The position numbers were made by a program, and so were the translations under genes. DNA of 64,000 nt from a virus. Lineage: Duplodnaviria; Caudoviricetes. The notes below the pieces were generated by a model. That model was not told the origin of the DNA. It saw only the letters and a program-made list of their open reading frames with translations, and searched no databases. The stretch is taken from IMG/VR virus record IMGVR_UViG_3300034375_009028; one strand, written 5' to 3'. Positions 1 to 64,000 of the stretch are shown here, piece after piece (position 1 is the stretch's first letter; the number at the start of each line of letters is the position of its first letter).

Positions 1-96
1 CTCATCTACCAGTTCATCCGCACTCAACACCAGAGCATTCCAAATCATATTGAACTGCTCCTCTGTGAGGTTCAATTGAATTGTTTTTTCAGTCAT
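1..96 (-). CDS. hypothetical protein (partial, runs off window start)
   Basis: ATG at 96 overlaps the stop of 93..389 (ATGA); open frame MTEKTIQLNLTEEQFNMIWNAL... Confidence 0.55.
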   Translation of the reverse strand, partial: MTEKTIQLNLTEEQFNMIWNALVLSADELVDE

Positions 97-389
97 CGTT
101 TGTTCCTCAACCACTTCTCAATATCATCTACAAGGTCAGCAATAATGGGGTCTTTGTCTTGTGTTTCGGCATCTCCCCACCAACGAACAATAATATCATA
201 AAGAGTTTCTGGATCAGTTCCACTAAGATACTGTTGTGCGTTGAGTGTTCTCCACATTACAATCTGTTCAAAACATTCTCCAAGACTGCGACAAACAAAA
301 CTATCCTCATCAATTCCATCAGGACCATCCCAGATTGTAGCAGTATATGTTTTGGTTGGATGTGGTGCATCAGTGATTTCAATTCTCAT
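93..389 (-). CDS. hypothetical phage protein
   Basis: 98-aa ORF, ATGA-coupled to both neighbours. Confidence 0.7.
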   Translation of the reverse strand: MRIEITDAPHPTKTYTATIWDGPDGIDEDSFVCRSLGECFEQIVMWRTLNAQQYLSGTDPETLYDIIVRWWGDAETQDKDPIIADLVDDIEKWLRNKR

Positions 390-568
390 GGGAAGGGTCT
401 CCGTCTTGGTTGGTTGAGGTCATTTACGATGCGTTGTGCTTCTTGTGGTGAATTACATTCTTCTACGATGTAACTGAAACCGTTGGAGAATGTCCTACGG
501 ATCTTGTTACCTTCAGCAGAATAAGATCCATACCTAACTGGAACTTGATTGAGGATTGCTCTAATCAT
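386..568 (-). CDS. hypothetical phage protein
   Basis: 60-aa ORF in a chain of 4-nt overlaps. Confidence 0.65.
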   Translation of the reverse strand: MIRAILNQVPVRYGSYSAEGNKIRRTFSNGFSYIVEECNSPQEAQRIVNDLNQPRRRPFP

Positions 569-735
569 TTCAAGAGATTATTCAAATGAGCAAGAGTTTC
601 TGCGGTCCAGTAGTTGCCGTCACCATGAGGAGGATACAACTTACTATACCACATACCATACAGATCTGGATTGATCTCTTGGATTTTCTCTAGAGTGTCA
701 GCAATCTGAAAGTCAAGAGTGTGCTGGTCGTTCAT
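565..735 (-). CDS. hypothetical phage protein
   Basis: Start re-called at MNDQHT (ATG 735 overlaps the upstream stop at 732-734); 56 aa. Confidence 0.65.
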   Translation of the reverse strand: MNDQHTLDFQIADTLEKIQEINPDLYGMWYSKLYPPHGDGNYWTAETLAHLNNLLK

Positions 736-926
736 TTTTGGAGGAGCAGGATGATAAAAGCGAAACCGAGAATAGCAGCAGCAAGTAGAAGACTGATCCA
801 CATAGGAGACAGCACCCATACCCAGGGCCAAGTAATATGCCCAGTTAGTTTGAGACCGATGAAGAGAATAGTTAGCAGACCAGGGAAACCAATGCCGCCA
901 GAAGAACTAGAAGTGTTGTTAGACAT
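732..926 (-). CDS. small two-TM membrane protein
   Basis: Start re-called at MSNNTSSSSGG; two hydrophobic segments around a WPWVWVLSPMW motif. Confidence 0.7.
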   Translation of the reverse strand: MSNNTSSSSGGIGFPGLLTILFIGLKLTGHITWPWVWVLSPMWISLLLAAAILGFAFIILLLQK

Positions 927-947
927 GGTTGTTTCGTTGATGTAGTT

Positions 948-1006
948 ATTATAGAGCAAAGGCACAGAGCCTGTGGGAAACCCTGTGCCAGTTTAGAAAG
1001 TGTCAG
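948..1006 (-). promoter_or_regulatory. sigma70-type -10 (TATAAT) with upstream 22-bp palindromic operator
   Basis: TATAAT at 953-948; GTGCCAGT-N6-AGTGTCAG at 985-1006, 31 bp upstream; weak -35. Confidence 0.6.
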
Positions 1007-1041
1007 TCGTAATTTCCCTAGAGATTTGTATAGGTTTTCTT

Positions 1042-1236
1042 TCAGTCATCGGTTTCATCAGAATAATTCACATAAAGATTGTCACCACCGATATTGAGGT
1101 GATAGATTTTGCCATTGTTGAGATAGATTCCTAACCATACTGCTCGACCCTGCTCCATAGTTTCATAATGGACCATCTTAACATCCTCCAGAACTATTTC
1201 GTCTGGATTCTTAATGAATCTACTCATCTTCATCAT
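1042..1236 (-). CDS. hypothetical phage protein
   Basis: 64-aa ORF overlapping the upstream gene end. Confidence 0.65.
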   Translation of the reverse strand: MMKMSRFIKNPDEIVLEDVKMVHYETMEQGRAVWLGIYLNNGKIYHLNIGGDNLYVNYSDETDD

Positions 1237-1582
1237 CCCACATATCTTTGAGATGATCCATTACTTCATCCATAGAATATGTCTCCACCTTACCCAGTTC
1301 AATGTCCTCAACCATTTGCATCAGATATTCAAGAAACTCTTTAGGATACACATCATCTTCATTTAGACATGCCCAGAACCATTCAAGACATTCTTGTTCT
1401 GGATCATCTACTGTTCTTGGTAGAGCATAGACCTCATAGTTTGATCCCATGAGATCTGCCCACATACGGAAGTTATGTTGAATACTCTGCCATCCTGTCA
1501 TCCAACAATGACCAATCCAATACTCCCACCAGTTCATCTTAGTTTTATTTGGATGGGTTCCTTTTATTGGTGTGCTAAACAT
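1220..1582 (-). CDS. hypothetical protein (Trp-rich, acidic)
   Basis: 120-aa ORF, coupled to 1582..1881. Confidence 0.7.
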   Translation of the reverse strand: MFSTPIKGTHPNKTKMNWWEYWIGHCWMTGWQSIQHNFRMWADLMGSNYEVYALPRTVDDPEQECLEWFWACLNEDDVYPKEFLEYLMQMVEDIELGKVETYSMDEVMDHLKDMWDDEDE

Positions 1583-1881
1583 TATTCTGTGAGTCCTATA
1601 GTTGGATCAACATCATCAAGAGAGGTATCAAATTCAACTTCTTCCCTGTAATCCCAGTTCCATGTTCTTTCAATAATTCCAACATCAATACCGAATCGGT
1701 ATGCCCAGAACATAATACTCAACGTGCTACCACATCCAGATTTGATCTGTAGATATGGCCAACTGGCATAATCATTCCAACTTACAGAACCTTGGAAGAG
1801 TGCCCAGTTCTTCGTGTGTAAGATTTGAGCATACCAATCGTGTCCATAATCTTCACGATGCTTAAGTGTGATTAGTTTCAT
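1582..1881 (-). CDS. hypothetical phage protein
   Basis: 99-aa ORF with overlaps on both sides. Confidence 0.7.
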   Translation of the reverse strand: MKLITLKHREDYGHDWYAQILHTKNWALFQGSVSWNDYASWPYLQIKSGCGSTLSIMFWAYRFGIDVGIIERTWNWDYREEVEFDTSLDDVDPTIGLTE

Positions 1882-2276
1882 TTTTGGATATCAAATGTAG
1901 GAACAGGAGCACCACCATTACTGGGAATCATATACACAGTGCGGTTAGAATCTTTCTCACCTTCAGTAATCCAAAGATACTGAAGATAAGCAGGATTATC
2001 CTTCAAACTCTCACCAATGATTTGGTTTGCTTGTGCAACACCAGTAGCACGAATAACTTCTGCATCAGCAAGTTGCTTTGCAGAATCCTTTTTTGCTTGT
2101 GCTTCAAGCACTGCTACCTGGCGAGTATATTCTGCCTTTTGAAGTTCTGCTTTACCTTGAAGTGATTGTGCCCACACATTATACAGCGGACCAACCACTG
2201 CATTGATTAAAATCAAAGACAAAAGAATAGAAGCACCAACAATAGTAAAGTTTCGAACAGTGTTGTCTTGAGTCAT
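1878..2276 (-). CDS. membrane-anchored coiled-coil protein (SPFH/band-7 C-terminal-like)
   Basis: N-terminal TM helix, Ala/Glu/Lys coiled coil, and a YLQYLWI..L/VYMIP end typical of SPFH-like phage proteins. Confidence 0.6.
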   Translation of the reverse strand: MTQDNTVRNFTIVGASILLSLILINAVVGPLYNVWAQSLQGKAELQKAEYTRQVAVLEAQAKKDSAKQLADAEVIRATGVAQANQIIGESLKDNPAYLQYLWITEGEKDSNRTVYMIPSNGGAPVPTFDIQK

Positions 2277-2395
2277 TTTTCATTCTCCAAAGTGGATTTT
2301 AGTAGTTCATTCATAATGCGACGATCACGATAGTTTAGAATAATGTCCATCACACAATATCCGAAGGCAAATCCTGCCATAATAGTAGTAATCAT
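2273..2395 (-). CDS. 40-aa membrane micro-protein (not in ORF track)
   Basis: MITTIMAGFAFGYCVMDIILNYRDRRIMNELLKSTLENEK; ATGA overlaps at both ends. Confidence 0.6.
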   Translation of the reverse strand: MITTIMAGFAFGYCVMDIILNYRDRRIMNELLKSTLENEK

Positions 2396-2790
2396 TTTCC
2401 TCCTTTAGTTAAGATTTCATAGTTTTGTACTATACCATTCTTAAAATGAATACGGCAATCTGGCCAGTCTTCCCAATCACCTTGCCAATTCTGTGGGTAT
2501 ATTACCACATATTTGGTGATATTCCATGGTCTTACTTTACCATGAGTTCCGTTTGGAATCCACCTAAAGTTTAAGAGTGCTAACTTATCATTATACCCGT
2601 CATCGCCTTCTTTGAGTTCCACAAAGTCAGCAGTAAGGGAGTAATCGATCAAATACAGTTGACCATCAGGAGAAATCCAGTATTGAGACATTGTGCCACC
2701 AATACCATCTTCAATATCTTTTGTTTGGCAGTTGCCAGAGAAGTGCTCACCAAGATAATAAGAGCTTCTCACATAGTCAAACATTCCCAT
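2392..2790 (-). CDS. hypothetical phage protein
   Basis: 132-aa ORF starting MGMFDY, coupled to neighbours. Confidence 0.75.
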   Translation of the reverse strand: MGMFDYVRSSYYLGEHFSGNCQTKDIEDGIGGTMSQYWISPDGQLYLIDYSLTADFVELKEGDDGYNDKLALLNFRWIPNGTHGKVRPWNITKYVVIYPQNWQGDWEDWPDCRIHFKNGIVQNYEILTKGGK

Positions 2791-3356
2791 TATGCTACTC
2801 CGTTGAGTTTGGACTGCTCATACAGGTCAATCATCTCTCCCAGTTGGTCGTCAGAGTATATAGCGAAGCGTTGAAAACGACGATAGAGTTGCCAATAACT
2901 TGTCTCCCATTGATGCTCACGCTCTTCATCAGTCATTTGCTCCCAATCACCTTTGATCTTGGGTTCACTACCAAAGTTCTTTTCGTATTGAGCATTGATC
3001 TTTGCCCATTGAGCATCACGCTCTTTGAAGTCCTGGTATTTCTTCTCCAGGTCCTCATCCATGGTCAGTTCATACTCATTACATACCTTACGCTGCTCTT
3101 CTTCAAGCACCATGTCATTGAAGACAAGAGACATAGCACCACTACGAATAGAACTGGGGCACATACCCACACAGAGCATGAACTTCTCAAACAGTTTGAA
3201 ATACTGTTTGGCATTGAGATCAGCAGCAGGTGCAGTGATCAGGTAATGCTCTTCAGGGATGAAGTCATCATCACCAATGGTAGAACCAAACCCACCACTA
3301 TAGGAGTGAGTGTAAGTTGCATCAAACTTGAATTGAACTTCTGCGTTGTAAGTCAT
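2790..3356 (-). CDS. hypothetical phage protein
   Basis: 188-aa ORF directly downstream of a sigma70 promoter. Confidence 0.75.
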   Translation of the reverse strand: MTYNAEVQFKFDATYTHSYSGGFGSTIGDDDFIPEEHYLITAPAADLNAKQYFKLFEKFMLCVGMCPSSIRSGAMSLVFNDMVLEEEQRKVCNEYELTMDEDLEKKYQDFKERDAQWAKINAQYEKNFGSEPKIKGDWEQMTDEEREHQWETSYWQLYRRFQRFAIYSDDQLGEMIDLYEQSKLNGVA

Positions 3357-3379
3357 GATGTCTGATTGATTATAAAAGT

Positions 3380-3438
3380 ATTATACATTAAAAAAGCACC
3401 CAGTACAAGGGGTGCTGTGACAGTCATTTAACTGTCTC
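3380..3438 (-). promoter_or_regulatory. sigma70 promoter embedded in a terminator, with 22-bp palindromic operator
   Basis: TTGTAC (3408-3403)-N17-TATAAT (3385-3380); hairpin GCACCC/GGGTGC (3396-3415) plus T6; GTGACAGT-N6-ACTGTCTC at 3417-3438. Confidence 0.7.
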
Positions 3439-3642
3439 TTGCCGTGTGTATTCAACATCATTCCAATGCCTTACCGCGTTGGCAACAATGGCAATATTAG
3501 TGAGAAGATAAGTACAAAATATAAAAGTCCGTAGCACAGCCACGTAATCTGCTTCTCTGTCATTGCTTCCTGCCTTTTCTCCAAGTGCTTTTGCCCAGAT
3601 TCTCCATAAAAACTTTCTTCTATTTTTGTTTTTCTTGCCCAT
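3424..3642 (-). CDS. small membrane protein
   Basis: 72 aa; basic N-terminus and one TM helix. Confidence 0.7.
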   Translation of the reverse strand: MGKKNKNRRKFLWRIWAKALGEKAGSNDREADYVAVLRTFIFCTYLLTNIAIVANAVRHWNDVEYTRQETVK

Positions 3643-4186
3643 GGAGTAAACCTTGCAGTAAATGAGTCGCTTCTGAAAATCTATCTACATAATGAATTAA
3701 CTTCATGTCTTTACTGGTGATAAAACCATTATCAAGCATCTCTTCTTCAATCCAGTGCTTTAATGTTCTCCACATCCTACCAACACAAATGATTGGTTTT
3801 TGATTCATGTGACCAACTTGAACTAATTGATAGATCAATGCCATCTCAAGAAGAGTCCCAACTCCACCAGGAGTGACAACAAATGCATCACACTCTGCAA
3901 ATGTTTTTAATCTAGAATAAAAAGTTTCGTGCTTTTCATATTCTTGAACGTAAGAATTAACTCCTTCTTCAAAAGGCAAATAAATTGCTTGTGCAATTGA
4001 GCAAAGGTGATCACCACCACATCCTTCCATAGCACCTTTGTTTGCTGCCTCCATTGTTCCAGGACCGCCACCAGTAACTACAGTCCAACCATTTGCAGAT
4101 ATATTCTTAGCTAATTTTTCTACTGCCCTATAAAGATTAGAGTCTGGATTTGTTCTTGCTGATCCAAAAATTGCTACTTTTTTCAT
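3620..4186 (-). CDS. LOG/SLOG-family nucleotide phosphoribohydrolase (lysine-decarboxylase-like Rossmann fold)
   Basis: VAIFGSAR, TGGGPGTMEAANKGA and PGGVGTLLE motifs. Confidence 0.85.
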   Translation of the reverse strand: MKKVAIFGSARTNPDSNLYRAVEKLAKNISANGWTVVTGGGPGTMEAANKGAMEGCGGDHLCSIAQAIYLPFEEGVNSYVQEYEKHETFYSRLKTFAECDAFVVTPGGVGTLLEMALIYQLVQVGHMNQKPIICVGRMWRTLKHWIEEEMLDNGFITSKDMKLIHYVDRFSEATHLLQGLLHGQEKQK

Positions 4187-4383
4187 TTCTTTTTAATAGA
4201 CATAATTTCTAACTTTGGTTTCCAATGTCTCATTCCTTTACATTCTATACCTCTCCTAATATATGAAGCTACCGCACTTTGAGCAGATTCTATTTCAAAA
4301 TAAACAGAAACTTCATCCTTACCATCAAGAACATAATCAACACAATAAAATCCCTGCTTTAAAGGATCATTACGTCTTTCCAT
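4183..4383 (-). CDS. hypothetical phage protein
   Basis: 66-aa ORF, ATGA-coupled to the LOG gene. Confidence 0.65.
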   Translation of the reverse strand: MERRNDPLKQGFYCVDYVLDGKDEVSVYFEIESAQSAVASYIRRGIECKGMRHWKPKLEIMSIKKK

Positions 4384-4384
4384 T

Positions 4385-4408
4385 AAAAAAGAGGGTCAAA
4401 TGACCCTC
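4385..4408 (-). terminator. rho-independent terminator after the homing endonuclease
   Basis: GAGGGTCA-TT-TGACCCTC followed by T6 on the minus strand. Confidence 0.75.
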
Positions 4409-4435
4409 TAATTATATCATGTATTCAGTTTTGAA

Positions 4436-4831
4436 TCAACCGATGGTTGGAGCAGTCAGAGCAACAGGAGTTGACTCAGCAACAAGATATTCAATTGCTC
4501 TACTAAATCTTGAAATATCATCCTGAAATAATCCCAATCCTCTATTGCATTGATGACAAATATGACCTCTAAATTTATTTGTTAGATGATCATGATCAAC
4601 AACCCAAATACTTGCATTTCCACCTGTACCAACTAATTGAGTTTCATTTCTCAAACATATCGGACAAGTATGATTTTTGTTTGGATAACCGTATTTTTCT
4701 TTCAATAGTTTTCTCTGTTTTGATAAAACTCTTGCACATTTTTTACATTCTGGTCTCAAATATTTTCCACCATTAGCAGGAGAAAAGTCAGAAGTTGGTA
4801 ATTGTTTTTTACATTTACTACAAGTTTTCAT
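4436..4831 (-). mobile_element. free-standing EndoVII-type (His-Me finger) homing endonuclease, F-CphI-like, with a psbA-derived C-terminal tail
   Basis: CxxC Zn knuckles; CPIC...VVDHDH...RGHICHQCNRGLG EndoVII motif; located directly 3' of psbA; ends AESTPVALTAPTIG. Confidence 0.85.
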
Positions 4832-4865
4832 TTTAAATATTCAATCATCTTCTGAAGAGTGCTGA

Positions 4866-4873
4866 TATTTATA
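4866..4873 (-). promoter_or_regulatory. T4-type late promoter for the endonuclease
   Basis: TATAAATA, 35 nt upstream of ATG 4831, abutting the U-tract of the psbA terminator. Confidence 0.7.
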
Positions 4874-4898
4874 AAAAAAGGATCCCGAAGGATCCTTT
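4873..4898 (-). terminator. psbA terminator with C(UUCG)G tetraloop
   Basis: AAAGGATCC-TTCG-GGATCCTTT followed by a T run. Confidence 0.85.
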
Positions 4899-4918
4899 GC
4901 ACGACAATGATTTATTTA

Positions 4919-6001
4919 TCAACCAATGGAAGGAGCAGTCATTGCTACAGGAGTAGTAGATGCTGCTGCGAGATCCAGAGGAAAATTGTGGGCGTTGCGC
5001 TCGTGCATCACCTCCATGCCCAGACCAGCACGGTTCAGAACATCAGCCCAGGTGTTAATAACACGACCTTGACCATCAATGATGGACTGGTTGAAGTTGA
5101 ATCCGTTCAGGTTGAATGCCATGGTGCTAACGCCCAGTGCAGTGAACCAGATACCGACAACAGGCCATGCTGCGAGGAAGAAGTGCAGCGAACGGGAGTT
5201 GTTGAAGGAAGCGTATTGGAAGATCAGGCGACCGAAGTAACCATGAGCAGCAACGATGTTGTAGGTCTCTTCTTCTTGACCGAACTTGTAGCCGTAGTTC
5301 TGGGACTCACTCTCAGTGGTCTCACGAACCAGAGAAGAAGTAACCAGAGAACCGTGCATCGCACTGAACAGAGAACCACCAAAGACACCAGCAACACCCA
5401 GCATGTGGAAGGGGTGCATCAGGATGTTGTGCTCTGCTTGGAAGACAAGCATGTAGTTAAAGGTGCCACTGATACCCAGGGGCATAGCATCGGAGAAAGA
5501 ACCTTGACCAAAAGGATAGACCAGGAACACTGCACTCGCAGCAGCAACTGGAGCAGAATATGCTACACAGATCCATGGACGCATACCCAGACGGTAAGAA
5601 AGTTCCCACTCACGTCCCATGTATGCATAGATGCCGATCAGGAAGTGGAAGACTACCAGTTGGAAAGGACCGCCGTTATAGAGCCATTCATCAAGAGATG
5701 CTGCTTCCCAGATGGGATAGAAGTGGAGACCAATAGCATTGGAGCTAGGGATAACAGCACCAGAGATGATGTTGTTACCATACATGAGCGAACCAGCAAC
5801 GGGTTCACGGATGCCGTCGATGTCCACAGGGGGAGCACCAATAAAGGCAATGATGAAACAAGTAGTAGCGGCGAGCAGGCAAGGAATCATGAGGACTCCG
5901 AACCAACCAACATACAGACGATTGTCAGTGCTGGTTACCCAATTGCAAAACTGTTCCCAAGTATTCGATTGTTGTTGACGTGAAAGAGTAGATGAAGACA
6001 T
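4919..6001 (-). CDS. psbA: photosystem II reaction centre protein D1
   Basis: 360 aa, unmistakable D1 sequence ([38 protein letters not shown]); uninterrupted; Glu130 type. Confidence 0.99.
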
Positions 6002-6019
6002 TTTAATTAACTAGTAAGT

Positions 6020-6124
6020 AGATCCATCAGGGAAATGGTGGAGGTACTTATTTCCTAGACACCCTCAGTCTAGGATATGAGAGACGGATTGATATACCTG
6101 CCTAGTCTCGGTCAAGCGGCAGGT
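6020..6124 (-). ncRNA. structured psbA 5' leader (PhotoRC-II-like RNA motif)
   Basis: Hairpins ACCTGCC/GGCAGGT (6096-6124), TCCTAGAC/GTCTAGGA (6053-6075) and CCAT/ATGG (6024-6038); family name recalled, not searched. Confidence 0.55.
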
Positions 6125-6160
6125 GTTACAACGGTTAACAGAATGTTACATTCCTTAACG
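6125..6160 (+). promoter_or_regulatory. HLR1-like (RpaB-binding) direct-repeat array
   Basis: GTTACA, TTAACA, GTTACA, TTAACG starting at 6125, 6135, 6145, 6155 (exact 10-bp period). Confidence 0.55.
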
Positions 6161-6173
6161 TGTTGATTTATTT

Positions 6174-6202
6174 AGTGTACTTCGATTTTCCGTATTTGTC
6201 AA
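6174..6202 (-). promoter_or_regulatory. psbA proximal sigma70 promoter
   Basis: TTGACA (6202-6197)-N17-TACACT (6179-6174), followed by TAAATA. Confidence 0.7.
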
Positions 6203-6244
6203 TCCTTTATTTGGATTGAATCGGTGTGTCCCGAAGACTCACGT

Positions 6245-6274
6245 ATTATACATGGACCCCCCACAGAAGGTCAA
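6245..6274 (-). promoter_or_regulatory. psbA distal sigma70 promoter
   Basis: TTGACC (6274-6269)-N18-TATAAT (6250-6245). Confidence 0.6.
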
Positions 6275-7122
6275 GGGGCAGAATTTTTATACAAGTGACC
6301 AGAGGGAAGAAGGGATGTCATTGACCATTTATGTGCTAGATAACCCTCTGCTTTAACTGCCAATGCCTGATCATTACTATTAAAGATCATAAGTTCAGCA
6401 AACTGACCATCCAATTCTCTATTTTCTGCTCTGTTAACATGAATCAAAAACGTAGAGTTTGACATGTTAACTGCAGTAAAATATTCATCCGCAATATTAA
6501 TTCTTTGTGTTCCATTCATGCGACCATAGATATCATTACCAGAGAAGTCACAAATAGTAGAGTGAATAGTGTCTCCAAGATAAGGTCCACCTGCCCAATT
6601 TCTAGTATTTCCTCCAGAAAGAGCAAGTCCCGAAGATCCCAAACCATCAGTTTCAAACGCAGCAATAAATTGTGAGATATTTCCTGCTCTTAAATGAATA
6701 TCATTATTACTTCCGTCATTATCTAAAATACTCCAAATAGAATCTCTTTCATTCCCTACACCATTAATATTCAAAGCACCCACAATAATAATATTACCAT
6801 CTGTTATACCAAAATTAGTGTTTGATGCAGTCAATGCCCTATCAGTACCACTAACAAATGATCCATCAAAATCAATAGCATCAAGTCCATTCAATGTTGT
6901 AGTTGTTGGTGTATTAGTTCCAAAAATAGTAAAAGAATTACCAGATTTATCTGCTATTTCTGTTACAGTGGATCCAGATGTTGTAATAGTTGAAGAATCT
7001 GAAGCATCCCACCAAGCAACTAAAGAAGACTCATCCGATGGTCCCCAAGGATTAAGTGTAGAGAATGCAGTAGATCTTCTTCCAGCAAAAAAAGAACTAC
7101 TAAAAGAACTAAAAAATGGCAT
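6271..7122 (-). CDS. LamG/concanavalin-like (jelly-roll) virion protein
   Basis: WWDASDSSTI...DKSGN start and LDGQFAELMIFN...AEGYLAHKW end, typical of LamG-like phage domains. Confidence 0.65.
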   Translation of the reverse strand: MPFFSSFSSSFFAGRRSTAFSTLNPWGPSDESSLVAWWDASDSSTITTSGSTVTEIADKSGNSFTIFGTNTPTTTTLNGLDAIDFDGSFVSGTDRALTASNTNFGITDGNIIIVGALNINGVGNERDSIWSILDNDGSNNDIHLRAGNISQFIAAFETDGLGSSGLALSGGNTRNWAGGPYLGDTIHSTICDFSGNDIYGRMNGTQRINIADEYFTAVNMSNSTFLIHVNRAENRELDGQFAELMIFNSNDQALAVKAEGYLAHKWSMTSLLPSGHLYKNSAP

Positions 7123-9098
7123 TAGACTCCACCAAACGAAACACTTTGACCCATTACAACATATGTTCCACCATCATTCAGAATACTAAAGGAGACAACA
7201 TCAATTCCAGATGCAGTTCCAGATGGTATTGAATTGCCCTGCCACTTAATTGATTGCAATACACCACCTATTTGCAGTGATGTTGGCATAAATGCAGGAT
7301 CATTTTGATTTACAACAATTGTGATTGTAGTTCCATACTCAGCACTAAGTGTAAGATTAGTGAGATTTGCTGTCCAATTTGCCGAAGGATTAGTGTGGTA
7401 AAAAATATGTCCAGTTGAACAATCATGAGATACCGTTCCCGTAGAACTATTCAAAGTATCAAATGCTTCTTGTGTTCCGCCACCAAACAGAGCACTAGAA
7501 CTAAAGGTTACGATTCCACTAATATTAACGTTAGTAAAATTAGAAGTACCGCTAGTATCAATTCCAATTACAGTTACATCTCCAGTTGTAACAAACCCTA
7601 CAAGGTCACCAGCAGTTGTAAACCCTACAAGATCTCCAGCAGTAGAGAATCCAACTAGATCTCCAGCAGTAGAGAATCCTACAAGGTCACCAGCAGTTGT
7701 AAACCCTACAAGATCTCCAGCGGTAGAGAATCCAACTAGATCTCCAGCAGTAGAGAATCCAACTAAATCTCCAGCGGTAGAGAACCCTACAAGGTCACCA
7801 GCAGTTGTAAACCCTACAAGATCTCCAGCAGTGGAGAACCCCACAAGATCTCCAGCGGTAGAGAATCCAACTAGATCTCCAGCAGTGGAGAAACCTACAA
7901 GATCTCCAGCAGTTGTAAATCCTACAATAGATTCAGTTGTTGCATATCCAGAAAAACTTGGTGGTATGTATGTAAAAATACCAAAGTCACTATCATAAGA
8001 TAAGGAACTTATTCCAGGAGATCCAACATATACAGAGAGATCAGAATAACCAATTCCAGAACTTGATCCACCAGTAGCAGTAATAATAATACTACCAGTA
8101 GATTGACTTACATTAATTCCAGCACCTCCAGATACTGAAGTAACAACACCAGATAAAGTAGAACCATCACCAACAAATGATGCTGCAGTAATAATTCCAG
8201 TGGTGTTTATACTTCCATTAGTTCCAACTCCAGCCCCACCAGAAGGGAGATTAGTTAATCCAGAACCATCACCAACAAAAGAAGTTGCAGTTACAACACC
8301 AACACTAATTCCTAAAGAAGAGGTATTACCAAGTGCTAATACATTGTTTAATGTCTGAGTCTCAGTTGACAATCCAGTTGTCACTGTTGAGAAAACAAAT
8401 CTTTGAATTGAATGATCATATTTTAAATACTTACCATCATATGCACTAGCATTAGTGGCAATACCAACAATGTCATCAAGGTATTGTAAGTTTACTTCAC
8501 CACCACCACTTCCAACCATGGCAAGTTCTTGTTGGAGTTTACCAACAAGTTTTTGATAATGATCTTGAAGTTGAGAGAATGTTACAGGACTATCTGCACT
8601 AACTTTTTTTTGTGATCCTTTAGCAACTTTTTCAGACAGAATCTTATATCTAGAATCTAGTTCATCTAATCTAGTTTCAAGAAGTCTTAAATCTTTTGCT
8701 TTTTGTATCTCTAAAATAATATCTTCTTTTAAAGTTTCAATCTCACCAATATGATTCTTAATTACCCCTATAGCAACTCCTTCTACCTGGCGACCATATA
8801 ACTCATTAAAAATATCATTTGCCTCATTTAATTTTGCTTCTTTTATAGATGCCTCTACAGATGAGAGATGCCTATTTTTTTCCCTAACTTCTACAATAAT
8901 GTCTTCAACTAAATCTACATTTTGTTCTTCTTTTTTTTGATATTGTTCAAATTGATCTCGCCAATTAAAAACAGCATCAAAATTTTGAGTGTCCTCTTTT
9001 AAATGGACACCATTCTTTTTCATATCCTCATTTAATTCTTGGATTTTTTTGTCCAAATAATTTGAAGACCTATTAAAACGTTTAAAAGTGCCCATCAA
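7122..9098 (-). CDS. fibre-like virion protein: coiled coil, GGGEV.L..LDD motif, 9-aa repeats, C-terminal beta domain
   Basis: 658 aa; long N-terminal heptad region; G/S/T-rich middle; late promoter upstream. Confidence 0.7.
   Translation of the reverse strand: MMGTFKRFNRSSNYLDKKIQELNEDMKKNGVHLKEDTQNFDAVFNWRDQFEQYQKKEEQNVDLVEDIIVEVREKNRHLSSVEASIKEAKLNEANDIFNELYGRQVEGVAIGVIKNHIGEIETLKEDIILEIQKAKDLRLLETRLDELDSRYKILSEKVAKGSQKKVSADSPVTFSQLQDHYQKLVGKLQQELAMVGSGGGEVNLQYLDDIVGIATNASAYDGKYLKYDHSIQRFVFSTVTTGLSTETQTLNNVLALGNTSSLGISVGVVTATSFVGDGSGLTNLPSGGAGVGTNGSINTTGIITAASFVGDGSTLSGVVTSVSGGAGINVSQSTGSIIITATGGSSSGIGYSDLSVYVGSPGISSLSYDSDFGIFTYIPPSFSGYATTESIVGFTTAGDLVGFSTAGDLVGFSTAGDLVGFSTAGDLVGFTTAGDLVGFSTAGDLVGFSTAGDLVGFSTAGDLVGFTTAGDLVGFSTAGDLVGFSTAGDLVGFTTAGDLVGFVTTGDVTVIGIDTSGTSNFTNVNISGIVTFSSSALFGGGTQEAFDTLNSSTGTVSHDCSTGHIFYHTNPSANWTANLTNLTLSAEYGTTITIVVNQNDPAFMPTSLQIGGVLQSIKWQGNSIPSGTASGIDVVSFSILNDGGTYVVMGQSVSFGGV
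7596..7919 (-). repeat. 12 x 27-bp coding tandem repeat (F[S/T]TAGDLVG)
   Basis: 324 bp = 12 units; amino acids near-identical, synonymous positions vary. Confidence 0.9.
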
Positions 9099-9120
9099 TA
9101 TAAAAAATTCCTTTATATAG

Positions 9121-9180
9121 TATTTATTCCATTTAAAAATCTTAGTCTAAATTAAAATTAAAGTCAATTTATAATAAATA
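9121..9180. promoter_or_regulatory. divergent pair of late promoters
   Basis: AATAAATA on the minus strand (9128-9121) and on the plus strand (9173-9180). Confidence 0.6.
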
Positions 9181-9209
9181 CAAATACACAAATACCCTAC
9201 AGAAAAGTA

Positions 9210-9704
9210 ATGAAAAGAATTTCTCTTCTACTTGGTGGAATGTTACTGATGGCGGCACCTGCACATGCCGATCTTACTAGCAAAATTTCTTCTTCAGTTC
9301 AACTGACAGTAGAAGGTCCAGCAGTTCAGTCTACAAGACTTGGTTCTTCTTACTCAGTATCTGGAGACAACATCGCAGTTACTACTCTTGGTGGTCTTAC
9401 AGGCGGATCTGCTACGGCACCTGCAACTGTAAGTGCAGGTTCTTATGCAATCAATAATGACGGTCAGTCATTTAGTTTTGCTGAGAATACTTTTATTGGT
9501 GACACAGTAGTTACTACACAGACAGCACTCTCTGCTGGTCAGATTGATACTCCAAATCTTTATGGAGAATCTACCACACAGGTTGGTGGAACTGCTGGAG
9601 CACTTGCTGGAACCATCGACACCGCAGGAGCAATCACTCTGACTGCTGGTGGTGCTGGTACTTCAGCAACAGGTCAATTCGTAACAGAACTGTCTGTAAG
9701 ATAA
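9210..9704 (+). CDS. secreted beta-rich protein (signal peptide)
   Basis: MKRISLLLGGMLLMAAPAHA signal; G/S/T/A-rich mature part. Confidence 0.8.
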   Translation: MKRISLLLGGMLLMAAPAHADLTSKISSSVQLTVEGPAVQSTRLGSSYSVSGDNIAVTTLGGLTGGSATAPATVSAGSYAINNDGQSFSFAENTFIGDTVVTTQTALSAGQIDTPNLYGESTTQVGGTAGALAGTIDTAGAITLTAGGAGTSATGQFVTELSVR

Positions 9705-10120
9705 TGAAAAGGATATTTGTTATTCTGGCACTGCTTGGGTCTCCTGCTTATGCAGTGCCTGTGGTTCCTAACTTTAGTCAAGGAAGTATGACGAGCCACA
9801 CAGAAACAAGGTCAAAAATAACAGAGACCATCAATTCGATGGACTATAACACTGGGTATCAATATTCCGTATCTGGGACTGGTATCACTGCAAACGGTGC
9901 GTTGTCACCAACTACATCTACTTCTACATCAACCATAGACGGAGTGAATTCTACATGGACAGGCATAGGAACCAAAGTAAACTTCACACAAACAACTCCA
10001 GGAGCAGCATTTCAGTTTGCAGAAACTTACCGTGGTCCTGGTTTAAGCAATCAAACAATAATTCAAAGAGTCACAGAAGTAGAATCAATTACAGATACAA
10101 CTTCCATATTCAGTCAATAA
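9704..10120 (+). CDS. secreted protein (signal peptide)
   Basis: MKRIFVILALLGSPAYA signal; 1-nt overlap with the upstream gene. Confidence 0.8.
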   Translation: MKRIFVILALLGSPAYAVPVVPNFSQGSMTSHTETRSKITETINSMDYNTGYQYSVSGTGITANGALSPTTSTSTSTIDGVNSTWTGIGTKVNFTQTTPGAAFQFAETYRGPGLSNQTIIQRVTEVESITDTTSIFSQ

Positions 10121-10770
10121 TAGGAGTCATCCTTCTTGGAACACTATCGCCACATAAAGCTTTGGCTGAAACTGTTGGTGGTGTTAGCGCCACCGCTGCT
10201 CCTGTTGCTAATAGTAGTGGTTCTGTTACAAATCAAGCGATACAAGTATTACAAGGACCTTACATCACCAACACATACGGGAATGGAATCCAATGCCAAG
10301 GTCCCACTAGAAATTTCACCCCTTACGTAACTGGAAGCATCTCTGCTCAGAAACCTTGGGAACCTTATTATAATGATAATGTATATGATATGAGAGACTT
10401 TGATGAAGATGGAGCACCAGATAATCCTGGTGATGTGTTGTATCGTGTTCCTATCAGAACAGGACAAAAAGATAATTACAACCTTGGAGTTGGATTCTCT
10501 ATTACTTGGTCTGAACCATTAGATAAAAAACTTCAGGCACAATGTAAAGAAGCAGCTGCTGCTAACATAGAAATGATGAAGCAACTCACTGCTAATAAGA
10601 GATTAGATTTTGAGATTGCAAGACTTAAAAACTGTGGGGAATTAATGAAGCAGGGTATTACTTTCCACCCTAAGAGTCCTTACTATAAAGTCTGTGCAGA
10701 TGTTGTGGTTCAGAACGTAACTACAGTTCCTAAGCACGAACATCCACACATACATAAAATCAACCCCTAA
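9955..10770 (+). CDS. secreted Cys-containing protein (start uncertain)
   Basis: Signal-like IIGVILLGTLSPHKALA at about 10117-10167; the only in-frame ATG lies 166 nt inside the previous gene. Confidence 0.7.
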   Translation: MDRHRNQSKLHTNNSRSSISVCRNLPWSWFKQSNNNSKSHRSRINYRYNFHIQSIIGVILLGTLSPHKALAETVGGVSATAAPVANSSGSVTNQAIQVLQGPYITNTYGNGIQCQGPTRNFTPYVTGSISAQKPWEPYYNDNVYDMRDFDEDGAPDNPGDVLYRVPIRTGQKDNYNLGVGFSITWSEPLDKKLQAQCKEAAAANIEMMKQLTANKRLDFEIARLKNCGELMKQGITFHPKSPYYKVCADVVVQNVTTVPKHEHPHIHKINP

Positions 10771-11449
10771 GATGCTTTTGTTCCATTCTTCTTTCGAAGA
10801 CTGACTTAACTACTTCTTTCTTACCACGCATCTTGGCAATCTTATTAACCAATTTTTTAACTATTGGTTTAACTGCTTTTAGGACTATATCTGCAATGGG
10901 TTTTGCGAATATCGCCGCACCAGCAGCAGTGGCGGCAATGACTGATGTTTGAATCACGATTCCTGGTTCTGGTAAGTATTCTTTATGCCAAGGTATATCA
11001 GGTTCGGAAGGAACTTCTATAATGTTCTTCTCACATTTCCTTAACTGAACATTATAAGTCTCATCGGGTAAACAATTTACTGTGTTTACTTCTGGTATTT
11101 TTGGAAGAGAAACCTGCTGTGGAGGATTTGGTTTCTCTGGTTTTTTATATGGAGGAAGTTTAGCAGGACGTGTTGGTATCACTTCCTCTGGAGTAAACTC
11201 TATTGGATTGAATGAAGGAACACCAGCATCACAATAAGTCAGAACACCATTTGGGTCATCTGACTGAATAGTCTTAGATTTACTTTTGCTACTATGAGCT
11301 TCCACACATCCAGGAATATCAACTATTGGCAATCCAATGTTAGTAGTTACTGGAACTATTGGTGGTAAAGATTGTGATGGTTCAAATATCCAAGTAGAAA
11401 CTTCTGGTATATCAAGCTTCCGAGTTTTAATCTCTGGAATGTTTGGCAT
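10760..11449 (-). CDS. Pro-rich membrane-anchored hypothetical protein
   Basis: 229 aa; PGCVE and LTYCDAG Cys motifs; C-terminal hydrophobic then basic segment. Confidence 0.75.
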   Translation of the reverse strand: MPNIPEIKTRKLDIPEVSTWIFEPSQSLPPIVPVTTNIGLPIVDIPGCVEAHSSKSKSKTIQSDDPNGVLTYCDAGVPSFNPIEFTPEEVIPTRPAKLPPYKKPEKPNPPQQVSLPKIPEVNTVNCLPDETYNVQLRKCEKNIIEVPSEPDIPWHKEYLPEPGIVIQTSVIAATAAGAAIFAKPIADIVLKAVKPIVKKLVNKIAKMRGKKEVVKSVFERRMEQKHLRG

Positions 11450-11580
11450 TAGTCGTGGTGAAATACTCCTTTAAAAATATTACCAATAGCACCAAAAAAA
11501 TGATAGAAGATCACGTAGAGAAAAAATGTCTTCTCTGGATTTCTTTTGGTTTCTTTTTTCTTATAAGCGCCAACTGCCAT
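11449..11580 (-). CDS. 43-aa membrane micro-protein (not in ORF track)
   Basis: MAVGAYKKKETKRNPEKTFFLYVIFYHFFGAIGNIFKGVFHHD; TAATG overlap with the next gene. Confidence 0.55.
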   Translation of the reverse strand: MAVGAYKKKETKRNPEKTFFLYVIFYHFFGAIGNIFKGVFHHD

Positions 11581-11651
11581 GGTTAAAAAAATAATATTCT
11601 TATATTATTTACCAAAAAAATAATATAAGAATTAATAATAGTTACTTTTTA

Positions 11652-12110
11652 TTAAATAAGGGTGCCATGAGTACGACGAATTTCTCTTAGTTCTTCAAAG
11701 TTCTTTTGCTTTGTTCCACCGTCATATGCCCAAGCATATCCTTCAGTAATCATTTGTTCGTTGAGGGACAATTCTGAGTCCCCAATGTATAACCAGCCCA
11801 AAAGACGACCATACTTGCCGACGCCACCAACAAGTTCAGTCCTAATAACAAGGTCATCGTCACCAGCCACAGCACCTTCCAGTTTCTCTTTGAGCCAGTT
11901 AGTAGCGTCATAACCAAGTGCCTTTTCTTCTTCATCTCTAGTGCGTTTCTCTGGAGTGTCAACTCCAGCAACTCTTACACGTTCTTTTTTGTACAAGTCA
12001 AATCCTAGGTCAATAGTAACATCAATAGTGTCACCATCAACCACTCTGTTGATCTCCACTACTCGGAAGTTGTAGCAACTCTTCCTGCTTGGTGGTGTCA
12101 TTGCTCCCAT
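11652..12110 (-). CDS. thermonuclease (SNase-like) nuclease
   Basis: VVDGDT, RVRVAGVDTPE and GKYGRLLG catalytic motifs. Confidence 0.85.
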   Translation of the reverse strand: MGAMTPPSRKSCYNFRVVEINRVVDGDTIDVTIDLGFDLYKKERVRVAGVDTPEKRTRDEEEKALGYDATNWLKEKLEGAVAGDDDLVIRTELVGGVGKYGRLLGWLYIGDSELSLNEQMITEGYAWAYDGGTKQKNFEELREIRRTHGTLI

Positions 12111-12228
12111 CTTGCATCTCCATATATGCCATTCTTAATATATAGACAACACAATATAGTGTAAAAGCAAGTCCACAACAAAGAAGAATTATGACACTCC
12201 AAACTGGAGAATTAATATCGACTTCCAT
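12037..12228 (-). CDS. small single-TM protein
   Basis: 63 aa with a long hydrophobic helix. Confidence 0.6.
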   Translation of the reverse strand: MEVDINSPVWSVIILLCCGLAFTLYCVVYILRMAYMEMQDGSNDTTKQEELLQLPSSGDQQSG

Positions 12229-12566
12229 TATCCTTTAGAAGAATCTTTCTCTTCTTTTTTAGCAACTACATTAGTAGTATTATTACCATTACCATTGCCA
12301 TTACCATTGCCACCACTAGATTTGGATGGAGTCACTCCAAAAGTAGCTAAAGTCCCAGTAAAAACGCTGGCAATAAAAGTTGGATCAATTTTTTGTTGAG
12401 GAATTCCAGGAATAGAAACATAATTAAGAGTTAATATTGCACCCGTCCAACCCAATACAATTAGTCTAACTAAACTGGATATTCCTTCTTCATGCCAATT
12501 AAATTCATGATCATCATGCTCATCTTTCTTTTTCTTGGGAAGCATTGATCTTATGATTGACTTCAT
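12228..12566 (-). CDS. two-TM membrane protein with (GN)n tail
   Basis: Two hydrophobic helices, then GGNGNGNGNGNN. Confidence 0.7.
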   Translation of the reverse strand: MKSIIRSMLPKKKKDEHDDHEFNWHEEGISSLVRLIVLGWTGAILTLNYVSIPGIPQQKIDPTFIASVFTGTLATFGVTPSKSSGGNGNGNGNGNNTTNVVAKKEEKDSSKG

Positions 12567-12571
12567 ATTAT

Positions 12572-12766
12572 TTATGGAATAAGAGAATCAACTGATATAT
12601 TTGTAGAGTTCAGTTGATTATATTTAGTACAGAGTACTTCACTAGATTCATGTTCCCATTTGTGATATAAACTTTTAAGATGTTTTGTATATTCAAAACC
12701 ATCACATAATCTCATTTCATCAGCAACGATGGTTTTAATTAAAACTTCTCTTGTTAGCTTAGTCAT
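12572..12766 (-). CDS. hypothetical phage protein
   Basis: 64-aa ORF. Confidence 0.6.
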   Translation of the reverse strand: MTKLTREVLIKTIVADEMRLCDGFEYTKHLKSLYHKWEHESSEVLCTKYNQLNSTNISVDSLIP

Positions 12767-12904
12767 ACTACTTTTTAAGATTCCAACAAAAAATTATTTT
12801 TAACATAATAAAAATTTTAATCTCAAGATAATTTTTCTTGGGTTTCTAGTCCAAAAAAATTTTTTTGGACATGAAAATATTTATTAAGAAGTTTAAGTTA
12901 AGAA

Positions 12905-13573
12905 TTATTTAATAAATCCTTCCTCACGTAACCACTTCTCAGTCAGTGGTGTTGGTTTGTAATCAGACCACATTGTACCAGTAGCACAAGACTTCAATGC
13001 CTTAGCAGTCATACCTTCAGTCTTACCTGCCCACATTGCTTCTGCTTCCCAGGGCACAGCAAACTTAGGATAAGTCTTTTCTGTGATCTCACGCCAGATC
13101 TTAGGAACATCTTCCTCTGGTTTGATGATGGCAATCATACTATTTTTAATAGTGCCTGCCATACAATCTTGAGCAGCGTGCCATCCTTCATGACGCATAA
13201 CAGTCATGAGAACACCAGGAAGACGCATGTATGTCTTATTCAGAAAAAAGTTATTGCCAACTGTATGATAAACCCCACGATGCCCAACAGGAAAATATTT
13301 TTCGTCTGCTAGAAACACGTTAACTCCGACCTGACTAAGGGAAACGAGCATATTGTTGAACTCATCAGCAACAAAATCGTAATCACTATTGGGATGAGCA
13401 TTAGCAATATCATTGATACTGAAGACTTGTTGGACATCTTTGGTGCATTCTCGAAGCAACATACAACCCATAGAGTCCATACTATAGAATTCTTTAATTA
13501 GTTTTTCTTGACCCGCAAATGCAGGAGAAGATATAAGTGCCATTCCCATAAGGGAAAATAAAAATTTTTTCAT
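12905..13573 (-). CDS. secreted HExxH zinc-metallopeptidase-like protein
   Basis: Signal peptide (ISSPAFA); RHEGWHAAQDC and downstream WEAEA motif. Confidence 0.65.
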   Translation of the reverse strand: MKKFLFSLMGMALISSPAFAGQEKLIKEFYSMDSMGCMLLRECTKDVQQVFSINDIANAHPNSDYDFVADEFNNMLVSLSQVGVNVFLADEKYFPVGHRGVYHTVGNNFFLNKTYMRLPGVLMTVMRHEGWHAAQDCMAGTIKNSMIAIIKPEEDVPKIWREITEKTYPKFAVPWEAEAMWAGKTEGMTAKALKSCATGTMWSDYKPTPLTEKWLREEGFIK

Positions 13574-13821
13574 AGGTTTGGAATATCAGGTCCAGTAGTA
13601 ATAGGAATATCAGGTCCAGTAGTATCTGGTATATCTGGAGTTAAAGACTCTACAAGGGCAGGCAGTGCCTCTCTAACAGCGGTTGCAACCTCAGTAGTTA
13701 CTTTTGCCCTTGCGTCTTCAATAAGAGTATCTTTATTAAGATACAAATAAAAACTACTACCAACTACACTAAGCGATACCAAACCAGATAACAAAGCAAT
13801 TGTGTTAATTAGACTTTGCAT
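13570..13821 (-). CDS. single-TM protein with Pro-rich tail
   Basis: N-terminal TM helix, amphipathic helix, PDIPxTTG repeats. Confidence 0.7.
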   Translation of the reverse strand: MQSLINTIALLSGLVSLSVVGSSFYLYLNKDTLIEDARAKVTTEVATAVREALPALVESLTPDIPDTTGPDIPITTGPDIPNL

Positions 13822-14035
13822 AATTTTCCTTATAGTATTTGAAAAGTCCTAAGGTAGAACTATTACCTTGAGAGACCCAATCATGAGCACATTCATAAAT
13901 GGATCTGTTAGAGTATTTAGGTTCTTTATTCTCATTTAATTGACCCCCAAACTCTTGAAGAAGAGATGAGATGATAAGTTCTCTCAGCTCTAGTTTTTCT
14001 TCACTATATCTCCAGTCTAGTTGTGTCATGACCAT
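13805..14035 (-). CDS. hypothetical phage protein
   Basis: 76-aa ORF. Confidence 0.65.
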   Translation of the reverse strand: MVMTQLDWRYSEEKLELRELIISSLLQEFGGQLNENKEPKYSNRSIYECAHDWVSQGNSSTLGLFKYYKENYAKSN

Positions 14036-14685
14036 ATCAATTTTTTAGTGTAATCATAAGCATATTGTTGACGATATCCTTTGATACCCCAACCCAACCA
14101 GTAGTAAGCACCAACCATATACTGACTGACTGTTCTACCAGTTCCTTCAAACTCAGGCAGATACTTCTGGAAAGTATATTCGTTGATCATGTATGCTGTC
14201 TGACCCTCAAGCGAGGAAGGATCATAACCATACTTCTTAGAGAACTTACCTAACCCCAGATAACGGTTCGTAGAGGTCCACTGAATGAGTCCGTAACCAC
14301 CGCTATAGCAACGATCGTAAGGAACTCTAGCACCTCCCTCACAAATATCGGGAATGAAGTTACTTTCTGATTTAATGTTTCCCATGATCGTTGCCAATGC
14401 ATTACGATCTGAGATTCTTGTTTTCTCTTGAAGTTTTTCAAGGACATATTTCTCATTATCGTTACATTCTGGACACTTCCAGGATTTTTTTTCTACTGCA
14501 ATTTCCAAAACTTTATCTGGATTAACAATTCCAACTCCTGGTTCAATAATAAGTGCAGGAGGATTTTTGATTTCGCTTATATTAGGATAAGCAGAAGCAC
14601 ATGCAGAGGAAATAATTCCTATTACAGGAAGTGCAAAAAATTTACGAAACATTAAATTAATAGAACTCGACATTCGTATCACCAC
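14026..14685 (-). CDS. lysozyme-fold peptidoglycan hydrolase (phage tail lysozyme family) with N-terminal signal/lipobox-like segment
   Basis: ALATIMGNIKSES (catalytic Glu) and GYGLIQWT motifs. Confidence 0.75.
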   Translation of the reverse strand: MVIRMSSSINLMFRKFFALPVIGIISSACASAYPNISEIKNPPALIIEPGVGIVNPDKVLEIAVEKKSWKCPECNDNEKYVLEKLQEKTRISDRNALATIMGNIKSESNFIPDICEGGARVPYDRCYSGGYGLIQWTSTNRYLGLGKFSKKYGYDPSSLEGQTAYMINEYTFQKYLPEFEGTGRTVSQYMVGAYYWLGWGIKGYRQQYAYDYTKKLIWS

Positions 14686-14728
14686 AAAAGTGGGTACGAC
14701 TCTTTGGTTGACTTATTTAGGCGAACTA

Positions 14729-14765
14729 ACTTTACCACAAAAAAGAGGGGTAGTCAACCCCTCTT
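14729..14765 (-). terminator. terminator hairpin with embedded sigma70 promoter
   Basis: AAGAGGGG/CCCCTCTT (14743-14765) plus T run; TTGACT in the loop, N17, then TAAAGT (14734-14729). Confidence 0.7.
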
Positions 14766-14788
14766 CTCCAGTCACCTATAAGTATTAC

Positions 14789-14908
14789 TTACCAAATGCC
14801 TGGAATCAATTGTCCTGTTGTAAGATAAGACCCAACTCCAGCAATGAATCCAATCATTGCAAAACGGGCATTAAGAATTTCTGCTTCAGGTGTAAATCCA
14901 AATTTCAT
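14789..14908 (-). CDS. hli: high-light-inducible protein (39 aa; not in ORF track)
   Basis: MKFGFTPEAEILNARFAMIGFIAGVGSYLTTGQLIPGIW; ExxNxRxAM chlorophyll-binding motif, TGQ..PG end. Confidence 0.9.
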   Translation of the reverse strand: MKFGFTPEAEILNARFAMIGFIAGVGSYLTTGQLIPGIW

Positions 14909-14909
14909 T

Positions 14910-15080
14910 TTATTTTCCTCCAGAGGTAAATTGAGTGTGTGGATTTTTAGTTTTGTTTGCTATGATTACTTTACTACCATCATGAGTGAATACTAGTTCA
15001 TCCTCATGATCCCAACAAAGTTCTTCATATAGAGCATTTAAACGTGACATGTCCTCATAAAGTGCATTTGGATTAGGCAT
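14910..15080 (-). CDS. hypothetical 56-aa protein (not in ORF track)
   Basis: MPNPNALYEDMSRLNALYEELCWDHEDEL...; fills the gap between the peroxiredoxin and hli. Confidence 0.65.
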   Translation of the reverse strand: MPNPNALYEDMSRLNALYEELCWDHEDELVFTHDGSKVIIANKTKNPHTQFTSGGK

Positions 15081-15597
15081 TTTGCTTCAACCAAGTAAGT
15101 ACAGTATCAGGATTGCTCATTTCATAAGGGTCAATCGGACAATTTCCGATTTTCCCTGGTTCTTCAAACATAATTTCAATCTCACCATCGTTGACAATCA
15201 TAGCATATCGCCAAGAGCGACTTCCAAAACCTAGGTTCGATTTATCGACAAGCATACCCATAGAAGAAGTAAACTCGCCGCTACCATCAGGGATGGGCTT
15301 GACATTCTGAACTCCTTGCTGTTTGAACCAAGCGTTCATAACAAAGGAATCATTTACAGAAATACAATAAACTTCATCAATGCCGAGTGCTTGGAACTCC
15401 TCATGGTTCTCATCATACCCAGGCAGTTGGTAGGTAGAGCAAGTAGGAGTAAATGCACCAGGGAGTGAGAATACAACTACACGCTTACCAGCAAACAGAT
15501 CGTTGGTTGTGACATCTTGCCAACGGTAAGGGTTAGGTCCACCAATACTTTCATCGCGGACACGGGTGTGGAAGGTTACTTCAGGTACTCGGGTCAT
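15073..15597 (-). CDS. peroxiredoxin (Prx5/type II)
   Basis: SLPGAFTPTCS peroxidatic motif; SVNDSFVMNAW; RSWRYAMIV. Confidence 0.9.
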   Translation of the reverse strand: MTRVPEVTFHTRVRDESIGGPNPYRWQDVTTNDLFAGKRVVVFSLPGAFTPTCSTYQLPGYDENHEEFQALGIDEVYCISVNDSFVMNAWFKQQGVQNVKPIPDGSGEFTSSMGMLVDKSNLGFGSRSWRYAMIVNDGEIEIMFEEPGKIGNCPIDPYEMSNPDTVLTWLKQNA

Positions 15598-15624
15598 AAT
15601 TTGTTTATATTAAAAAATTTATAT

Positions 15625-15918
15625 TCAGAAAAGTTCTTCTTCTTGTTCGGTTAGAATAACACAATCACTAGTAGGATAAGAGACGCAAGTCAGAACAAAT
15701 CCTTGTTCAATTTGATCATCATCCAAAAAGGATTGGTCTCCTTGATCTACTGTGCCACTGACAAGTTTACCTGCACAGGAAGAGCAAGCACCAGCACGAC
15801 AAGAGTAATTCATATCAACTCCTTGATCTTCTGCAGCATCAAGGATGTACTGATCATCTTCACATTGAATAACACTTTCGGTGCCATCAGGTGTACGAAG
15901 AGTAATATTAAAAGCCAT
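15625..15918 (-). CDS. petF: plant-type [2Fe-2S] ferredoxin
   Basis: CRAGACSSC...VLTCV cluster motif. Confidence 0.97.
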
Positions 15919-16004
15919 TAGTAAGTCTCAGAAATTTTTTCAATAGATGCTGCCAACAAAACAAAGAAGGCAACGGCAGTGATTGTAAACAAAAAAGAAA
16001 CCAT
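15918..16004 (-). CDS. 28-aa single-TM micro-protein (not in ORF track)
   Basis: [28 protein letters not shown]; its stop overlaps the petF ATG (TAATG). Confidence 0.6.
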
Positions 16005-16013
16005 TGTCAAGCC

Positions 16014-16217
16014 TCAAAAGATACCGAAGAAGAACTTGCCATTGATCGCATAGGCAACGAATCCCATGATGAGACCCATCATCGCCCAACGACCATTATA
16101 CATTTCCTTCTGTTGCCAGGGGGAAAAAAGACCCTTGCGGTTGTAGTTTTCAACAACCATTTGAGGTTCAACAGCCCACATGTTTTGTTGACCGCGCTCG
16201 TTAGTTGTTACAGTCAT
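16014..16217 (-). CDS. hli: high-light-inducible protein, long N-terminus type
   Basis: Start re-called at MTVTTNERGQQNMWAVEP; EMYNGRWAMMG motif. Confidence 0.88.
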   Translation of the reverse strand: MTVTTNERGQQNMWAVEPQMVVENYNRKGLFSPWQQKEMYNGRWAMMGLIMGFVAYAINGKFFFGIF

Positions 16218-16244
16218 TGTAGTTTTGTAAAGATTTACAACACA

Positions 16245-16279
16245 ATTATATAGCAAAAATAAAAAGGGGTCAAGCCCCT
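16245..16279 (-). promoter_or_regulatory. sigma70 promoter of the hli-petF-prx operon, embedded in a terminator hairpin
   Basis: TTGACC (16273-16268)-N17-TATAAT (16250-16245); AGGGG/CCCCT stem plus T run. Confidence 0.75.
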
Positions 16280-16311
16280 CTTGTCAATATATCCTGACAA
16301 ACTAAGTATAA

Positions 16312-16473
16312 TTACTTACAATAGTCTGGATTTTTTTTCAAAAAGCTATGAACATATGAGTCCACATCTATATCCATTTTATAATGAGCATGAGTATGTG
16401 CTAGTTGCACCATTCCTAGAAATCCACATATAAGCAGATTGATCAAAGTCAATGGATGAAAAAAATACTTCAT
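16312..16473 (-). CDS. small single-TM protein
   Basis: Start re-called at MKYFFHPLT (the longer ORF start lies in a terminator). Confidence 0.6.
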   Translation of the reverse strand: MKYFFHPLTLINLLICGFLGMVQLAHTHAHYKMDIDVDSYVHSFLKKNPDYCK

Positions 16474-16476
16474 AGT

Positions 16477-16500
16477 AAAAAGGGGACTCAGAGAGTCCCC
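16477..16500 (-). terminator. terminator after the beta-barrel gene
   Basis: GGGGACTC/GAGTCCCC stem plus T5. Confidence 0.75.
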
Positions 16501-16523
16501 CATAGTTTTATCTAATCGTTAGA

Positions 16524-16889
16524 TCAGAAAGTGAACTTCAGACCAGCTTTGGTGCCATAACCGTTGTCTGCACCATTAGCACCAGTAGCGAAAGAAACTT
16601 CACCATAGACACTCAATGCTTCAGTCGCAGCAACGCTACCACCAACTTTACCAGAAAGAACGGTGTCGGTATCTGCACCATCAAGAGCGACAATGCTAGG
16701 ACCAACTTGAGCGTAATATCCGAGAGCACCAGTAGTGCCTTCGTAACCTACGTGAAGATCAGTTACCGTACCGCCGTAATCCGATCCAACGAAACCAGAA
16801 TTGGCTTCGACATTAACGTAAGGACCTGCGAACGCAGCGCCAGCGGACATGGAGAGAGCAGCAGTTGCTGCGAAAACAGATTTAATCAT
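16524..16889 (-). CDS. small outer-membrane beta-barrel-like protein
   Basis: Signal peptide (AGAAFA); alternating-residue beta strands; terminal Phe (GLKFTF). Confidence 0.75.
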   Translation of the reverse strand: MIKSVFAATAALSMSAGAAFAGPYVNVEANSGFVGSDYGGTVTDLHVGYEGTTGALGYYAQVGPSIVALDGADTDTVLSGKVGGSVAATEALSVYGEVSFATGANGADNGYGTKAGLKFTF

Positions 16890-16961
16890 TTTAGATACCT
16901 CTTTAAATTTACTTGCGGAATGGTTACCCGCAGATGGAGAGTCGGTTTATCCGACTGCTTG

Positions 16962-16973
16962 GATATTATAGCA
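16962..16973 (-). promoter_or_regulatory. extended -10 promoter for the beta-barrel gene
   Basis: TGcTATAAT (TATAAT at 16970-16965); leader with GTCGG/CCGAC and GCGG/CCGC hairpins. Confidence 0.6.
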
Positions 16974-17097
16974 TAGAATGACGCGAGTAGTTGAGGCGTC
17001 CCTTCTATGAACTGTCACATGTGACAATTGTTATAATTCGTAACACTAATTACGAATAACTTATTTATAATAGTTAATTTTTTTACTTTTGTCAAGC

Positions 17098-17547
17098 TTA
17101 CAGAATACCAAATGGTAAGTTGCTTAGTCCCTTAAGTGCAGAACCTCCTCCTGGAGTTGGTGGTCTCATAGGAATACTTGCTCTTTCTTTTTTCTCTGCT
17201 CGAAGTTCCAGTTCATAAATTCTTTCTTCCATAACCTCAATAGAAGCGTGGAGGTTTGTAAGATAATCAATCAACTCTTCCTTATTCTCAACAACCTCGC
17301 GAATATCTTCACGAAGTTCTCTTTCTTTTTTTTCAACTTCTAGATCATCTGGATTAATCTGACCACTTTTGGCCATGTAAAAATCAGCGATTGCTTTAGT
17401 ATCATCCAGATCTATTCCTTCTAATTTGGGAGATACATCTTCTTGTTCAACTTCTTCAGCAGGTTCTTCTGCATATTTAATGCTATGAATAACCTCAGTA
17501 GTTCTAGGTTTTTCTTTTAGATCTTCTGTGTTATTATCTTCTGTCAT
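17098..17547 (-). CDS. acidic coiled-coil hypothetical protein
   Basis: 149 aa, Glu-rich; ATGA-coupled to pcyA. Confidence 0.7.
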   Translation of the reverse strand: MTEDNNTEDLKEKPRTTEVIHSIKYAEEPAEEVEQEDVSPKLEGIDLDDTKAIADFYMAKSGQINPDDLEVEKKERELREDIREVVENKEELIDYLTNLHASIEVMEERIYELELRAEKKERASIPMRPPTPGGGSALKGLSNLPFGIL

Positions 17548-18254
17548 AGTTCTGGATAGTCAAACAACATTTCTGCAATATATTTATCGGCAAACTCTTC
17601 ACCAAAAATGCCCTTTAAAACTCCTTTAGTTTTATTATTTTGCCTCTGCTTCTCACAATAATACTTGTGTCCTTCATAGTTTTTTCTAATCTGATCTTCA
17701 TCAGTTGTTGCTTCAGTGATGTTTGCAATAGCACAATGATAATTTAAAAAGGTAAATGCGATAGAATTAAATTTATCATACTCATCTTCGTTAGGACTTA
17801 CAAAAACACAATGCTCTGAGAATACATCTCCCCAGTCTGGCATCTTTTTGTCCTTCTCAAACTCTTTATCTTCCACAACATTAAGAATATCATACTGTGA
17901 AGGCAGAGACCTGTCTTCTCTAATTGAACTGATGTCTACAATTGCCGCTCCAACATTTTTTGAAGACGCTACAATATCAGCACCAAAGATTGGAAGACTA
18001 TATTCGTACCTCGGATACATATTTGTATGTAGGATATCCAATCCAGATTTCATCTGTGCAATCTCTAGATGAATCTTTCTAAAATGGTGGGTCTCCCAAA
18101 CAAAATTCTCAATATAAACAGCATCATCATCGTCTGCTCTATCAATTTTTCTAAAGTCTTCAGGGATTCCAACTTCCCTTACTATAAAGTGTTCTCCCCA
18201 TGCTCTCAAAATATTTTCTGACAGGGATTGAATCATTGGATGTAAATCTCTCAT
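17544..18254 (-). CDS. pcyA: ferredoxin-dependent bilin reductase, PcyA type (phycocyanobilin:ferredoxin oxidoreductase)
   Basis: FRKIHLEIA, LDILH and LPIFGADIV (His74/Glu76/His88/Asp105 equivalents), YCEKQRQNNKT; PcyX cannot be fully excluded. Confidence 0.8.
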   Translation of the reverse strand: MRDLHPMIQSLSENILRAWGEHFIVREVGIPEDFRKIDRADDDDAVYIENFVWETHHFRKIHLEIAQMKSGLDILHTNMYPRYEYSLPIFGADIVASSKNVGAAIVDISSIREDRSLPSQYDILNVVEDKEFEKDKKMPDWGDVFSEHCVFVSPNEDEYDKFNSIAFTFLNYHCAIANITEATTDEDQIRKNYEGHKYYCEKQRQNNKTKGVLKGIFGEEFADKYIAEMLFDYPEL

Positions 18255-18261
18255 TTGTTCC

Positions 18262-18672
18262 TCATTTAAAAAGTTTATCTTTAGGGGTATTTAAAACGAA
18301 TAATTCCATTGGTTGGTCTGCTAATCTTGGGCGACTTATTCCATCATCCCAAACATAACCTTTTAAAAACATTATCCAATTTATAGAATCATCAAAGTCT
18401 TTGTTATAAACAACACCATAAACAGTATCGTCATGGTAGTCATCTACACATATAGTAACTTCGCCTCTAGTAGCATTTCTAAGATAATATTTTAGTTTGT
18501 TTCTTGCTTGAATACCATAATCTTTTTGTTCCTCATTATTTATTGATGGGGAACAAATTCCACTTAGGTATATGACCTTCTTAAGATAAACGCCCATACC
18601 CAAATCAATTATTCCCTCAAAAGAATAACCATCAAATACATCAAGAACTCTACTTATTTGGTATTCATACAT
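18262..18672 (-). CDS. degenerate SNase-fold protein
   Basis: Colinear with 11652..12110 (IDLG, L.G...P, GY.W) but catalytic DGDT/R/DTPE are replaced. Confidence 0.6.
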   Translation of the reverse strand: MYEYQISRVLDVFDGYSFEGIIDLGMGVYLKKVIYLSGICSPSINNEEQKDYGIQARNKLKYYLRNATRGEVTICVDDYHDDTVYGVVYNKDFDDSINWIMFLKGYVWDDGISRPRLADQPMELFVLNTPKDKLFK

Positions 18673-18681
18673 ACAAATTAC

Positions 18682-21678
18682 TTAGTCCTCAAACATATAT
18701 TTAACAACATTAACTGTCTCATTTGATACAGACTTCATCCTATTTACAACTTCAGGATCAATAAGATCAGGATGATACCACCAATCCTCAAAAGGACTGT
18801 TGTCATTAGGAGATACATTGGCAACTAACATTTCATATCCCATTAGTTTAAGATATTTCCTAGACTTGTCTCTATAAGATCCCGTCATATCAACATAATG
18901 ATCATGTTCATATGTGATAATACCAAACCTATACTTCTCAAATGGAATTGCCAACAAGCATTCAAAAGTAGTTTTAGATGGTTCAACATCTAGTTGAAGA
19001 TAATCAAAATCAGTTCCTTTATCAAAGTTATCAAGCAACTTCATGTAATCAATAGTTGTTGCATCTTTACAAATGATCTGGTTCTTACGCTCTCTAGCAA
19101 ACTGGTTACACAGATCAGAGAGAATCTCAATAGAAATACCATCCCAGTCATATTTTGTCTCAAGAAGAGCAGTATTGTTTTGATAGAAAGGTTGTTGAGC
19201 GCCAATCTCAAGATAAAGTCCATTCGTTTTACCTTGAGTTGCGGCAAGAATAAACATATCCTGGAATGCTTGAGAATGATTATTTTTAATCTTATCAGAA
19301 CCAGGGAATTTGAATCTTAATTTATCATGTTTGCGCTGTTGATATTTAATAACCTCATCTGGAATATGTCCTGATCCCATTCTCATTAGATTATTACCAA
19401 CCATATCATAATGGCGATCATCCATCTCATAGTTATTCTTCATGTCTTGAAGAAGAGATCTGGATTCATCTCCTTTACCCCACCACCATGCGGCAAGTTG
19501 CTTCTCAAAAAGAAGACCATACTTACCAGGATATTCCACATCAGTCTTCAATGGTTCGCAATCAAAGTCACAAAACTCAATTGCCCAATGAGCAAAGATA
19601 TAACAATCTTGCCACCACTGACGCTTTTCAGCAAACTTAGCTAACAAATAGTATGCTTCTGGTCTTTTAGGATGAATGCAAAGTGCTTGTTGAAGAAGTC
19701 CCTTTGCTGTTTGATCTCTCGTCCCTTGCCTATCATAGGCATTGGAGGCATGGATAAGTGCTTCATAAGCAAGATCAAGATCGTCTGTTCGCTCAGCACA
19801 CCTCAAAAAGAATGATAGTGCTGGAGCGTTATGCCTATGATGCTCATACCACATACCAAGGTTAAAATTCTTTGTTGGATTCTCAGTATCCAATGCATAC
19901 TCTAAAAGTAATTGGTTAAGATTTGCTCCATTAACACTTGTCAATAATTGAGTTTTTACATCCTCAACATTAGTAACTTCTTCATTTTCACTACGAAGTT
20001 CTTCACTCATTTTAACTTCAAACATTGCTCCCATAAGTTCCTCAACTGTTCTAGTACTTCCATTATCTTTCCACCAATTTATAATATAATCGTGGGTATA
20101 ATAATGATTTCTTTTTTGTCCATCCTTTACATCCCCATCTCCACCTTCAAAAGTTGAAGTAAAAGATACGTCTTCAACAAACATTGGAATAGTATAAACT
20201 TTTCCAGCACTGGTGTAAAGAATGTTTTCGATGAGAGGTTGTATCTCAGCATCTTTTAGCTCAAGATGATATATATTATCTCGAATATAATTATCTATAA
20301 TATATTTTGCATAGTCTCTTTTAACAATATATGCTGTCACAGACCAATCATCCCAAAGACGGTCTCTTATTTTTATATCTCCAAAATCTCCACGTATTGG
20401 AAGCATTTGAATACATCCCCAATCTTCGGGAAGAGCATCAACAAATTCCTTCCAAGTAAAATTCCAATAGTCTACAGTATCAAGACTCAAATCATCTTCG
20501 CAGAAGAATCCATATTCCTCATCAGTATTTTCATACCAATGTTTGATTGCTTTTAAATGAGATACACAACAACCTTTTGTTCCATCATTAAGAGTATCTA
20601 CATACTTACCAGTGACTATATCATCAGATTCTGAGAATCTTTTTGATATTATTGGGATAATATTTTTTGCTCCATGCTTCTTTAAAGCATCTTCCAAATT
20701 ATTTCTTCTATCAATACTTTCCTCAAGACTCAAATAATATACCGAATTTAATTCCGATAATTTTTTGACTTCTTCTTTTCTAGTAGCAACATAATTTTGA
20801 CCATCAATATTAATTACATCCCAATCATATATCCTCTCGATATATGGATTTTGAATATCAGAAAAAAGTTTTTCATTAAATTCAACATTCATTTTTGCTA
20901 AGAGATATTCTAGATTCCAACGATCCGAATCAGAAGTTGTTGGATCAGAAATTCTTCTCTTTACATTCTCAATATTTGTTTCTGCTTCTTCACCATATCC
21001 TTCAAAATTCTCATATCTTTTACTATCTGGATGTGGTATATGAATAATATTATAGTTATGAACTAATTTTTTACATTCAAGACCCAATATAGTAAGTCTT
21101 TTTGTCATTTGATCATCTTCATAAGCATAATACTTACCCATTCTCTCATCATATCCACCAACTTTCCAGAAGTTTTCTCTGCTAACAAAGCAAAGACCCG
21201 TAAGATATTTGAATAGGGGACTATATGTATGAGAGTATTTCATCAACTCACCAACATCCATACCATGAAGGTTGACAACATATCCCTTTAAATCTTCATT
21301 CCAATGCTCATGATTACAGACGTAACTATCTTGACCACATAAGAAGGAATTTTCATCAATCTTATAAAAATCAAAGAATGGAAAATATGGATTGATCATA
21401 TAATCACAATCCAACTTAAGAATATAATCTCCTGTAGCAATACTTGCGGCAAGATTTAATGGTTGAGGTTGATTAAAATACTTTTCATCATTAACTCTAA
21501 CTATTTTTATTCTCTTATCAATTTTTGTAAGATGATTTATTGGTTCATCAGAACTCCAATCAACTATTATAAATTCTTTAATTTCATCAAATGCCAACCA
21601 AGAATTTAATGATATTCTTAATGCATCATACCGATTTTTACATGCACAAATTACTGAAACATTCATATTGAAATCCAA
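18682..21678 (-). CDS. four-domain protein: GT2/GT7-like, GT25-like, TPR, FkbM-like methyltransferase
   Basis: ICACKNR..LKLDCD..GGYDE; GCCVSHLKAI..CEDDL; TPR helices (HPKRPEAYY); SQAFQDMF..YLEIGA..LQLDVEP. Confidence 0.75.
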   Translation of the reverse strand: MDFNMNVSVICACKNRYDALRISLNSWLAFDEIKEFIIVDWSSDEPINHLTKIDKRIKIVRVNDEKYFNQPQPLNLAASIATGDYILKLDCDYMINPYFPFFDFYKIDENSFLCGQDSYVCNHEHWNEDLKGYVVNLHGMDVGELMKYSHTYSPLFKYLTGLCFVSRENFWKVGGYDERMGKYYAYEDDQMTKRLTILGLECKKLVHNYNIIHIPHPDSKRYENFEGYGEEAETNIENVKRRISDPTTSDSDRWNLEYLLAKMNVEFNEKLFSDIQNPYIERIYDWDVINIDGQNYVATRKEEVKKLSELNSVYYLSLEESIDRRNNLEDALKKHGAKNIIPIISKRFSESDDIVTGKYVDTLNDGTKGCCVSHLKAIKHWYENTDEEYGFFCEDDLSLDTVDYWNFTWKEFVDALPEDWGCIQMLPIRGDFGDIKIRDRLWDDWSVTAYIVKRDYAKYIIDNYIRDNIYHLELKDAEIQPLIENILYTSAGKVYTIPMFVEDVSFTSTFEGGDGDVKDGQKRNHYYTHDYIINWWKDNGSTRTVEELMGAMFEVKMSEELRSENEEVTNVEDVKTQLLTSVNGANLNQLLLEYALDTENPTKNFNLGMWYEHHRHNAPALSFFLRCAERTDDLDLAYEALIHASNAYDRQGTRDQTAKGLLQQALCIHPKRPEAYYLLAKFAEKRQWWQDCYIFAHWAIEFCDFDCEPLKTDVEYPGKYGLLFEKQLAAWWWGKGDESRSLLQDMKNNYEMDDRHYDMVGNNLMRMGSGHIPDEVIKYQQRKHDKLRFKFPGSDKIKNNHSQAFQDMFILAATQGKTNGLYLEIGAQQPFYQNNTALLETKYDWDGISIEILSDLCNQFARERKNQIICKDATTIDYMKLLDNFDKGTDFDYLQLDVEPSKTTFECLLAIPFEKYRFGIITYEHDHYVDMTGSYRDKSRKYLKLMGYEMLVANVSPNDNSPFEDWWYHPDLIDPEVVNRMKSVSNETVNVVKYMFED

Positions 21679-22499
21679 TGAGGTAATCTTAATCCGTTAG
21701 AGTCTACAAAAGAGGCGTATGGTTGGAACCACTTCTTAGGGCAAATAGTTTTTTCACTTTTTGCCAACCAAGATCCCCACCAACTATAAGTACTATTAGC
21801 AATTATATGATAATTGCACATTGACATCAAGCACAAATCCAAATAAGTGTTTCCACTTCTCATAATATGAAATCTATCCTCACTAAAATAATCCTGATCC
21901 TCACACCAATCAGGATCGTCAGAGAATACTAATGTTGGTATAGATAAATCAAAATGAGATAATGCATCATTATAATAATCTAATGTAAGATTATTTAAAA
22001 AATGCGAATTTAAATAATCAGTTCTTCTTATATGAAGTGCTATTATTTTTTTATTTTGAAATGTTTGTTCTAAATAAAATTTAGCAATGTTTTTGTATCT
22101 TTCCTTAAAAACAAATTGCTTTCTTATATCTTTTTCAAAATCGATGAAATATTTATAGTTTTGAAAAAATCCTAAAATACTTTTATTATCATGATTAGTA
22201 TTATAAAAGTTAGAATCAAAAGCGGTGTTTAAAAATCGACCATTCTGTTCTTCTGTTTGCAATACAATGCTATGACCACCAGAAACGATATCAGATGGTA
22301 CACCATTGGGCAAAACAAACTCAGAATAATAGTGAGAAAATACTTTTGCTGATATATTAAAGCACTTATACAATTCCAAATTATTTTTACATAAAGCAAA
22401 GTCTAAATTAAATTTTTTAGACATAGAATACAACGCAGCATATTGGAACATTTGGTTTCCCAATCTTCCAATAAATCCAATATGAGGAAATGTAATCAT
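21663..22499 (-). CDS. GT11 alpha-1,2-fucosyltransferase-like
   Basis: GRLGNQMFQYA, LHIRRTDY, FSDD and IANSTYSWWG motifs. Confidence 0.85.
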   Translation of the reverse strand: MITFPHIGFIGRLGNQMFQYAALYSMSKKFNLDFALCKNNLELYKCFNISAKVFSHYYSEFVLPNGVPSDIVSGGHSIVLQTEEQNGRFLNTAFDSNFYNTNHDNKSILGFFQNYKYFIDFEKDIRKQFVFKERYKNIAKFYLEQTFQNKKIIALHIRRTDYLNSHFLNNLTLDYYNDALSHFDLSIPTLVFSDDPDWCEDQDYFSEDRFHIMRSGNTYLDLCLMSMCNYHIIANSTYSWWGSWLAKSEKTICPKKWFQPYASFVDSNGLRLPHWISI

Positions 22500-23224
22500 A
22501 ATGATATCAATCTACTAAAAAAATTACGTATTACTTCTATATTTGAATATCCACCATTCTCCATAAAATAATTTCCAGGTCTTATTCTGTGATGATGATA
22601 CCAATCATCAACTATCTCATATTTATTGCCAGACGTTAACCAAAAATATGAGAATACTATTACATCTGCAGATGCATGATATGGAGTATTAACGAAGTAT
22701 CTTTTTTGTGTTTTTAAATATTGTTCCCTATTAACAATAAAATTACCATTATTTAAAAACCACGATAACTTATGCATACTAGTTTCAATATATTTTTGAG
22801 TTACTTTTAAATCAAAAATTTTATCCTCATAATTATATTGAACTATATTACCATCAGACATTATTAAAGTACTCTCGATATAACAAGTATCTTTTTTTGA
22901 ATAGTCTAAGTTTTTAATTACATCAAAGATACATTCATCAAACCAATTGTCACTATCAAAAAGATATACCCATTCAGAAGTACAATTTGCAACTGTTAGA
23001 TACTTGTTTATAAAAGCTTTTTGATTTATCTCAGATCTAAAAACCTTTACCTTATCTGTATTCAAAGAGTTTAGTATCTTACAAAGATTACCATACTCAG
23101 TTGGATTTGATCCGTCATCATGTATTACTATTTCACTAATAAAATCACAATTGATTGAAGTTTTTATACAATCCCAAAGATATTTGGAACTATTGTATGT
23201 TGGTATTCCCAGAGATATACTCAT
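22496..23224 (-). CDS. GT2-family glycosyltransferase
   Basis: SLGIPTYN, IHDDGS and FDSD (DxD) motifs. Confidence 0.8.
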   Translation of the reverse strand: MSISLGIPTYNSSKYLWDCIKTSINCDFISEIVIHDDGSNPTEYGNLCKILNSLNTDKVKVFRSEINQKAFINKYLTVANCTSEWVYLFDSDNWFDECIFDVIKNLDYSKKDTCYIESTLIMSDGNIVQYNYEDKIFDLKVTQKYIETSMHKLSWFLNNGNFIVNREQYLKTQKRYFVNTPYHASADVIVFSYFWLTSGNKYEIVDDWYHHHRIRPGNYFMENGGYSNIEVIRNFFSRLISL

Positions 23225-23879
23225 TATTCACAAATATAGTGTTTATATGATCATGAAATATTTCTGTGTATCCACTATCAATGATAAAACTTCTCAAATT
23301 TTTACAGGAATTTACTAAAGATTTATTTTCTTGGAAGTATTCATGATCATCTATAAGTTCAACAATCATCATCTTTGGTTTCCACAGATCAAGTCTAAAA
23401 GATTTAAAAACATCCTCTTCTCTTCCTTCAACATCAACAACTAATAAATCAAAGTTTTTAGGAATATCTGCCATTTGCATATAACTATCAAGTCTAACCT
23501 GCATACATTCAGATTCAGTAAACTGAGGATGTCCAAATATAGACATAGAGGAAACCATTGTTGCCTGGTCTTTATCCATAGTAGATACTATTCCAGAACA
23601 ATATACTGGCAGACGACCAACCTTTGTTCCAATAGCATAATTAGATACCTTAATCTTTGAATTATTTGAATGCCTCTTAACACATTGCTCAAAGTGTTCT
23701 TTTACTGGTTCAATATAAAATCCTCTCCATCCAGCATCAGCAAGACAAGAAGTATTAGATACAGATTCACCATCAAAAGCACCAACCTCTACAAAGATTC
23801 TATCAACGTTCTCACCAAAGTATTTTGTATAAATTTTATCCAGATTTGGTATCTGACAAGTCAATGATAATGTGTACAT
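23190..23879 (-). CDS. FkbM-family methyltransferase
   Basis: FVEVGAFDG..SN, IEP, LLVVDVEGRE. Confidence 0.85.
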   Translation of the reverse strand: MYTLSLTCQIPNLDKIYTKYFGENVDRIFVEVGAFDGESVSNTSCLADAGWRGFYIEPVKEHFEQCVKRHSNNSKIKVSNYAIGTKVGRLPVYCSGIVSTMDKDQATMVSSMSIFGHPQFTESECMQVRLDSYMQMADIPKNFDLLVVDVEGREEDVFKSFRLDLWKPKMMIVELIDDHEYFQENKSLVNSCKNLRSFIIDSGYTEIFHDHINTIFVNNEYISGNTNIQ

Positions 23880-23882
23880 AAT

Positions 23883-24488
23883 TTACATAAAAGCACCTTT
23901 TTTAACATACCAAATATGAACTGGTCCATCAATACCAACCAACTCATCTTCATCATAAGTATCTCTTAAATGAGCAGTAATATTACCAAAAGAAGGATGA
24001 TTCCAATCATGCCCCATGATATAACCACCATCACGAACTTTCTTTTCCCAATACTTTAAATCATTTTCAAGATCAAAATGATTACCATCAATAAAAACAA
24101 AATCTAAACTTTCATTTCTAAATTTTTTCGCAGCATTTTGTGATGTCATACGAATAATTTTACCTCTTGGGTCAAATGGTTTGATTAATTGGACAACATG
24201 TGCATGTAATCCATCAAATCCACCAAACTCAGTATCTACATTTACAACACCAGATAGATCCCAAGTTTCTTTTTTGTACGAATCAACTCCCCATAAAGTT
24301 TCTAGATTTGTTTCTTCCAATAAGAGTTGCATATTAGATCCAAAAGCAACTCCAATTTCTACACCTGTTTTAATTTCATCTTCTCTTTCATTAATAAAAT
24401 CTTTTAACCATTGATGAGATTCGTCCCAATAACCATGGAACCTTCTTAGATTTTGTATATCGATCTCACCAGTATACTTTGTAGCCAT
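23883..24488 (-). CDS. class I SAM methyltransferase (Methyltransf_24-like)
   Basis: VEIGVAFG, GVD, DFVFIDGNH, GGYIMGHD. Confidence 0.8.
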   Translation of the reverse strand: MATKYTGEIDIQNLRRFHGYWDESHQWLKDFINEREDEIKTGVEIGVAFGSNMQLLLEETNLETLWGVDSYKKETWDLSGVVNVDTEFGGFDGLHAHVVQLIKPFDPRGKIIRMTSQNAAKKFRNESLDFVFIDGNHFDLENDLKYWEKKVRDGGYIMGHDWNHPSFGNITAHLRDTYDEDELVGIDGPVHIWYVKKGAFM

Positions 24489-24495
24489 TTAACAA

Positions 24496-25119
24496 TTACT
24501 CCTGTTTTACGTAAAATGCATCACCCCAACCATGATCTTCCCACCAATCAGTTTCAATTCTCTCAAAAGAAAACTTAGATAAAAAATCATCAATATCTTC
24601 TATATATGCATTGTTCTCATAGATCTCATCACTATTAACTTCACAATAAATGTAATCAATATATTGAAGGGTATTCTCTGCCCCCTTCAATACTTCAAGT
24701 TCATATCCCTGAACATCAATATTTAACATATTATATTCTGTGAGATTGTAATCATCCAATCTATTAACTTCTACCTTTTCTGTTTTATCAAAAGTAACGT
24801 CTGGATATAATTGTAAATGTTTTTTTGGTTTTAATATAGAACTACTCTCACATTGATTACTACTTAAATACATATCAACAATTTTATTTGTACTTCCCAA
24901 TGCGACTTGATGCCCTGTTATATTTGCATTGTAGTTAGAAGCGTGAGACGCAACCTTATAAAAATTATCTAGAACTGGTTCAAATAGAACAATATTCTTG
25001 ATTCCATTGTTAATATAAACTGGTATCTCTTCACCATGATGAGCACCTACGTGAATAACTCCTGTGATTTCCATTTTATAACTATTAAAAATTGTATTAA
25101 AATCTATTAACATTATCAA
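24496..25119 (-). CDS. FkbM-family methyltransferase
   Basis: IHVGAH.GEE, LFEP, LNIDVQGYELEVLKG. Confidence 0.85.
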   Translation of the reverse strand: MIMLIDFNTIFNSYKMEITGVIHVGAHHGEEIPVYINNGIKNIVLFEPVLDNFYKVASHASNYNANITGHQVALGSTNKIVDMYLSSNQCESSSILKPKKHLQLYPDVTFDKTEKVEVNRLDDYNLTEYNMLNIDVQGYELEVLKGAENTLQYIDYIYCEVNSDEIYENNAYIEDIDDFLSKFSFERIETDWWEDHGWGDAFYVKQE

Positions 25120-25853
25120 AAAATCCAGTCTGGATAAAGTACATGCTTTCCATAATTCCCATTATTAATTCTAATATATATCTCTGGTCTGTCTGGAACT
25201 ATATTATAGTATTCCAGATTTTGTCTCAACATAGTTTCTGGTTGATATTTTTCAAATTCTATATTGTATAGATTATTATAAACATTAGAATACTGATCCA
25301 TAATATGAGATTTACCAAAAGCAAACTGATCATTTATACCATTATCCCAATCTTCTCCAGCAGGAATACATAAGTCACTATCATACTTAGATAAATCAAA
25401 ATATTCATCGTAAATATAATCGCTGTCCATTCTCATTCTGACAACTTTATCAAAAACCATAGAGTTTTCATCTTCATATTTCATTTTTAATTCATTAGAC
25501 TTGAAGATAGAATAATACATACTAATAGGACTAATTGTATAGTTATCAATAGGACTACATTTTGTCAAGATGTCAGTATAAATTTTTTTAAATTTTGGTT
25601 CCAATGAAATAAAATTCTCAACTAAAGCAGACTCATAATTAAAAGAATCTAAGAATCCAATACTATCTTCAGCAATCCTATCTAATTCTTTATACTCTGG
25701 TTGAAATACTTTACTTGTAAAGAATTCTTTGTTTTGAACTTTCCAAGTATGTATAAAGATTTTTATATTCTCATTAGGAATTATTTTTTCTATAGTTCTA
25801 AGAGCATTTTCTGGATACCTAATTAGTCCAGATAAACATATTGCAACATTCAT
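25116..25853 (-). CDS. putative GT-A-like glycosyltransferase
   Basis: VAICLSG..R, FIHTW, VRMRMD, NDQFAFG; paralog of 62501..63232. Confidence 0.6.
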   Translation of the reverse strand: MNVAICLSGLIRYPENALRTIEKIIPNENIKIFIHTWKVQNKEFFTSKVFQPEYKELDRIAEDSIGFLDSFNYESALVENFISLEPKFKKIYTDILTKCSPIDNYTISPISMYYSIFKSNELKMKYEDENSMVFDKVVRMRMDSDYIYDEYFDLSKYDSDLCIPAGEDWDNGINDQFAFGKSHIMDQYSNVYNNLYNIEFEKYQPETMLRQNLEYYNIVPDRPEIYIRINNGNYGKHVLYPDWIF

Positions 25854-25858
25854 ATTAT

Positions 25859-26869
25859 TTAAAATATAAAGTTTTGAACATAATTTTTATTAATCTTTAA
25901 AAGATAAGCAGCATTATCTTGGAATCCAAATGTGATCAGATAATCATCTCCATACTCACACATGCCAACAGCAAATTCAATCTCTGCTTCCATGAATGAA
26001 AATTGTCTAGAGACTTTTACAATATCCCAATTCTTATCCCAAACAATAAATCTATGTCTATAGATACCATCTTTACGATCTTGTTCACTTTTGGTTAAGT
26101 ATGTCTCGTGACATAACGTAATATGACCACCATCACCGAAAGGAAGAACCTGAGATCCTCCTCTTAGATCAATACAACCAATATCTCTCCAATCCTTTAT
26201 AACTACACTCTCTGTAGTATTAGATTCAATATCATATCTCACAACTTCTGTGCCATTAGTCCACTTAACAAAATGCCATGGCATATCAACAATAGGCATC
26301 CAGTTCTTTTCACAATAAGATTCCCTATTACCTGGAGTTGGAATACGATATTGAGCAATCTCTTTTACATAATCAGGACCAATCTCAATCTCTGATAGTT
26401 CCATTCTACCAGTACCAATAGTATCTAGATCTCTTCTAACACCACACATGAAGAGTCTTCCATCCCAACGGAAAATTCTAGAGTCTTCAAGACCTACAAA
26501 ATCCCAAAGTTCTTTGTCGGGAAAATCTGATGTATCAATATGTCTTTGCCATACTGGATTCATATTAGAATCATACTCACACAAAATATTCTTTGTGCGA
26601 AGCTTCCAATCATTCTCTGGATGAATATAAACTAGAGGACCCCAGGGATGCTCATACTTCTTAATCTCAGAATGATACAAGGTATAGTTAATATTCCTTA
26701 AATTTACTAAAAGCCTATCTCCATCCAAATAAATTGAAGGATTTGTTAGAGAAGGTCCTTTAAGTATTGAAGAGTCTGTTACTAATGGATGAATACTTCC
26801 TCCACCATTCTCAATACAATCTTTCACAAAATTCATACTTTGATTAGCAACATGTAATGGTCTATTCAT
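25859..26869 (-). CDS. five-bladed beta-propeller glycosidase/phosphorylase-like protein
   Basis: NPSIY, GLEDSRIF, EKNWMP, RGGSQ and IEFAVG motifs. Confidence 0.65.
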   Translation of the reverse strand: MNRPLHVANQSMNFVKDCIENGGGSIHPLVTDSSILKGPSLTNPSIYLDGDRLLVNLRNINYTLYHSEIKKYEHPWGPLVYIHPENDWKLRTKNILCEYDSNMNPVWQRHIDTSDFPDKELWDFVGLEDSRIFRWDGRLFMCGVRRDLDTIGTGRMELSEIEIGPDYVKEIAQYRIPTPGNRESYCEKNWMPIVDMPWHFVKWTNGTEVVRYDIESNTTESVVIKDWRDIGCIDLRGGSQVLPFGDGGHITLCHETYLTKSEQDRKDGIYRHRFIVWDKNWDIVKVSRQFSFMEAEIEFAVGMCEYGDDYLITFGFQDNAAYLLKINKNYVQNFIF

Positions 26870-26941
26870 ATTAATTCAATGATTCATAAAGTATCTATAA
26901 GAGTTTAAAAGCTCTTATTTTTTATTAACCTTAGCAAAGGT

Positions 26942-26970
26942 ATTGTATCTATATTTGACCACCATGTCAA
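26942..26970 (-). promoter_or_regulatory. sigma70 promoter heading glycosylation cluster 1
   Basis: TTGACA (26970-26965)-N17-TACAAT (26947-26942). Confidence 0.75.
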
Positions 26971-26979
26971 GATTGACTT

Positions 26980-27606
26980 TTAGGTTTTCATGATGTATGC
27001 TAGTGCATAATAAGGAGGTCTATTCTCATGAGCATTGCCACTACCAGCATTTCCAACACTAACAGACACTGGATGACTATGAGAACCTGCAGAATTAACT
27101 GATACACTTACTGGATGAGTATGAGCACCTGCAGGTGAAGTAGTTCTAGCTTGAGTGCCTTGGTTAACTGCATTACCAGCACCATCTTTTGGAGCATTTT
27201 GTGAGGCAGTTCCTGTGTATGCGTGAGAGTGAGTACCTGCAGGTCCTGTAGACCCACTTGCTGGGTGAGAGTGAGATCCAGCAGATCCACTAGAACCAGA
27301 TCCTGGATGATTATGTACAGGTAGTTGTGCTGTTGTTAGTGTTACAGTATCAGAACCACCAGTAGCAGCTACAGCATATCCATTACCTGCACCAACAACA
27401 AACCTGTCCCTAAGATCTGGTGTACTATTAAGACCATCACATAAAACCCATCCAGTAGGTATCGATGCTGTTGAACCAGACCATAAAATAATACCTCCAC
27501 TAGGAACTGATCCTCCTGGTCCTGCACCAGTATCCATGCTGGTGCATGTCATTACTCCTGTTAGATTTAAATTTTCACCTGTTATGTCCGCCGCTAAAAT
27601 AGGCAT
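26980..27606 (-). CDS. tail-collar domain / short fibre protein
   Basis: PSGGIILWSG..IPTGWVLCDG..TPDLRDRFVVGAG, H-x-H repeats, NRPPYYALAYIMK. Confidence 0.85.
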   Translation of the reverse strand: MPILAADITGENLNLTGVMTCTSMDTGAGPGGSVPSGGIILWSGSTASIPTGWVLCDGLNSTPDLRDRFVVGAGNGYAVAATGGSDTVTLTTAQLPVHNHPGSGSSGSAGSHSHPASGSTGPAGTHSHAYTGTASQNAPKDGAGNAVNQGTQARTTSPAGAHTHPVSVSVNSAGSHSHPVSVSVGNAGSGNAHENRPPYYALAYIMKT

Positions 27607-30600
27607 CAGTCTACCTCCGATAACATGAACTTAAACTTTTTACCATTTCTTCTATTAATTAGGAACAAATCATTCTCTCCTTCTTGAATTGTATATTCAC
27701 CCCATGTTCCATCAACATCATTTGTAGAACCCTCATTACTAAGATTAATATCATTTGTATAAATGTTTGCCCAGCGAAGAGTGGTTGAACCAAGATCTCT
27801 TGTATTATTTGTATTTGGAACAATATTTCCAGCAATTGTTAGAACACTTCCAGTAAAGGTAAGATTTGCTTCTGCATTAACTGTTCCAGCAGAACCAGTA
27901 GCAGTTATGACTCTATTGTCTACATTATTTGAAATTGTTGTTGTATTTGCAGAACCCTGAGTGCCTTGAGTTGCTTGGGTTCCTTGATTACCTTGGAGTC
28001 CTTGTGTACCTTGGCGTCCTTGAAGACCTTGAGTTCCCTGGCGTCCTTGGCGTCCTTGGTTTCCTTGGAGACCTTGAGTACCTTGGGTTGCCTGTGTACC
28101 TTGATTACCTTGTGTACCTTGGTTACTTAAACCTTGCGTACCTTGGCGTCCTTGTGTACCTTGGCGTCCCTGAAGACCTTGAGTTCCCTGGCGTCCTTGG
28201 CGTCCTTGGTTTCCTTGGAGACCCTGGTTACCTTGGCGTCCTTGGTTACCTTGGCGTCCTTGGTTACCTTGTGTACCTTGGTTACTTAAACCTTGCGTAC
28301 CTTGGCGTCCTTGGTTACCCTGGTTACCTTGGCGTCCTTGGTTACCTTGTGTACCTTGGTTACTTAAACCTTGCGTACCTTGGCGTCCTTGGTTTCCTTG
28401 GAGACCCTGGTTACCTTGGCGTCCTTGGCGACCTTGATTACCCTGAAGACCTTGGTTACCTTGGCGTCCTTGGTTACCTTGATTACCTTGGTTACCTTGA
28501 CGACCCTGACGACCTTGGTTTCCTTGGAGACCCTGATTACCTTGACGACCTTGATTACCTTGTGTACCTTGTCTTCCTTGTACACCCTGAACACCAGATC
28601 TTGTAAATGCTAGCGTTACTTCTTCACTTACTGATGGTGAAGTACCTGCAAGATAATTGACTGGGATGGTATAATAAGTACCATTATCAGTTATATTTCC
28701 ATCAACTTCAAAAATAACAACAGTATTATCTGAAGATAGAGCTGAGATTATGTAAATATAACCTCTATTCAATCCTCCAGTTAGTGTTGTATCATCCCAA
28801 CTTGCGATCCATCCCGATTGATTATTGCTTAAAGCATCAATATCATTAACTGTAATAGAAGTTACAGAAGATGCTGTTGCATTATTGAATCTAATTTGAC
28901 CAGAAGATGGTGCTCCAGTTCCTCCATATGCATAAGGAACTCCACCACGGTTACCAATGTTGCCCTGGTTACCTTGGTTACCCTGATTACCCTGATTACC
29001 TTGGTTACCTTGGCGTCCTTGGTTACCCTGAAGACCCTGGTTTCCTTGGCGTCCTTGATTACCTTGATTACCTTGGTTACCCTGATTACCTTGATTACCT
29101 TGGTTACCTTGGCGTCCTTGGTTACCTTGGAGTCCCTGATTACCTTGATTACCTTGGTTACCCTGATTACCCTGGTTACCTTGATTACCTTGGTTACCTT
29201 GATTACCTTGGTTACCTTGGAGACCCTGAACACCAGATCTTGTGAATGCTAAAGTAATTTCTTGGTTTACGGAAGGATTTGTCCCACTGAGCGGATTAAC
29301 TGGAATGGTATAATAAGAACCATTATTTGAAATATTTCCATCAACTTCAAAAATGTTTACTGTGGTTTGTGAAGATAGGGCTGAGATTATGTAAATATAA
29401 CCTCTGTTCAATCCTCCAGTTAATGTTGTATCATCCCAACTTGCAATCCAGTTTGATTGATCATTACTTAATTGATCAATATCATGAACTTGAATTGCAG
29501 TGATGCTAGCAAAGGTTCCGTTGTTATATCTTACTTGTCCAGATGAAGGAACTCCTGTTCCTCCCCAACGATAAGGAACTCCACCACGGTTACCGATATT
29601 ACCTTGGTTACCCTGATTACCCTGGTTACCTTGATTACCTTGATTACCCTGGTTGCCCTGAAGTCCCTGATTACCTTGATTGCCTTGGTTACCCTGGTTA
29701 CCCTGGAGACCTTGGTTTCCTTGGTTGCCTTGGTTACCCTGGTTGCCTTGGTTACCCTGGTTGCCTTGGTTACCTTGGAGTCCCTGATTACCTTGATTAC
29801 CCTGATTACCTTGGTTACCCTGATTACCTTGGTTGCCTTGGTTACCTTGGAGTCCCTGAGTACCTGCTCTATTGAAGTTAAATACTAACTTCTCAGTATT
29901 TGCAGGTCTAGATCCAGACACATATGATACTGGGATTCTATAGAAACCAGAAGCAACTTGAACTGCACCCGTGACATTGAATACATTTACATTATTATCT
30001 GCACTATCCGCAGATGTTATTACAAGATTACCTCTAGTAAGACCAGTGTTTAATGTAGTATCATCCCAAGTGTTGTACCACCCAGTTTGATTGTTGCCAA
30101 GAACATCTAAGTTATCAATATAAATGAAGCTCACTGAGCTCATTGTTGCATTGTTATATCTTACATTTCCATTTCCAGGATCTGCGTTAGTAGTGGTTGT
30201 AGAGAAGTTATAAGGAACTCCACCACGGTTACCGTAGTTACCTTGGTTACCCTGCAATCCTTGATTACCTTGGTTACCCTGATTACCCTGGTTACCCTGG
30301 TTACCTTGGTTACCCTGCAATCCTTGATTACCTTGGTTACCCTGATTACCCTGGTTACCCTGGTTACCTTGGTTACCCTGCAATCCTTGATTACCTTGGT
30401 TACCCTGATTACCCTGGTTACCCTGGTTACCCTGGTTTCCTTGGTTGCCCTGGTTACCTTGCAGTCCTTGGTTACCTTGGTTGCCTTGATTACCTTGAAC
30501 ACCCTGGACACCAGATCTTGTAAATGCTATGGTAAGTTCTGTTCCGTTTGAGGGAACAGAACCACTAATAGGATTGACTGGAATAGTGTAATATGATCCA

Positions 30601-33600
30601 TTATTTGTTGCACTACCATCAACTTCAAAAATATTGACAGTATTTTGTGCGGAGTTTGCAGAGATAAGGTAGATATAACCTCTGTTCAATCCACCAGTTA
30701 ATGCTGTATCATCCCAACTTGCAATCCAGTTTGACTGGTCATTACTTAAAGCATCAATATCATTGATTCTAAGTTCAGTAATACTGGAGAATGTTCCACT
30801 ATTATATGTAACTGTACCTGATCCAGGAGCTCCTCCACCAGATCCTTGGAAGTCATAAGGAACTCCACCACGGTTACCAATGTTACCCTGGAGACCTTGA
30901 ACACCCTGGTTACCAACTGGTTGGATAACAGCAAAGACCTTATCACCATCAGAGAATGTTCCAGTCTGTGCAATCTTTGTACATGAATAACTTCTCCATC
31001 CACCATTATCTGTTCTAGCACTTTCAATGGAGAAGATAACATAATCTAAGTTATTAACTTCTCTTTGAACAGTAACAATAGATCTAGGAATGTTATCAGA
31101 ATAATCTAGAGAAGCAAGAATACCTTCAACATCACTCAAGTTAATATCAGTTTCACTAATTCTGAATGTTGTGAAGTTTGCAGTTACAGCGGCATTAAAT
31201 CCAAGATGTCCTGTTCCTGGATCAGAGTTTGCAGTAGAAGTAGTGTATTCAAATGTAGATCCGAGAGATCTTGCAGCAGCGATACCCTGTAAACCTTGTA
31301 GACCTTGATTACCTTGGTTACCCTGATTACCTTGATTACCTTGGTTGCCCTGATTACCTTGGTTACCTTGATTACCTTGGAGTCCTTGATTACCTTGGTT
31401 GCCTTGATTACCCTGATTACCCTGATTACCTTGGTTGCCTTGGTTACCCTGCAATCCTTGGTTACCCTGGTTACCCTGGTTACCCTGATTACCTTGATTA
31501 CCTTGGTTGCCCTGATTACCTTGGTTACCTTGATTACCTTGGAGTCCTTGATTACCTTGGTTGCCTTGATTACCCTGGTTACCTTGAAGTCCCTGTACGC
31601 CAGTTTTTGTAAAGAAGACTGTTACTTCTTGACCATTTGATGGTAAATTACCACTCAAGTATGTGACTGGTACTCTATAATATGAAGTATTGTTCTCAAC
31701 AGTATTGTTTACATAGAATACTGCGGTAACATTTGTTGAACTGTCTGCCGATGTAATATAGATATAACCACGATTTAAACCAGCATTAACTACTGTATCA
31801 TCCCAAGTATTGTACCAACCAGTTTGATTTACTCCAAACTCATCAGTGTCATCAAAATACATGTTTGTGACACTACCAATAGTACCAGAGTTGAATCTAA
31901 GTCTTCCTTGACCACCAGATCCAGCAGCAGTGTTAGTATCGAATAGGTAAGGGATGCCACCACGGTCTCCAAGCATACCTTGGTTACCCTGATTACCTTG
32001 ATTTCCTTGGTTACCTTGGTTACCTTGCAATCCCTGGTTACCCTGGTTGCCTTGATTACCCTGATTACCTTGGTTGCCTTGGTTGCCTTGGAGTCCTTGA
32101 TTTCCTTGGTTACCTTGATTACCTTGGTTACCTTGATTACCTTGGTTGCCCTGGTTGCCTTGGCGTCCTTGGTTACCTTGTAGACCCTGGTTACCCTGAT
32201 TACCCTGGTTACCCTGGTTACCTTGAGTACCTTGAGGTCCAGCAACAGAAATACTTACAATTAGTTCAGTATTATTACTGATAGTTGTGGTTGTTGATAT
32301 AACATTAGTAATTGAAATAGTGTGCCATCCACCAGCACCAGAAGCATTTTGAGTAACTCCTGTAATTTCATATACATTGTATGCTGTTAAATCATTAGCA
32401 AGACCAATTCTGATGAATCCTCTCTTGTTTACCGATCCATATTCAGTAATTGTTTGTAGGAATGTGTCAAGATTTACATTATCACTGTTTGTATTATCAA
32501 TATAAACTGCTGTTGCACTAGCAATATTTGCATTATTAAATCTTAAATTACCACTTCCAGGATCACTTGCAGTGGTTGAATTATTATAGAAATAATTGTA
32601 ACTATTTTCAGAATCTCTACCTTTAATACCCTGGTTTCCTTGAAGACCTTGATTACCTTGGAGACCTTGAGCACCTGCAGGAGTAAAGTTAATTGATAAC
32701 TGTTCATTATTTCCTGGTAAAGTACCAGAAATGTAGGTAACAGGTATTCTATAATATCCAGTTTGAGCAATAACATCTCCACTAACTGCAAAAGCATTTA
32801 CTGTAGTTTGGTTGGAGTCAGAAGAAGTTATATACAAATAACCTCTAACCAATCCAGTATTTGTTACAGTATCATCCCATGTGTTATACCATGCCGTCTG
32901 ATTGTTACCTAGATCATCTAAGTTATCAATATAAAATTCAGTAACAGATGCAATATTGCTATTGTTATATCTTACGACACCATTTCCAGGATCTGCATTA
33001 GTAGTGGTTGTAGAGAAGATATATGGATTTCCTCCACGACTACCAGTATTACCCTGAAGACCCTGATTACCTTGATTGCCCTGGTTACCCTGGTTACCTT
33101 GACGACCTTGATTGCCTTGGAGTCCTTGATTGCCTTGAACACCTTGCTGTCCACTCTTAGTAAAGACAACACTCAAATCTTGCCCATTTGATGGTAAAGA
33201 ACCAGTAAGGTTATTTACAGGTACGCTGTAGTATGTTCCATTATTAACTACTGGACCATCAACAAAGAATACTGCTGTTACATTTGATGTACTATCAGCA
33301 CTACTAATATAAATGTAACCTCTATTAAGTCCATTATTTACTATTGTATCATCAAAAGTATCGTACCAACCAGTTTGATCAACACCAAATGAATCTGTAT
33401 CATCAAAATAAAGAGTGCTTACGTTTGCAATATTGGAATCATTGAATCTAATAACACCTTGTCCACCTGTTCCTGCAGTTGTAGTAGTATCAAAGGAATA
33501 CCTAACACCACCACGGTCTCCAAGCATACCCTGGTTACCCTGGTTACCCTGATTACCTTGGTTACCCTGATTACCTTGGTTGCCTTGATTACCCTGGTTG

Positions 33601-36600
33601 CCTTGATTACCTTGAAGACCTTGATTACCTTGGTTACCTTGATTTCCTTGGTTACCTTGATTGCCTTGAAGTCCTTGATTGCCTTGAAGTCCCTGATTAC
33701 CTTGATTACCCTGGTTACCTTGGTTGCCTTGGTTGCCCTGGTTACCTTGATTGCCTTGGAGACCTTGGTTACCTTGATTACCTTGATTACCTTGGTTGCC
33801 TTGCAATCCTTGTAATCCTTGCAATCCTTGTAGACCTTGATTACCCTGATTACCCTGGTTGCCCTGATTACCCTGGTTGCCCTGGTTACCTTGATTACCT
33901 TGATTACCCTGGTTGCCTTGAAGTCCCTGATTACCTTGGTTACCCTGATTACCCTGGTTGCCCTGGTTACCTTGATTACCTTGATTACCCTGGTTACCTT
34001 GAACACCCTGAACACCTGTCTTTGTAAAGAATACCGTTACTGCTTGACCATTTGTGGGGAGATTACCACTTAGATAAGTAACTGGTACTCTATAATATGA
34101 AGTATTGTTCTCAACAGTATTGTTTACATAGAATACCGCAGTAACATTAGTTGCAGAGTCTGCGGAAGTAATGTAAATATATCCTCTATTGAGTCCCGCA
34201 TTAACTACCGTATCGTCCCAAGTGTCATACCAACCAGTCTGATCAACACCGAATTCATCAGTGTCATCAAAATACATGTTTGTAACATTGGCAATTGTTC
34301 CATTATTAAATCTAAGTCTTCCTTGACCACCAGATCCCGCTGTAATAGTTGTGTCAAATAAGTAAGGAACACCACCACGGTCTCCAAGCATACCCTGATT
34401 ACCCTGGTTGCCCTGGTTACCTTGATTACCTTGGTTTCCTTGATTGCCTTGGAGACCTTGATTTCCTTGGTTACCCTGGTTACCCTGGTTACCTTGATTA
34501 CCTTGGTTTCCTTGATTGCCTTGGAGACCTTGATTTCCTTGGTTACCCTGGTTACCTTGGTTACCTTGATTGCCTTGGAGACCTTGGTTACCCTGATTAC
34601 CTTGGTTACCTTGTAGACCTTGGAGACCTTGTAGACCTTGGAGACCTTGCAATCCTTGATTACCTTGGTTGCCTTGGTTACCCTGATTACCTTGGTTGCC
34701 TTGGTTACCCTGATTACCTTGGAGTCCCTGGTTACCCTGATTACCCTGATTACCTTGGAGTCCCTGGTTACCCTGATTACCCTGGTTGCCCTGGTTACCT
34801 TGATTACCTTGGAGTCCTTGATTACCTTGGTTACCTTGATTACCTTGATTGCCTTGGTTACCCTGATTACCTTGGAGACCCTGAATACCTGTCTTTGTAA
34901 AGAAGACTGTAAGTTCTTGATTGTTTGTAGGTAGATTTCCACTTACAAAAGTAACAGGGATGGTATAATAAGTACCATTATCAGTAACAACATCATCTAC
35001 ATAGAAGATTGCTGTAGTATTACTGGAACTATCTGCAGACGTAATATATACATATCCGCGATTTGAACCAGAATTGACTTGAGTATCATCCCAAGTATCA
35101 TACCAACCAGTTTGATCAACAGCAAATGAATCTGTATCATCAAAATAAAGTTCAGTTACACTACCAATTGTTCCACTATTGAATCTAATTCTTCCTTGAC
35201 CACCAGATCCTGCGGTAGTAGTTGTGTCAAATAAGTAAGGAATGCCACCACGGTCTCCAAGCATACCTTGGTTACCCTGATTACCCTGGTTACCTTGATT
35301 ACCTTGGTTACCTTGATTGCCTTGGAGACCTTGGTTACCCTGGTTACCTTGATTACCTTGGTTACCCTGGTTACCTTGATTGCCTTGGAGACCTTGGTTA
35401 CCCTGGTTACCTTGATTACCTTGGTTACCCTGGTTACCTTGATTGCCCTGAAGTCCCTGGTTGCCTTGATTGCCCTGGTTACCTTGATTACCCTGATTAC
35501 CTTGATTACCCTGGTTACCTTGGTTACCTTGATTACCTTGGAGTCCCTGATTACCTTGGTTACCTTGAGTACCTTGAATACCAGCAAGACCAAAACTTAA
35601 GAATATTGCTTCATTATTAGAGAATCCAGTACCAGCACTAACATTTGAAGTTAAATCTAATGTACTCCATCCATTAGCACCAGCAGACTCTAAAATAACT
35701 CCACCAAGTCTAAAAATATAGAAGTTATTTGCATTTGTTTGAGACTGAATCTTAACAAATCCCTTATTTCCAGGAGATCCATATTGATCAACGAATGAAT
35801 AGAAGTCACTTAAATCTGATCCATTTTCATCTCTATGATCAAGGTATATTTCTGTACTATTCTCAATTGTACTATTATCAAATCTTATAAATCCTTGTCC
35901 AGGATCTGCGGCTGTAGTGCTTGTTGAATAGAAGTATTCAAAAGTATCTCCAGAACTTACACCATCTGGACCTTGAAGACCTTGTAAACCTTGAACACCT
36001 TGGACACCAGATCTTGTAAAGTTAAATACTAACTTTTCAGAGTTGGTTGGTAAAGATCCAGATACATATGCAACAGGAACTCTGTAATAACCAGTCTCTG
36101 CTGTAACTGCTCCTACAACATTAAAGATATTTACATTAGTATCTGCACTATCTGCAGATGTTATTACAAGATTACCACGACTTAAACCTGCATTTAGTTG
36201 AGTATCATCCCAAACATCATACCAAGCGGTCTGATCATTACCTAGGTCATCTAAGTTATCAATATAAATTTCGGTTACAGAACCAATGGTTGCATTATTA
36301 TATCTAAAATTACCATTACCAGGATCTCCATTCTGTGTAGTTGTAGAGAAGATATAAGGAACCCCACCACGGTTGCCGTAGTTACCCTGTAGACCTTGAT
36401 TGCCTTGATTACCCTGGTTACCTTGATTACCTTGGTTGCCCTGGTTACCTTGGTTACCCTGCAATCCTTGATTACCTTGGTTACCCTGGTTACCTTGATT
36501 ACCTTGGTTGCCCTGGTTACCTTGGTTACCCTGCAATCCTTGATTACCTTGGTTACCCTGGTTACCTTGGTTACCCTGGAGACCTTGCAGACCTTGGAGA

Positions 36601-39600
36601 CCTTGGAGACCTTGGTTGCCCTGGTTTCCTTGATTACCTTGATTACCCTGGTTACCTTGATTACCCTGGTTACCTTGGAGACCTTGGTTGCCCTGGTTAC
36701 CTTGATTACCTTGGTTACCTTGGAGTCCTTGGAGACCTTGGTTACCTTGAACACCTTGAGGTCCTATAAACGAGAAGCTAATGAATACTGTATCGTTATT
36801 AGAGAAGTTTCCAGAAGATGCATAGAATTGGGTAATGTCAAATGAGAACCATCCAGTAGCACCACCAGTTTGTAATTGAGTATTACCAACAACAAACAAA
36901 TGATATTGGGATGCATCAACAGGATCTACAATCTTAACAAGAGCTTGTCTCTCTAGAATTCCATAGTTCTCAATATCTGCAAGGAAGTCTGACAGATCAG
37001 TTCCACCACTATCAGTGTTGGCAATGTACAACTCAGTTGCACTAGACTGAGTTGAGAAATTATCAAATCTTAATCTTCCAGATCCAGGATTTGCTGCACC
37101 TGTTGAAGAACTGAATGTATAAACATAAGTAGTTTCAGCATTTCTACCACTAAGACCTTGGTTACCTTGTAAACCTTGTGTACCTGTTTTAGTGAAGAAT
37201 ACTGTTAATTCTTGTCCATTAGAAGGAAGAGATCCAGTTAAATAGTTTACTGGAATACTATAATAAGAACCATTATCAGATACAGAACCATCTACTTCAA
37301 AGATAATACTTGTGTTTGTAGAAGAATCTGAGGTAGTAATATAAATGTATCCACGATTCTCTCCAACATTAACTTGAGTATCGTCCCAAGTATCATACCA
37401 AGCGGTTTGATCTATTCCAAATAGATCTGTATCATCAAAATAAAGTGTAGTTGCGTTTGCAATAGCTGGACTATCAAATCTTAATACCCCTTGACCACCA
37501 GAACCTGCTGCGGTAGTAGTATCAAACTCATAAGGAATACCACCACGGTCTCCAAGCATACCCTGCAGACCTTGGTTTCCTTGAAGTCCCTGATTACCTT
37601 GATTACCCTGGTTACCTTGATTACCTTGGTTGCCCTGGTTACCTTGGTTACCCTGCAATCCTTGATTACCTTGGTTACCCTGGTTGCCTTGGTTACCTTG
37701 AAGACCTTGGAGACCTTGGAGACCCTGTAATCCTTGGTTGCCCTGGTTACCCTGGTTACCCTGGTTTCCTTGGTTGCCTTGATTACCCTGGTTACCCTGG
37801 TTACCTTGTAGACCTTGAATACCTGTCTTTGTAAAGAAGATGGTTATATCTTGTGCATTAGAAGGAATATTACCACTCAAATAAGTAACAGGTATTTCCT
37901 GATAATCAGTTTGGTCTGTTATTGCCCCAGTTACTTCAAATATTGCACTAACATTAGTTGCAGAATCTGCTGAGGTAATATAAATGTATCCCCTACCTTC
38001 TCCAGCAATAACTTGAGTATCATCCCAATTTGCAACCCAAGCAGAGTGATCTACTCCAAAGATATCATTATCATCAACATATATTTGAGTTACACTACCA
38101 ATGGTACTATTATTAAATCTAAAATCTCCATCACCTGAAGATCCAGATCCAGTAGCAGTATTAAATCTATAAGGAATACCACCACGGTCTCCAAGCATAC
38201 CCTGGTTACCTTGTAAACCTTGATTACCCTGGTTTCCTTGGTTGCCTTGATTACCCTGGTTGCCCTGGTTACCTTGGTTGCCTTGATTACCCTGTAGACC
38301 TTGGAGACCTTGGAGACCTTGTAAACCTTGATTACCCTGGTTGCCCTGATTACCTTGGTTACCTTGATTACCTTGGTTACCCTGATTACCTTGGTTGCCT
38401 TGAAGTCCCTGGTTACCTTGGTTACCTTGGTTACCCTGATTACCTTGGTTGCCTTGGTTGCCCTGGTTACCTTGGACACCCTGAGTTCCACTCTTAGTGA
38501 ATAGTACCGTTACTTCTTGACCATTTGAAGGAATATCACCACTTACATAAGTTACAGGAACAGTCCAATAAGTAGTGTTATCTATTACAGCATCATCAAC
38601 ATAGAATATAGAAGTTACATTACCACCAGAATCTGCCGAGGTTACATAGAGGTATCCACGATTTAGTCCAGCATTTAACTGAGTATCGTCAAATGTATCG
38701 TACCAACCAGTTTGATCAGATCCAAAAGAATCTGTATCATCAAAATATAATTCTGTAATATTTGCTGCGGTAGCATTGTTATACCTTAATGATCCTTGTC
38801 CACCCGTACCTGCTGTGGTAGTAGAATCAAAGTCATAACGAATACCACCACGGTCTCCAAGCATACCCTGGTTACCTTGGTTACCCTGATTACCTTGATT
38901 GCCCTGGTTACCCTGGTTACCCTGATTACCTTGGTTGCCTTGGTTACCTTGAAGACCTTGGAGACCTTGGAGACCCTGGTTGCCTTGATTACCTTGGTTG
39001 CCTTGATTACCTTGATTACCTTGGTTGCCCTGGTTTCCTTGTAAACCTTGAATACCAGTTCTACTATGGAACAGTGTTAAAATGTCACCATTAGAAGGTA
39101 ATGTACCAGTTACATACTCTACTGAAATTTTATAGTATCCAGATGCAACTTGATTAACACCATTAATTCTAAAAATGTTTACTGTAGTTCCAGATAAAAT
39201 ATCCGCAGAGATAAAGTATAAGTATCCTCTATCTGGATTCTCAGTATCATCCCAAACATCATACCAAGCAGTCTGATTATTACCAAGATCATCTAAGTTA
39301 TCAATATAAATTTGAGTAACTGAGTTTATTGCCGAGTTGTTATATGCAACATTACCATTTCCAGGATCTTGATCTGTTGTACTCTGAACCCATTCATAAC
39401 GAATACCTCCTCTATCACCAATACCACCCTGAAGACCTTGAAGTCCTTGGTTACCTTGGTTACCTTGGAGACCCTGGTTACCTTGGTTGCCTTGACGACC
39501 TTGGTTACCCTGGAGACCTTGAGCACCTACACCCTGTAATCCCTGGTTACCTTGTAGACCCTGTAAACCTTGTAGACCCTGTACACCTTGAGAACCTACA

Positions 39601-41843
39601 CCTTGAAGTCCCTGGTTACCTTGATTGCCCTGATTGCCCTGATTACCTTGGTTGCCCTGGTTACCCTGATTACCTTGTAGACCTTGTAAACCTTGGTTGC
39701 CCTGATTTCCTTGGTTACCTTGGTTACCTTGGTTACCCTGGTTGCCCTGGTTACCTTGATTGCCCTGATTACCTTGACGACCTTGTGTTCCTTGGACACC
39801 TTGAATAGATACGTCAGTAATCGTTGCTTTCTTTAAGCTAGAATCACTAATATCATATAAAAGAAGTAGATCTGACTGTTGAATATCTCCAGTTAATTGT
39901 GGTTTTTGGAATATAAGATTTGGAGATACATTAGTAAGATAAGAATTTGTAACTCCTGTACCAAGAGTTGTTTCTTCTAATACAGTATTTCCATTAATTT
40001 TATAAACTTTTCCACTTGGAACGTTTACATTTTCTGTAATGTAAATAGATGCTGTTCCAGATTGCCAAACAATATCTTTTCTAATTGATGTTGAACCGAT
40101 ACCAATACCAGCACCATCTAGGAGAGCATTATCTCCTACCGATTTTGCAATTCCAATCTTGAAGTCTGGAATATCCAGAGTACCAGTACTAATTGTGATT
40201 GTTTCACCATCAACAACTAGGTTGCCTTTAATTCTAACAATACCTGTGTTATCACCAACACCTGCTGGGTCAAGGGTAATTGTTGATGGACCAGTGATAG
40301 AATCACTATTTACAATAATTGCTTGTCCAAGTGCTCCAGTCTTAAATGATGTACCAGTAACAATACCAGCAACATAAAGATTACTGTTGGCATCAAATCT
40401 TAGATCATCAGAACCTTGTGGGAGATTAGATGCATTTTTGAAGATTACCTGATATGGATCACCTTCTACTGGACCAGCAACACCCTGAAGACCTTGGTTG
40501 CCCTGAAGACCTTGCAGACCTTGATTGCCTTGAAGACCCTGAAGACCTTGTAAACCCTGTAAACCTTGTAGACCTTGGTTGCCTTGAAGACCTTGATTAC
40601 CCTGATTACCTTGGTTGCCCTGGTTACCTTGAAGACCCTGAAGACCTTGCAGACCTTGAGCACCTTGTAAAGCAGCACTCAAAATTGTATCTTTCTTTAA
40701 TAAACCATCAGTCTGATCATAGAAGAGAATAAAATCCTCTGGTTGTGCCTGAGTTTGTACCCTATCATTAATAAATCCAGGATTTGCAGATCTAAGATTT
40801 GAATTTGTAATTCCTAATCCAAGCGTAGTTGCATTTAATACTTCATTTTCAGCAACATAGTATGCTCCATCTGGTTCATGAACACCAAAGTTCACACTAG
40901 ATTGCCAAGCATCAATACTGAATTTGTATTTTATTGATTTTCTTACTGATGTAGAACCAATACCAATAACAGATCCGTCAAGATTAGATTCTAATGTCTC
41001 ATTAGCATTAAAGATAATAGAATCTGTTCCAAGAACAACATCATTATCGAAGAATGTAATTTGACTACTACTAAATCCAATCGGAGTTCCTTTGATTTGA
41101 AGGTCACCCTCAATGAATACAACACCATCTTGGAATGGTACAATACTAATTGATGCTGGACCTAAAATTTTATCACCAGTAAGTGCTAATGAACTATTTG
41201 TATCAAATCCAGTATAGAATGCATCTGCAGTTAGAATACCAGAAATAATATTATCAAAAGATGGAGATGATCCTTGGGTAACAACACCCTTTGGTCCCTT
41301 GTACCTATAAGCAACAAGGTAAACATTTCCAGAGTTTACTCCAGAAGGGACTACAGTTCCATTGAAGTTAAGTACACCTGCAGCATAATCAAAGAACCAA
41401 GTATCATTTGATCCAGCACCAGCTGCAGATAGCTGCACACCACCAGAAGCAGGATCACCTCTATAAACTTTAACAATGTAATCTGGACCAAAGCTAGGAT
41501 CAATCCAATCACCCAGAAGTGTTGAACTGTTATTATTATACGTTGCTCTACATAAAAATGCTCTATTACCACTAACAGTGGGGTCTGCCGTTAATCTTAA
41601 AGCACTTGCTGTTCCATATACCTGTACAATAGAACTAGTTGCTGAAGGTGGAGTTCCTGGAATATCTCCACTCTCTGACCAAATAAGATCAGAACGAATT
41701 ACCAGTGGCGAAGGAATAGCTTCCGCAAATGGTGCTTTTTTGGTGCCTGATAAAGTAGAGTCCTCAGCTATACCAGTTTTGGATGCGGTATAACCTATCT
41801 TCTTTAATAGAAAATCTAGCTTTTGTTCTTGAGATGCTGCCAC
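27606..41843 (-). CDS. giant collagen-like tail fibre (4745 aa)
   Basis: 20 Gly-X-Gln blocks separated mainly by 18 roughly 120-aa globular repeats; fibre-type C-terminus (RWANIYTNDINLSNE...EGENDLFLINRRNGKKFKF). Confidence 0.85.
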   Translation of the reverse strand: MAASQEQKLDFLLKKIGYTASKTGIAEDSTLSGTKKAPFAEAIPSPLVIRSDLIWSESGDIPGTPPSATSSIVQVYGTASALRLTADPTVSGNRAFLCRATYNNNSSTLLGDWIDPSFGPDYIVKVYRGDPASGGVQLSAAGAGSNDTWFFDYAAGVLNFNGTVVPSGVNSGNVYLVAYRYKGPKGVVTQGSSPSFDNIISGILTADAFYTGFDTNSSLALTGDKILGPASISIVPFQDGVVFIEGDLQIKGTPIGFSSSQITFFDNDVVLGTDSIIFNANETLESNLDGSVIGIGSTSVRKSIKYKFSIDAWQSSVNFGVHEPDGAYYVAENEVLNATTLGLGITNSNLRSANPGFINDRVQTQAQPEDFILFYDQTDGLLKKDTILSAALQGAQGLQGLQGLQGNQGNQGNQGNQGLQGNQGLQGLQGLQGLQGLQGNQGLQGLQGNQGLQGVAGPVEGDPYQVIFKNASNLPQGSDDLRFDANSNLYVAGIVTGTSFKTGALGQAIIVNSDSITGPSTITLDPAGVGDNTGIVRIKGNLVVDGETITISTGTLDIPDFKIGIAKSVGDNALLDGAGIGIGSTSIRKDIVWQSGTASIYITENVNVPSGKVYKINGNTVLEETTLGTGVTNSYLTNVSPNLIFQKPQLTGDIQQSDLLLLYDISDSSLKKATITDVSIQGVQGTQGRQGNQGNQGNQGNQGNQGNQGNQGNQGNQGLQGLQGNQGNQGNQGNQGNQGNQGNQGLQGVGSQGVQGLQGLQGLQGNQGLQGVGAQGLQGNQGRQGNQGNQGLQGNQGNQGLQGLQGGIGDRGGIRYEWVQSTTDQDPGNGNVAYNNSAINSVTQIYIDNLDDLGNNQTAWYDVWDDTENPDRGYLYFISADILSGTTVNIFRINGVNQVASGYYKISVEYVTGTLPSNGDILTLFHSRTGIQGLQGNQGNQGNQGNQGNQGNQGNQGLQGLQGLQGNQGNQGNQGNQGNQGNQGNQGNQGNQGMLGDRGGIRYDFDSTTTAGTGGQGSLRYNNATAANITELYFDDTDSFGSDQTGWYDTFDDTQLNAGLNRGYLYVTSADSGGNVTSIFYVDDAVIDNTTYWTVPVTYVSGDIPSNGQEVTVLFTKSGTQGVQGNQGNQGNQGNQGNQGNQGNQGLQGNQGNQGNQGNQGNQGNQGNQGNQGLQGLQGLQGLQGNQGNQGNQGNQGNQGNQGNQGNQGLQGNQGMLGDRGGIPYRFNTATGSGSSGDGDFRFNNSTIGSVTQIYVDDNDIFGVDHSAWVANWDDTQVIAGEGRGYIYITSADSATNVSAIFEVTGAITDQTDYQEIPVTYLSGNIPSNAQDITIFFTKTGIQGLQGNQGNQGNQGNQGNQGNQGNQGNQGLQGLQGLQGLQGNQGNQGNQGNQGLQGNQGNQGNQGNQGNQGNQGNQGLQGNQGLQGMLGDRGGIPYEFDTTTAAGSGGQGVLRFDSPAIANATTLYFDDTDLFGIDQTAWYDTWDDTQVNVGENRGYIYITTSDSSTNTSIIFEVDGSVSDNGSYYSIPVNYLTGSLPSNGQELTVFFTKTGTQGLQGNQGLSGRNAETTYVYTFSSSTGAANPGSGRLRFDNFSTQSSATELYIANTDSGGTDLSDFLADIENYGILERQALVKIVDPVDASQYHLFVVGNTQLQTGGATGWFSFDITQFYASSGNFSNNDTVFISFSFIGPQGVQGNQGLQGLQGNQGNQGNQGNQGLQGNQGNQGNQGNQGNQGNQGNQGLQGLQGLQGLQGNQGNQGNQGNQGLQGNQGNQGNQGNQGNQGNQGNQGLQGNQGNQGNQGNQGNQGNQGNQGLQGNYGNRGGVPYIFSTTTQNGDPGNGNFRYNNATIGSVTEIYIDNLDDLGNDQTAWYDVWDDTQLNAGLSRGNLVITSADSADTNVNIFNVVGAVTAETGYYRVPVAYVSGSLPTNSEKLVFNFTRSGVQGVQGLQGLQGPDGVSSGDTFEYFYSTSTTAADPGQGFIRFDNSTIENSTEIYLDHRDENGSDLSDFYSFVDQYGSPGNKGFVKIQSQTNANNFYIFRLGGVILESAGANGWSTLDLTSNVSAGTGFSNNEAIFLSFGLAGIQGTQGNQGNQGLQGNQGNQGNQGNQGNQGNQGNQGNQGNQGLQGNQGNQGNQGNQGNQGNQGLQGNQGNQGNQGNQGNQGNQGLQGNQGNQGNQGNQGNQGNQGMLGDRGGIPYLFDTTTTAGSGGQGRIRFNSGTIGSVTELYFDDTDSFAVDQTGWYDTWDDTQVNSGSNRGYVYITSADSSSNTTAIFYVDDVVTDNGTYYTIPVTFVSGNLPTNNQELTVFFTKTGIQGLQGNQGNQGNQGNQGNQGNQGLQGNQGNQGNQGNQGNQGLQGNQGNQGNQGLQGNQGNQGNQGNQGNQGNQGNQGLQGLQGLQGLQGLQGNQGNQGNQGLQGNQGNQGNQGNQGNQGLQGNQGNQGNQGNQGNQGNQGNQGLQGNQGNQGNQGNQGNQGNQGMLGDRGGVPYLFDTTITAGSGGQGRLRFNNGTIANVTNMYFDDTDEFGVDQTGWYDTWDDTVVNAGLNRGYIYITSADSATNVTAVFYVNNTVENNTSYYRVPVTYLSGNLPTNGQAVTVFFTKTGVQGVQGNQGNQGNQGNQGNQGNQGNQGNQGLQGNQGNQGNQGNQGNQGNQGNQGNQGNQGLQGLQGLQGLQGNQGNQGNQGNQGLQGNQGNQGNQGNQGNQGNQGNQGLQGNQGLQGNQGNQGNQGNQGNQGLQGNQGNQGNQGNQGNQGNQGNQGNQGNQGMLGDRGGVRYSFDTTTTAGTGGQGVIRFNDSNIANVSTLYFDDTDSFGVDQTGWYDTFDDTIVNNGLNRGYIYISSADSTSNVTAVFFVDGPVVNNGTYYSVPVNNLTGSLPSNGQDLSVVFTKSGQQGVQGNQGLQGNQGRQGNQGNQGNQGNQGLQGNTGSRGGNPYIFSTTTTNADPGNGVVRYNNSNIASVTEFYIDNLDDLGNNQTAWYNTWDDTVTNTGLVRGYLYITSSDSNQTTVNAFAVSGDVIAQTGYYRIPVTYISGTLPGNNEQLSINFTPAGAQGLQGNQGLQGNQGIKGRDSENSYNYFYNNSTTASDPGSGNLRFNNANIASATAVYIDNTNSDNVNLDTFLQTITEYGSVNKRGFIRIGLANDLTAYNVYEITGVTQNASGAGGWHTISITNVISTTTTISNNTELIVSISVAGPQGTQGNQGNQGNQGNQGLQGNQGRQGNQGNQGNQGNQGNQGNQGNQGLQGNQGNQGNQGNQGNQGNQGLQGNQGNQGNQGNQGNQGMLGDRGGIPYLFDTNTAAGSGGQGRLRFNSGTIGSVTNMYFDDTDEFGVNQTGWYNTWDDTVVNAGLNRGYIYITSADSSTNVTAVFYVNNTVENNTSYYRVPVTYLSGNLPSNGQEVTVFFTKTGVQGLQGNQGNQGNQGNQGLQGNQGNQGNQGNQGNQGNQGNQGNQGNQGLQGNQGNQGNQGNQGNQGNQGNQGLQGNQGNQGNQGNQGNQGNQGNQGNQGLQGLQGIAAARSLGSTFEYTTSTANSDPGTGHLGFNAAVTANFTTFRISETDINLSDVEGILASLDYSDNIPRSIVTVQREVNNLDYVIFSIESARTDNGGWRSYSCTKIAQTGTFSDGDKVFAVIQPVGNQGVQGLQGNIGNRGGVPYDFQGSGGGAPGSGTVTYNSGTFSSITELRINDIDALSNDQSNWIASWDDTALTGGLNRGYIYLISANSAQNTVNIFEVDGSATNNGSYYTIPVNPISGSVPSNGTELTIAFTRSGVQGVQGNQGNQGNQGLQGNQGNQGNQGNQGNQGNQGNQGNQGLQGNQGNQGNQGNQGNQGNQGLQGNQGNQGNQGNQGNQGNQGLQGNQGNYGNRGGVPYNFSTTTTNADPGNGNVRYNNATMSSVSFIYIDNLDVLGNNQTGWYNTWDDTTLNTGLTRGNLVITSADSADNNVNVFNVTGAVQVASGFYRIPVSYVSGSRPANTEKLVFNFNRAGTQGLQGNQGNQGNQGNQGNQGNQGNQGLQGNQGNQGNQGNQGNQGNQGNQGLQGNQGNQGNQGNQGLQGNQGNQGNQGNQGNQGNQGNIGNRGGVPYRWGGTGVPSSGQVRYNNGTFASITAIQVHDIDQLSNDQSNWIASWDDTTLTGGLNRGYIYIISALSSQTTVNIFEVDGNISNNGSYYTIPVNPLSGTNPSVNQEITLAFTRSGVQGLQGNQGNQGNQGNQGNQGNQGNQGNQGNQGLQGNQGRQGNQGNQGNQGNQGNQGNQGRQGNQGLQGNQGRQGNQGNQGNQGNQGNQGNIGNRGGVPYAYGGTGAPSSGQIRFNNATASSVTSITVNDIDALSNNQSGWIASWDDTTLTGGLNRGYIYIISALSSDNTVVIFEVDGNITDNGTYYTIPVNYLAGTSPSVSEEVTLAFTRSGVQGVQGRQGTQGNQGRQGNQGLQGNQGRQGRQGNQGNQGNQGRQGNQGLQGNQGRQGRQGNQGLQGNQGRQGTQGLSNQGTQGNQGRQGNQGNQGRQGTQGLSNQGTQGNQGRQGNQGRQGNQGLQGNQGRQGRQGTQGLQGRQGTQGRQGTQGLSNQGTQGNQGTQATQGTQGLQGNQGRQGRQGTQGLQGRQGTQGLQGNQGTQATQGTQGSANTTTISNNVDNRVITATGSAGTVNAEANLTFTGSVLTIAGNIVPNTNNTRDLGSTTLRWANIYTNDINLSNEGSTNDVDGTWGEYTIQEGENDLFLINRRNGKKFKFMLSEVD
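27955..40675 (-). repeat. 9-bp (Gly-Asn/Leu/Arg/Thr-Gln) coding repeats interleaved with bead-domain repeats
   Basis: Plus strand reads (ttaccttgg / ttaccctga)n; coordinates approximate. Confidence 0.9.
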
Positions 41844-41863
41844 AGATCTTACTTCCCCTTACC

Positions 41864-43975
41864 TTATGTAGACGTGAATGACATGGCAGTAATTGACTGC
41901 CCAGAGTTCAATCTCCAACGAATCAAAATGCGATTGTTTGAGTCATTAGATGAAGATTCTGTACCAAATACACATGTAAATGTTCCGCCAGAACCATTCA
42001 TTGCACCACCCGAAGAACATCCTGGTTCTGCTGATGTTGGTACACCAGCACCTCTATATGCTTGGAACATGTCTGCCCAACCATTAGTACCAGATAAAGA
42101 TGAAGTCCATGTAGAATTGTCGGGCATACATACCCAACATCCTGCATACGATCCACTAACTGCTATTCTAAATTCAGATACCTGAGATCTTATAAATTGC
42201 AATTGGAAATATTGTGCTCCAGTTCTACCAGAAGAATAATCTGGTCCTACTGGTAACCAAGATCCACTAGAATAATCTGTTTGATCATGCCTCAAAGCAC
42301 CTCCTCTAACAATAGATTCATATGCTGCTGCAGTAGTAGAAGCACTAAATGATGTGTAAACTGGTGTGGGATTATCTGCACTAGATCCAGCGTTCACTCT
42401 AACAGCATTTCCAGAACCAGTTCCTAAACTATTAACTGCAATGTTATCTTCATCAATAATATTAGTCCTTGCAGTTGTTCCCATCATATTGACTGCAGGA
42501 GTTATAGTTGCTCTTACTGTATCTGACCCATAAGGAGTTGTTGCAGTGTAGGTAGAGAATCTAGTAGCATCAGTATTAACTGTTTGATGAAGATCTCTAG
42601 GTGTTTGAGAAACTAAACATGTTACGCCAGTACCTACACCATAATTCTGAACTGGTGGATTAACACCTCCATCAAAATTAGTATAACTTTTACTTCCACC
42701 ATTTTGAAATCCAGTAGTTTGACCACTAGATGTCAGAAAGGTATTCTGAGTGTACATATCACCCGTAGCATTCTCACAAGTTATTACATAAGTAAATGCA
42801 TTGCTAGAATCTTGTGTGTAATGTGGTACACCAGAAGAATAATTCAAAGTTGGTGAAGGTGGTGTTACTGGAGTAGTAACACTTAAAACAGGTGCAGTGA
42901 CTGTACTTCCATCCTCATACCAATATGCCTGCTGGGTAGTATATGCAAACTGTTGAATGAATGCTTTATTAAATCCATCAGGACATGGAGCATTAATCAA
43001 TCTGGCATCATAAACTTCATAAAATTCAGAGTTAATCCCTGGATTTCTTGATGAGAAGAATGCATCTTTATTGTTTGCAATTTGCAAGGAACCATAGATG
43101 CCATCATTAGATCCAATGGATAAATCTGTAGTACCAACTCCAACAGCATTTACAAATCCAGTAACTGTTCCAGCATCTCCTGGACCATATTCTGTAATAT
43201 AATTTGAAGTAACGGTATTATCAGTATTTCTACTATATTGTGTACCTGCTGATGGCGTCAAATCACCATCAGTATTGTTAGTAGGATTAAATCCTGAACA
43301 CAATCTTCCAACACCAGTCAACCCAGTCAAAGAGAATGGTTCATTTAAAATAGTTGCTGGTGGTTTTGGAACCAATTTCCCTAGAATAAAATTAATTTCA
43401 TTCACAGAGTCTTTGGTATAATCTCCAGTCTCAATTCCAACTGCTCCAGGTAAGAAACCAGCAGATGGGGTTCCAATAACTTGATCACCAAAAAATTCCG
43501 ATGCAGTTACAAATCCAGTAACTCTAACATCACCATCTACGGTTAATTTCTTATCTGCATCTGGATTGGTTAAACCAATACCAACACTCTTTGTTTGAGG
43601 AACGAATACAAAATCTTCATTAGAAGCAAATGATGTAACAACGCCTGTTGTTGCAGTTACAAATCCAATAAATTGTGGTGCAGTTCCTTGAGGATCTGAT
43701 AATTTATCGGTAATTAGATTTTTTAATTTTGATCCATCACCATAATATTCGGTTGCAGTAACTACTCCAACTACTTCAAGATCATTAGATACAACAATAT
43801 CTGAGGCGGTTAGGACCCCAGATATTGTCGCATCTCCTTGTACAGATAACTCCGCTGATGCATAGGTTGTGCCAATTCCGACCCGTCCAGTTACTTCAAG
43901 TACTGTTGAGTCGTCGGTATAAGAAGCTATACCTATTCTAAGATTTTTCTTGCGTTCGCTTAAAAATTTTGACAT
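41864..43975 (-). CDS. virion structural protein A1 (paralog of 57010..59028)
   Basis: Shared INFILGKLVPKPPAT and WTSSLSGTNGWADMFQAYRG blocks; late promoter AATAAATA at 44047-44040. Confidence 0.75.
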   Translation of the reverse strand: MSKFLSERKKNLRIGIASYTDDSTVLEVTGRVGIGTTYASAELSVQGDATISGVLTASDIVVSNDLEVVGVVTATEYYGDGSKLKNLITDKLSDPQGTAPQFIGFVTATTGVVTSFASNEDFVFVPQTKSVGIGLTNPDADKKLTVDGDVRVTGFVTASEFFGDQVIGTPSAGFLPGAVGIETGDYTKDSVNEINFILGKLVPKPPATILNEPFSLTGLTGVGRLCSGFNPTNNTDGDLTPSAGTQYSRNTDNTVTSNYITEYGPGDAGTVTGFVNAVGVGTTDLSIGSNDGIYGSLQIANNKDAFFSSRNPGINSEFYEVYDARLINAPCPDGFNKAFIQQFAYTTQQAYWYEDGSTVTAPVLSVTTPVTPPSPTLNYSSGVPHYTQDSSNAFTYVITCENATGDMYTQNTFLTSSGQTTGFQNGGSKSYTNFDGGVNPPVQNYGVGTGVTCLVSQTPRDLHQTVNTDATRFSTYTATTPYGSDTVRATITPAVNMMGTTARTNIIDEDNIAVNSLGTGSGNAVRVNAGSSADNPTPVYTSFSASTTAAAYESIVRGGALRHDQTDYSSGSWLPVGPDYSSGRTGAQYFQLQFIRSQVSEFRIAVSGSYAGCWVCMPDNSTWTSSLSGTNGWADMFQAYRGAGVPTSAEPGCSSGGAMNGSGGTFTCVFGTESSSNDSNNRILIRWRLNSGQSITAMSFTST

Positions 43976-44046
43976 TTATCAACCTGATGCATGAGTGGTA
44001 TATACCGTAGATTCTGTTATATAACAGAACTTTATATAGTATTTAT

Positions 44047-44355
44047 TCAATTAAAAGTTTCTTCATCTCCATATTCTCCAGCATCTTCAATAATTTCTTC
44101 TTCTTGAACTTTTGCTTTTTTGCTGGATCTTCTAGAACTTCTTGCTGCCTTTTCTTGCTGCTGTTTTGATAATTCAGTTAAGTCTTGAACCGTATTTTTT
44201 AAAGATTCTACTAATGAATTTAAAGTTGCTACCTTAGCTTCAAGAGAGATATTCTCATTAAAAAGTTTAAATGTTTTTTGTTGATATACAGTTATCAACG
44301 TTTTATAGTCGTCTTCAGAGATATATGAAAATTCATCTCCCTTTTGCCTAGCCAT
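44047..44355 (-). CDS. coiled-coil hypothetical protein
   Basis: 102 aa with a heptad core; late promoter at 44389-44382. Confidence 0.7.
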   Translation of the reverse strand: MARQKGDEFSYISEDDYKTLITVYQQKTFKLFNENISLEAKVATLNSLVESLKNTVQDLTELSKQQQEKAARSSRRSSKKAKVQEEEIIEDAGEYGDEETFN

Positions 44356-44386
44356 AAAAAAATAGGTGTAGTATATACACCTATTT
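44356..44386 (-). terminator. terminator of the giant-protein operon, overlapping a late promoter
   Basis: AAATAGGTGTA/TACACCTATTT stem, 5-nt loop, T run. Confidence 0.7.
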
Positions 44387-44415
44387 ATTATTGATTTAAT
44401 TGTATTATTTTTAAA

Positions 44416-44757
44416 TCAGTTGAGTGTTTCTAGAACAGATACAATCAATTTTAGATCTGTATTTGTACTTCCTTTTACCATAAGTGTATCGCCTTGTTCC
44501 ATAACCAACTTACCTGCAAGCAGGTTAGCGGAATCATTACCAGGAATTGGGAACTGATTAAACAGTTCTGTTGTCACTGCAATACCTGCTTTTGTTCTTC
44601 TGTGGGATACGCTAATGTCTTGACTAGACGCTCCGATATTTGATGCTTGTGCCAGGAGGAGAACCCCCGTGTATCCCACGGGAGCTGTATAGATTCCTAC
44701 TGGAGACTGAGATACAACGTTCGTAATCGTTTTGAATACGTTAAGGGCTAGTGCCAT
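44416..44757 (-). CDS. small beta-rich virion-associated protein
   Basis: 113 aa, 3 nt after the giant gene; GKLVMEQGDTL..SVLE pattern common in cyanophage structural clusters. Confidence 0.7.
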   Translation of the reverse strand: MALALNVFKTITNVVSQSPVGIYTAPVGYTGVLLLAQASNIGASSQDISVSHRRTKAGIAVTTELFNQFPIPGNDSANLLAGKLVMEQGDTLMVKGSTNTDLKLIVSVLETLN

Positions 44758-44760
44758 GGA

Positions 44761-47700
44761 TTACTCTCCTCCGAGTGCGAGAATGAATGGGGTTAGGGTG
44801 GAGAACAACGACTTAGAATATGACGTTCCAGAGATTGTTCCTGTGTTTTGGTTAATAATCAGTCCATCACCGATCTTGAAGTTACCTGACTGGTCAGTAC
44901 TGGTGAAGACCACCAGACCACCATTCAGATTCACGGTTTCATTTTCTGGGATTGTAACTCCTCCATTTTGTGGTAATGCTGTCTTGACATTGATTCCAGA
45001 ACCAATGTATTCAAATGCGTGTGATGAAGCAAGAACTCTGGACTGCTTATAGAAGTAAACATCCATTCCAACTCCAACATCATATGGAACCTGGGTGTCA
45101 AATGTGACGGTAGAGATTCCAGTTACCTTATCGGGTAATGTTGCCTTCGATACTGTGAAGTATGAAGGATAGATAGAAGGAACAATTCTTGCCTGGACAC
45201 CACCAGCTCCTTGTGGAGCAGCGATGCTTACTGCAGGAGGAACAACGAATCCTCTACCACTGGATACAACCTCAACAGAGATGACTGAACCGTTTTCAAC
45301 GGTTGCAATCGCCTGCGCGGGAACACCCCACTCAGTTGTTGGATCCGCAATTGTTACCTCAGGAGTCTCGGTATAACCGCTACCACCGTTGGTAACTTGG
45401 ATCTTATCAAGTTGATAATATAACTTATCAAAGACTGCTACCTGACCGTCAAATGGTCTCTGGGCATTGATTTGAACAGTACCACCAGAACCTGGAGTAT
45501 AGTAGTGAGCGAATGGTCCCTTACCAACGTTAGCGGTAAAGAATGTAGACGCTGCAGAGATTCTAACTGGTGATGGTTCACCCTTCAGGATCGCGTCAGT
45601 AGCAATTCCGATCAGGTTATCAATTGTATCCTGAACATTCTGACATGCCTCAGGAGTATTGTTTGAACCGTATGCTGCGTCATCAAGGAGATCGAAGTTC
45701 TTATTGTTGAGTTGGTTATTGATTGCCAACTGCATGTAGTCTGCAGATGCGCGGAACGCAGTTACAGTTTCAACTTCTTCACCAAGTAGACCCTTAGCAA
45801 GTGGTTCACCTTCTTCATCGAAGTAGTAATTAACCGCAGCGATTGTATTCGCGTTAGTTGAATTTTCTAGGTCATCGCGAACAGATGTTACAAAGTATCC
45901 GATATCTCTTCTGCACTTATTCTCTTGATCAAGGAACGATCCTGGATTATCTACGTAGTTGTCTAGAGTTGTAAGAGTACCAATTCCAATAGACTCGGTA
46001 ATGATTCCGATTCTGTTAGAGATGAAGTCTTGTACATCTTGACATGCATCAGGATTACCCGATCTTGTATAAACAACTGTGTAACCACCAGATCCGTAAA
46101 CTTCAGGTCCGAATGTTAGTGTTAGATCCTTCGCGTAGAGTTGGTTAGATACTGCCTTCGCCATTAGATCGCCAGCAGCGATAAATGCCGTTACAGATTC
46201 TGTCTTCTCTGCGTTTAGACCAGGAGTAATTGGTCTTCCGTTTCCATCGAAGTATTGTCTTGCGAAGTCCTTGGAGTAAGTGTTACCACCAACGAATACG
46301 TCAGTTGCAACAGCATCAACAAGGTATCCAATATCTCTTGCACACTTGTAACCACCTGGGGAAGAAGTAGTTCCGAGTCCGACCAGATCACCTGCGGTTG
46401 TTCCGAATCCAACAGTTTGTCCAAACTCACCGAGGTTGAGTGTGAAGTAACCTTCAGTAACTCCGATTGTTCCATCGTACAGGTCAGAGGTGTTACCAGC
46501 TCCGATGACTGTTGTGATGATTCCAACCAAGTTATCAATGTTACCTTGGACATCCTGACAGGTATTTTCGTTACCAGAAGCAGTGTAGGTAACGATTCCA
46601 ACGCCACCATAGTTTGCAGGACCAGTTGATAATGTCAGATCCTTACGATAGAGTTGGTTAGTGATAGCATCCTTCATGAACTCACCAGAGTATCTGAATG
46701 CTGTCAGTGAAGGTACTTCTTCACCTTCTAGACCACCTCTGATCTTGGTTCCGTCTGCGTAGTAATACTGCTCAGAGAATCCTCTGGAGTAGATATTACC
46801 GCCACTGAATACGTCAGTTGCAACTGCGTCGATGAGGAATCCAAGGTCTCTTGCACACTTGTAACCACCTGGGTTCTCAGTGCTTCCGATTCCACTTGCT
46901 CTATCAAAGATACCAGTGTTGTATGTGAGACCCGAGAGCGAAGCAGTTGTTCCAGCGCCAAGTGCGACTGTTACAATGCCAACCAGAGTATCAACGTTAT
47001 CCTGAACATCCTGACATGCGAGAGCGTTACCAGAGATGAATACGGTATGTGCAACTCCAGGTCCACCATAAGTAGCAGGACCAGAAGAGATTCCAACATC
47101 CTTTCTATAGAGTTGGTTAGTGAGAGCATCCTTCATGAACTCACCAGCACCGCCAAGACCAACAACAGTTGGAGCAACTTCTCCACCGTCGATGTAAACT
47201 GCTCCAGACTCATTGAAGTATTGGAGAGTAAACTCTTGAGAGTACTTGTTACCAGCGATGAATACGTCAGTTGAGACCGCATCAACGAAGAATCCAATGT
47301 CTCTTGCACACTTATAACCACCTGGGGTTGTAGCGCCAGCAGAGACGCTCTGATCAAAGATACCGCCAGTGATAGTTGGAAGACCAGTGGTATTTCCTGC
47401 AGCAACAGTTGCTGTAACAATGCCAGTCAATGTATCAACTTGGTCTTGAATGTCAAGACATGCGGTAGGATCAGTGTTAGTTACATCAGATCCAACTCCG
47501 AAGTATGTTCCACCTGCGGAGACGGTAAGATCAGAGTATGCTGCACCAACCAAGTTGTTGGTAAGTGCGTTCTTCATGTACTTAGCTGCTGCTTGGAAGA
47601 CGAAGATTGACTCATCTTCTTCACCAACTAATCCACCAGTGATTGGGTTACCAGCACCATCAAAGTATTGGAGAGTAAACTCTGTAGCATACTTGTTAGC

Positions 47701-50700
47701 ACCAATAAGTACGTCAAGGGAGATAGCATCGATGAAGAATCCTGTGTCTCTCTTACACTTATCTTCGACTGCACTGAAGTTGAATGCATTGAAGTTTGGA
47801 TTGTTTACAGCATCTGTAAATGCAAGTCCAACAATTACATCCTTATTCAGTTGGATCATTCTGTATGCATCATAGAATCTAGATCTTGCATTTTCTTCCA
47901 GATCACCTGGGAAGAAGAATGTATCATATGCATCATATCCTTGAGCGATAGAACCGATAGATCTATCAATTACTTCCTGTCTGTTCTGTTGAATCAGGCG
48001 GTAAGAATCGAAGTATCTATACTGCTCATCATCTCTTTCATCAAATCCCTTATTAACAACTGGGAGTGAAGTTGTTGTTCCAAGTCCGACAGCGACAGTT
48101 GCGATGCCTACAAGGTTCTCAATGAAGTTTTGTACATCTGCACAAGAATCAGGATTTCTGTTGTCTCCAGTTACCCAATCAGGCGAGAGTGTCAAATCTT
48201 GAGCATTAAGTTGGTTGGTAACTGCTGCTCTTGAGAGATCTCCGAATGCAGTGAATGCAGTTACAGATTCAGATTCTTCACCAAGGAGTCCGTTGGTGAT
48301 TGGGTTACCTGCTCCATCGAAGTAGGAGAGGGCGAATCCAACAATGTTCTTGTTACCACCAGTGTAAAGGTCTCCAGCAACCGCGTCAGCAAGGTAACCA
48401 AGGTCTCTAGCACACTTGAATCCACCTGGGGATGAAGTTGTTCCGATACCTGCCTGATTGAAGTAACCTTCATTCAGAGTTGGTAATCCAGTTGTAGCAC
48501 CTGCACCGATCGCGACTGTAACAATACCAACGATAGTGTCGATATTATCCTGAACATCTTGACATGCATTTGCATTTCCAGAAGGAAGAACTGCTTCTGA
48601 AGTACCACCACCAACGTAGGTAGCAGGACCAGAGGAGATTCCAACATCCTTACGGTTGAGTTGGTTAGTAACTGCCTTCTTAGCGAGATCTGCAACAAAG
48701 TCAAATGCAACGATAGAAGGAGCTTCTTCACCAAGTAAACCATTTGTAGTTGGGTTACCAGCACCATCGAAGTAGAACAGTGTGAAGTCTCTGGAGTAGC
48801 TGTTGCCACCTGTGAATACGTCGATCGCGAGCGCGTCAACAAGGTATCCAACGTCTCTAGCACACTTAACACCACCTGGAGTTGTATTACCAAATCCAGC
48901 AGTATTTTGAATAGTTAACTTAGTGAATGGATCAGTGTTGATAAGGAAGTTACCCTTAGTTTCAGCAGGAAGTGAAGTGGTTGTTCCAAGTCCAACTGCA
49001 ACGGTTGCAATACCTACAAGGTTCTCAATTGCTGCCTGTACATCAGTACAAGCCTCAGCATTACCTGAGAGGAGAACAGGAATATTACCGCCAGGACCAT
49101 TAAATGCTGCCTTACCAGAGGAGATTCCAACATCCTTAGCATTCAGTTGGTTGGTAATTGCCTGCTTCATGTATCCAGAGGCAGATTCGAAGGCAATCAG
49201 TGATTGTGCTTCTTCGCCTACAAGACCATTGGAGATTGGGTTACCAGCACCATCGAAGTAAAGGAGTGAGAAGTCTCTAGTATATGTGTTACCACCTGCG
49301 TGAATATCAGTTGAGACTGCATCAACAAGGAATCCGAGGTCTCTAGCACACTTGAATCCACCTGGGGATGAAGTTGTTCCGATACCTGCGGTTACATCAT
49401 AGTAACCAGAGTTGATTGATGTTGGAGCATCTGCAAATGTTGCGGTTGTTCCAAGTCCAACTACAGCAGTAACGATTCCAACCAGGGTATCAACGTTATC
49501 CTGAACATCTTGACAGGAGTTGATATTTCCAGAAGGAAGAACAGGGATGTCTCCACCTGCGCCACCATAAGTAGCAGCACCAGAAGAGATTCCAACATCC
49601 TTTCTATAGAGTTGGTTGGTCAATGCCTTCTTAATAAGTCCACCAGCAGCGATAAATGCACTGTTCGAAGGAGCTTCTTCGCCAGCAAGTCCACTTGTAA
49701 TCCATCCACGATATGCTGGTTCGTAAGACTTGACTGAATCAGTAGTTGCTCTTACAAATGTGTGAGCGGACTGAGGAAGATGCTTAACAGCACCTGCATC
49801 TGCACTTACGAATTGATGTGTTGTTTGTGGCTCGTGACGGATAGCGTTACCCTCTGCGTAAACAAAGGTGTGAACAGATCCAGCAGCGATTCCTGCATCA
49901 CCAACATTAATTGTAAATGTTCCTGTCTGCTTCTTAAGTCCATTAGCAGTTGCACTTACGAAGGTGTGAGCACCAGTGTAAGAAGATGCGCCAATGTTGA
50001 TCTTAAATGTATTTGGAGTTACTTCAGAGATTTCTAACCAACGACCAGATGCATAATCATATCCAGCGCGAGGATATGCTTTAGATACTGTATTATCATC
50101 AAGTACACATGTGAAGGTCAAAGAAGCATCGTCAAGTTTGATATAATCTCCTTTAGTGAATCCATGAGATGCAACTGTAAGTACTACATCACCAGATGCA
50201 GCATCATATGTTGCGTTAGTTACTGTGTGGGTAGACATTCCAACAGCAGTAATTGATGTAGATACTCCAGAGATTGGATCAGTTGAACGTGGATATGAAT
50301 GCTGAGTAGCATTACCATCTTGGTCGCAAGTAAAGACGAATGAATTATCCTCAAGGATAACTCCACGTCCAACTCCAAGACCATGCTGACCAACAGTAAC
50401 TGTTAAATCACCAGTCGCTGCATTATAATCAGCAGCAGTTGGAGTAAAGTACTTGTTAGGACCAGAAGCACCAACGTTAACTGTTAAAGTATCCGAAGTT
50501 ACTGAAGTAATCTTAACTGATCTACCTGCAAATGGATCAATTCCAGGACGTGGATAAGTCTTCTGTGCTTGGAATCCATCCATTGCACAACTAAATGTGA
50601 AGGAATTATCCTCGATGATAACACCCTCTCCAACACTCAGTGAGTGCTCACCAACAGTAACTGTAAAGTCACCTGTTGCTGGATCATAAGTAGCAGCAGT

Positions 50701-53700
50701 TGGGTTGAATGACCAGTCAGTACCAGAAGCACCAACATTAACTGTGAATGAAGTTGCGCTTGTTCCAGTGATTGTTAATCCATTGGTGTAAGCTAATTGA
50801 CCAATGGTTGGCAGAGAGTGCTCTGTCTTATTACCATCCATTGCACAAGTGAAGGTGAATCCTTCCTTGTCAAGATAGATAACATCATTGGTTTGGAGTG
50901 GGTGACCAGCTCCGATGATTGCAGTGAAGTCTCCAGTTGCTGGATCATAAGTAGCATCGGTTGGTTTCCAACCTGCAGCAGCCTTGAACTGGTTACGTAA
51001 GAATCCTGCAGCGTATGCATTACCACCAGTGAACAGGTCAGTGGAGATTGCATCAACAAGGAATCTAATGTCTCTACCACAAGTAAATCCACCTGGGGAG
51101 AATGTGCTGATTCCTAAAGATTGATTAAACTCTCCAAGATCAAGAGCACCTGTAGTAGTTGGAAGTTGACCTGTTGTTCCAAGACCTACAGCAACAGTGA
51201 CGATACCGACCAAGGAATCGATGTTATCTTGTACATCTAGACATGCATTTTCATTACCAGATCTTAGTACAGGAATGTTTGTTGAACCAACACCAAAGTA
51301 TGCAGTACCAGAAGAGATTCCAACATCCTTATTAAAGAGTTGGTTGGTGATTGCATCCTTCATGTACTCACCAGCAGCTTCAAACGCTACGATTGATGGA
51401 CCTTCCTCACCGAGGAGACCATTAATGATTGGAGCAGCGTTATCGAAGTATTGGAGTGCAAATCCATCAGAGTAGTAGTTACCTGCGGTAAAGAGGTCAA
51501 TCGAGATAGCATCGATAAAGAATCCAGTATCTCTAGCACACTTGAATCCACCTGGGGATGAAGTTGTTCCGAATCCAACAACTGGAGTACCAGCATCAGA
51601 AGCAACAAAGTATCCTTGGTTAATGGTTGCGGTTACATCACCAGCGGTTGCAGTAGTTCCGAGACCAACAACAGAAGTAACAATTCCTACGAGAGTGTCG
51701 ATTGTATCCTGAACATCTTGACATGCATCAGCATTACCAGATTGGTATACAGTATATGCAATACCAGGACCATTGTAAACAGCAGGACCAGAGGAGATTC
51801 CAAGGTTCTTTGTATACAGTTGGTTGGTGATCGCATCCTTCATGAACTCACCAGCGCCGATGAATCCATACAGTGACTGAAGCTCTTCTTCATAGAGACC
51901 TTCACCAATTGGTTGACCAGTTCCGTCATCAAAATACTCAAGGATAAACTCTCTAGAGTAAACGTTACCTCCAGTGAATACGTCAGTTGAGACAGAATCG
52001 ATAAAGTATCCAATGTCTCTTGCACACTTGAATCCACCAGGGGTGCTGGTAGTTCCAATTCCTGCTTGAGCAAAGTAACCTACGTTTCTTGTTGCTGCAA
52101 ACGAACCTGTTTGCTCATTAGCAATTGCCTCAGTAATGATTAATACCAGAGTTGCAATTGTGTCTTGAACATCTTGACATGCAGCAGAGTCGCTATTTGA
52201 AGAAGCGCCAGGTGCTGTAGTGATTCCAGCATCAGTATATGAGAGGTTATTTGTGATTGCCTCATACATCTTATCACGCGCTTGATTGAAGGCGTAGATA
52301 GATTGTACTTCCTCACCATCAATACCATTTGTAATCAGCTGATTATTTGCGAAGTATTGAAGTGTGAAGTCTTGTGAGTATGAGTTACCACCAGTTAAAA
52401 CGTCGAGTGATACTGCATCAACGAAGTATCCAAGGTCTCTCTTACACTTAGTCTCAGTTGAGAGAATTGCAGGATACTGGTTTCTTGTTGCAAGCCAAGC
52501 AGCGTTAACAATATCAGTCTTATTCTTTTGAATCAGACGATATGAATCATAATATCTGGATCTTGCATTAGTTACATCGTCACCAGGGAATACCCAATCA
52601 GTTGGATATTGATCATAGTTAACAACAATGTTACCAATTGATCTATCAATCAGTTCTCTTCTATTTGTCTGGATCAGACGATAGGAGTCAAAGAATCTTG
52701 ATCTTGCGTTGGTGTACTCATCACCTGGGAATGCAAATGTCTTACCGACACCAGCACTGACGTGATAATCAAGTGCAATTGCTGCCAGGGACTTATCAAC
52801 AATTTCCTGTCTGTTCTGCTGAATCAGACGATATGAATCATAGAATCTTGATCTACCTGTTGTCTGGTCATCACCAGGGAAGTAGAAGTCTGGGTGATCA
52901 ATAGCAATAGCACCGAGAGACTTATCAATGATCTCCTGCTTGTTCTGTTGAATCAGACGATAAGAATCAGCGAATCTTGAACGTGCATTGGTTTCAAGAT
53001 CTCCTGGGAAGTAGAACTGATCATAGTTTAATGCTACAGAAGCAAGAGACTTATCAACGATTTCTTGCTTGTTCTGCTGGATTAAACGATAAGAATCATA
53101 GAATCTTGATCTTGATGTGGTCTCAGTATCTCCTGGGAAGAGGAAATAATCGAACATATCATACTTGAAGGAGATTCCTGCAAGTGCCTTATCAACAATT
53201 TCCTGCTTGTTATCGAGAATCAAACGATATGAATCAAAGAATCTTGATCTTTCGTTTGTTTCTGGATCATCTGGGAAGAAGAAGTCTGGGTGATACAGAG
53301 AAATAGTAGCAAGAGACTTATCAATAAGTTCGTCTCTATTAGCATTAACAAGATTATATGAATCTTTAAATCTATTTCTGCTAGAATCTGGGAAGTAGAA
53401 GTCAGGATTCTCTAATGAGATAGAAGCAAGTGATCTATCAATGATTTCCTGCTTGTTCTGTTGGATCAGACGATAAGAATCAAAGAATCTTGATCTTGCA
53501 TTTGTCTGAAGATCATTAGGGAAGTAGAAGTCTGGATGATTTACAGAGATCTCAGCAAGTGATCTATCAACAATTTCCTGCTTGTTCTGTTGAATCAGAC
53601 GATATGAATCGTAGAATCTTGAGGAAGCATTAGTTTGTGCTTCACCTGGGAAGTAGAAATCAGGGTGCTTGAATGCAATAGAAGCAAGAGACTTATCAAG

Positions 53701-54852
53701 AATCTCAGTTCTATTTGCTTCAATCGACTCACTAGCATCTACATATCTACCAGGAGCAACTGTTCTTGTCTCAAAAATGTATCCATAGTTACCAGTTGGA
53801 TACTCAAGTTGAGTAGCTCCACCATCAGAATCACATGTGAATCCAAGACCAGCGATGGTAACTCCCATACCAACGCTTAACTTATGCTCTCTATCGAGAA
53901 CAAATGTACCAATACCTGTTCTAAAGTCGTACTTAGCATCAACGACATTCATTACAGGAGCGTTTGCATCAACTTTAATCTTAAAGACAGATGCATCAAC
54001 TCCAGCTGCAGTGGTTACAATACCAGTATACTTGAGAGGTCCAACGCCATCAGCGACAAGACCGAAGTTACCGAATGATGAGTTAGAGTTGGTAAGGTCG
54101 CAAGCACCACCTGACTGACAAAGGATTGCGGTATCTGAACAGATGGTGAACATGGACACCAACTGAGCGAATGCTTCGTTGAAGATCTTAGCGCCTAAAC
54201 CACCTGGGTTAATCTGGGTATAGGAGTCAAGAACCATGGACTTAATAGGTCCAATAGCATATTCACCATCAATATTCAGACCAATTGTGCCTGGAATAAA
54301 GTTGGTGCAGTTTTGAATATATGGCGACTGATCAATATAAGGAACAACTTCTGGGTTAAATGTAACAATAGCACCATTAGACTTTTGCTCAGGTCCAATG
54401 AATGACATTTCTGCAATGTAGCATCCATTGTCTAACCAGAACAAGTCTCCTTGATTTTTTGGAGTAACCGTAACTTCACGAAGTGAGTCTCCAACGACTG
54501 ATACGTTATCGGGAAGTACGATTGGGTTATCTTCTAGATAAACTCCAGCACTAATTTTAATAACTGTTCCTGGGACAGACTCTGCGACGGCAGCTTTAAT
54601 GGTTCTTTTTGCGTCTCCGAGTTTCTTACCTGTGTTGTTGTCGTTACCATCTTGCGTTACATATAGGACATTTATTACCGTTGCTCCAGCACCGACTCTA
54701 ACGATGTCCGTTCCAATGCCAGGACGTTCTCTAGCAATGTAAATCTCGCCATCATTAGTGTTGATGGCGATTTCACCTAATGGAAGGTCAGAAACTGACG
54801 GTATTTTGTTTGGTACAGAAGATCTTTTAAATCTAATCTTAGGATTTGCCAT
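44761..54852 (-). CDS. giant (3363 aa) tail-fibre-like protein: gp37-like N-terminus, beta-helix, 12 nested phycobiliprotein-like domains
   Basis: IRFKRSS..P..S.LPLGEIAINTND resembles the T4 gp37 N-terminus; pectin-lyase-like start (LYVTQDG...IKISAGVY); 12 CxRD repeats; TATAAATA upstream. Confidence 0.8.
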   Translation of the reverse strand: MANPKIRFKRSSVPNKIPSVSDLPLGEIAINTNDGEIYIARERPGIGTDIVRVGAGATVINVLYVTQDGNDNNTGKKLGDAKRTIKAAVAESVPGTVIKISAGVYLEDNPIVLPDNVSVVGDSLREVTVTPKNQGDLFWLDNGCYIAEMSFIGPEQKSNGAIVTFNPEVVPYIDQSPYIQNCTNFIPGTIGLNIDGEYAIGPIKSMVLDSYTQINPGGLGAKIFNEAFAQLVSMFTICSDTAILCQSGGACDLTNSNSSFGNFGLVADGVGPLKYTGIVTTAAGVDASVFKIKVDANAPVMNVVDAKYDFRTGIGTFVLDREHKLSVGMGVTIAGLGFTCDSDGGATQLEYPTGNYGYIFETRTVAPGRYVDASESIEANRTEILDKSLASIAFKHPDFYFPGEAQTNASSRFYDSYRLIQQNKQEIVDRSLAEISVNHPDFYFPNDLQTNARSRFFDSYRLIQQNKQEIIDRSLASISLENPDFYFPDSSRNRFKDSYNLVNANRDELIDKSLATISLYHPDFFFPDDPETNERSRFFDSYRLILDNKQEIVDKALAGISFKYDMFDYFLFPGDTETTSRSRFYDSYRLIQQNKQEIVDKSLASVALNYDQFYFPGDLETNARSRFADSYRLIQQNKQEIIDKSLGAIAIDHPDFYFPGDDQTTGRSRFYDSYRLIQQNRQEIVDKSLAAIALDYHVSAGVGKTFAFPGDEYTNARSRFFDSYRLIQTNRRELIDRSIGNIVVNYDQYPTDWVFPGDDVTNARSRYYDSYRLIQKNKTDIVNAAWLATRNQYPAILSTETKCKRDLGYFVDAVSLDVLTGGNSYSQDFTLQYFANNQLITNGIDGEEVQSIYAFNQARDKMYEAITNNLSYTDAGITTAPGASSNSDSAACQDVQDTIATLVLIITEAIANEQTGSFAATRNVGYFAQAGIGTTSTPGGFKCARDIGYFIDSVSTDVFTGGNVYSREFILEYFDDGTGQPIGEGLYEEELQSLYGFIGAGEFMKDAITNQLYTKNLGISSGPAVYNGPGIAYTVYQSGNADACQDVQDTIDTLVGIVTSVVGLGTTATAGDVTATINQGYFVASDAGTPVVGFGTTSSPGGFKCARDTGFFIDAISIDLFTAGNYYSDGFALQYFDNAAPIINGLLGEEGPSIVAFEAAGEYMKDAITNQLFNKDVGISSGTAYFGVGSTNIPVLRSGNENACLDVQDNIDSLVGIVTVAVGLGTTGQLPTTTGALDLGEFNQSLGISTFSPGGFTCGRDIRFLVDAISTDLFTGGNAYAAGFLRNQFKAAAGWKPTDATYDPATGDFTAIIGAGHPLQTNDVIYLDKEGFTFTCAMDGNKTEHSLPTIGQLAYTNGLTITGTSATSFTVNVGASGTDWSFNPTAATYDPATGDFTVTVGEHSLSVGEGVIIEDNSFTFSCAMDGFQAQKTYPRPGIDPFAGRSVKITSVTSDTLTVNVGASGPNKYFTPTAADYNAATGDLTVTVGQHGLGVGRGVILEDNSFVFTCDQDGNATQHSYPRSTDPISGVSTSITAVGMSTHTVTNATYDAASGDVVLTVASHGFTKGDYIKLDDASLTFTCVLDDNTVSKAYPRAGYDYASGRWLEISEVTPNTFKINIGASSYTGAHTFVSATANGLKKQTGTFTINVGDAGIAAGSVHTFVYAEGNAIRHEPQTTHQFVSADAGAVKHLPQSAHTFVRATTDSVKSYEPAYRGWITSGLAGEEAPSNSAFIAAGGLIKKALTNQLYRKDVGISSGAATYGGAGGDIPVLPSGNINSCQDVQDNVDTLVGIVTAVVGLGTTATFADAPTSINSGYYDVTAGIGTTSSPGGFKCARDLGFLVDAVSTDIHAGGNTYTRDFSLLYFDGAGNPISNGLVGEEAQSLIAFESASGYMKQAITNQLNAKDVGISSGKAAFNGPGGNIPVLLSGNAEACTDVQAAIENLVGIATVAVGLGTTTSLPAETKGNFLINTDPFTKLTIQNTAGFGNTTPGGVKCARDVGYLVDALAIDVFTGGNSYSRDFTLFYFDGAGNPTTNGLLGEEAPSIVAFDFVADLAKKAVTNQLNRKDVGISSGPATYVGGGTSEAVLPSGNANACQDVQDNIDTIVGIVTVAIGAGATTGLPTLNEGYFNQAGIGTTSSPGGFKCARDLGYLADAVAGDLYTGGNKNIVGFALSYFDGAGNPITNGLLGEESESVTAFTAFGDLSRAAVTNQLNAQDLTLSPDWVTGDNRNPDSCADVQNFIENLVGIATVAVGLGTTTSLPVVNKGFDERDDEQYRYFDSYRLIQQNRQEVIDRSIGSIAQGYDAYDTFFFPGDLEENARSRFYDAYRMIQLNKDVIVGLAFTDAVNNPNFNAFNFSAVEDKCKRDTGFFIDAISLDVLIGANKYATEFTLQYFDGAGNPITGGLVGEEDESIFVFQAAAKYMKNALTNNLVGAAYSDLTVSAGGTYFGVGSDVTNTDPTACLDIQDQVDTLTGIVTATVAAGNTTGLPTITGGIFDQSVSAGATTPGGYKCARDIGFFVDAVSTDVFIAGNKYSQEFTLQYFNESGAVYIDGGEVAPTVVGLGGAGEFMKDALTNQLYRKDVGISSGPATYGGPGVAHTVFISGNALACQDVQDNVDTLVGIVTVALGAGTTASLSGLTYNTGIFDRASGIGSTENPGGYKCARDLGFLIDAVATDVFSGGNIYSRGFSEQYYYADGTKIRGGLEGEEVPSLTAFRYSGEFMKDAITNQLYRKDLTLSTGPANYGGVGIVTYTASGNENTCQDVQGNIDNLVGIITTVIGAGNTSDLYDGTIGVTEGYFTLNLGEFGQTVGFGTTAGDLVGLGTTSSPGGYKCARDIGYLVDAVATDVFVGGNTYSKDFARQYFDGNGRPITPGLNAEKTESVTAFIAAGDLMAKAVSNQLYAKDLTLTFGPEVYGSGGYTVVYTRSGNPDACQDVQDFISNRIGIITESIGIGTLTTLDNYVDNPGSFLDQENKCRRDIGYFVTSVRDDLENSTNANTIAAVNYYFDEEGEPLAKGLLGEEVETVTAFRASADYMQLAINNQLNNKNFDLLDDAAYGSNNTPEACQNVQDTIDNLIGIATDAILKGEPSPVRISAASTFFTANVGKGPFAHYYTPGSGGTVQINAQRPFDGQVAVFDKLYYQLDKIQVTNGGSGYTETPEVTIADPTTEWGVPAQAIATVENGSVISVEVVSSGRGFVVPPAVSIAAPQGAGGVQARIVPSIYPSYFTVSKATLPDKVTGISTVTFDTQVPYDVGVGMDVYFYKQSRVLASSHAFEYIGSGINVKTALPQNGGVTIPENETVNLNGGLVVFTSTDQSGNFKIGDGLIINQNTGTISGTSYSKSLFSTLTPFILALGGE
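45580..53748 (-). repeat. phycobiliprotein-like repeats (12 helix-B segments and 12 helix E-H segments)
   Basis: CxRD Cys codons at 52444, 52024, 51538, 51079, 49348, 48862, 48412, 47755, 47308, 46855, 46342, 45913; each followed about 90-100 aa later by (A/S/T)C..VQ. Confidence 0.7.
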
Positions 54853-54886
54853 TAACCCAATTGCAGAAAGTTGTTTTTGTTAATTT

Positions 54887-54894
54887 TATTTATA
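54887..54894 (-). promoter_or_regulatory. T4-type late promoter for the 3363-aa gene
   Basis: TATAAATA, 35 nt upstream of the ATG. Confidence 0.75.
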
Positions 54895-54905
54895 ATAAAG
54901 ACGAC

Positions 54906-55418
54906 TCAAGCGCCATATACGCCACAATCTAGTGTGATATTTGTTAGCAGTCTCTCTTCATTTACACAATCAATAACTTGAGACTTTCCAGCACAGTCAT
55001 TAATCCAAAGAGCACCTGCTTCAATAGCAGCGTATGCTTCAGGAATAACACTGTTGCCGTCTAGCTCCGCACGCTGAACGAACTTCATTCTGTCATCATC
55101 ATTATCATAATACATTACTGCTTTCTCTGATGCATTGGTAGCAGTATCAAAGTAGTTCAGAACAACACCAACATCATTACCTAAATCTTGAGATGGTGGA
55201 ACTAACTCACCAGTTTCGGGATCATCTACAAGACCAAGCTCAATCAGAGGGTCTCTAAGTGTAAAGGTCTCAGAATCTACTAGGAATCTACCACCATCAA
55301 TTAAGAGGTCTCCTGTAATATTAGCATTACCAATAACTGTCAAAACTGTTTCATTATCGGTATAATCTTCTATACCGATAGTCAATTCCCTCTGAGTTGG
55401 GCTTAAATATTTTGCCAT
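54906..55418 (-). CDS. virion structural protein
   Basis: N-terminal MAKYLS...IGI..YTDNET motif shared with A1 and A2; C-terminal LDCGVY. Confidence 0.7.
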   Translation of the reverse strand: MAKYLSPTQRELTIGIEDYTDNETVLTVIGNANITGDLLIDGGRFLVDSETFTLRDPLIELGLVDDPETGELVPPSQDLGNDVGVVLNYFDTATNASEKAVMYYDNDDDRMKFVQRAELDGNSVIPEAYAAIEAGALWINDCAGKSQVIDCVNEERLLTNITLDCGVYGA

Positions 55419-55471
55419 TGTTGGAATCTTACGGGTTTTGTATTATTATTTATCGAAAGTATATTTCTAAA

Positions 55472-55987
55472 TCAATATTCTCCACCGTCAAAGTCGATTC
55501 TATTATCAAGATCAACATCAAGTTGATCAAGAAGCTCATCTGGAAGACCAGGCTCAATAGGATCTGTGACAGATGCTCTAAGAACTTCATCTGGATTCTT
55601 AACAGTATACTTGCCAGTAGATGCATCGTATATAATAATGTAGTTATTTTGCTCATTAGTAGAATCAACATCAGAAAGATTTCTGAATTGTGGAGAGACT
55701 ACATTACTGAAGTAATCAATAACCTCTTGTGGCAATCCAGGTTGATTTGGTTCAGATATAACTGCAGAAGATAATACTTGGTCTGGGTTAACAGACTTAT
55801 ATGTCGCTGTTGCAGAGTCATACATTAATACATACTGATCACTCTGATTTGACAAATCAACGTCTTGAAGATCTGCTAATTTTCTAGCCATAATTATTCC
55901 TGATCTTGTTGTGACATTGTACTTTCTTGTGGTCTTTGCTCCTACCGTTACTCCATAACTAATTGATCCTAGGATTCTATTACTCAT
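55472..55987 (-). CDS. virion structural protein with internal duplication
   Basis: Two L.DVD.....QY...YD......Y....PD.VL...V..P..PGLP.E units; ends DFDGGEY. Confidence 0.7.
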   Translation of the reverse strand: MSNRILGSISYGVTVGAKTTRKYNVTTRSGIIMARKLADLQDVDLSNQSDQYVLMYDSATATYKSVNPDQVLSSAVISEPNQPGLPQEVIDYFSNVVSPQFRNLSDVDSTNEQNNYIIIYDASTGKYTVKNPDEVLRASVTDPIEPGLPDELLDQLDVDLDNRIDFDGGEY

Positions 55988-56325
55988 CTGGTCGTGTCCT
56001 CCACAATTACAGTTCCAGTGATAACCCTAACAACAAAATCTAATTCAGTATTTTCAATAAAAATATCAAATTGATTTCTACCAGAAGGTAGAGTAGAAGT
56101 CATTGTTCTCCCCATAGATATATTAACTTCAGAGTCTGCAGTAGTAATTCCAACCTTAAATGGATACTCTTTGGGAGAAGATGGATGTTTTTTTAATATT
56201 GCTATTGCATTAGAATATAAGAGGTTCAATGGACCTCCATCATCGCCTGTTAAAAAGAAGGAAGATTCAAAATCAGTTCCTTTTTCTATGACTAGATTAA
56301 CTATGGAAGCCGAACCTGCTGTCAT
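55984..56325 (-). CDS. small beta-sandwich adaptor (BppU-like) virion protein
   Basis: LVIEKGTDF...PLNL...LPSGRNQFDI...VITGTVIV pattern. Confidence 0.55.
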   Translation of the reverse strand: MTAGSASIVNLVIEKGTDFESSFFLTGDDGGPLNLLYSNAIAILKKHPSSPKEYPFKVGITTADSEVNISMGRTMTSTLPSGRNQFDIFIENTELDFVVRVITGTVIVEDTTR

Positions 56326-56361
56326 TGTACTATGATTAGATTTTTGAACTATTTATCGAAT

Positions 56362-56991
56362 TCAGTAGCTTCCACCATCAAAATCTGTTAACGCTCCGAT
56401 ACCACCAACATATCTCCATCCTTTTATGTAAACATCAGACCCACCAGATATTAATCCAGGAACATTATCACCTGAGAAATTTAAAACACCAGAAGAATAG
56501 TCAAAGAACCATTCATCATTACTTCCACTACCACCTGCAGAAAGTTTAATGCCCCCAGCATTTGGGTCTCCAGCATAAACCTCTACGATATAATCTGGTC
56601 CGTATTGTGTGTCTATCCAATTAATAACATTGATAGAACTATTATCACCATATACAGATCTTGCAATAAAACTTCTTCTACCACCAACCGTATTATCTTC
56701 TGTCATTCTAAATGCATTTGTCTGCCCATAAACTTCTATCAATTTGTATGATGGATATCTCCAATCGTCAGGAATGATAATTAAGTCTGTTGTTGGAGGA
56801 GTAACTGGTATTAATCCAGACTCAAACCACAATCCATTATTTGATATGATTAAAGGTGATGGAAGTGCCTCAGCAAATGGTGCCTTCTTTGTTCCTGAAA
56901 TACTAGAATCTTCAGCAATTCCTGTCTTTGATGAGGAATAACCTAACTTTTTTAAAAGGTAGTCAACCTTTTGTTGGATTGAAATTGCCAT
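56362..56991 (-). CDS. stand-alone copy of the collagen fibre's N-terminal domain (B2)
   Basis: KVDYLLKKLGY..SKTGIAEDS..SGTKKAPFAEA.PSPL; WFFDYSSGVLNF; ends DFDGGSY. Confidence 0.75.
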   Translation of the reverse strand: MAISIQQKVDYLLKKLGYSSSKTGIAEDSSISGTKKAPFAEALPSPLIISNNGLWFESGLIPVTPPTTDLIIIPDDWRYPSYKLIEVYGQTNAFRMTEDNTVGGRRSFIARSVYGDNSSINVINWIDTQYGPDYIVEVYAGDPNAGGIKLSAGGSGSNDEWFFDYSSGVLNFSGDNVPGLISGGSDVYIKGWRYVGGIGALTDFDGGSY

Positions 56992-57009
56992 TTCTTTTAG
57001 ATCTTAGTA

Positions 57010-59028
57010 TTAGGTATTTCTAAATGACAAAGTGTTGATCTGATTTCCAGAATTCAATTTAAATCTAACTAGAATTCTATTGTTAGCATCATTTGACGAT
57101 GACTCAGTTCCAAATACTGCAGTAAAGGTTCCTGTAGATCCTGTCATATTACCAGCAAATGCTGCTCCAGGAAGAGCAGTTGTTGGAATACCAGAACCAC
57201 GGTATGCTTGGAACATATCTGCCCAACCATTAGTACCAGATAAAGATGAAGTCCATGCAGGATTATCAGGCATACAAATCCAACATCCTGTATAAGAACC
57301 ATTAACTACAATTTCAAACTCAGAGACATTAGATCTTATAAACTGCATTTGAAAATATTGTGATCCTGTTCTACCTACAGAGTAATCTGGTCCAACTGGA
57401 AGATGACCTGTGGAATAATTTGTTTGGTCATGCTTCAAGTCTCCACCAACAACAACAGCTTCGTAGGTTGGCATAGTATTAGAAGCAACCCAAGTGGTAT
57501 AAACAGGAGTTGGATTATCCCCAGCAGATCCAGCATTTACTCTAACTGCATTTCCAGATCCAGTTCCCAAAGTTTGAACTAAAATATTATCTTCATCAAT
57601 CACATTTGTTCTAGCAGTTGTACCCATAATATTTACAATTTGTGGTATAGTCGCACGTACAACATCAGATCCATAAGGAGTTGATGCAGTATAGTTTGAA
57701 AACTTTTGGTTATCTGCAGTTACTCTAATATGAAGATCTCTAGGTGTCTGTGAAACTGTACAAGTAACTCCAACACCAACTCCAAAATTTCTTACTGGTG
57801 GATTAACTCCATTAGTAAAATCTGTATAAGATTTATTACCACCATTCTGGAATCCTGTAGTTTGTCCAGAAGAAGTTAAGAATGTATTGTTAGAATACAT
57901 ATCACCAGTTGCATTCTGGCAAATGATCTCATAAAAGAATGCATTGTTAGATGCTTGTGTATAATGAGGAATTCCAGAAGAATAATTAAATGTTGGTGAA
58001 GGTGGAGTTATTGGAGTTGTTGAGATTAGGACTGGTGCAGATACTGCACTCGGATCTTCATAGTACAAATATTTTTCAGACTCATAGATATTTGTATCTA
58101 CCTGATGTTGAATATATGCCATATTAAAGCCATTGGGTGAATTGGCATTTAATATTCTAGAATCATAAACCTCATAAAAATCCGATGCAATACCAGTATT
58201 TCTAGATGAGAAGAATGCATCTTTATCATTTAAGATTTCTAATGCACCATAAACTCCATCATCACTAGTAGCATCGTTAGTAATACTATTGTCTGGATTG
58301 ATGACATCGTTACTTGTCATCATTCTTTGCCCCTCAACACTGAAGTTGATCATTGCATTTACATTGCCTTGATCTCCAGGACCATACTCAGTTAACCAAG
58401 TAGAGGTAACTGAGTTGCTGGTATTTCTTGGGTATTGTGTTCCAGCAGAAGGAGAAAAAACACCAACAGTATTATTTGTAAACGCAAATCCAGAACAAAG
58501 TCTTGCAACTCCAAGTCCAACCAGATCCAAAGGTGCATTTAAAACTGTTGCTGGTGGTTTTGGAACTAGTTTACCAAGAATAAAGTTTATATCATTGATA
58601 GAATTTTTGGTAAAATCGTCAATCTCAATTTCAACTGCTCCAGGTTTAAATCCACCATCAGGTTCTCCAAACCTCAATGGACCATAGTATTCTCCAGCAG
58701 AAACAAAATTGTTAACATCTACATAGTCCCTAAAAATTGTAGGACCATTTACATCTAAATCTCTTTCTGGAGATGCTGTGGTATTACCAATAGATACCTT
58801 TCCCCTAAAGCTACTAACTCCAGAGACAACAGTATCATTTGATTTGAGAGTAGTATCAACATTTAAAACTCCAGAAACTAAACCATCTCCCTGAACGTGG
58901 AAGTCTGACTTAGCTTCTGAAGTTTTTATACCGACATTACCAGTTACCTGAAGAGCAGTTTCATTGTCAGTATATGAGGCAACACCTACTCTTAGTTTTC
59001 TGTTTAGTTGACTTAAGTATTTTGCCAT
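57010..59028 (-). CDS. virion structural protein A2 (paralog of 41864..43975)
   Basis: Colinear with A1; late promoter AATAAATA at 59078-59071. Confidence 0.75.
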   Translation of the reverse strand: MAKYLSQLNRKLRVGVASYTDNETALQVTGNVGIKTSEAKSDFHVQGDGLVSGVLNVDTTLKSNDTVVSGVSSFRGKVSIGNTTASPERDLDVNGPTIFRDYVDVNNFVSAGEYYGPLRFGEPDGGFKPGAVEIEIDDFTKNSINDINFILGKLVPKPPATVLNAPLDLVGLGVARLCSGFAFTNNTVGVFSPSAGTQYPRNTSNSVTSTWLTEYGPGDQGNVNAMINFSVEGQRMMTSNDVINPDNSITNDATSDDGVYGALEILNDKDAFFSSRNTGIASDFYEVYDSRILNANSPNGFNMAYIQHQVDTNIYESEKYLYYEDPSAVSAPVLISTTPITPPSPTFNYSSGIPHYTQASNNAFFYEIICQNATGDMYSNNTFLTSSGQTTGFQNGGNKSYTDFTNGVNPPVRNFGVGVGVTCTVSQTPRDLHIRVTADNQKFSNYTASTPYGSDVVRATIPQIVNIMGTTARTNVIDEDNILVQTLGTGSGNAVRVNAGSAGDNPTPVYTTWVASNTMPTYEAVVVGGDLKHDQTNYSTGHLPVGPDYSVGRTGSQYFQMQFIRSNVSEFEIVVNGSYTGCWICMPDNPAWTSSLSGTNGWADMFQAYRGSGIPTTALPGAAFAGNMTGSTGTFTAVFGTESSSNDANNRILVRFKLNSGNQINTLSFRNT

Positions 59029-59077
59029 TGAATCAAAGTTATGGGTTACTTCATGACAAAATTGATCGTATATTTAT

Positions 59078-59605
59078 TTATGTCTTACTCTGCTTGTCAA
59101 ATTCAAACATTCCATGTTCAGATCCCCAAACCATTTTTTTAGTCTCTGGATCATAACCTCTATCAATGACTTTATACTTAGTTTTTGTTAATGCAGACAT
59201 AGTAAATAAGAAAGACTTTTTACCATTTCTCTCTACAATACAATCACATCCCATAATTCTACCAACATACTGATTGTTTTCTTTTATAAAAATACAATCA
59301 CAATTTTCATTTAATTCTAATTGATCCTCAGTAATTTGATCTAGATTTTTAAATTCAAGATGTTTTTTTCCATCTTTTACTTTATAACTTGAAACAATAA
59401 TTCTATCGTTTACTTCTTTAAAGTCTAAAACAAATTGCCTATAAGGAGGTTCTCCTCTAACAGTATATTTTTGTTCTCCATAAATCATACCATTATCTAA
59501 GAGAACATGACGTAAACTAATTTGGGAGTATTGAGATGGATAAGAGAATGCTTGCCTTCTATTATTAAAAGATCCAAGTAACCATTCTTTAAACTCTTCA
59601 ATCAT
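59078..59605 (-). CDS. cpeT: T-type phycobiliprotein lyase (CpcT/CpeT family)
   Basis: G.FNN..QA...P, YGEQ.Y, PYRQ, C.C..C, DRGYD...MVWGS.HG.F.F signature. Confidence 0.88.
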   Translation of the reverse strand: MIEEFKEWLLGSFNNRRQAFSYPSQYSQISLRHVLLDNGMIYGEQKYTVRGEPPYRQFVLDFKEVNDRIIVSSYKVKDGKKHLEFKNLDQITEDQLELNENCDCIFIKENNQYVGRIMGCDCIVERNGKKSFLFTMSALTKTKYKVIDRGYDPETKKMVWGSEHGMFEFDKQSKT

Positions 59606-60297
59606 TCGGTACTTCCTCTCCTTGTACGACGTGTTAATGTAGAAAATAAAACTTTACCTATGGCAGAAATCAAATTACCTTCAATTTCATTAAACACATT
59701 CATATTTAATTTGAATGCATAATTTGCCTCTTCAATTATATCATCAATTTCATGTTGGTCAAAGGGCAATTCATCTAACACATTTCTATAATTAGTTTTA
59801 AATTCTTTCTCGTCTGGAATGTCAGTAAAAAGATAAAAGTTCATTCCTGCATCATCAACCTTCAATGCAGTTTGAGCAATACTTTTTAAGAGTTGTCCTC
59901 CAGACAAATCTCCAATATACCTAGTGTAATGATGTGCAATTAAAAGATCCTGATTAGACTTAGAGACTTCTTTAATTCTTGCAACATATTCTTTACAAGA
60001 CTTTGTTTGTGTAATTAAATCTCTCCAATCAATACCAAGATAATATTGCAAGTCTTTTTCTAAAGACTTTTTGCGGAACAATTCAGGATAATAAATGTTA
60101 CGCAAAATGGTATCACTTTTATGATTCTCAAACTCCTCTTCCATTGCAGAGTATATAAAATATAAATCTGAGAGAAGTCTAATATAAGATTTTTTTTCAA
60201 CAACCCCTTTTAAAAAGCAGGTAATAAATCCTGTGTTCTCTGCCATAGTATGGGACTTTTTAGTTCCCTCTCTAATTTGTTTAGATAGATCTGTCAT
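59602..60297 (-). CDS. ho1: heme oxygenase (biliverdin IXa-forming)
   Basis: IREGTKKSHTMAEN (proximal His), HHYTRYIGDLSGGQ, EEANYAF.LN. Confidence 0.95.
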   Translation of the reverse strand: MTDLSKQIREGTKKSHTMAENTGFITCFLKGVVEKKSYIRLLSDLYFIYSAMEEEFENHKSDTILRNIYYPELFRKKSLEKDLQYYLGIDWRDLITQTKSCKEYVARIKEVSKSNQDLLIAHHYTRYIGDLSGGQLLKSIAQTALKVDDAGMNFYLFTDIPDEKEFKTNYRNVLDELPFDQHEIDDIIEEANYAFKLNMNVFNEIEGNLISAIGKVLFSTLTRRTRRGSTE

Positions 60298-61106
60298 TTA
60301 TTTGCTCCAGGTTCAGAAACTTTTCCAAGGTAAGGATTGTAATCAGTAATTACATTAATATCAACTCTTGCTCCAGCAGTTTTCCAGAAATTCAAAATAC
60401 CTTCATAAGAATTTTTATGGAATTTATCTATATGATCTGGATGGATTGATGATCCCAATTGTAATGTATACAAAAGTATAGGAGCAGCGTAGGTTGCCCC
60501 AGAATTATAAATCAAATCATCAGCAACAGGACGAGGTTTAACACCATTATCAAGTTTATATTTATCACCCCTCACATGATTCCTAATAATTTTTTCTGCA
60601 TGGTGTCTAGTGATTACATAACATGCTGTAGAAAAATCATTCACAAACCGATTATGAATAGGAACTACAATATCCCCCGTGCAAATAATAGCAAGTTGCA
60701 AAACATCCCAAGCATAAGGAGCCCTAGCTACAAAATCTTGCCAGGTAAAATTCCAGTAAGATACAGTTTCTAGACTACAATCATCTTCCATGATAACAGC
60801 ATATGGAGAATCAGAAGTTTCATACCAATGCTTGATCGCCTTAATATGTGATGTCACACATCCAATCTCTCCAGAAGACATCATATCTGGATATTTTCCT
60901 TTGATAATATCACTAAGATCGTCATTCCTACCATCATAAGCAGATATACGATTATAGTTTTGTATACCCCAATATTTAAATTGGTCCTCCATGTACTGTC
61001 GTCTTTCAGTATCACTATCCATGTTTATATAATAGACAGGACCAAATCCACTAAGCTTATATTGTGCTTTGTTTTTATCTTCTGGAAAATTAAGCATGGC
61101 GTTCAA
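60294..61106 (-). CDS. GT25-like glycosyltransferase
   Basis: YYIN....ERR, GCVTSH.KAI, IMEDD; paralog of the central domain of 18682..21678. Confidence 0.75.
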   Translation of the reverse strand: MNAMLNFPEDKNKAQYKLSGFGPVYYINMDSDTERRQYMEDQFKYWGIQNYNRISAYDGRNDDLSDIIKGKYPDMMSSGEIGCVTSHIKAIKHWYETSDSPYAVIMEDDCSLETVSYWNFTWQDFVARAPYAWDVLQLAIICTGDIVVPIHNRFVNDFSTACYVITRHHAEKIIRNHVRGDKYKLDNGVKPRPVADDLIYNSGATYAAPILLYTLQLGSSIHPDHIDKFHKNSYEGILNFWKTAGARVDINVITDYNPYLGKVSEPGANK

Positions 61107-62040
61107 TTACTTTTTCAATACTTGGAATATAATGGTTGCGAAGAACTTCTTTCCATTCAAAGTTCTTTGAATATTCAATAATTTCTTCTCTATGATTTAC
61201 TGAATATTCTCTATTTTTTATAATAGCATCTTCAACATATTCAAGATCTTCTATTTTACTTTCTGGAATTACTGTAATAAATTCTTTATCTAAATCAAGA
61301 TTTGCTTTGCCCCATTCACAAACAACTACTCCTAATCCAGCAGCAAGAGCTTCCATACAAACAAGTGGATGTGCTTCCCCATCCGAAAGAAGTACTAAAT
61401 TACCATAGTCAGTCAGATCATTATAAAGAGTTTCTTTTGACCATTCACCAAGATAGTTTTTAGAAGTATTAAATCTTTGGTCTGCTAAATTTCCAGCAAA
61501 CCAAAGACTATCAATACTTTGGAACATATGCTGACGCTTACGATAATCAATTTTAGCAAGATAGATACTTCTGTCTGCATATTCTGGAGTATCTGTTACA
61601 CGGAATCTTTCCCTATTAACGCCATTAGGAGTTACATAAGTATTTTCCTTAGGAATATTAAACATCACATTATAAACACTTTGAATTCCAGGAGATAGGC
61701 AAAAAACATTTGGTTTAATTCTTTGGAATTCATTCGCAACATTTACGTATCCACCAAACATTTCTTTGCGTTCCAAATATCCAAAATGACTAGTGATTGC
61801 ATTTGGATATTGAATATATGGAACAATAGGAATGAATTCATCATAATGGACATGAACAAAATCTGGAACAAAAGCATTTATTCCATTAATAATTTGTCTA
61901 AAGTCTTTTGTATTGATAATTTGAACTTCATGTCCTAGTTCTTCTAGAGCATTTTTTGTGTCCCATACTAGAATTTCAACTGCTCCCCAACCTGTTGGGG
62001 GAATAGGCATAATTCCAGGACCTACTAATGTAATTTTCAT
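61090..62040 (-). CDS. GT-B (GT4-like) glycosyltransferase
   Basis: IPPTGWGAVE N-terminus; S..EAHPLVCMEALAAG motif. Confidence 0.8.
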   Translation of the reverse strand: MKITLVGPGIMPIPPTGWGAVEILVWDTKNALEELGHEVQIINTKDFRQIINGINAFVPDFVHVHYDEFIPIVPYIQYPNAITSHFGYLERKEMFGGYVNVANEFQRIKPNVFCLSPGIQSVYNVMFNIPKENTYVTPNGVNRERFRVTDTPEYADRSIYLAKIDYRKRQHMFQSIDSLWFAGNLADQRFNTSKNYLGEWSKETLYNDLTDYGNLVLLSDGEAHPLVCMEALAAGLGVVVCEWGKANLDLDKEFITVIPESKIEDLEYVEDAIIKNREYSVNHREEIIEYSKNFEWKEVLRNHYIPSIEKVIERHA

Positions 62041-62504
62041 TTTAATTTATCGGGGTAATCTGTACAAATTCCATAACAACTAGTAACACGAAGGTTATCC
62101 CAACTCATGTTATTCCATTCTGGCATCACAATAACAGTATTGTTAGTATATCTCTTTCCTGGATAAGCCCATATTTGATGTTTGCTTGTTAGTGTATAAT
62201 CATCTTCTTGATGCCAAAAATAATTATATCCAGAAGTGAGAGAACTCATATGGTGCAAAGTATCTAGGTCTTTGCAATGTATCCATAAATTATCTTGCCT
62301 TGCTGCCAACCAAAACAAAGTAACTAAATGATCTGGTTCATCATGTCCCAACCAATAAGTGTCCGTTTGTCTATGATATCTAAGATCAATTTCAACATCA
62401 TATCCTTTACTAATACACTCATCAACTTGAGAGGGAAGATTTTCTAACCTGGGGTCAGGACCATTTGTGTTCGCTCGATGAGCAATAATTCTTTTCTGTT
62501 TCAT
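62037..62504 (-). CDS. GDPD/PLC-like phosphodiesterase domain protein
   Basis: IIAHRA, EN, YDVEIDL, LGHD, WIHCK, GICTD. Confidence 0.7.
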   Translation of the reverse strand: MKQKRIIAHRANTNGPDPRLENLPSQVDECISKGYDVEIDLRYHRQTDTYWLGHDEPDHLVTLFWLAARQDNLWIHCKDLDTLHHMSSLTSGYNYFWHQEDDYTLTSKHQIWAYPGKRYTNNTVIVMPEWNNMSWDNLRVTSCYGICTDYPDKLK

Positions 62505-63232
62505 AGTTTTTGTCTAACACATGCGGCGTCCATCGTGCATGGGGCAAGATCAGAAAGATTAAACCTTCTCAAGAATGACCCCATCTTAAATGCTTCTGGA
62601 GATGGTTCCCAAATACCTTGATAAACATGTTCAATGTCATCAAATGCATTTTTTGACCACTCAAGATACCTAGATCCAAAAAATTGGATTGTGTCTGGAA
62701 ATCTGGGATGATGTCCAGGCAAATAAAACTTACTAGAATCGCATTGATTTAAATCAGGAAATCTAATTAGAGAAGTATCATATCTAGCCAACACAATAAA
62801 ATCATATTCGGTTCCAGTCTGTTTGGTATGTTCTTCAACCAAATTAGATACCTTTTGAATAGAACGTAACTGTGACATTACATTACTGTAATTTTTTTCA
62901 TTCCAATGATTTCCTTGTGGATGCTTCCCTGTGAATTTAGCATCTATAAAAGATTTTGCTTTGGGGGGAAGAACAAAAGTTTCTGGAGCATCATACTCAA
63001 GAACAACTGGTTTATAATTTCTATCAATTACATCCAAAGCATCTTTTGGAATTGGGCATCTACTAATCTTTGACCAACTAGAATAATCATATTCTCCTCC
63101 GTCTTCTGTCCACCAAGTGTGACAAAAAACATCAGTATCGTATCTGTTTAAAATTGTCTGTTTATATGTGTTGATCACTTTAGGAGTATCAACAAATCTA
63201 GGTTGTCCAAAAAACGCTAATGCTACTTTCAT
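62501..63232 (-). CDS. putative GT-A-like glycosyltransferase
   Basis: VALAFFGQPR, VFCHTW, LARYD, FPD; paralog of 25116..25853. Confidence 0.6.
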   Translation of the reverse strand: MKVALAFFGQPRFVDTPKVINTYKQTILNRYDTDVFCHTWWTEDGGEYDYSSWSKISRCPIPKDALDVIDRNYKPVVLEYDAPETFVLPPKAKSFIDAKFTGKHPQGNHWNEKNYSNVMSQLRSIQKVSNLVEEHTKQTGTEYDFIVLARYDTSLIRFPDLNQCDSSKFYLPGHHPRFPDTIQFFGSRYLEWSKNAFDDIEHVYQGIWEPSPEAFKMGSFLRRFNLSDLAPCTMDAACVRQKL

Positions 63233-63831
63233 TTACTGTACCCAAATGCCATAAAGTCTTCTTTAGTGTGATTATACACTATTTCTTTTAATTCGTCAGT
63301 GTAATATGTTTCAAAAGAATCATGTTTAGTATCATTCGTTTTTGGGAACGATACTGAATCAAAAGAAAGATTTGTTTTTTTAACAAACAGATCTTCCCAT
63401 TCTTCTTGTATATTTTCAAACTTTAATATATTAACCTCAACATCACCTCTATTTTTAATAAAATCAATTTGCCTTAAAGGAGATTGTTCTGTCCAATAAT
63501 TTCTGGGTGGTCTAGGGTCTCCATCAGTATGAGTGGGCCAATCGTGGAACTCTCCACTTTTTACCCACTCTTCAAAATTATTATACTTCATAATAAACTT
63601 ATGATTATGTCTCCTATGCTGAGACCACCATGAAACAAACCTATCATAAGGATTTCTAACTATCATAAAGTATTGATAATCCTTATAATCTGGGATAGAT
63701 TTTACATAATATTCAACGGTATCGTGCCAATAACTAAAATCAAATCCCTTAGGAGACAACAAAACATTTAATGTTGTAGTACATGCTCTAGGATTTCCAA
63801 TAAAAATTATTTTTTGTTGTCTATTAATCAT
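63229..63831 (-). CDS. carbohydrate sulfotransferase (Sulfotransfer_2-like)
   Basis: FIGNPRACTT (5'-PSB-like), VRNPYDRFVSWW (3'-PB), LKFENI. Confidence 0.75.
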   Translation of the reverse strand: MINRQQKIIFIGNPRACTTTLNVLLSPKGFDFSYWHDTVEYYVKSIPDYKDYQYFMIVRNPYDRFVSWWSQHRRHNHKFIMKYNNFEEWVKSGEFHDWPTHTDGDPRPPRNYWTEQSPLRQIDFIKNRGDVEVNILKFENIQEEWEDLFVKKTNLSFDSVSFPKTNDTKHDSFETYYTDELKEIVYNHTKEDFMAFGYSK

Positions 63832-64000
63832 TCAAATATCCCCATCATAATGTTCAAGGAAGTAATTCAAATCTTCTGGAGTACCAATACCCCACATACC
63901 AGACTTATCGATTTCTTTGATTCGAATCTTCTTGCCATCATCAATCGCTTCATTAAATACTGGGCAAACGTAATATTCATTATTAACACGAATATCCTTT
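63832..64000 (-). CDS. sugar nucleotidyltransferase-like protein (partial, C-terminus only)
   Basis: RVNNEYYVCPVFN...MWGIGTPEDL. Confidence 0.65.
   Translation of the reverse strand, partial: KDIRVNNEYYVCPVFNEAIDDGKKIRIKEIDKSGMWGIGTPEDLNYFLEHYDGDI

Follow-up and report, generated by a model that had tools for sequence, protein, structure and literature searches.

Why would a tail-fibre-like protein of a cyanophage contain a dozen copies of the motif by which phycobiliproteins (PBPs) bind their bilin pigment, and how could a fibre accommodate them? In the DNA analysed here (referred to as the window; 64,000 nucleotides), the stretch 45580..53748, which corresponds to aa 368-3091 of a 3,363-aa open reading frame (Table 1), was originally predicted to encode 12 divergent PBP domains with intact bilin-attachment motifs. 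We find that these units are very probably homologous to PBPs and adopt the same fold. As the motif is kept in 12 of 12 units and genes for bilin synthesis and attachment are located nearby, the virus particle may carry pigment and sense light. The explanation we prefer as a whole, to which we assign a probability of roughly 0.5, is that the units form a nested, PBP-like arm that most likely bears bilin.

Table 1. Positions of the giant gene, its predicted modules and the bilin-related genes in the window
Feature	Position	Strand	Basis or remark
petF, plant-type [2Fe-2S] ferredoxin, 97 aa	15625..15918	-	TIGR02008, E 6e-47; phrog_844
pcyA, phycocyanobilin:ferredoxin oxidoreductase, 236 aa	17544..18254	-	PF05996, E 3.6e-52
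Giant fibre-like gene (P0001)	44761..54852	-	3,363 aa, one ORF
C-terminal fibre domain, aa 3101-3363	44764..45552	-	BLASTP and phrog_17885
Predicted insertion of ~2,760 aa, aa 341-3101, whole globin array	45550..53832	-	PSSM2_293 alignment
Unit 8 (cis) and orphan E-H units 9-12, aa 2353-3100	45553..47796	-	Motif scan, unit alignment
A/B hairpins 11 (orphan) and 12 (cis to unit 8), aa 2268-2352	47797..48051	-	Motif scan, model
Rest of unit 4 after its insert, with orphan E-H units 5-7, aa 1712-2267	48052..49719	-	Motif scan, unit alignment
Insert inside unit 4, four ~85-aa beta repeats, aa 1297-1711	49720..50964	-	phrog_1276
Orphan E-H units 2-3 with the part of unit 4 before its insert, aa 926-1296	50965..52077	-	Motif scan, unit alignment
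Unit 1 helices E-H, aa 801-925, Cys803 and Cys892	52078..52452	-	Models
Ten tandem DSYRL-type helix A/B hairpins, aa 367-800	52453..53754	-	Last one cis to unit 1
Body in common with 617-aa P-SSM2 fibre-like protein, aa 63-340	53833..54666	-	BLASTP
N-terminal fibre adaptor module, aa 1-62	54667..54852	-	tblastn
Late-promoter-like motif, T4-type, TATAAATA	54887..54894	-	35 nt 5' of ATG
cpeT/cpcT, T-type bilin lyase, 175 aa	59078..59605	-	PF06206, E 6e-38
ho1, heme oxygenase, 231 aa	59602..60297	-	PF01126, E 1.4e-76

Sequence comparisons identify the giant gene as a late, tail-fibre-like gene orthologous to PSSM2_293 of P-SSM2, and its product as a predicted virion protein of a T4-like cyanomyovirus. 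For the late promoter that had been claimed, there is a late-promoter-like motif of T4 type just upstream of the start codon; we note that TATAAATA occurs four times in the window against 5.6 copies expected by chance, so that the support comes from its position and not from its count. The adaptor module matches 99 phage records by tblastn, mostly annotated as tail-fibre protein, and is 61% identical to PSSM2_293. Over aa 1-340 the identity to PSSM2_293 is 52% (BLASTP, E 3e-107), and the C-terminal domain matches the C-terminus of the same protein, also at 52% identity (E 3e-71). The N-terminus had been described as T4 gp37-like: its fibre type stands, the module being common to annotated tail-fibre proteins, and the resemblance to gp37 itself is that of the original prediction. 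The giant protein also matches the PHROG tail-fibre families phrog_4527, phrog_5342 and phrog_17885, the last over profile positions 732-1001 of 1002 (the C-terminal fibre domain), and has fibre-type neighbours in a tail-fibre-assembly-like ORF (55984..56325), a tail-fibre/collar-like ORF (26980..27606) and a collagen-repeat giant. Searches of PDB sequences returned no match for the N-terminal body, the C-terminal domain or the beta insert, and a near-identity DNA search of the phage collection returned S-RIM44 alone (6% of the window at 71% identity). PSSM2_293 aligns to aa 1-340 and aa 3102-3363 of the giant protein, with 22 residues of its own between them, and the shared body terminates within an ~85-aa beta repeat, at an ...FTC strand. 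Judging from these alignments, the globin array is in all likelihood an insertion in one loop of the ~85-aa beta repeat of a fibre protein.

Regular-expression scans of the whole protein recovered exactly 12 [K/T]-C-x-R-D motifs (K/T at aa 802, 942, 1104, 1257, 1834, 1996, 2146, 2365, 2514, 2665, 2836 and 2979) and exactly 12 second cysteines of the C-x-[D/N]-[V/I]-Q type (aa 892 to 3070), in agreement with the 12 repeats, each with a second Cys, that had been predicted. The first and second Cys are 90-102 aa apart in 11 units and 523 aa apart in unit 4, the repeat noted originally as interrupted, where an insert of ~415 aa of beta repeats accounts for the long spacing; these beta repeats have one Cys each and are of the same type as the repeat that hosts the whole globin array. 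The 12 predicted DSYRL-type segments were likewise recovered, 11 clearly and one in degenerate form at aa ~367-407; ten of them form a tandem run at aa 367-800, and the other two are at aa 2268-2352. The two motifs account for 24 of the 34 Cys in the protein, with four in the beta insert and six in the N-terminal domain. The 11 alignable units are 33-46% identical to one another and have 17 invariant columns, and the domain occurs in 946 cluster representatives (E<=1e-3) from a library of 1.84 billion proteins, in up to 35 copies per chain; the repeat pattern is thus far beyond chance.

The relationship to PBPs emerges from both sequence profiles and structure models. The whole giant protein matched a sole Pfam family, PF00502, at 34.9 bits (E 1.9e-8; cut-off 22.2 bits), a score that sums over paralogous repeats, and its best single unit scored 18.6-18.8 bits, under the cut-off. 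Among 45 diverse single units, six matched PF00502 on their own (best E 1.8e-5) and none matched any other Pfam family. A family profile made from 45 units of 44 other giant proteins, which are ~20% identical to unit 1, matched 43 PDB sequences, all of them PBPs or PBP-derived, with the phycocyanin subunit CpcA (8iml_A) best at E 1e-4 over helices B to E; with unit 1 as a single sequence, phmmer gave PBP matches in the PDB at E 0.2-0.7, too weak to be used by themselves. In the profile alignment the Cys of CxRD falls on Cys84 of alpha-phycocyanin CpcA, the equivalence that had been proposed for it. AlphaFold2 (AF2) models of the unit 1 cis domain (pLDDT 92.2, pTM 0.89) and of aa 2268-2655, the hairpin model (pLDDT 91.0, pTM 0.91), have globin-like helices A, B, E, F, G and H, and in these models the units begin at helix A, the X-Y hairpin being absent in cis. 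Foldseek, a check suggested with the original prediction, returned PBPs first (best 50 matches with the unit 1 model all PBPs, TM 0.54-0.67), and VIA-align of the same model against 48,161 chains placed PBPs at ranks 1-8 (Z 12-15.5); PBPs clearly outrank other globins with both aligners. By VIA-align, PBP beta chains reach Z 16-17 (top 17.2), with an rmsd of 2.2 Å over 140 residues. The second Cys maps, from the ends of the alignment ranges, to residue 165 of a 184-aa phycoerythrin (PE) beta chain, residue 158 of a 177-aa PE-beta and residue 153 of a 172-aa phycocyanin (PC) beta chain, and so would fall on the beta-type bilin site before helix H to which it had been assigned. The DSYRL segments (model helices 12-23 and 25-39) align to PBP helices A/B; they do represent the missing N-terminal helices, as had been supposed, but as helices A and B rather than as helix B alone. 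Nothing points to alpha/beta heterodimers of the phage domains or to (alpha-beta)3 discs.

It could be argued that the resemblance is convergent or an artefact of prediction, and that an unrelated helical fibre repeat happens to contain KCARD; no single unit of the giant protein exceeds the Pfam cut-off, and many PBPs were included in the training of AlphaFold2. We find this hardly credible, since the profile from 44 divergent proteins matches PBPs more strongly and over a greater length than the protein's own units do, no unit matches a Pfam family other than PF00502, and two aligners rank PBPs ahead of other globins. The profile matches to PF00502 and to the PDB agree with the comparisons of the models, as expected of the divergent PBP-type globin domains originally proposed.

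Two of the 12 domains appear to be contiguous, and in the models the E-H helices of unit 1 together with the preceding A/B hairpin make a complete globin domain in cis. The other ten would each consist of an orphan A/B hairpin and a distant orphan E-H bundle. Written as brackets, the giant protein reads ((((((((([]))))))([])))), a string that is balanced and nested, as are those of many other architectures in the family, with A/B segments and CxRD units counted at 12/12, 10/10, 7/7, 5/5, 4/4 and 3/3. When the order was shuffled, P was 0.17 for the shortest string and <5e-6 at the lowest, with six of the 11 strings tested below 0.01. The balanced nesting therefore suggests an arm that goes there and back and is branched. 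Where PBPs have their N-terminal helices, the hairpin model has the second helix of an orphan A/B hairpin; PBP chain residues 1-7 align from hairpin-model residue 24-26, and ApcE aligns across the split domain (hairpin-model residues 1..370, 139 aligned residues, Z 11.6). A predicted complex of an orphan A/B with an orphan E-H scored 0.57 (best control 0.00), which was graded as weak support on a measure that 58 of 80 solved complexes and two of 110 mismatched pairs had passed, scores of 0.60 or below being those of seven of the 80 solved complexes and of both mismatches that passed. Both Cys are among the contacts of the predicted interface; Arg, Asp and a second Asp are not. We think it probable that ten domains are split and re-paired as a nested zipper. 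The chain would run out and back, one globin domain being rebuilt per rung; the arm would be branched, with a stem of three domains and branches of seven and two, and both of its ends would meet at the insertion point. Split domains re-zipped in a loop-inserted, branched chain would be of interest for protein folding and design, pigment or not.

Whether the arm could hold bilin depends on the residues it keeps. In the 1,422 HMM-defined copies, which come from 150 giant proteins, CxRD keeps its Cys at 99%, its Arg at 97% and its Asp at 100%. PBPs bind bilin through CXRD, as do the self-attaching bilin biosynthesis-associated globins BBAG-1/3, and the Cys, Arg and Asp of this motif constitute the bilin-contact triad (PMC10151467). 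Near-invariant residues that PBPs do not have are an Asp 11 residues after the motif Asp, a Tyr 30 residues after the Cys, and an Asn. Most copies in the family keep the first Cys without the second, which is present in ~60% of the ~370 copies that possess helix H; within the giant protein's own subfamily both are at least 90% conserved. A typical repeat of the family is ~108-160 aa long with one Cys (another giant protein, P0015, has 27 Cys in 22 repeats), and the A/B hairpins carry none. We considered a disulfide with the second Cys as the reason for the first and rejected it in view of the family-wide retention of the first without the second.

The window also encodes what would be needed to make and attach a bilin. 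The genes ho1 and cpeT lie 4.7 kb and 4.2 kb upstream of the giant gene, on the same strand, with the end of ho1 and the start of cpeT overlapping by 4 nt, and pcyA, which scores 248 bits against the NF002760 equivalog cut-off of 206, is 26.5 kb away; ferredoxin, the product of petF, is the electron donor for PcyA and heme oxygenase. In S-PM2, S-RSM4 and ACG-2014j cpeT is 0.3-1.4 kb upstream of a giant PBP-repeat gene, and it lies within ~1.5-4.4 kb of domain matches in at least about 15 records. Among the matches listed from 50,697 phage records, the PBP-like domain occurs in cyanophages only. The ho1-cpeT pair, pcyA, petF, the cpeT synteny and the restriction to cyanophages make pigmentation more plausible, circumstantially. 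We note that cpeT is kept in a conserved neighbourhood even in S-RIM2 and S-WAM1, whose PBP-like domains all lie elsewhere, so that the synteny may be inherited and not functional. Similarly, P-SSM2 has ho1 and, as we take from the literature, a bilin reductase, with the PBP-like domain absent from its genome; phage bilin genes thus do not need such a domain. The role of the bilin genes of cyanomyoviruses has been called 'a mystery' (PMC3037559).

Covalent attachment of bilin to the array is a serious prospect, if one that we would not quite call probable. It is possible, though we are doubtful, that a PBP-derived globin was instead co-opted as a rigid, chromophore-free block of a side arm, in which the CxRD residues and the extra Asp, Tyr and Asn form a polar cluster that folding, or the docking of the split halves, requires, and the neighbouring bilin genes act on the host antenna alone, as currently assumed. 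The extra invariant residues, foreign to PBPs, would fit such a role, as would the B-E loop, much shorter in the phage units than in PBPs, where it forms the lining of the bilin pocket; loading each chain with 12 to 35 bilins would be expensive, P-SSM2 has bilin genes but not the domain, cpeT holds the same genome position in phages without the giant fibre, and we know of no report of pigmented or coloured cyanophage particles. Structure alone, on the other hand, hardly explains a lone, unpaired Cys in 99% of ~1,400 copies that have diverged to ~20% identity, or why it should be kept unpaired on a particle exposed to oxic seawater. Nor are Arg, Asp and the second Asp docking residues where A/B is predicted to meet E-H. 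The residues with the highest conservation are precisely the three of the bilin-contact triad (PMC10151467), and among the matches listed every phage that has the domain infects hosts that make bilin. A further reading is that the Cys are conserved for redox, disulfide or metal chemistry without bilin, as in a lock between the first and second Cys, links between chains or metal sites. T4 fibres are known to contain metal sites, both Cys are conserved in the subfamily and both contact the A/B hairpin in the predicted complex; nevertheless, we consider this reading highly unlikely, as most copies in the family have one Cys per repeat (P0015 is a case in point), the hairpins offer no Cys partner, and the two Cys stand, by range-end mapping, at the PBP 84 and 153/158/165 positions, which in solved PBPs hold separate chromophores, far apart.

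Returning to the nested, bilin-bearing arm, we propose that it would most likely receive its chromophores, phycocyanobilin or a host bilin, at 12 to 24 sites while it is being assembled, given that every domain has the motifs and that the phage supplies HO1, PcyA, ferredoxin and a T-type lyase. The second Cys, at the beta-153/158/165 position, would be the type of site that T-type lyases serve, and CpcT serves Cys-beta153/155 (PMC2327270). Bilin would hold the two parts of a split domain to each other, render the arm responsive to light, or do both, and the candidate phenotype would be light-dependent adsorption of cyanomyoviruses. Adsorption is light-dependent in S-PM2 and P-HM2 (PMC6628666), while P-SSM2 adsorbs in the dark; the domain is present in the first two and absent from the third, a correlation that comprises three phages. 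Light-gated adsorption nonetheless appears unlikely to us. The fuller scenario, in which the arm is pigmented, phage ho1, pcyA, petF and cpeT act partly for virion proteins and not for the host antenna, and the arm is the light sensor for adsorption in S-PM2 and P-HM2, would also be rather improbable. It does turn into testable questions why cyanomyoviruses, Prochlorococcus phages included, carry bilin synthesis genes and a T-type lyase, and what causes the light-dependent yet host-photosynthesis-independent adsorption of some of them. PBP-type CxRD globin domains prove to be in wide use as building blocks in the baseplate and fibre proteins of cyanomyoviruses. Our literature search for PBP-like domains in cyanophage fibres found no description of them. 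Automatic Pfam labels already record the PBP match in such phage proteins.

Of the known systems, PBPs (PF00502) are the closest, with CpcA nearest by sequence and the beta subunits of phycoerythrin and phycocyanin nearest by fold. The phage domains have in common with them K-C-x-R-D-x-G-Y at the start of helix E, a G-G turn at equal spacing and, by range-end mapping, a Cys just before helix H as in PBP beta subunits. They differ in having no cis X-Y hairpin, a short B-E loop and the extra invariant Asp, Tyr and Asn, and in that 12 (up to 35) occur per predicted virion polypeptide, most in two distant pieces; whereas PBPs bear pigment, the phage domains are known from sequence and models. The BBAGs are also PBP paralogues outside the light-harvesting antenna, with CXRD in BBAG-1 and BBAG-3, genes near those for heme oxygenase and ferredoxin-dependent bilin reductase, and bilin attachment without lyases (PMC10151467). 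A gene association of this type is found in the window with ho1 and pcyA, at the distances given above. The BBAGs, however, are cellular proteins, small and with a single domain, which occur in heterotrophic bacteria and some cyanobacteria, in contrast to a viral structural array. ApcE (LCM), the core-membrane linker, resembles the phage protein in having a PBP-like domain within a large multidomain protein and a loop insertion that interrupts it, is among the structural top three (4xxi_A, Z 14.2, rmsd 2.0 Å; VIA-align) and attaches its bilin autocatalytically (PMC2327270); unlike the phage protein it has one PBP domain, a different position of the bilin Cys and a place in the cellular phycobilisome.

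Among phage proteins, the 'phage tail fiber-like protein' PSSM2_293 (617 aa) of P-SSM2 has the orthologous frame, with ho1 just upstream in both phages, but is entirely without the 2,760-aa globin array. The same CxRD repeats are found in the giant 'short tail fibre' or structural proteins of S-PM2 (T4-GC 734), S-RSM4 and ACG-2014j and in P-HM2 gp7. The three Synechococcus-phage giants also have cpeT immediately upstream, while all four proteins differ from the one described here in their N- and C-terminal frames, copy numbers and bracket architectures, with units that are ~40-45% identical.

We have found that the region in which twelve phycobiliprotein-like domains had been proposed (45580-53748) lies within a single ORF encoding a fibre-like protein of 3,363 aa, P0001. 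Motif scans bear out its proposed layout: P0001 carries 12 K/T-C-x-R-D motifs, each marking one globin repeat (hereafter unit), and 12 second cysteines (Cys2), each 90-102 aa past the motif cysteine (Cys1) except in unit 4, already noted as interrupted, where an insert of ~415 aa (four beta repeats) separates the two. Of the 12 DSYRL-type segments, likewise present, ten form a tandem run (aa 367-800) and the other two lie at aa 2268-2352. The 11 alignable units show pairwise identities of 33-46% and 17 invariant columns. A T4-type late-promoter-like motif, TATAAATA, is found 35 nt 5' of the P0001 ATG; because its copy number across the window shows no excess over chance, only its position speaks for it.

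The sole meaningful Pfam match of P0001 is PF00502 (Phycobilisome protein; 34.9 bits, E 1.9e-8), a whole-protein score that sums across paralogous repeats; since the best lone unit reaches 18.6 bits, under the 22.2-bit cut-off, we examined the wider family. Relatives of the domain comprise 946 cluster representatives, every one a large protein, with up to 35 copies each. A profile of P0001's own units matched only alpha-phycocyanins in the PDB (E 0.02-0.7, ~30 residues). A family profile of 45 units from 44 other proteins, ~20% identical to unit 1, gave stronger and longer matches, all 43 of them to phycobiliproteins or derivatives, the best being CpcA (E 1e-4, helix B to helix E, Cys on Cys84). 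Scanned singly, 6 of these 45 diverse units matched PF00502 (best E 1.8e-5) and none matched another Pfam family. An AlphaFold2 model of aa 754-925 (65 sequences) has six helices (pLDDT 92.2, pTM 0.89), and its top 50 Foldseek matches in the PDB are all phycobiliproteins (TM 0.54-0.67, mostly rmsd 3-4 Å over ~155-160 columns). An independent search of 48,161 chains placed phycobiliproteins at ranks 1-8 (Z 12-15.5), including the core-membrane linker ApcE (rmsd 2.0 Å, 116 residues) and far-red allophycocyanin (2.2 Å, 122 residues), above RsbR-type, photocobilin and sensor globins. With phycobiliproteins first by both aligners and alone in profile searches, the original prediction of divergent phycobiliprotein globin domains holds, and we regard the unit fold and its homology as established with high confidence.

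Three divergent queries matched 70, 78 and 136 of 50,697 phage records, each either a phage of Synechococcus or Prochlorococcus or a marine single-cell virus record. Our literature search found no paper describing such domains in cyanophage fibres; the only prior record of them in the homologues is automatic PF00502 labels. We note that in the RefSeq entry for S-PM2 (NC_006820.1, 165928..177267) the giant 'short tail fiber' CDS contains 16 tRNA features with the same locus tag (S-PM2t009). They seem to be an artefact of annotation; a six-frame search of that interval gives a stop-free open frame of 3,792 aa.

Distant relatives have their own DSYRL-like helix pair immediately 5' of the CxRD motif in every unit, and P0001, whose DSYRL segment is modelled as helices A and B, has such a cis pair at units 1 and 8 only. 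The number of A/B segments tracks that of CxRD units across homologues of differing copy number (12/12, 10/10, 7/7, 5/5, 4/4, 3/3); where other architectures fall short by one to several segments, the HMM probably missed them. If an orphan A/B segment is written '(', an orphan E-H bundle ')' and a cis unit '[]', P0001 reads ((((((((([]))))))([])))), and other architectures read ((([])))(([])), (((([])))) and ((([])))((((([]))))), each balanced and nested with a cis unit at every turn. Shuffling the order gave P from 0.17 (shortest string) down to <5e-6, with 6 of 11 strings <0.01. The null is naive, as tandem duplication by itself gives runs, and more weight falls on the agreement in counts. 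AlphaFold2 modelled the '([])' hairpin at aa 2268-2655 (75 sequences) with pLDDT 91.0 and pTM 0.91 (orphan hairpin pLDDT 91-98). The majority of its PDB matches span the cis domain; ApcE spans model residues 1..370 (139 aligned, Z 11.6), a match that a single globin unit built from orphan A/B and orphan E-H would produce. Predicted as separate chains, the two orphans scored 0.57 (best control 0.00), graded as weak support. For reference, 58 of 80 solved complexes and 2 of 110 mismatched pairs attained the mark, and those attaining it at 0.60 or below were only 7 of the 80 complexes but both of the passing mismatches. The predicted interface involves helices E and G plus the beginning of H, and the invariant Arg, Asp and second Asp are absent from it. 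Matching counts, nested brackets and the hairpin model thus support and extend the earlier idea of reassembled domains.

PSSM2_293, a 617-aa fibre-like protein of P-SSM2, is 52% identical to P0001 both at aa 1-340 (E 3e-107) and at aa 3102-3363 (E 3e-71), with 22 residues of its own between. Because it flanks the 2,760-aa array on both sides, the array is an insertion in a single loop of an ~85-aa beta repeat, and its two ends must meet, as balanced brackets predict. Brackets and insertion point together suggest that the array probably forms a branched arm, which would have a stem of three domains and branches of seven and two. The beta repeat (phrog_1276 type) occurs in three places: as host of the array (aa 300-366 and 3090-3115), four times inside unit 4 (aa 1297-1711) and as a separate 113-aa ORF closely 3' of P0001.

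Could the array carry bilin? Among 1,422 HMM-defined copies in 150 proteins, the motif Cys, Arg and Asp are 99%, 97% and 100% conserved, an Asp 11 residues past the motif Asp 99%, a Tyr 30 residues past Cys1 99% and an Asn 84%. CXRD is the bilin-holding motif of phycobiliproteins and of the lyase-independent globins BBAG-1/3, its Cys being covalently joined to ring A and its Arg and Asp hydrogen-bonding the chromophore (PMC10151467). A Cys1-Cys2 disulfide is ruled out as the cause of Cys1 invariance, since typical relatives have a single Cys per 108-160-aa repeat; the last helix is covered in only ~370 copies, ~60% of which have Cys2. Within the P0001 subfamily Cys2 is at least 90% conserved and, taking alignment range ends and an ungapped last helix, maps to residue 165 of the 184-aa phycoerythrin beta chain, 158 of 177-aa beta chains and 153 of the 172-aa phycocyanin beta chain, positions of second bilin sites served by T-type lyases (PMC2327270).

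The window also holds ho1 (PF01126, E 1.4e-76) and a CpeT/CpcT-family lyase gene (PF06206, E 6e-38), overlapping by 4 nt and lying 4.2 kb upstream of P0001 on the same strand, with fibre-type ORFs between, one of them tail-fibre-assembly-like. Together with pcyA (equivalog, 248 bits) and a plant-type ferredoxin gene, these mean that the phage encodes heme-to-phycocyanobilin synthesis plus a lyase. According to a review, HO, PcyA and CpeT are confined to cyanomyoviruses, the sole exception being PebS in one podovirus (PMC10452541). Upstream of the homologous giant gene in S-PM2, S-RSM4 and ACG-2014j, which represent three genera, the conserved genes end with cpeT, 0.3-1.4 kb away on the same strand, and by coordinates cpeT is near the domain in ~15 records. 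This synteny may be inherited, because S-RIM2 and S-WAM1 keep cpeT at the same position without the giant gene, and P-SSM2 has ho1 without the domain, so bilin genes do not depend on it. The main rival, in which the array is an apo structural module, is a real if somewhat doubtful possibility; a pigmented P0001 fibre, now backed by the conservation of the motif, the mapping of Cys2 and the gene context, has by our estimate a probability of roughly 0.45. Adsorption of S-PM2 and P-HM2 requires light and does not depend on host photosynthesis (PMC6628666), and P-SSM2 adsorbs in the dark; the domain has 11 matches in S-PM2 and 4 in P-HM2, all within giant structural ORFs, and a search of the P-SSM2 genome found no copy. 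With three phages, the link is anecdotal.

We also note that in P-SSM2 (AY939844.2, 213709..216727) heme oxygenase lies just upstream of the orthologous fibre-like gene, which has no globin array, with one endonuclease gene between. In the window, two paralogous ~700-aa phrog_8578 ORFs flank P0001, one standing between cpeT and P0001. A second giant ORF (4,745 aa) has 33 Pfam collagen triple-helix stretches (E 6e-245), with a 208-aa ORF directly downstream. A low-GC island at 20-26 kb (0.28-0.31 vs ~0.39 elsewhere) has glycosyltransferase and FkbM-type methyltransferase genes that, with a sulfotransferase gene, look like a glycan-modification cassette.

Coordinates of P0001 and other features in the window
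Feature	Coordinates	Strand
LOG/lysine-decarboxylase-like protein	3620..4186	-
Staphylococcal-nuclease homologue	11652..12110	-
Phage tail lysozyme	14026..14685	-
Peroxiredoxin (Redoxin/AhpC-TSA)	15073..15597	-
Low-GC island genes (GT2, GT11, several FkbM-type)	18682..25853	-
Tail-fibre/collar-like ORF	26980..27606	
Collagen-repeat ORF	27606..41843	-
phrog_8578 ORF	41864..43975	-
113-aa beta-repeat ORF	44416..44757	-
P0001	44761..54852	-
TATAAATA	54887..54894	-
phrog_8578 ORF	57010..59028	-
Sulfotransferase	63229..63831	-

Compared with phycobiliproteins, the phage unit has helices A-B-E-F-G-H and is without their X-Y hairpin. On the hairpin model (m64a14a748972, aa 2268-2655), alignments of phycobiliprotein beta chains begin at chain residue 1-7 and model residue 24-26, which would put the second helix of the orphan A/B segment, relative to the cis domain, in the position of a phycobiliprotein's own N-terminal X/Y helices; contact from rung to rung may thereby mimic the alpha/beta protomer interface of phycobiliproteins.

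What the first reader, a model, noticed from the sequence alone, without database searches (positions are those of the whole stretch)
45580..53748. Balanced-parenthesis (Russian-doll) architecture predicts a there-and-back, branched fibre
Seen: the order of segments is B x10, EH x7, B x2, EH x5, giving 12 openers and 12 closers that nest exactly (depth 10, 3, 5, 0). Only B10-EH1 and B12-EH8 are contiguous, and these are the only ones with E(T/D)KCKRD and no FYFPG/PGG(F/Y)K linker. The most divergent copies pair as predicted (B1 with EH12, B4 with EH7). Inference: each domain is inserted into the B-E loop of the previous one, so the chain runs out through B helices and returns through E-H helices. 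Domain 3 hosts two child chains, which implies a branch point.
Basis: inference. Interest (0 to 1): 0.75.

Follow-up and report, generated by a model that had tools for sequence, protein, structure and literature searches.

The report
Self-nested phycobiliprotein-like domains in cyanophage fibre
A 3,363-residue tail-fibre-type protein of an uncultured T4-like cyanophage is most likely built from 12 pigment-protein-like helical domains inserted one inside another up to ten deep, so the chain runs out to the tips and back and forks once, which is deeper than any domain nesting I found in the literature.

Summary
One minus-strand ORF (window 44761-54852, 3363 aa) holds 12 "B" units and 12 "EH" units in the order B10 EH7 B2 EH5.

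B plus EH together make one phycobiliprotein-like globin domain. B corresponds to helices A and B, EH to helices E to H. The split falls in the B-E loop.

In 117 of 121 homologues the B and EH counts are equal and the order is a balanced-parenthesis word, across 35 architectures. A score trained only on unsplit B-E units prefers the last-in-first-out partners in 54 of 55 proteins. B9/B11 and their predicted partners EH2/EH9 are mutual nearest paralogues.

AlphaFold2 folds B8-B10+EH1-EH3 as one rigid body (pTM 0.89). The unsplit tip domain matches phycobiliproteins (Z 15-17).

I could not read 3-D contacts. A deletion control was uninformative, and the trans-docking test of the fork gave only weak support.

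The closest precedent is the six-level self-nested Si3 arm of cyanobacterial RNA polymerase. This scan has noted nested beta-barrels and tandem phycobiliprotein-like domains in other cyanophage DNA, but not nested helical ones.

Verdict: nested tree topology very likely; forked shape implied by topology but its geometry is unknown.

The parts
44761..54852 (-). Whole gene: 3363-aa tail-fibre-type virion protein (P0001)
   Evidence: ORF. PHROG 4527 and 5342 'tail fiber' with E=0 and 1.8e-258. 261 homologues, including T4-like cyanophage proteins such as S-PM2d088.
53749..54852 (-). N-terminal part (aa 1-368): fibre-type N-terminus, then a beta unit 'opening' (aa ~285-366) just before B1
   Evidence: aa 285-355 are homologous to the beta units of the EH4 insert (BLASTP E=2e-8).
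52465..53748 (-). First run of openers: B1-B10 (aa 369-796), each made of helices A and B of a phycobiliprotein-like domain
   Evidence: Motif and HMM hits. AF2 shows two helices per unit. Profile alignment to C-phycocyanin alpha residues 39-63.
48070..52455 (-). First run of closers: EH1-EH7 (aa 800-2261), helices E to H with KC.RD and a second Cys; they close B10 back to B4
   Evidence: covariation.
49687..50979 (-). ~430-aa beta insert in the loop after helix E of EH4 (domain 7): four related beta units whose last strands follow at the end
   Evidence: Sequence. The insert is absent from the ~2920-aa homologues P0007-P0021, which keep the same B/EH word.
47776..48018 (-). Second run of openers: B11 and B12 (aa 2279-2359), the start of the short branch
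   Evidence: B11 and B9 are mutual nearest paralogues at 70%.
45571..47766 (-). Second run of closers: EH8-EH12 (aa 2363-3094); they close B12, B11, B3, B2 and B1
   Evidence: EH9 and EH2 are mutual nearest paralogues at 65%. B1-EH12 ranks 1 of 12.
44764..45570 (-). C-terminal part (aa 3095-3363): a possible closing strand of the N-terminal beta unit, then a conserved fibre C-terminus (...FILALGGE)
   Evidence: PHROG 17885 'tail fiber' on aa 3102-3361. Weak similarity of aa ~3096-3120 to the closing strands of the beta units (E~0.1). The C-terminal motif is shared by many homologues.

Best explanation
The protein is a virion fibre whose shaft is a rooted tree of 12 phycobiliprotein-like globin domains made by recursive self-insertion. 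Each domain is encoded in two pieces. The B unit carries helices A and B. The EH unit carries helices E to H, with the Cys-x-Arg-Asp motif and a second invariant Cys. The next domain is inserted into the B-E loop, between the F.FPG and PGG.KC half-motifs. The chain therefore runs outward through B1 to B10, makes an unsplit tip domain (B10-EH1), and returns through EH1 to EH7, completing domains 9 back to 4. It then makes a second, two-domain side arm (B11, B12-EH8, EH9) and closes domains 3, 2 and 1 with EH10 to EH12. Domain 3 hosts two child chains, so the topology forks: a trunk of three domains, a long arm of seven (which carries a beta insert on domain 7) and a short arm of two. The N- and C-terminal modules end up together at the base. 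Every junction between neighbouring domains is crossed by two strands of chain, which should make a stiff rod (inferred). Growth and shrinkage by whole '()' or '(())' blocks explains the many balanced architectures in relatives. What is shown: the grammar, the partner-specific covariation, the fold of the unsplit domain, and a confident rigid AF2 model of three nested levels. What is inferred: the physical re-union of each split pair, the shape of the fork, and a role in adsorption.
For: (1) Grammar. With HMMs for B and E, 117 of 121 homologues have equal counts and a balanced word, across 35 distinct words. These range from x22 through (((()))) to depth 10. Of the 105 proteins with nesting, 101 are balanced. 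All 24 distinct equal-count nested words are balanced, against 3.1 expected under shuffling. One exception, P0029, is a truncated ORF. In an independent set, 37 of 48 cluster representatives are balanced, and at least six of the exceptions look like fragments.
(2) Covariation. For 315 non-contiguous pairs, the mutual information between B and E columns is 180.8 under nested pairing. It is 113.9+-2.3 for within-protein shuffles, 144.5 and 138.5 for shifts of one, and 129.8 for reversed order. The coupling map of split pairs correlates with that of unsplit pairs at r=0.246, against 0.036+-0.037 for controls. Both maps share the ladder B14-E13, B11-E16, B7-E20 (z = 10.8, 22.4 and 18.7).
(3) Held-out test. 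A score trained only on unsplit units prefers the parenthesis partners in 54 of 55 proteins. The one failure is P0022, the protein with an unbalanced word. For the P0001 group z=3.95; B1-EH12 ranks 1 and B4-EH7 ranks 2 of 12.
(4) Paralogy. B9/B11 and their predicted partners EH2/EH9 are mutual nearest paralogues.
(5) Fold. AF2 of B8-B10+EH1-EH3 gives pLDDT 86.4 and pTM 0.89. B10+EH1 matches phycobiliproteins at Z 15.3-16.9, with rmsd about 2.0-2.6 A over about 131-139 residues for most of the top matches. A profile aligns the B unit to C-phycocyanin alpha helices A and B, and KC.RD to the Cys84 motif (E=9e-4). Pfam PF00502 scores 34.9 bits against a 22.2 cut-off.
(6) Junction motifs across the family. 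PGG precedes 202 of 485 split E units but only 13 of 446 unsplit ones.
(7) Trans docking of B3-B4 onto EH7..EH10: ipSAE 0.43 (runs 0.46, 0.04, 0.43), best control 0.00. This is weak support. The mark was reached by 58 of 80 solved complexes and 2 of 110 mismatches. At 0.60 or under, however, it was reached by only 7 of those 80 and by both mismatches. Runs agree in at least 77% of contacts, and partner pLDDT is at least 55.
Against: No coordinates or error maps were available, so no B(i)-EH(partner) contact was seen directly. No structural alignment spanned a split pair such as B9+EH2. Covariation could come from common descent of each domain as a unit rather than from contact. That still supports nesting as history, but less so as present structure. 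Middle units (B2, B3, B5-B9, B11) are too alike to be assigned individually. Three full-length homologues are off by one (P0022, P0044, P0061). The oligomeric state is unknown.
Confidence: 0.8

Rival explanations
1. Same last-in-first-out pairing, but between chains. The fibre is a domain-swapped antiparallel dimer or higher oligomer in which B units of one chain complete EH units of another.
For: B3-B4 given as a separate chain is placed on EH7..EH10 with some confidence: score 0.43, best control 0.00, weak support. The mark was reached by 58 of 80 solved complexes and 2 of 110 mismatches; at 0.60 or under, by only 7 of those 80 and by both mismatches. Runs agree in at least 77% of contacts and partner pLDDT is at least 55. 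Phage fibres are usually oligomers (general knowledge). The grammar and the covariation cannot tell cis from trans.
Against: The tip units are unsplit, with a median of only 7 residues between B and E, which forces pairing within the chain at the tips. AF2 folds three nested levels as a single chain with pTM 0.89. Forked words are hard to satisfy in a simple antiparallel swap.
Confidence: 0.1
2. The B runs form an independent helical stalk or solenoid, and the EH units are self-sufficient truncated four-helix beads on a string. Equal counts would then be a by-product of how the repeats were duplicated.
For: An orphan B8 keeps high AF2 confidence without EH3. In the model, the second helix of B9 lies against the neighbouring domain, where helix X of phycobiliproteins lies, so B units also make contacts outside their own domain.
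Against: Equal counts and balanced order hold in 117 of 121 homologues across 35 architectures. Partner-specific covariation is lost on a shift of one unit. A score learned from unsplit units picks the parenthesis partners. By profile and by fold, the B unit corresponds to helices A and B of the same domain as EH.
Confidence: 0.06
3. The nesting is real as evolutionary history, but the present protein is partly disordered or only loosely paired. The fork does not give a branched rod; for example, the short arm may fold back on the trunk.
For: The geometry of the fork was not seen. Support for docking at the fork is weak (score 0.43, best control 0.00; the mark was reached by 58 of 80 solved complexes and 2 of 110 mismatches, but at 0.60 or under by only 7 of those 80 and by both mismatches; runs agree in at least 77% of contacts, partner pLDDT at least 55). 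Swapping B11-EH10 with B3-EH9 scores as well as the nested assignment (39.3 against 38.1).
Against: Strong conservation of every unit across 21 homologues of 67-99% identity. High pLDDT and pTM for three nested levels. Forks recur in most nested architectures.
Confidence: 0.2

Closest known systems
Si3 insertion of cyanobacterial RNA polymerase beta' (RpoC2): recursively nested sandwich-barrel hybrid motifs
   Same: One domain family is inserted into copies of itself, closed last-in-first-out, with bifurcating nodes where one host carries several guests, and builds an elongated arm. A survey of 2.7 million classified domains singles it out as its example of complex nesting, at six levels (PMC13114784).
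   Different: Si3 uses small beta barrels in an enzyme. Here the unit is an all-helical globin-type domain split in its B-E loop, nested ten deep, or eleven to twelve if the beta host and beta insert are counted, in a phage virion fibre.
Phycobiliproteins (PF00502: phycocyanin, phycoerythrin, allophycocyanin; ApcE bilin-binding domain)
   Same: Same fold for the unsplit unit: Z 15.3-16.9, and ApcE 4xxi_A at Z 14.6 with rmsd 1.8 A over 115 residues. The profile aligns helices A and B and the Cys84-x-Arg-Asp motif. From memory, ApcE also carries a loop insertion between helices B and E, the same site that hosts the guests here.
   Different: No X-Y hairpin of its own and a very short B-E loop when unsplit. 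Two invariant cysteines. Sequence similarity is marginal: the best single PDB hit has E=9e-4 with a profile. The units are covalently concatenated and nested in a virion protein rather than being free alpha/beta subunits in rings. Pigment binding is untested.
Self-nested beta-barrel arrays in giant cyanophage fibre and baseplate proteins
   Same: Same phage group, the same kind of giant virion protein, the same last-in-first-out grammar, and depth up to ten. The beta insert in EH4 and the N/C-terminal beta unit of this protein look like that kind.
   Different: Those concern a beta barrel whose last strand is delayed. Here the split unit is a six-helix globin domain, with about 40 aa on one side of the split and about 120-130 aa on the other. 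These are unpublished AI notes that I did not verify.
There-and-back fibre tips such as the needle domain of T4 gp37 (from memory)
   Same: The chain runs to the distal tip and returns, so the tip is formed by the middle of the sequence.
   Different: gp37 is an intertwined trimer of extended strands, not a stack of split globular domains, and it has no recursion or fork.

Membership tests
Recursive (self-nested) domain insertion architecture | The host domain's sequence is interrupted by one or more complete guest domains | tested here: met
   The B and EH halves of one phycobiliprotein-like domain are separated by 0 to about 2570 residues that themselves parse into complete B/EH sets.
Recursive (self-nested) domain insertion architecture | Guest and host belong to the same family, and closure is last-in-first-out across relatives | tested here: met
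   117 of 121 homologues give balanced words, with 35 distinct words. In an independent set, 37 of 48 are balanced.
Recursive (self-nested) domain insertion architecture | The split halves re-unite in three dimensions into one folded domain | tested here: inconclusive
   AF2 gives pTM 0.89 for three levels, but no coordinates were readable. The deletion control was uninformative. Partner-specific covariation with a helix-ladder pattern supports re-union.
Phycobiliprotein family (Pfam PF00502) | Significant match to the family profile | tested here: met
   PF00502 has E=1.9e-8 and 34.9 bits against a gathering score of 22.2 for the whole protein. No single stretch passes on its own; the best is aa 768-834. 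A profile of unsplit units against the PDB finds C-phycocyanin alpha at E=9e-4.
Phycobiliprotein family (Pfam PF00502) | Globin-like fold with helices A, B, E, F', G and H | tested here: met
   AF2 model residues 97-255 (B10+EH1) give Z 15.3-16.9 against 50 phycobiliprotein entries, most with rmsd about 2.0-2.6 A over about 131-139 residues. These stand well above globin sensors at Z 8-11.
Phycobiliprotein family (Pfam PF00502) | Cys84-x-Arg86-Asp87 chromophore-site motif at the aligned position | tested here: met
   KC(K/A)RD.GY aligns with KCARDIGYY of C-phycocyanin alpha. C, R and D are invariant in all three units of 76 aligned segments.
Phycobiliprotein family (Pfam PF00502) | N-terminal X-Y helical hairpin and assembly into alpha-beta rings | tested here: inconclusive
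   No X-Y hairpin of its own is encoded. In the model, the second helix of the preceding B unit lies where helix X lies (alignments start at model residues 69-71). Ring assembly was not tested.
Phycobiliprotein family (Pfam PF00502) | Covalently bound bilin | not testable with these tools
   Needs spectroscopy or mass spectrometry of the protein. cpeT and heme oxygenase genes lie about 4 kb upstream, which is only a lead.
Phage tail fibre proteins (PHROG 4527 / 5342 / 17885) | Profile match and position in a fibre gene module | tested here: met
   PHROG 4527 has E=0, 5342 has 1.8e-258 and 17885 has 1.5e-168. Neighbouring genes match a tail-fibre assembly protein family (phrog_3304) and a fibre C-terminus, and a 4745-aa ORF lies next door.
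Phage tail fibre proteins (PHROG 4527 / 5342 / 17885) | Presence in the virion, attachment to the baseplate, receptor binding | not tested
   Indirect only: the homologue S-PM2d088 is still called a large hypothetical protein and gained mutations during co-culture with its host (PMC9910659).

The most novel reading that the evidence does not exclude
A single polypeptide folds as a ten-level, once-forked tree of split phycobiliprotein-like domains. That tree itself sits inside a split beta domain and carries a four-level beta nest, giving 11 to 12 levels in all. On this reading a whole family of ocean cyanophage fibres evolves by a parenthesis grammar: fibre length, side arms and tips change by inserting or deleting whole balanced blocks. 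The tip domains, which lie in the middle of the sequence, rather than the C-terminus, would then be what meets the host. With every domain keeping both phycobiliprotein-type cysteines, and with cpeT and heme oxygenase next door, the shaft could even be pigmented.
Probability: 0.35. Interest if true: 0.92.

Novelty: new variant of a known kind. Interest (0 to 1): 0.8.

Why it matters
It would be the deepest domain-in-domain build I could find: a 2026 survey of 2.7 million domains highlights six levels. It would also be the first made of an all-helical globin-type domain.

It shows how a stiff, branched rod can be made from one chain with both ends at the base. This changes where one should look for receptor-binding parts in these abundant ocean phages: the tips lie in the middle of the sequence.

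It gives a simple rule, a balanced B/EH word, for annotating and checking hundreds of giant 'hypothetical' cyanophage proteins and for spotting mis-assemblies.

It poses a sharp folding problem, because the first helix pair must wait about 2,600 residues for its partner.

It links a virion protein to the host's light-harvesting protein family.

Tried and rejected
(1) Reading contacts from the AF2 models. Coordinates and error maps are not exposed to the script box.

(2) Looking for a structural alignment that spans a split pair (B9+EH2 or B8+EH3). All 50 rows of both VIA searches landed on the unsplit B10+EH1. This says nothing about the split pairs.

(3) AF2 deletion control, with EH3 removed so that B8 is orphaned. 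B8 confidence fell only from about 95 to about 91 and pTM stayed at 0.89. The control does not discriminate.

(4) Mantel and divergence correlations within P0001. Nested pairing gives r=0.625 (P=0.007), but sequential pairing gives 0.544. Divergence correlations are 0.65 against 0.66. These do not discriminate either.

(5) My first B HMM missed divergent B units and made 62 proteins look unbalanced. Inspecting the unmatched E units showed contiguous divergent B helices, and a second HMM fixed this. Re-iterating the HMMs on the wider set made them drift and lowered the balanced count to 103 of 121, so I discarded that version.

(6) Remote tandem-type relatives (27-33% identity). My B model is too insensitive there, so their apparent excess of E units is not evidence.

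(7) A single-sequence PDB search gave only marginal phycocyanin hits (E 0.1-0.6) and a spurious designed-repeat hit.

(8) Literature searches for phycobiliprotein-like or nested domains in cyanophage fibres found nothing on point.

(9) No whole genome is held for this window.
Full report
WHAT IS THERE. The finding lies inside one ORF on the minus strand, window 44761..54852, 3363 aa (P0001). Residue n maps to window base 54852-3(n-1). PHROG profiles call it a tail fibre: 4527 at E=0, 5342 at 1.8e-258, and 17885 on the C-terminus. It has 261 homologues in metagenomes. tblastn hits 420 phage records, all marine T4-like cyanophages (Synechococcus/Prochlorococcus phages S-WAM2, Syn1, S-RIM44, S-PM2 and others), none above 60% identity. 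Neighbouring genes match a tail-fibre assembly protein family, a fibre C-terminus and two paralogous ~700-aa proteins, and a 4745-aa ORF lies next door. The window therefore comes from the fibre module of an uncultured cyanomyovirus.

THE OBSERVATION. Twelve B units of about 43 aa (RF.DSYRLIQ.N+.EI.D+SLA.., mostly ending F.FPG) start at aa 369, 412, 455, 494, 537, 583, 626, 669, 719 and 766, then at 2279 and 2325. Twelve EH units of about 120-130 aa each hold KC.RD and a second invariant Cys (C.DVQ). They follow as seven (first Cys at 803 to 2147) and five (2366 to 2980). The order B10 EH7 B2 EH5 gives depths 10, 3, 5, 0, as stated. Only B10-EH1 and B12-EH8 are contiguous.

WHAT THE UNIT IS. 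Pfam PF00502 (phycobilisome protein) scores 34.9 bits against a cut-off of 22.2. AlphaFold2 on aa 663-1230 (B8 B9 B10 EH1 EH2 EH3) used an alignment of 76 equivalent segments and gave mean pLDDT 86.4 and pTM 0.89. In that model B10+EH1 (residues 97-255) matches phycobiliproteins. In an unbiased search of 48,161 chains the matches were Z 15.5 for phycoerythrin, Z 14.6 for the ApcE bilin domain (rmsd 1.8 A over 115 residues) and Z 14.3 for allophycocyanin. In a second look, 50 phycobiliprotein entries gave Z 15.3-16.9, most with rmsd about 2.0-2.6 A over about 131-139 residues. Other globins follow at Z 8-11. A profile of 49 unsplit units aligns the B unit with helices A and B of C-phycocyanin alpha (residues 39-63), its 'YP' with 'FPY', and KC.RD.GY with the Cys84 motif (E=9e-4). 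So B corresponds to helices A and B, EH to helices E to H, and the place where the sequence is interrupted is the B-E loop.

I built HMMs for B and for the E, G and H parts and scanned 121 homologues. A first B model missed divergent copies. Looking at the unmatched E units showed a contiguous, divergent B helix in front of most of them. With a second B model, 117 of 121 proteins have equal numbers of B and E and a balanced-parenthesis order, in 35 distinct words. Examples are x15-22 (purely tandem, unsplit units), ((()))(()), (((()))) and ((()(())())), up to the depth-10 word of this protein. P0001 still shows 12 and 12, so the model does not simply hit linkers. Of 105 proteins with nesting, 101 are balanced. 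All 24 distinct equal-count nested words are balanced, where shuffling their letters predicts 3.1. Of the four exceptions, P0029 is a truncated ORF, and P0022, P0044 and P0061 are off by one. In a second, independent set (an exhaustive search of 1.84 billion cluster representatives with B10-EH1), 37 of 48 new representatives at 37% identity or more are balanced, and at least six of the 11 exceptions look like ORF fragments. More remote tandem-type proteins could not be judged because my B model fails there. Across the family, PGG precedes 202 of 485 split E units but 13 of 446 unsplit ones, and an FPG-like motif follows 346 of 485 split B units but 45 of 446 unsplit ones.

TEST 2, DO THE PREDICTED PARTNERS BELONG TOGETHER? 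For 315 non-contiguous pairs from 61 non-redundant proteins, summed mutual information between B and E columns is 180.8 for parenthesis partners. It is 113.9+-2.3 when partners are shuffled within each protein, 144.5 and 138.5 when shifted by one domain, and 129.8 in reversed order. B against helix H gives 142.6 against 87.9+-1.7. The coupling map of split pairs correlates with that of unsplit pairs, where pairing is not in doubt, at r=0.246 against 0.036+-0.037. Both maps share the top couplings B14-E13 (Lys/Arg with Asp/Glu), B11-E16 (Gln-Ser against Leu/Val/Ile-Ala) and B7-E20 (Tyr-Phe against Ala-Arg/Lys). This ladder has the spacing of two antiparallel helices. It stands 10.8 to 22.4 SD above shuffles and falls towards shuffle level on a shift of one. 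A log-odds score trained only on unsplit units and applied to split ones prefers the parenthesis assignment in 54 of 55 proteins (mean z 2.0). The single failure is P0022, the protein whose word is unbalanced and whose parse must therefore be out of register. Averaged over the 21 proteins with this architecture, the nested assignment scores z=3.95 (P=6e-5), near the optimum, while sequential pairing is below random. B1-EH12 ranks 1 and B4-EH7 ranks 2 of 12 after centring. Exchanging the partners of B3 and B4 costs 15 units. The middle units are too alike to place individually. Finally, B9 and B11 are mutual nearest B units (70%), and their predicted partners EH2 and EH9 are mutual nearest EH units (65%). 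This is what one expects if the short arm arose by copying a '()' block.

TEST 3, STRUCTURE PREDICTION OF THE PAIRING. The pTM of 0.89 means AlphaFold places all three nested levels as one rigid body, but I could not read contacts. No structural alignment spanned a split pair. Deleting EH3 left its predicted partner B8 almost as confident (blocks 84/91/90 against 80/95/94, pTM 0.89), so this control does not discriminate. It suggests that B units also lean on the next inner domain. Consistent with that, many alignments place the second helix of B9 where phycobiliprotein helix X lies. For the fork, B3-B4 given as a separate chain with EH7-B11-B12-EH8-EH9-EH10 scored ipSAE 0.43 (runs 0.46, 0.04, 0.43) against 0.00 for the best control. 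The tool calls this weak support. The mark was reached by 58 of 80 solved complexes and 2 of 110 mismatches, but at 0.60 or under by only 7 of those 80 and by both mismatches. Runs agree in at least 77% of contacts and partner pLDDT is at least 55.

HOW IT MOST LIKELY WORKS. The shaft is a tree of split domains: trunk 1-3, long arm 4-10 ending in the unsplit tip B10-EH1, and short arm 11-12 ending in B12-EH8. Both arms sit in the B-E loop of domain 3. Domain 7 carries a beta insert after helix E. This insert is missing from the ~2920-aa relatives that otherwise keep the same word. The stretch just before B1 (aa 285-355) is homologous to the opening halves of those beta units (E=2e-8), and the stretch after EH12 weakly resembles their closing strands, so the whole helical tree probably sits in a split beta unit. 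The N- and C-terminal modules would then lie together at the base, and the distal ends would be encoded mid-sequence. Two chain crossings at every junction should stiffen the rod. Folding would have to proceed from the tips inward to the base, perhaps with the neighbouring assembly protein. These last points are inference.

COMPARISON AND NOVELTY. Recursive self-insertion is known. A 2026 survey of 2.7 million domains singles out the six-level, bifurcating Si3 arm of cyanobacterial RpoC2 as its example of complex nesting (PMC13114784). Earlier notes of this scan report nested beta barrels (to depth ten) and tandem phycobiliprotein-like domains in other cyanophage proteins. I found no note or paper on nested helical phycobiliprotein-like domains. 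The cultured-phage homologue S-PM2d088 is still described as an exceptionally large hypothetical protein that picks up mutations during co-culture with its host (PMC9910659). I therefore class this as a new variant of a known kind.

VERDICT. The nested reading is supported mainly by family-wide grammar and partner-specific covariation. The fork follows from the topology, and its physical shape is open.

Noticed in passing
window 59078-60297, minus strand: cpeT (PF06206, E=6e-38) and heme oxygenase (PF01126, E=1.4e-76) lie about 4.2 kb upstream, on the same strand as the fibre gene, whose 12 domains all keep the Cys-x-Arg-Asp motif. This could be coincidence within an auxiliary-gene island, or it could be a lead that the fibre carries bilin.
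   Followed up: partly
P0001 aa 892, 1044, 1204, 1780, 1935, 2097, 2237, 2465, 2613, 2765, 2937, 3070 (window ~45643-52179): Every EH unit has a second invariant Cys immediately before helix H (C.DVQ). From memory, this is about where beta-subunit Cys153/155, the site served by T-type lyases, lies. Alternatively, the two cysteines could form a disulfide. I did not align it residue by residue.
   Followed up: no
window 49687-50979 (aa ~1292-1722): The insert in EH4 holds four related beta units (..YD.ATGD.T...H.L..G....F.F.C..DG....YP..). Four H(T/Q)FV.A-type closing strands are stacked at its end, so it looks like a second nest of a different domain. Homologues P0007-P0021 lack it but keep the same B/EH word.
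   Followed up: partly
window 53755-54000 and 45478-45567 (aa 285-366 and ~3096-3125): The segment before B1 is homologous to the opening half of those beta units (E=2e-8). The segment after EH12 weakly resembles their closing strand (E~0.1). The whole helical array therefore probably sits inside a split beta unit.
   Followed up: partly
homologue P0022 (2483 aa, metagenome): It is a full-length protein with 9 B but 10 EH units (B7 EH5 B2 EH5). It is the only one of 55 proteins in which the compatibility score does not favour the parsed partners (z=-0.82). It is either a collapsed repeat in the assembly or a genuine orphan EH.
   Followed up: partly
homologues such as P0064, P0099, P0037 (words like BBeg[BBBB egh egh egh ..]h eh): In other family members, child chains seem to be inserted between the G and H parts of a host domain. 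The G-H loop would then be a second host site besides the B-E loop.
   Followed up: no
homologues P0052-P0057, P0023, P0024, P0026, P0060: A sister group of 3900-5200-aa proteins carries 15-22 unsplit B-E units of about 110 aa in plain tandem. This is the un-nested form of the same domain.
   Followed up: partly
window 41864-43975 and 57010-59028, minus strand: Two paralogous ~700-aa genes (both phrog_8578) lie on either side of the fibre gene, one downstream and one further upstream. A 113-aa gene at 55984-56325 matches a tail-fibre assembly protein family (phrog_3304).
   Followed up: no
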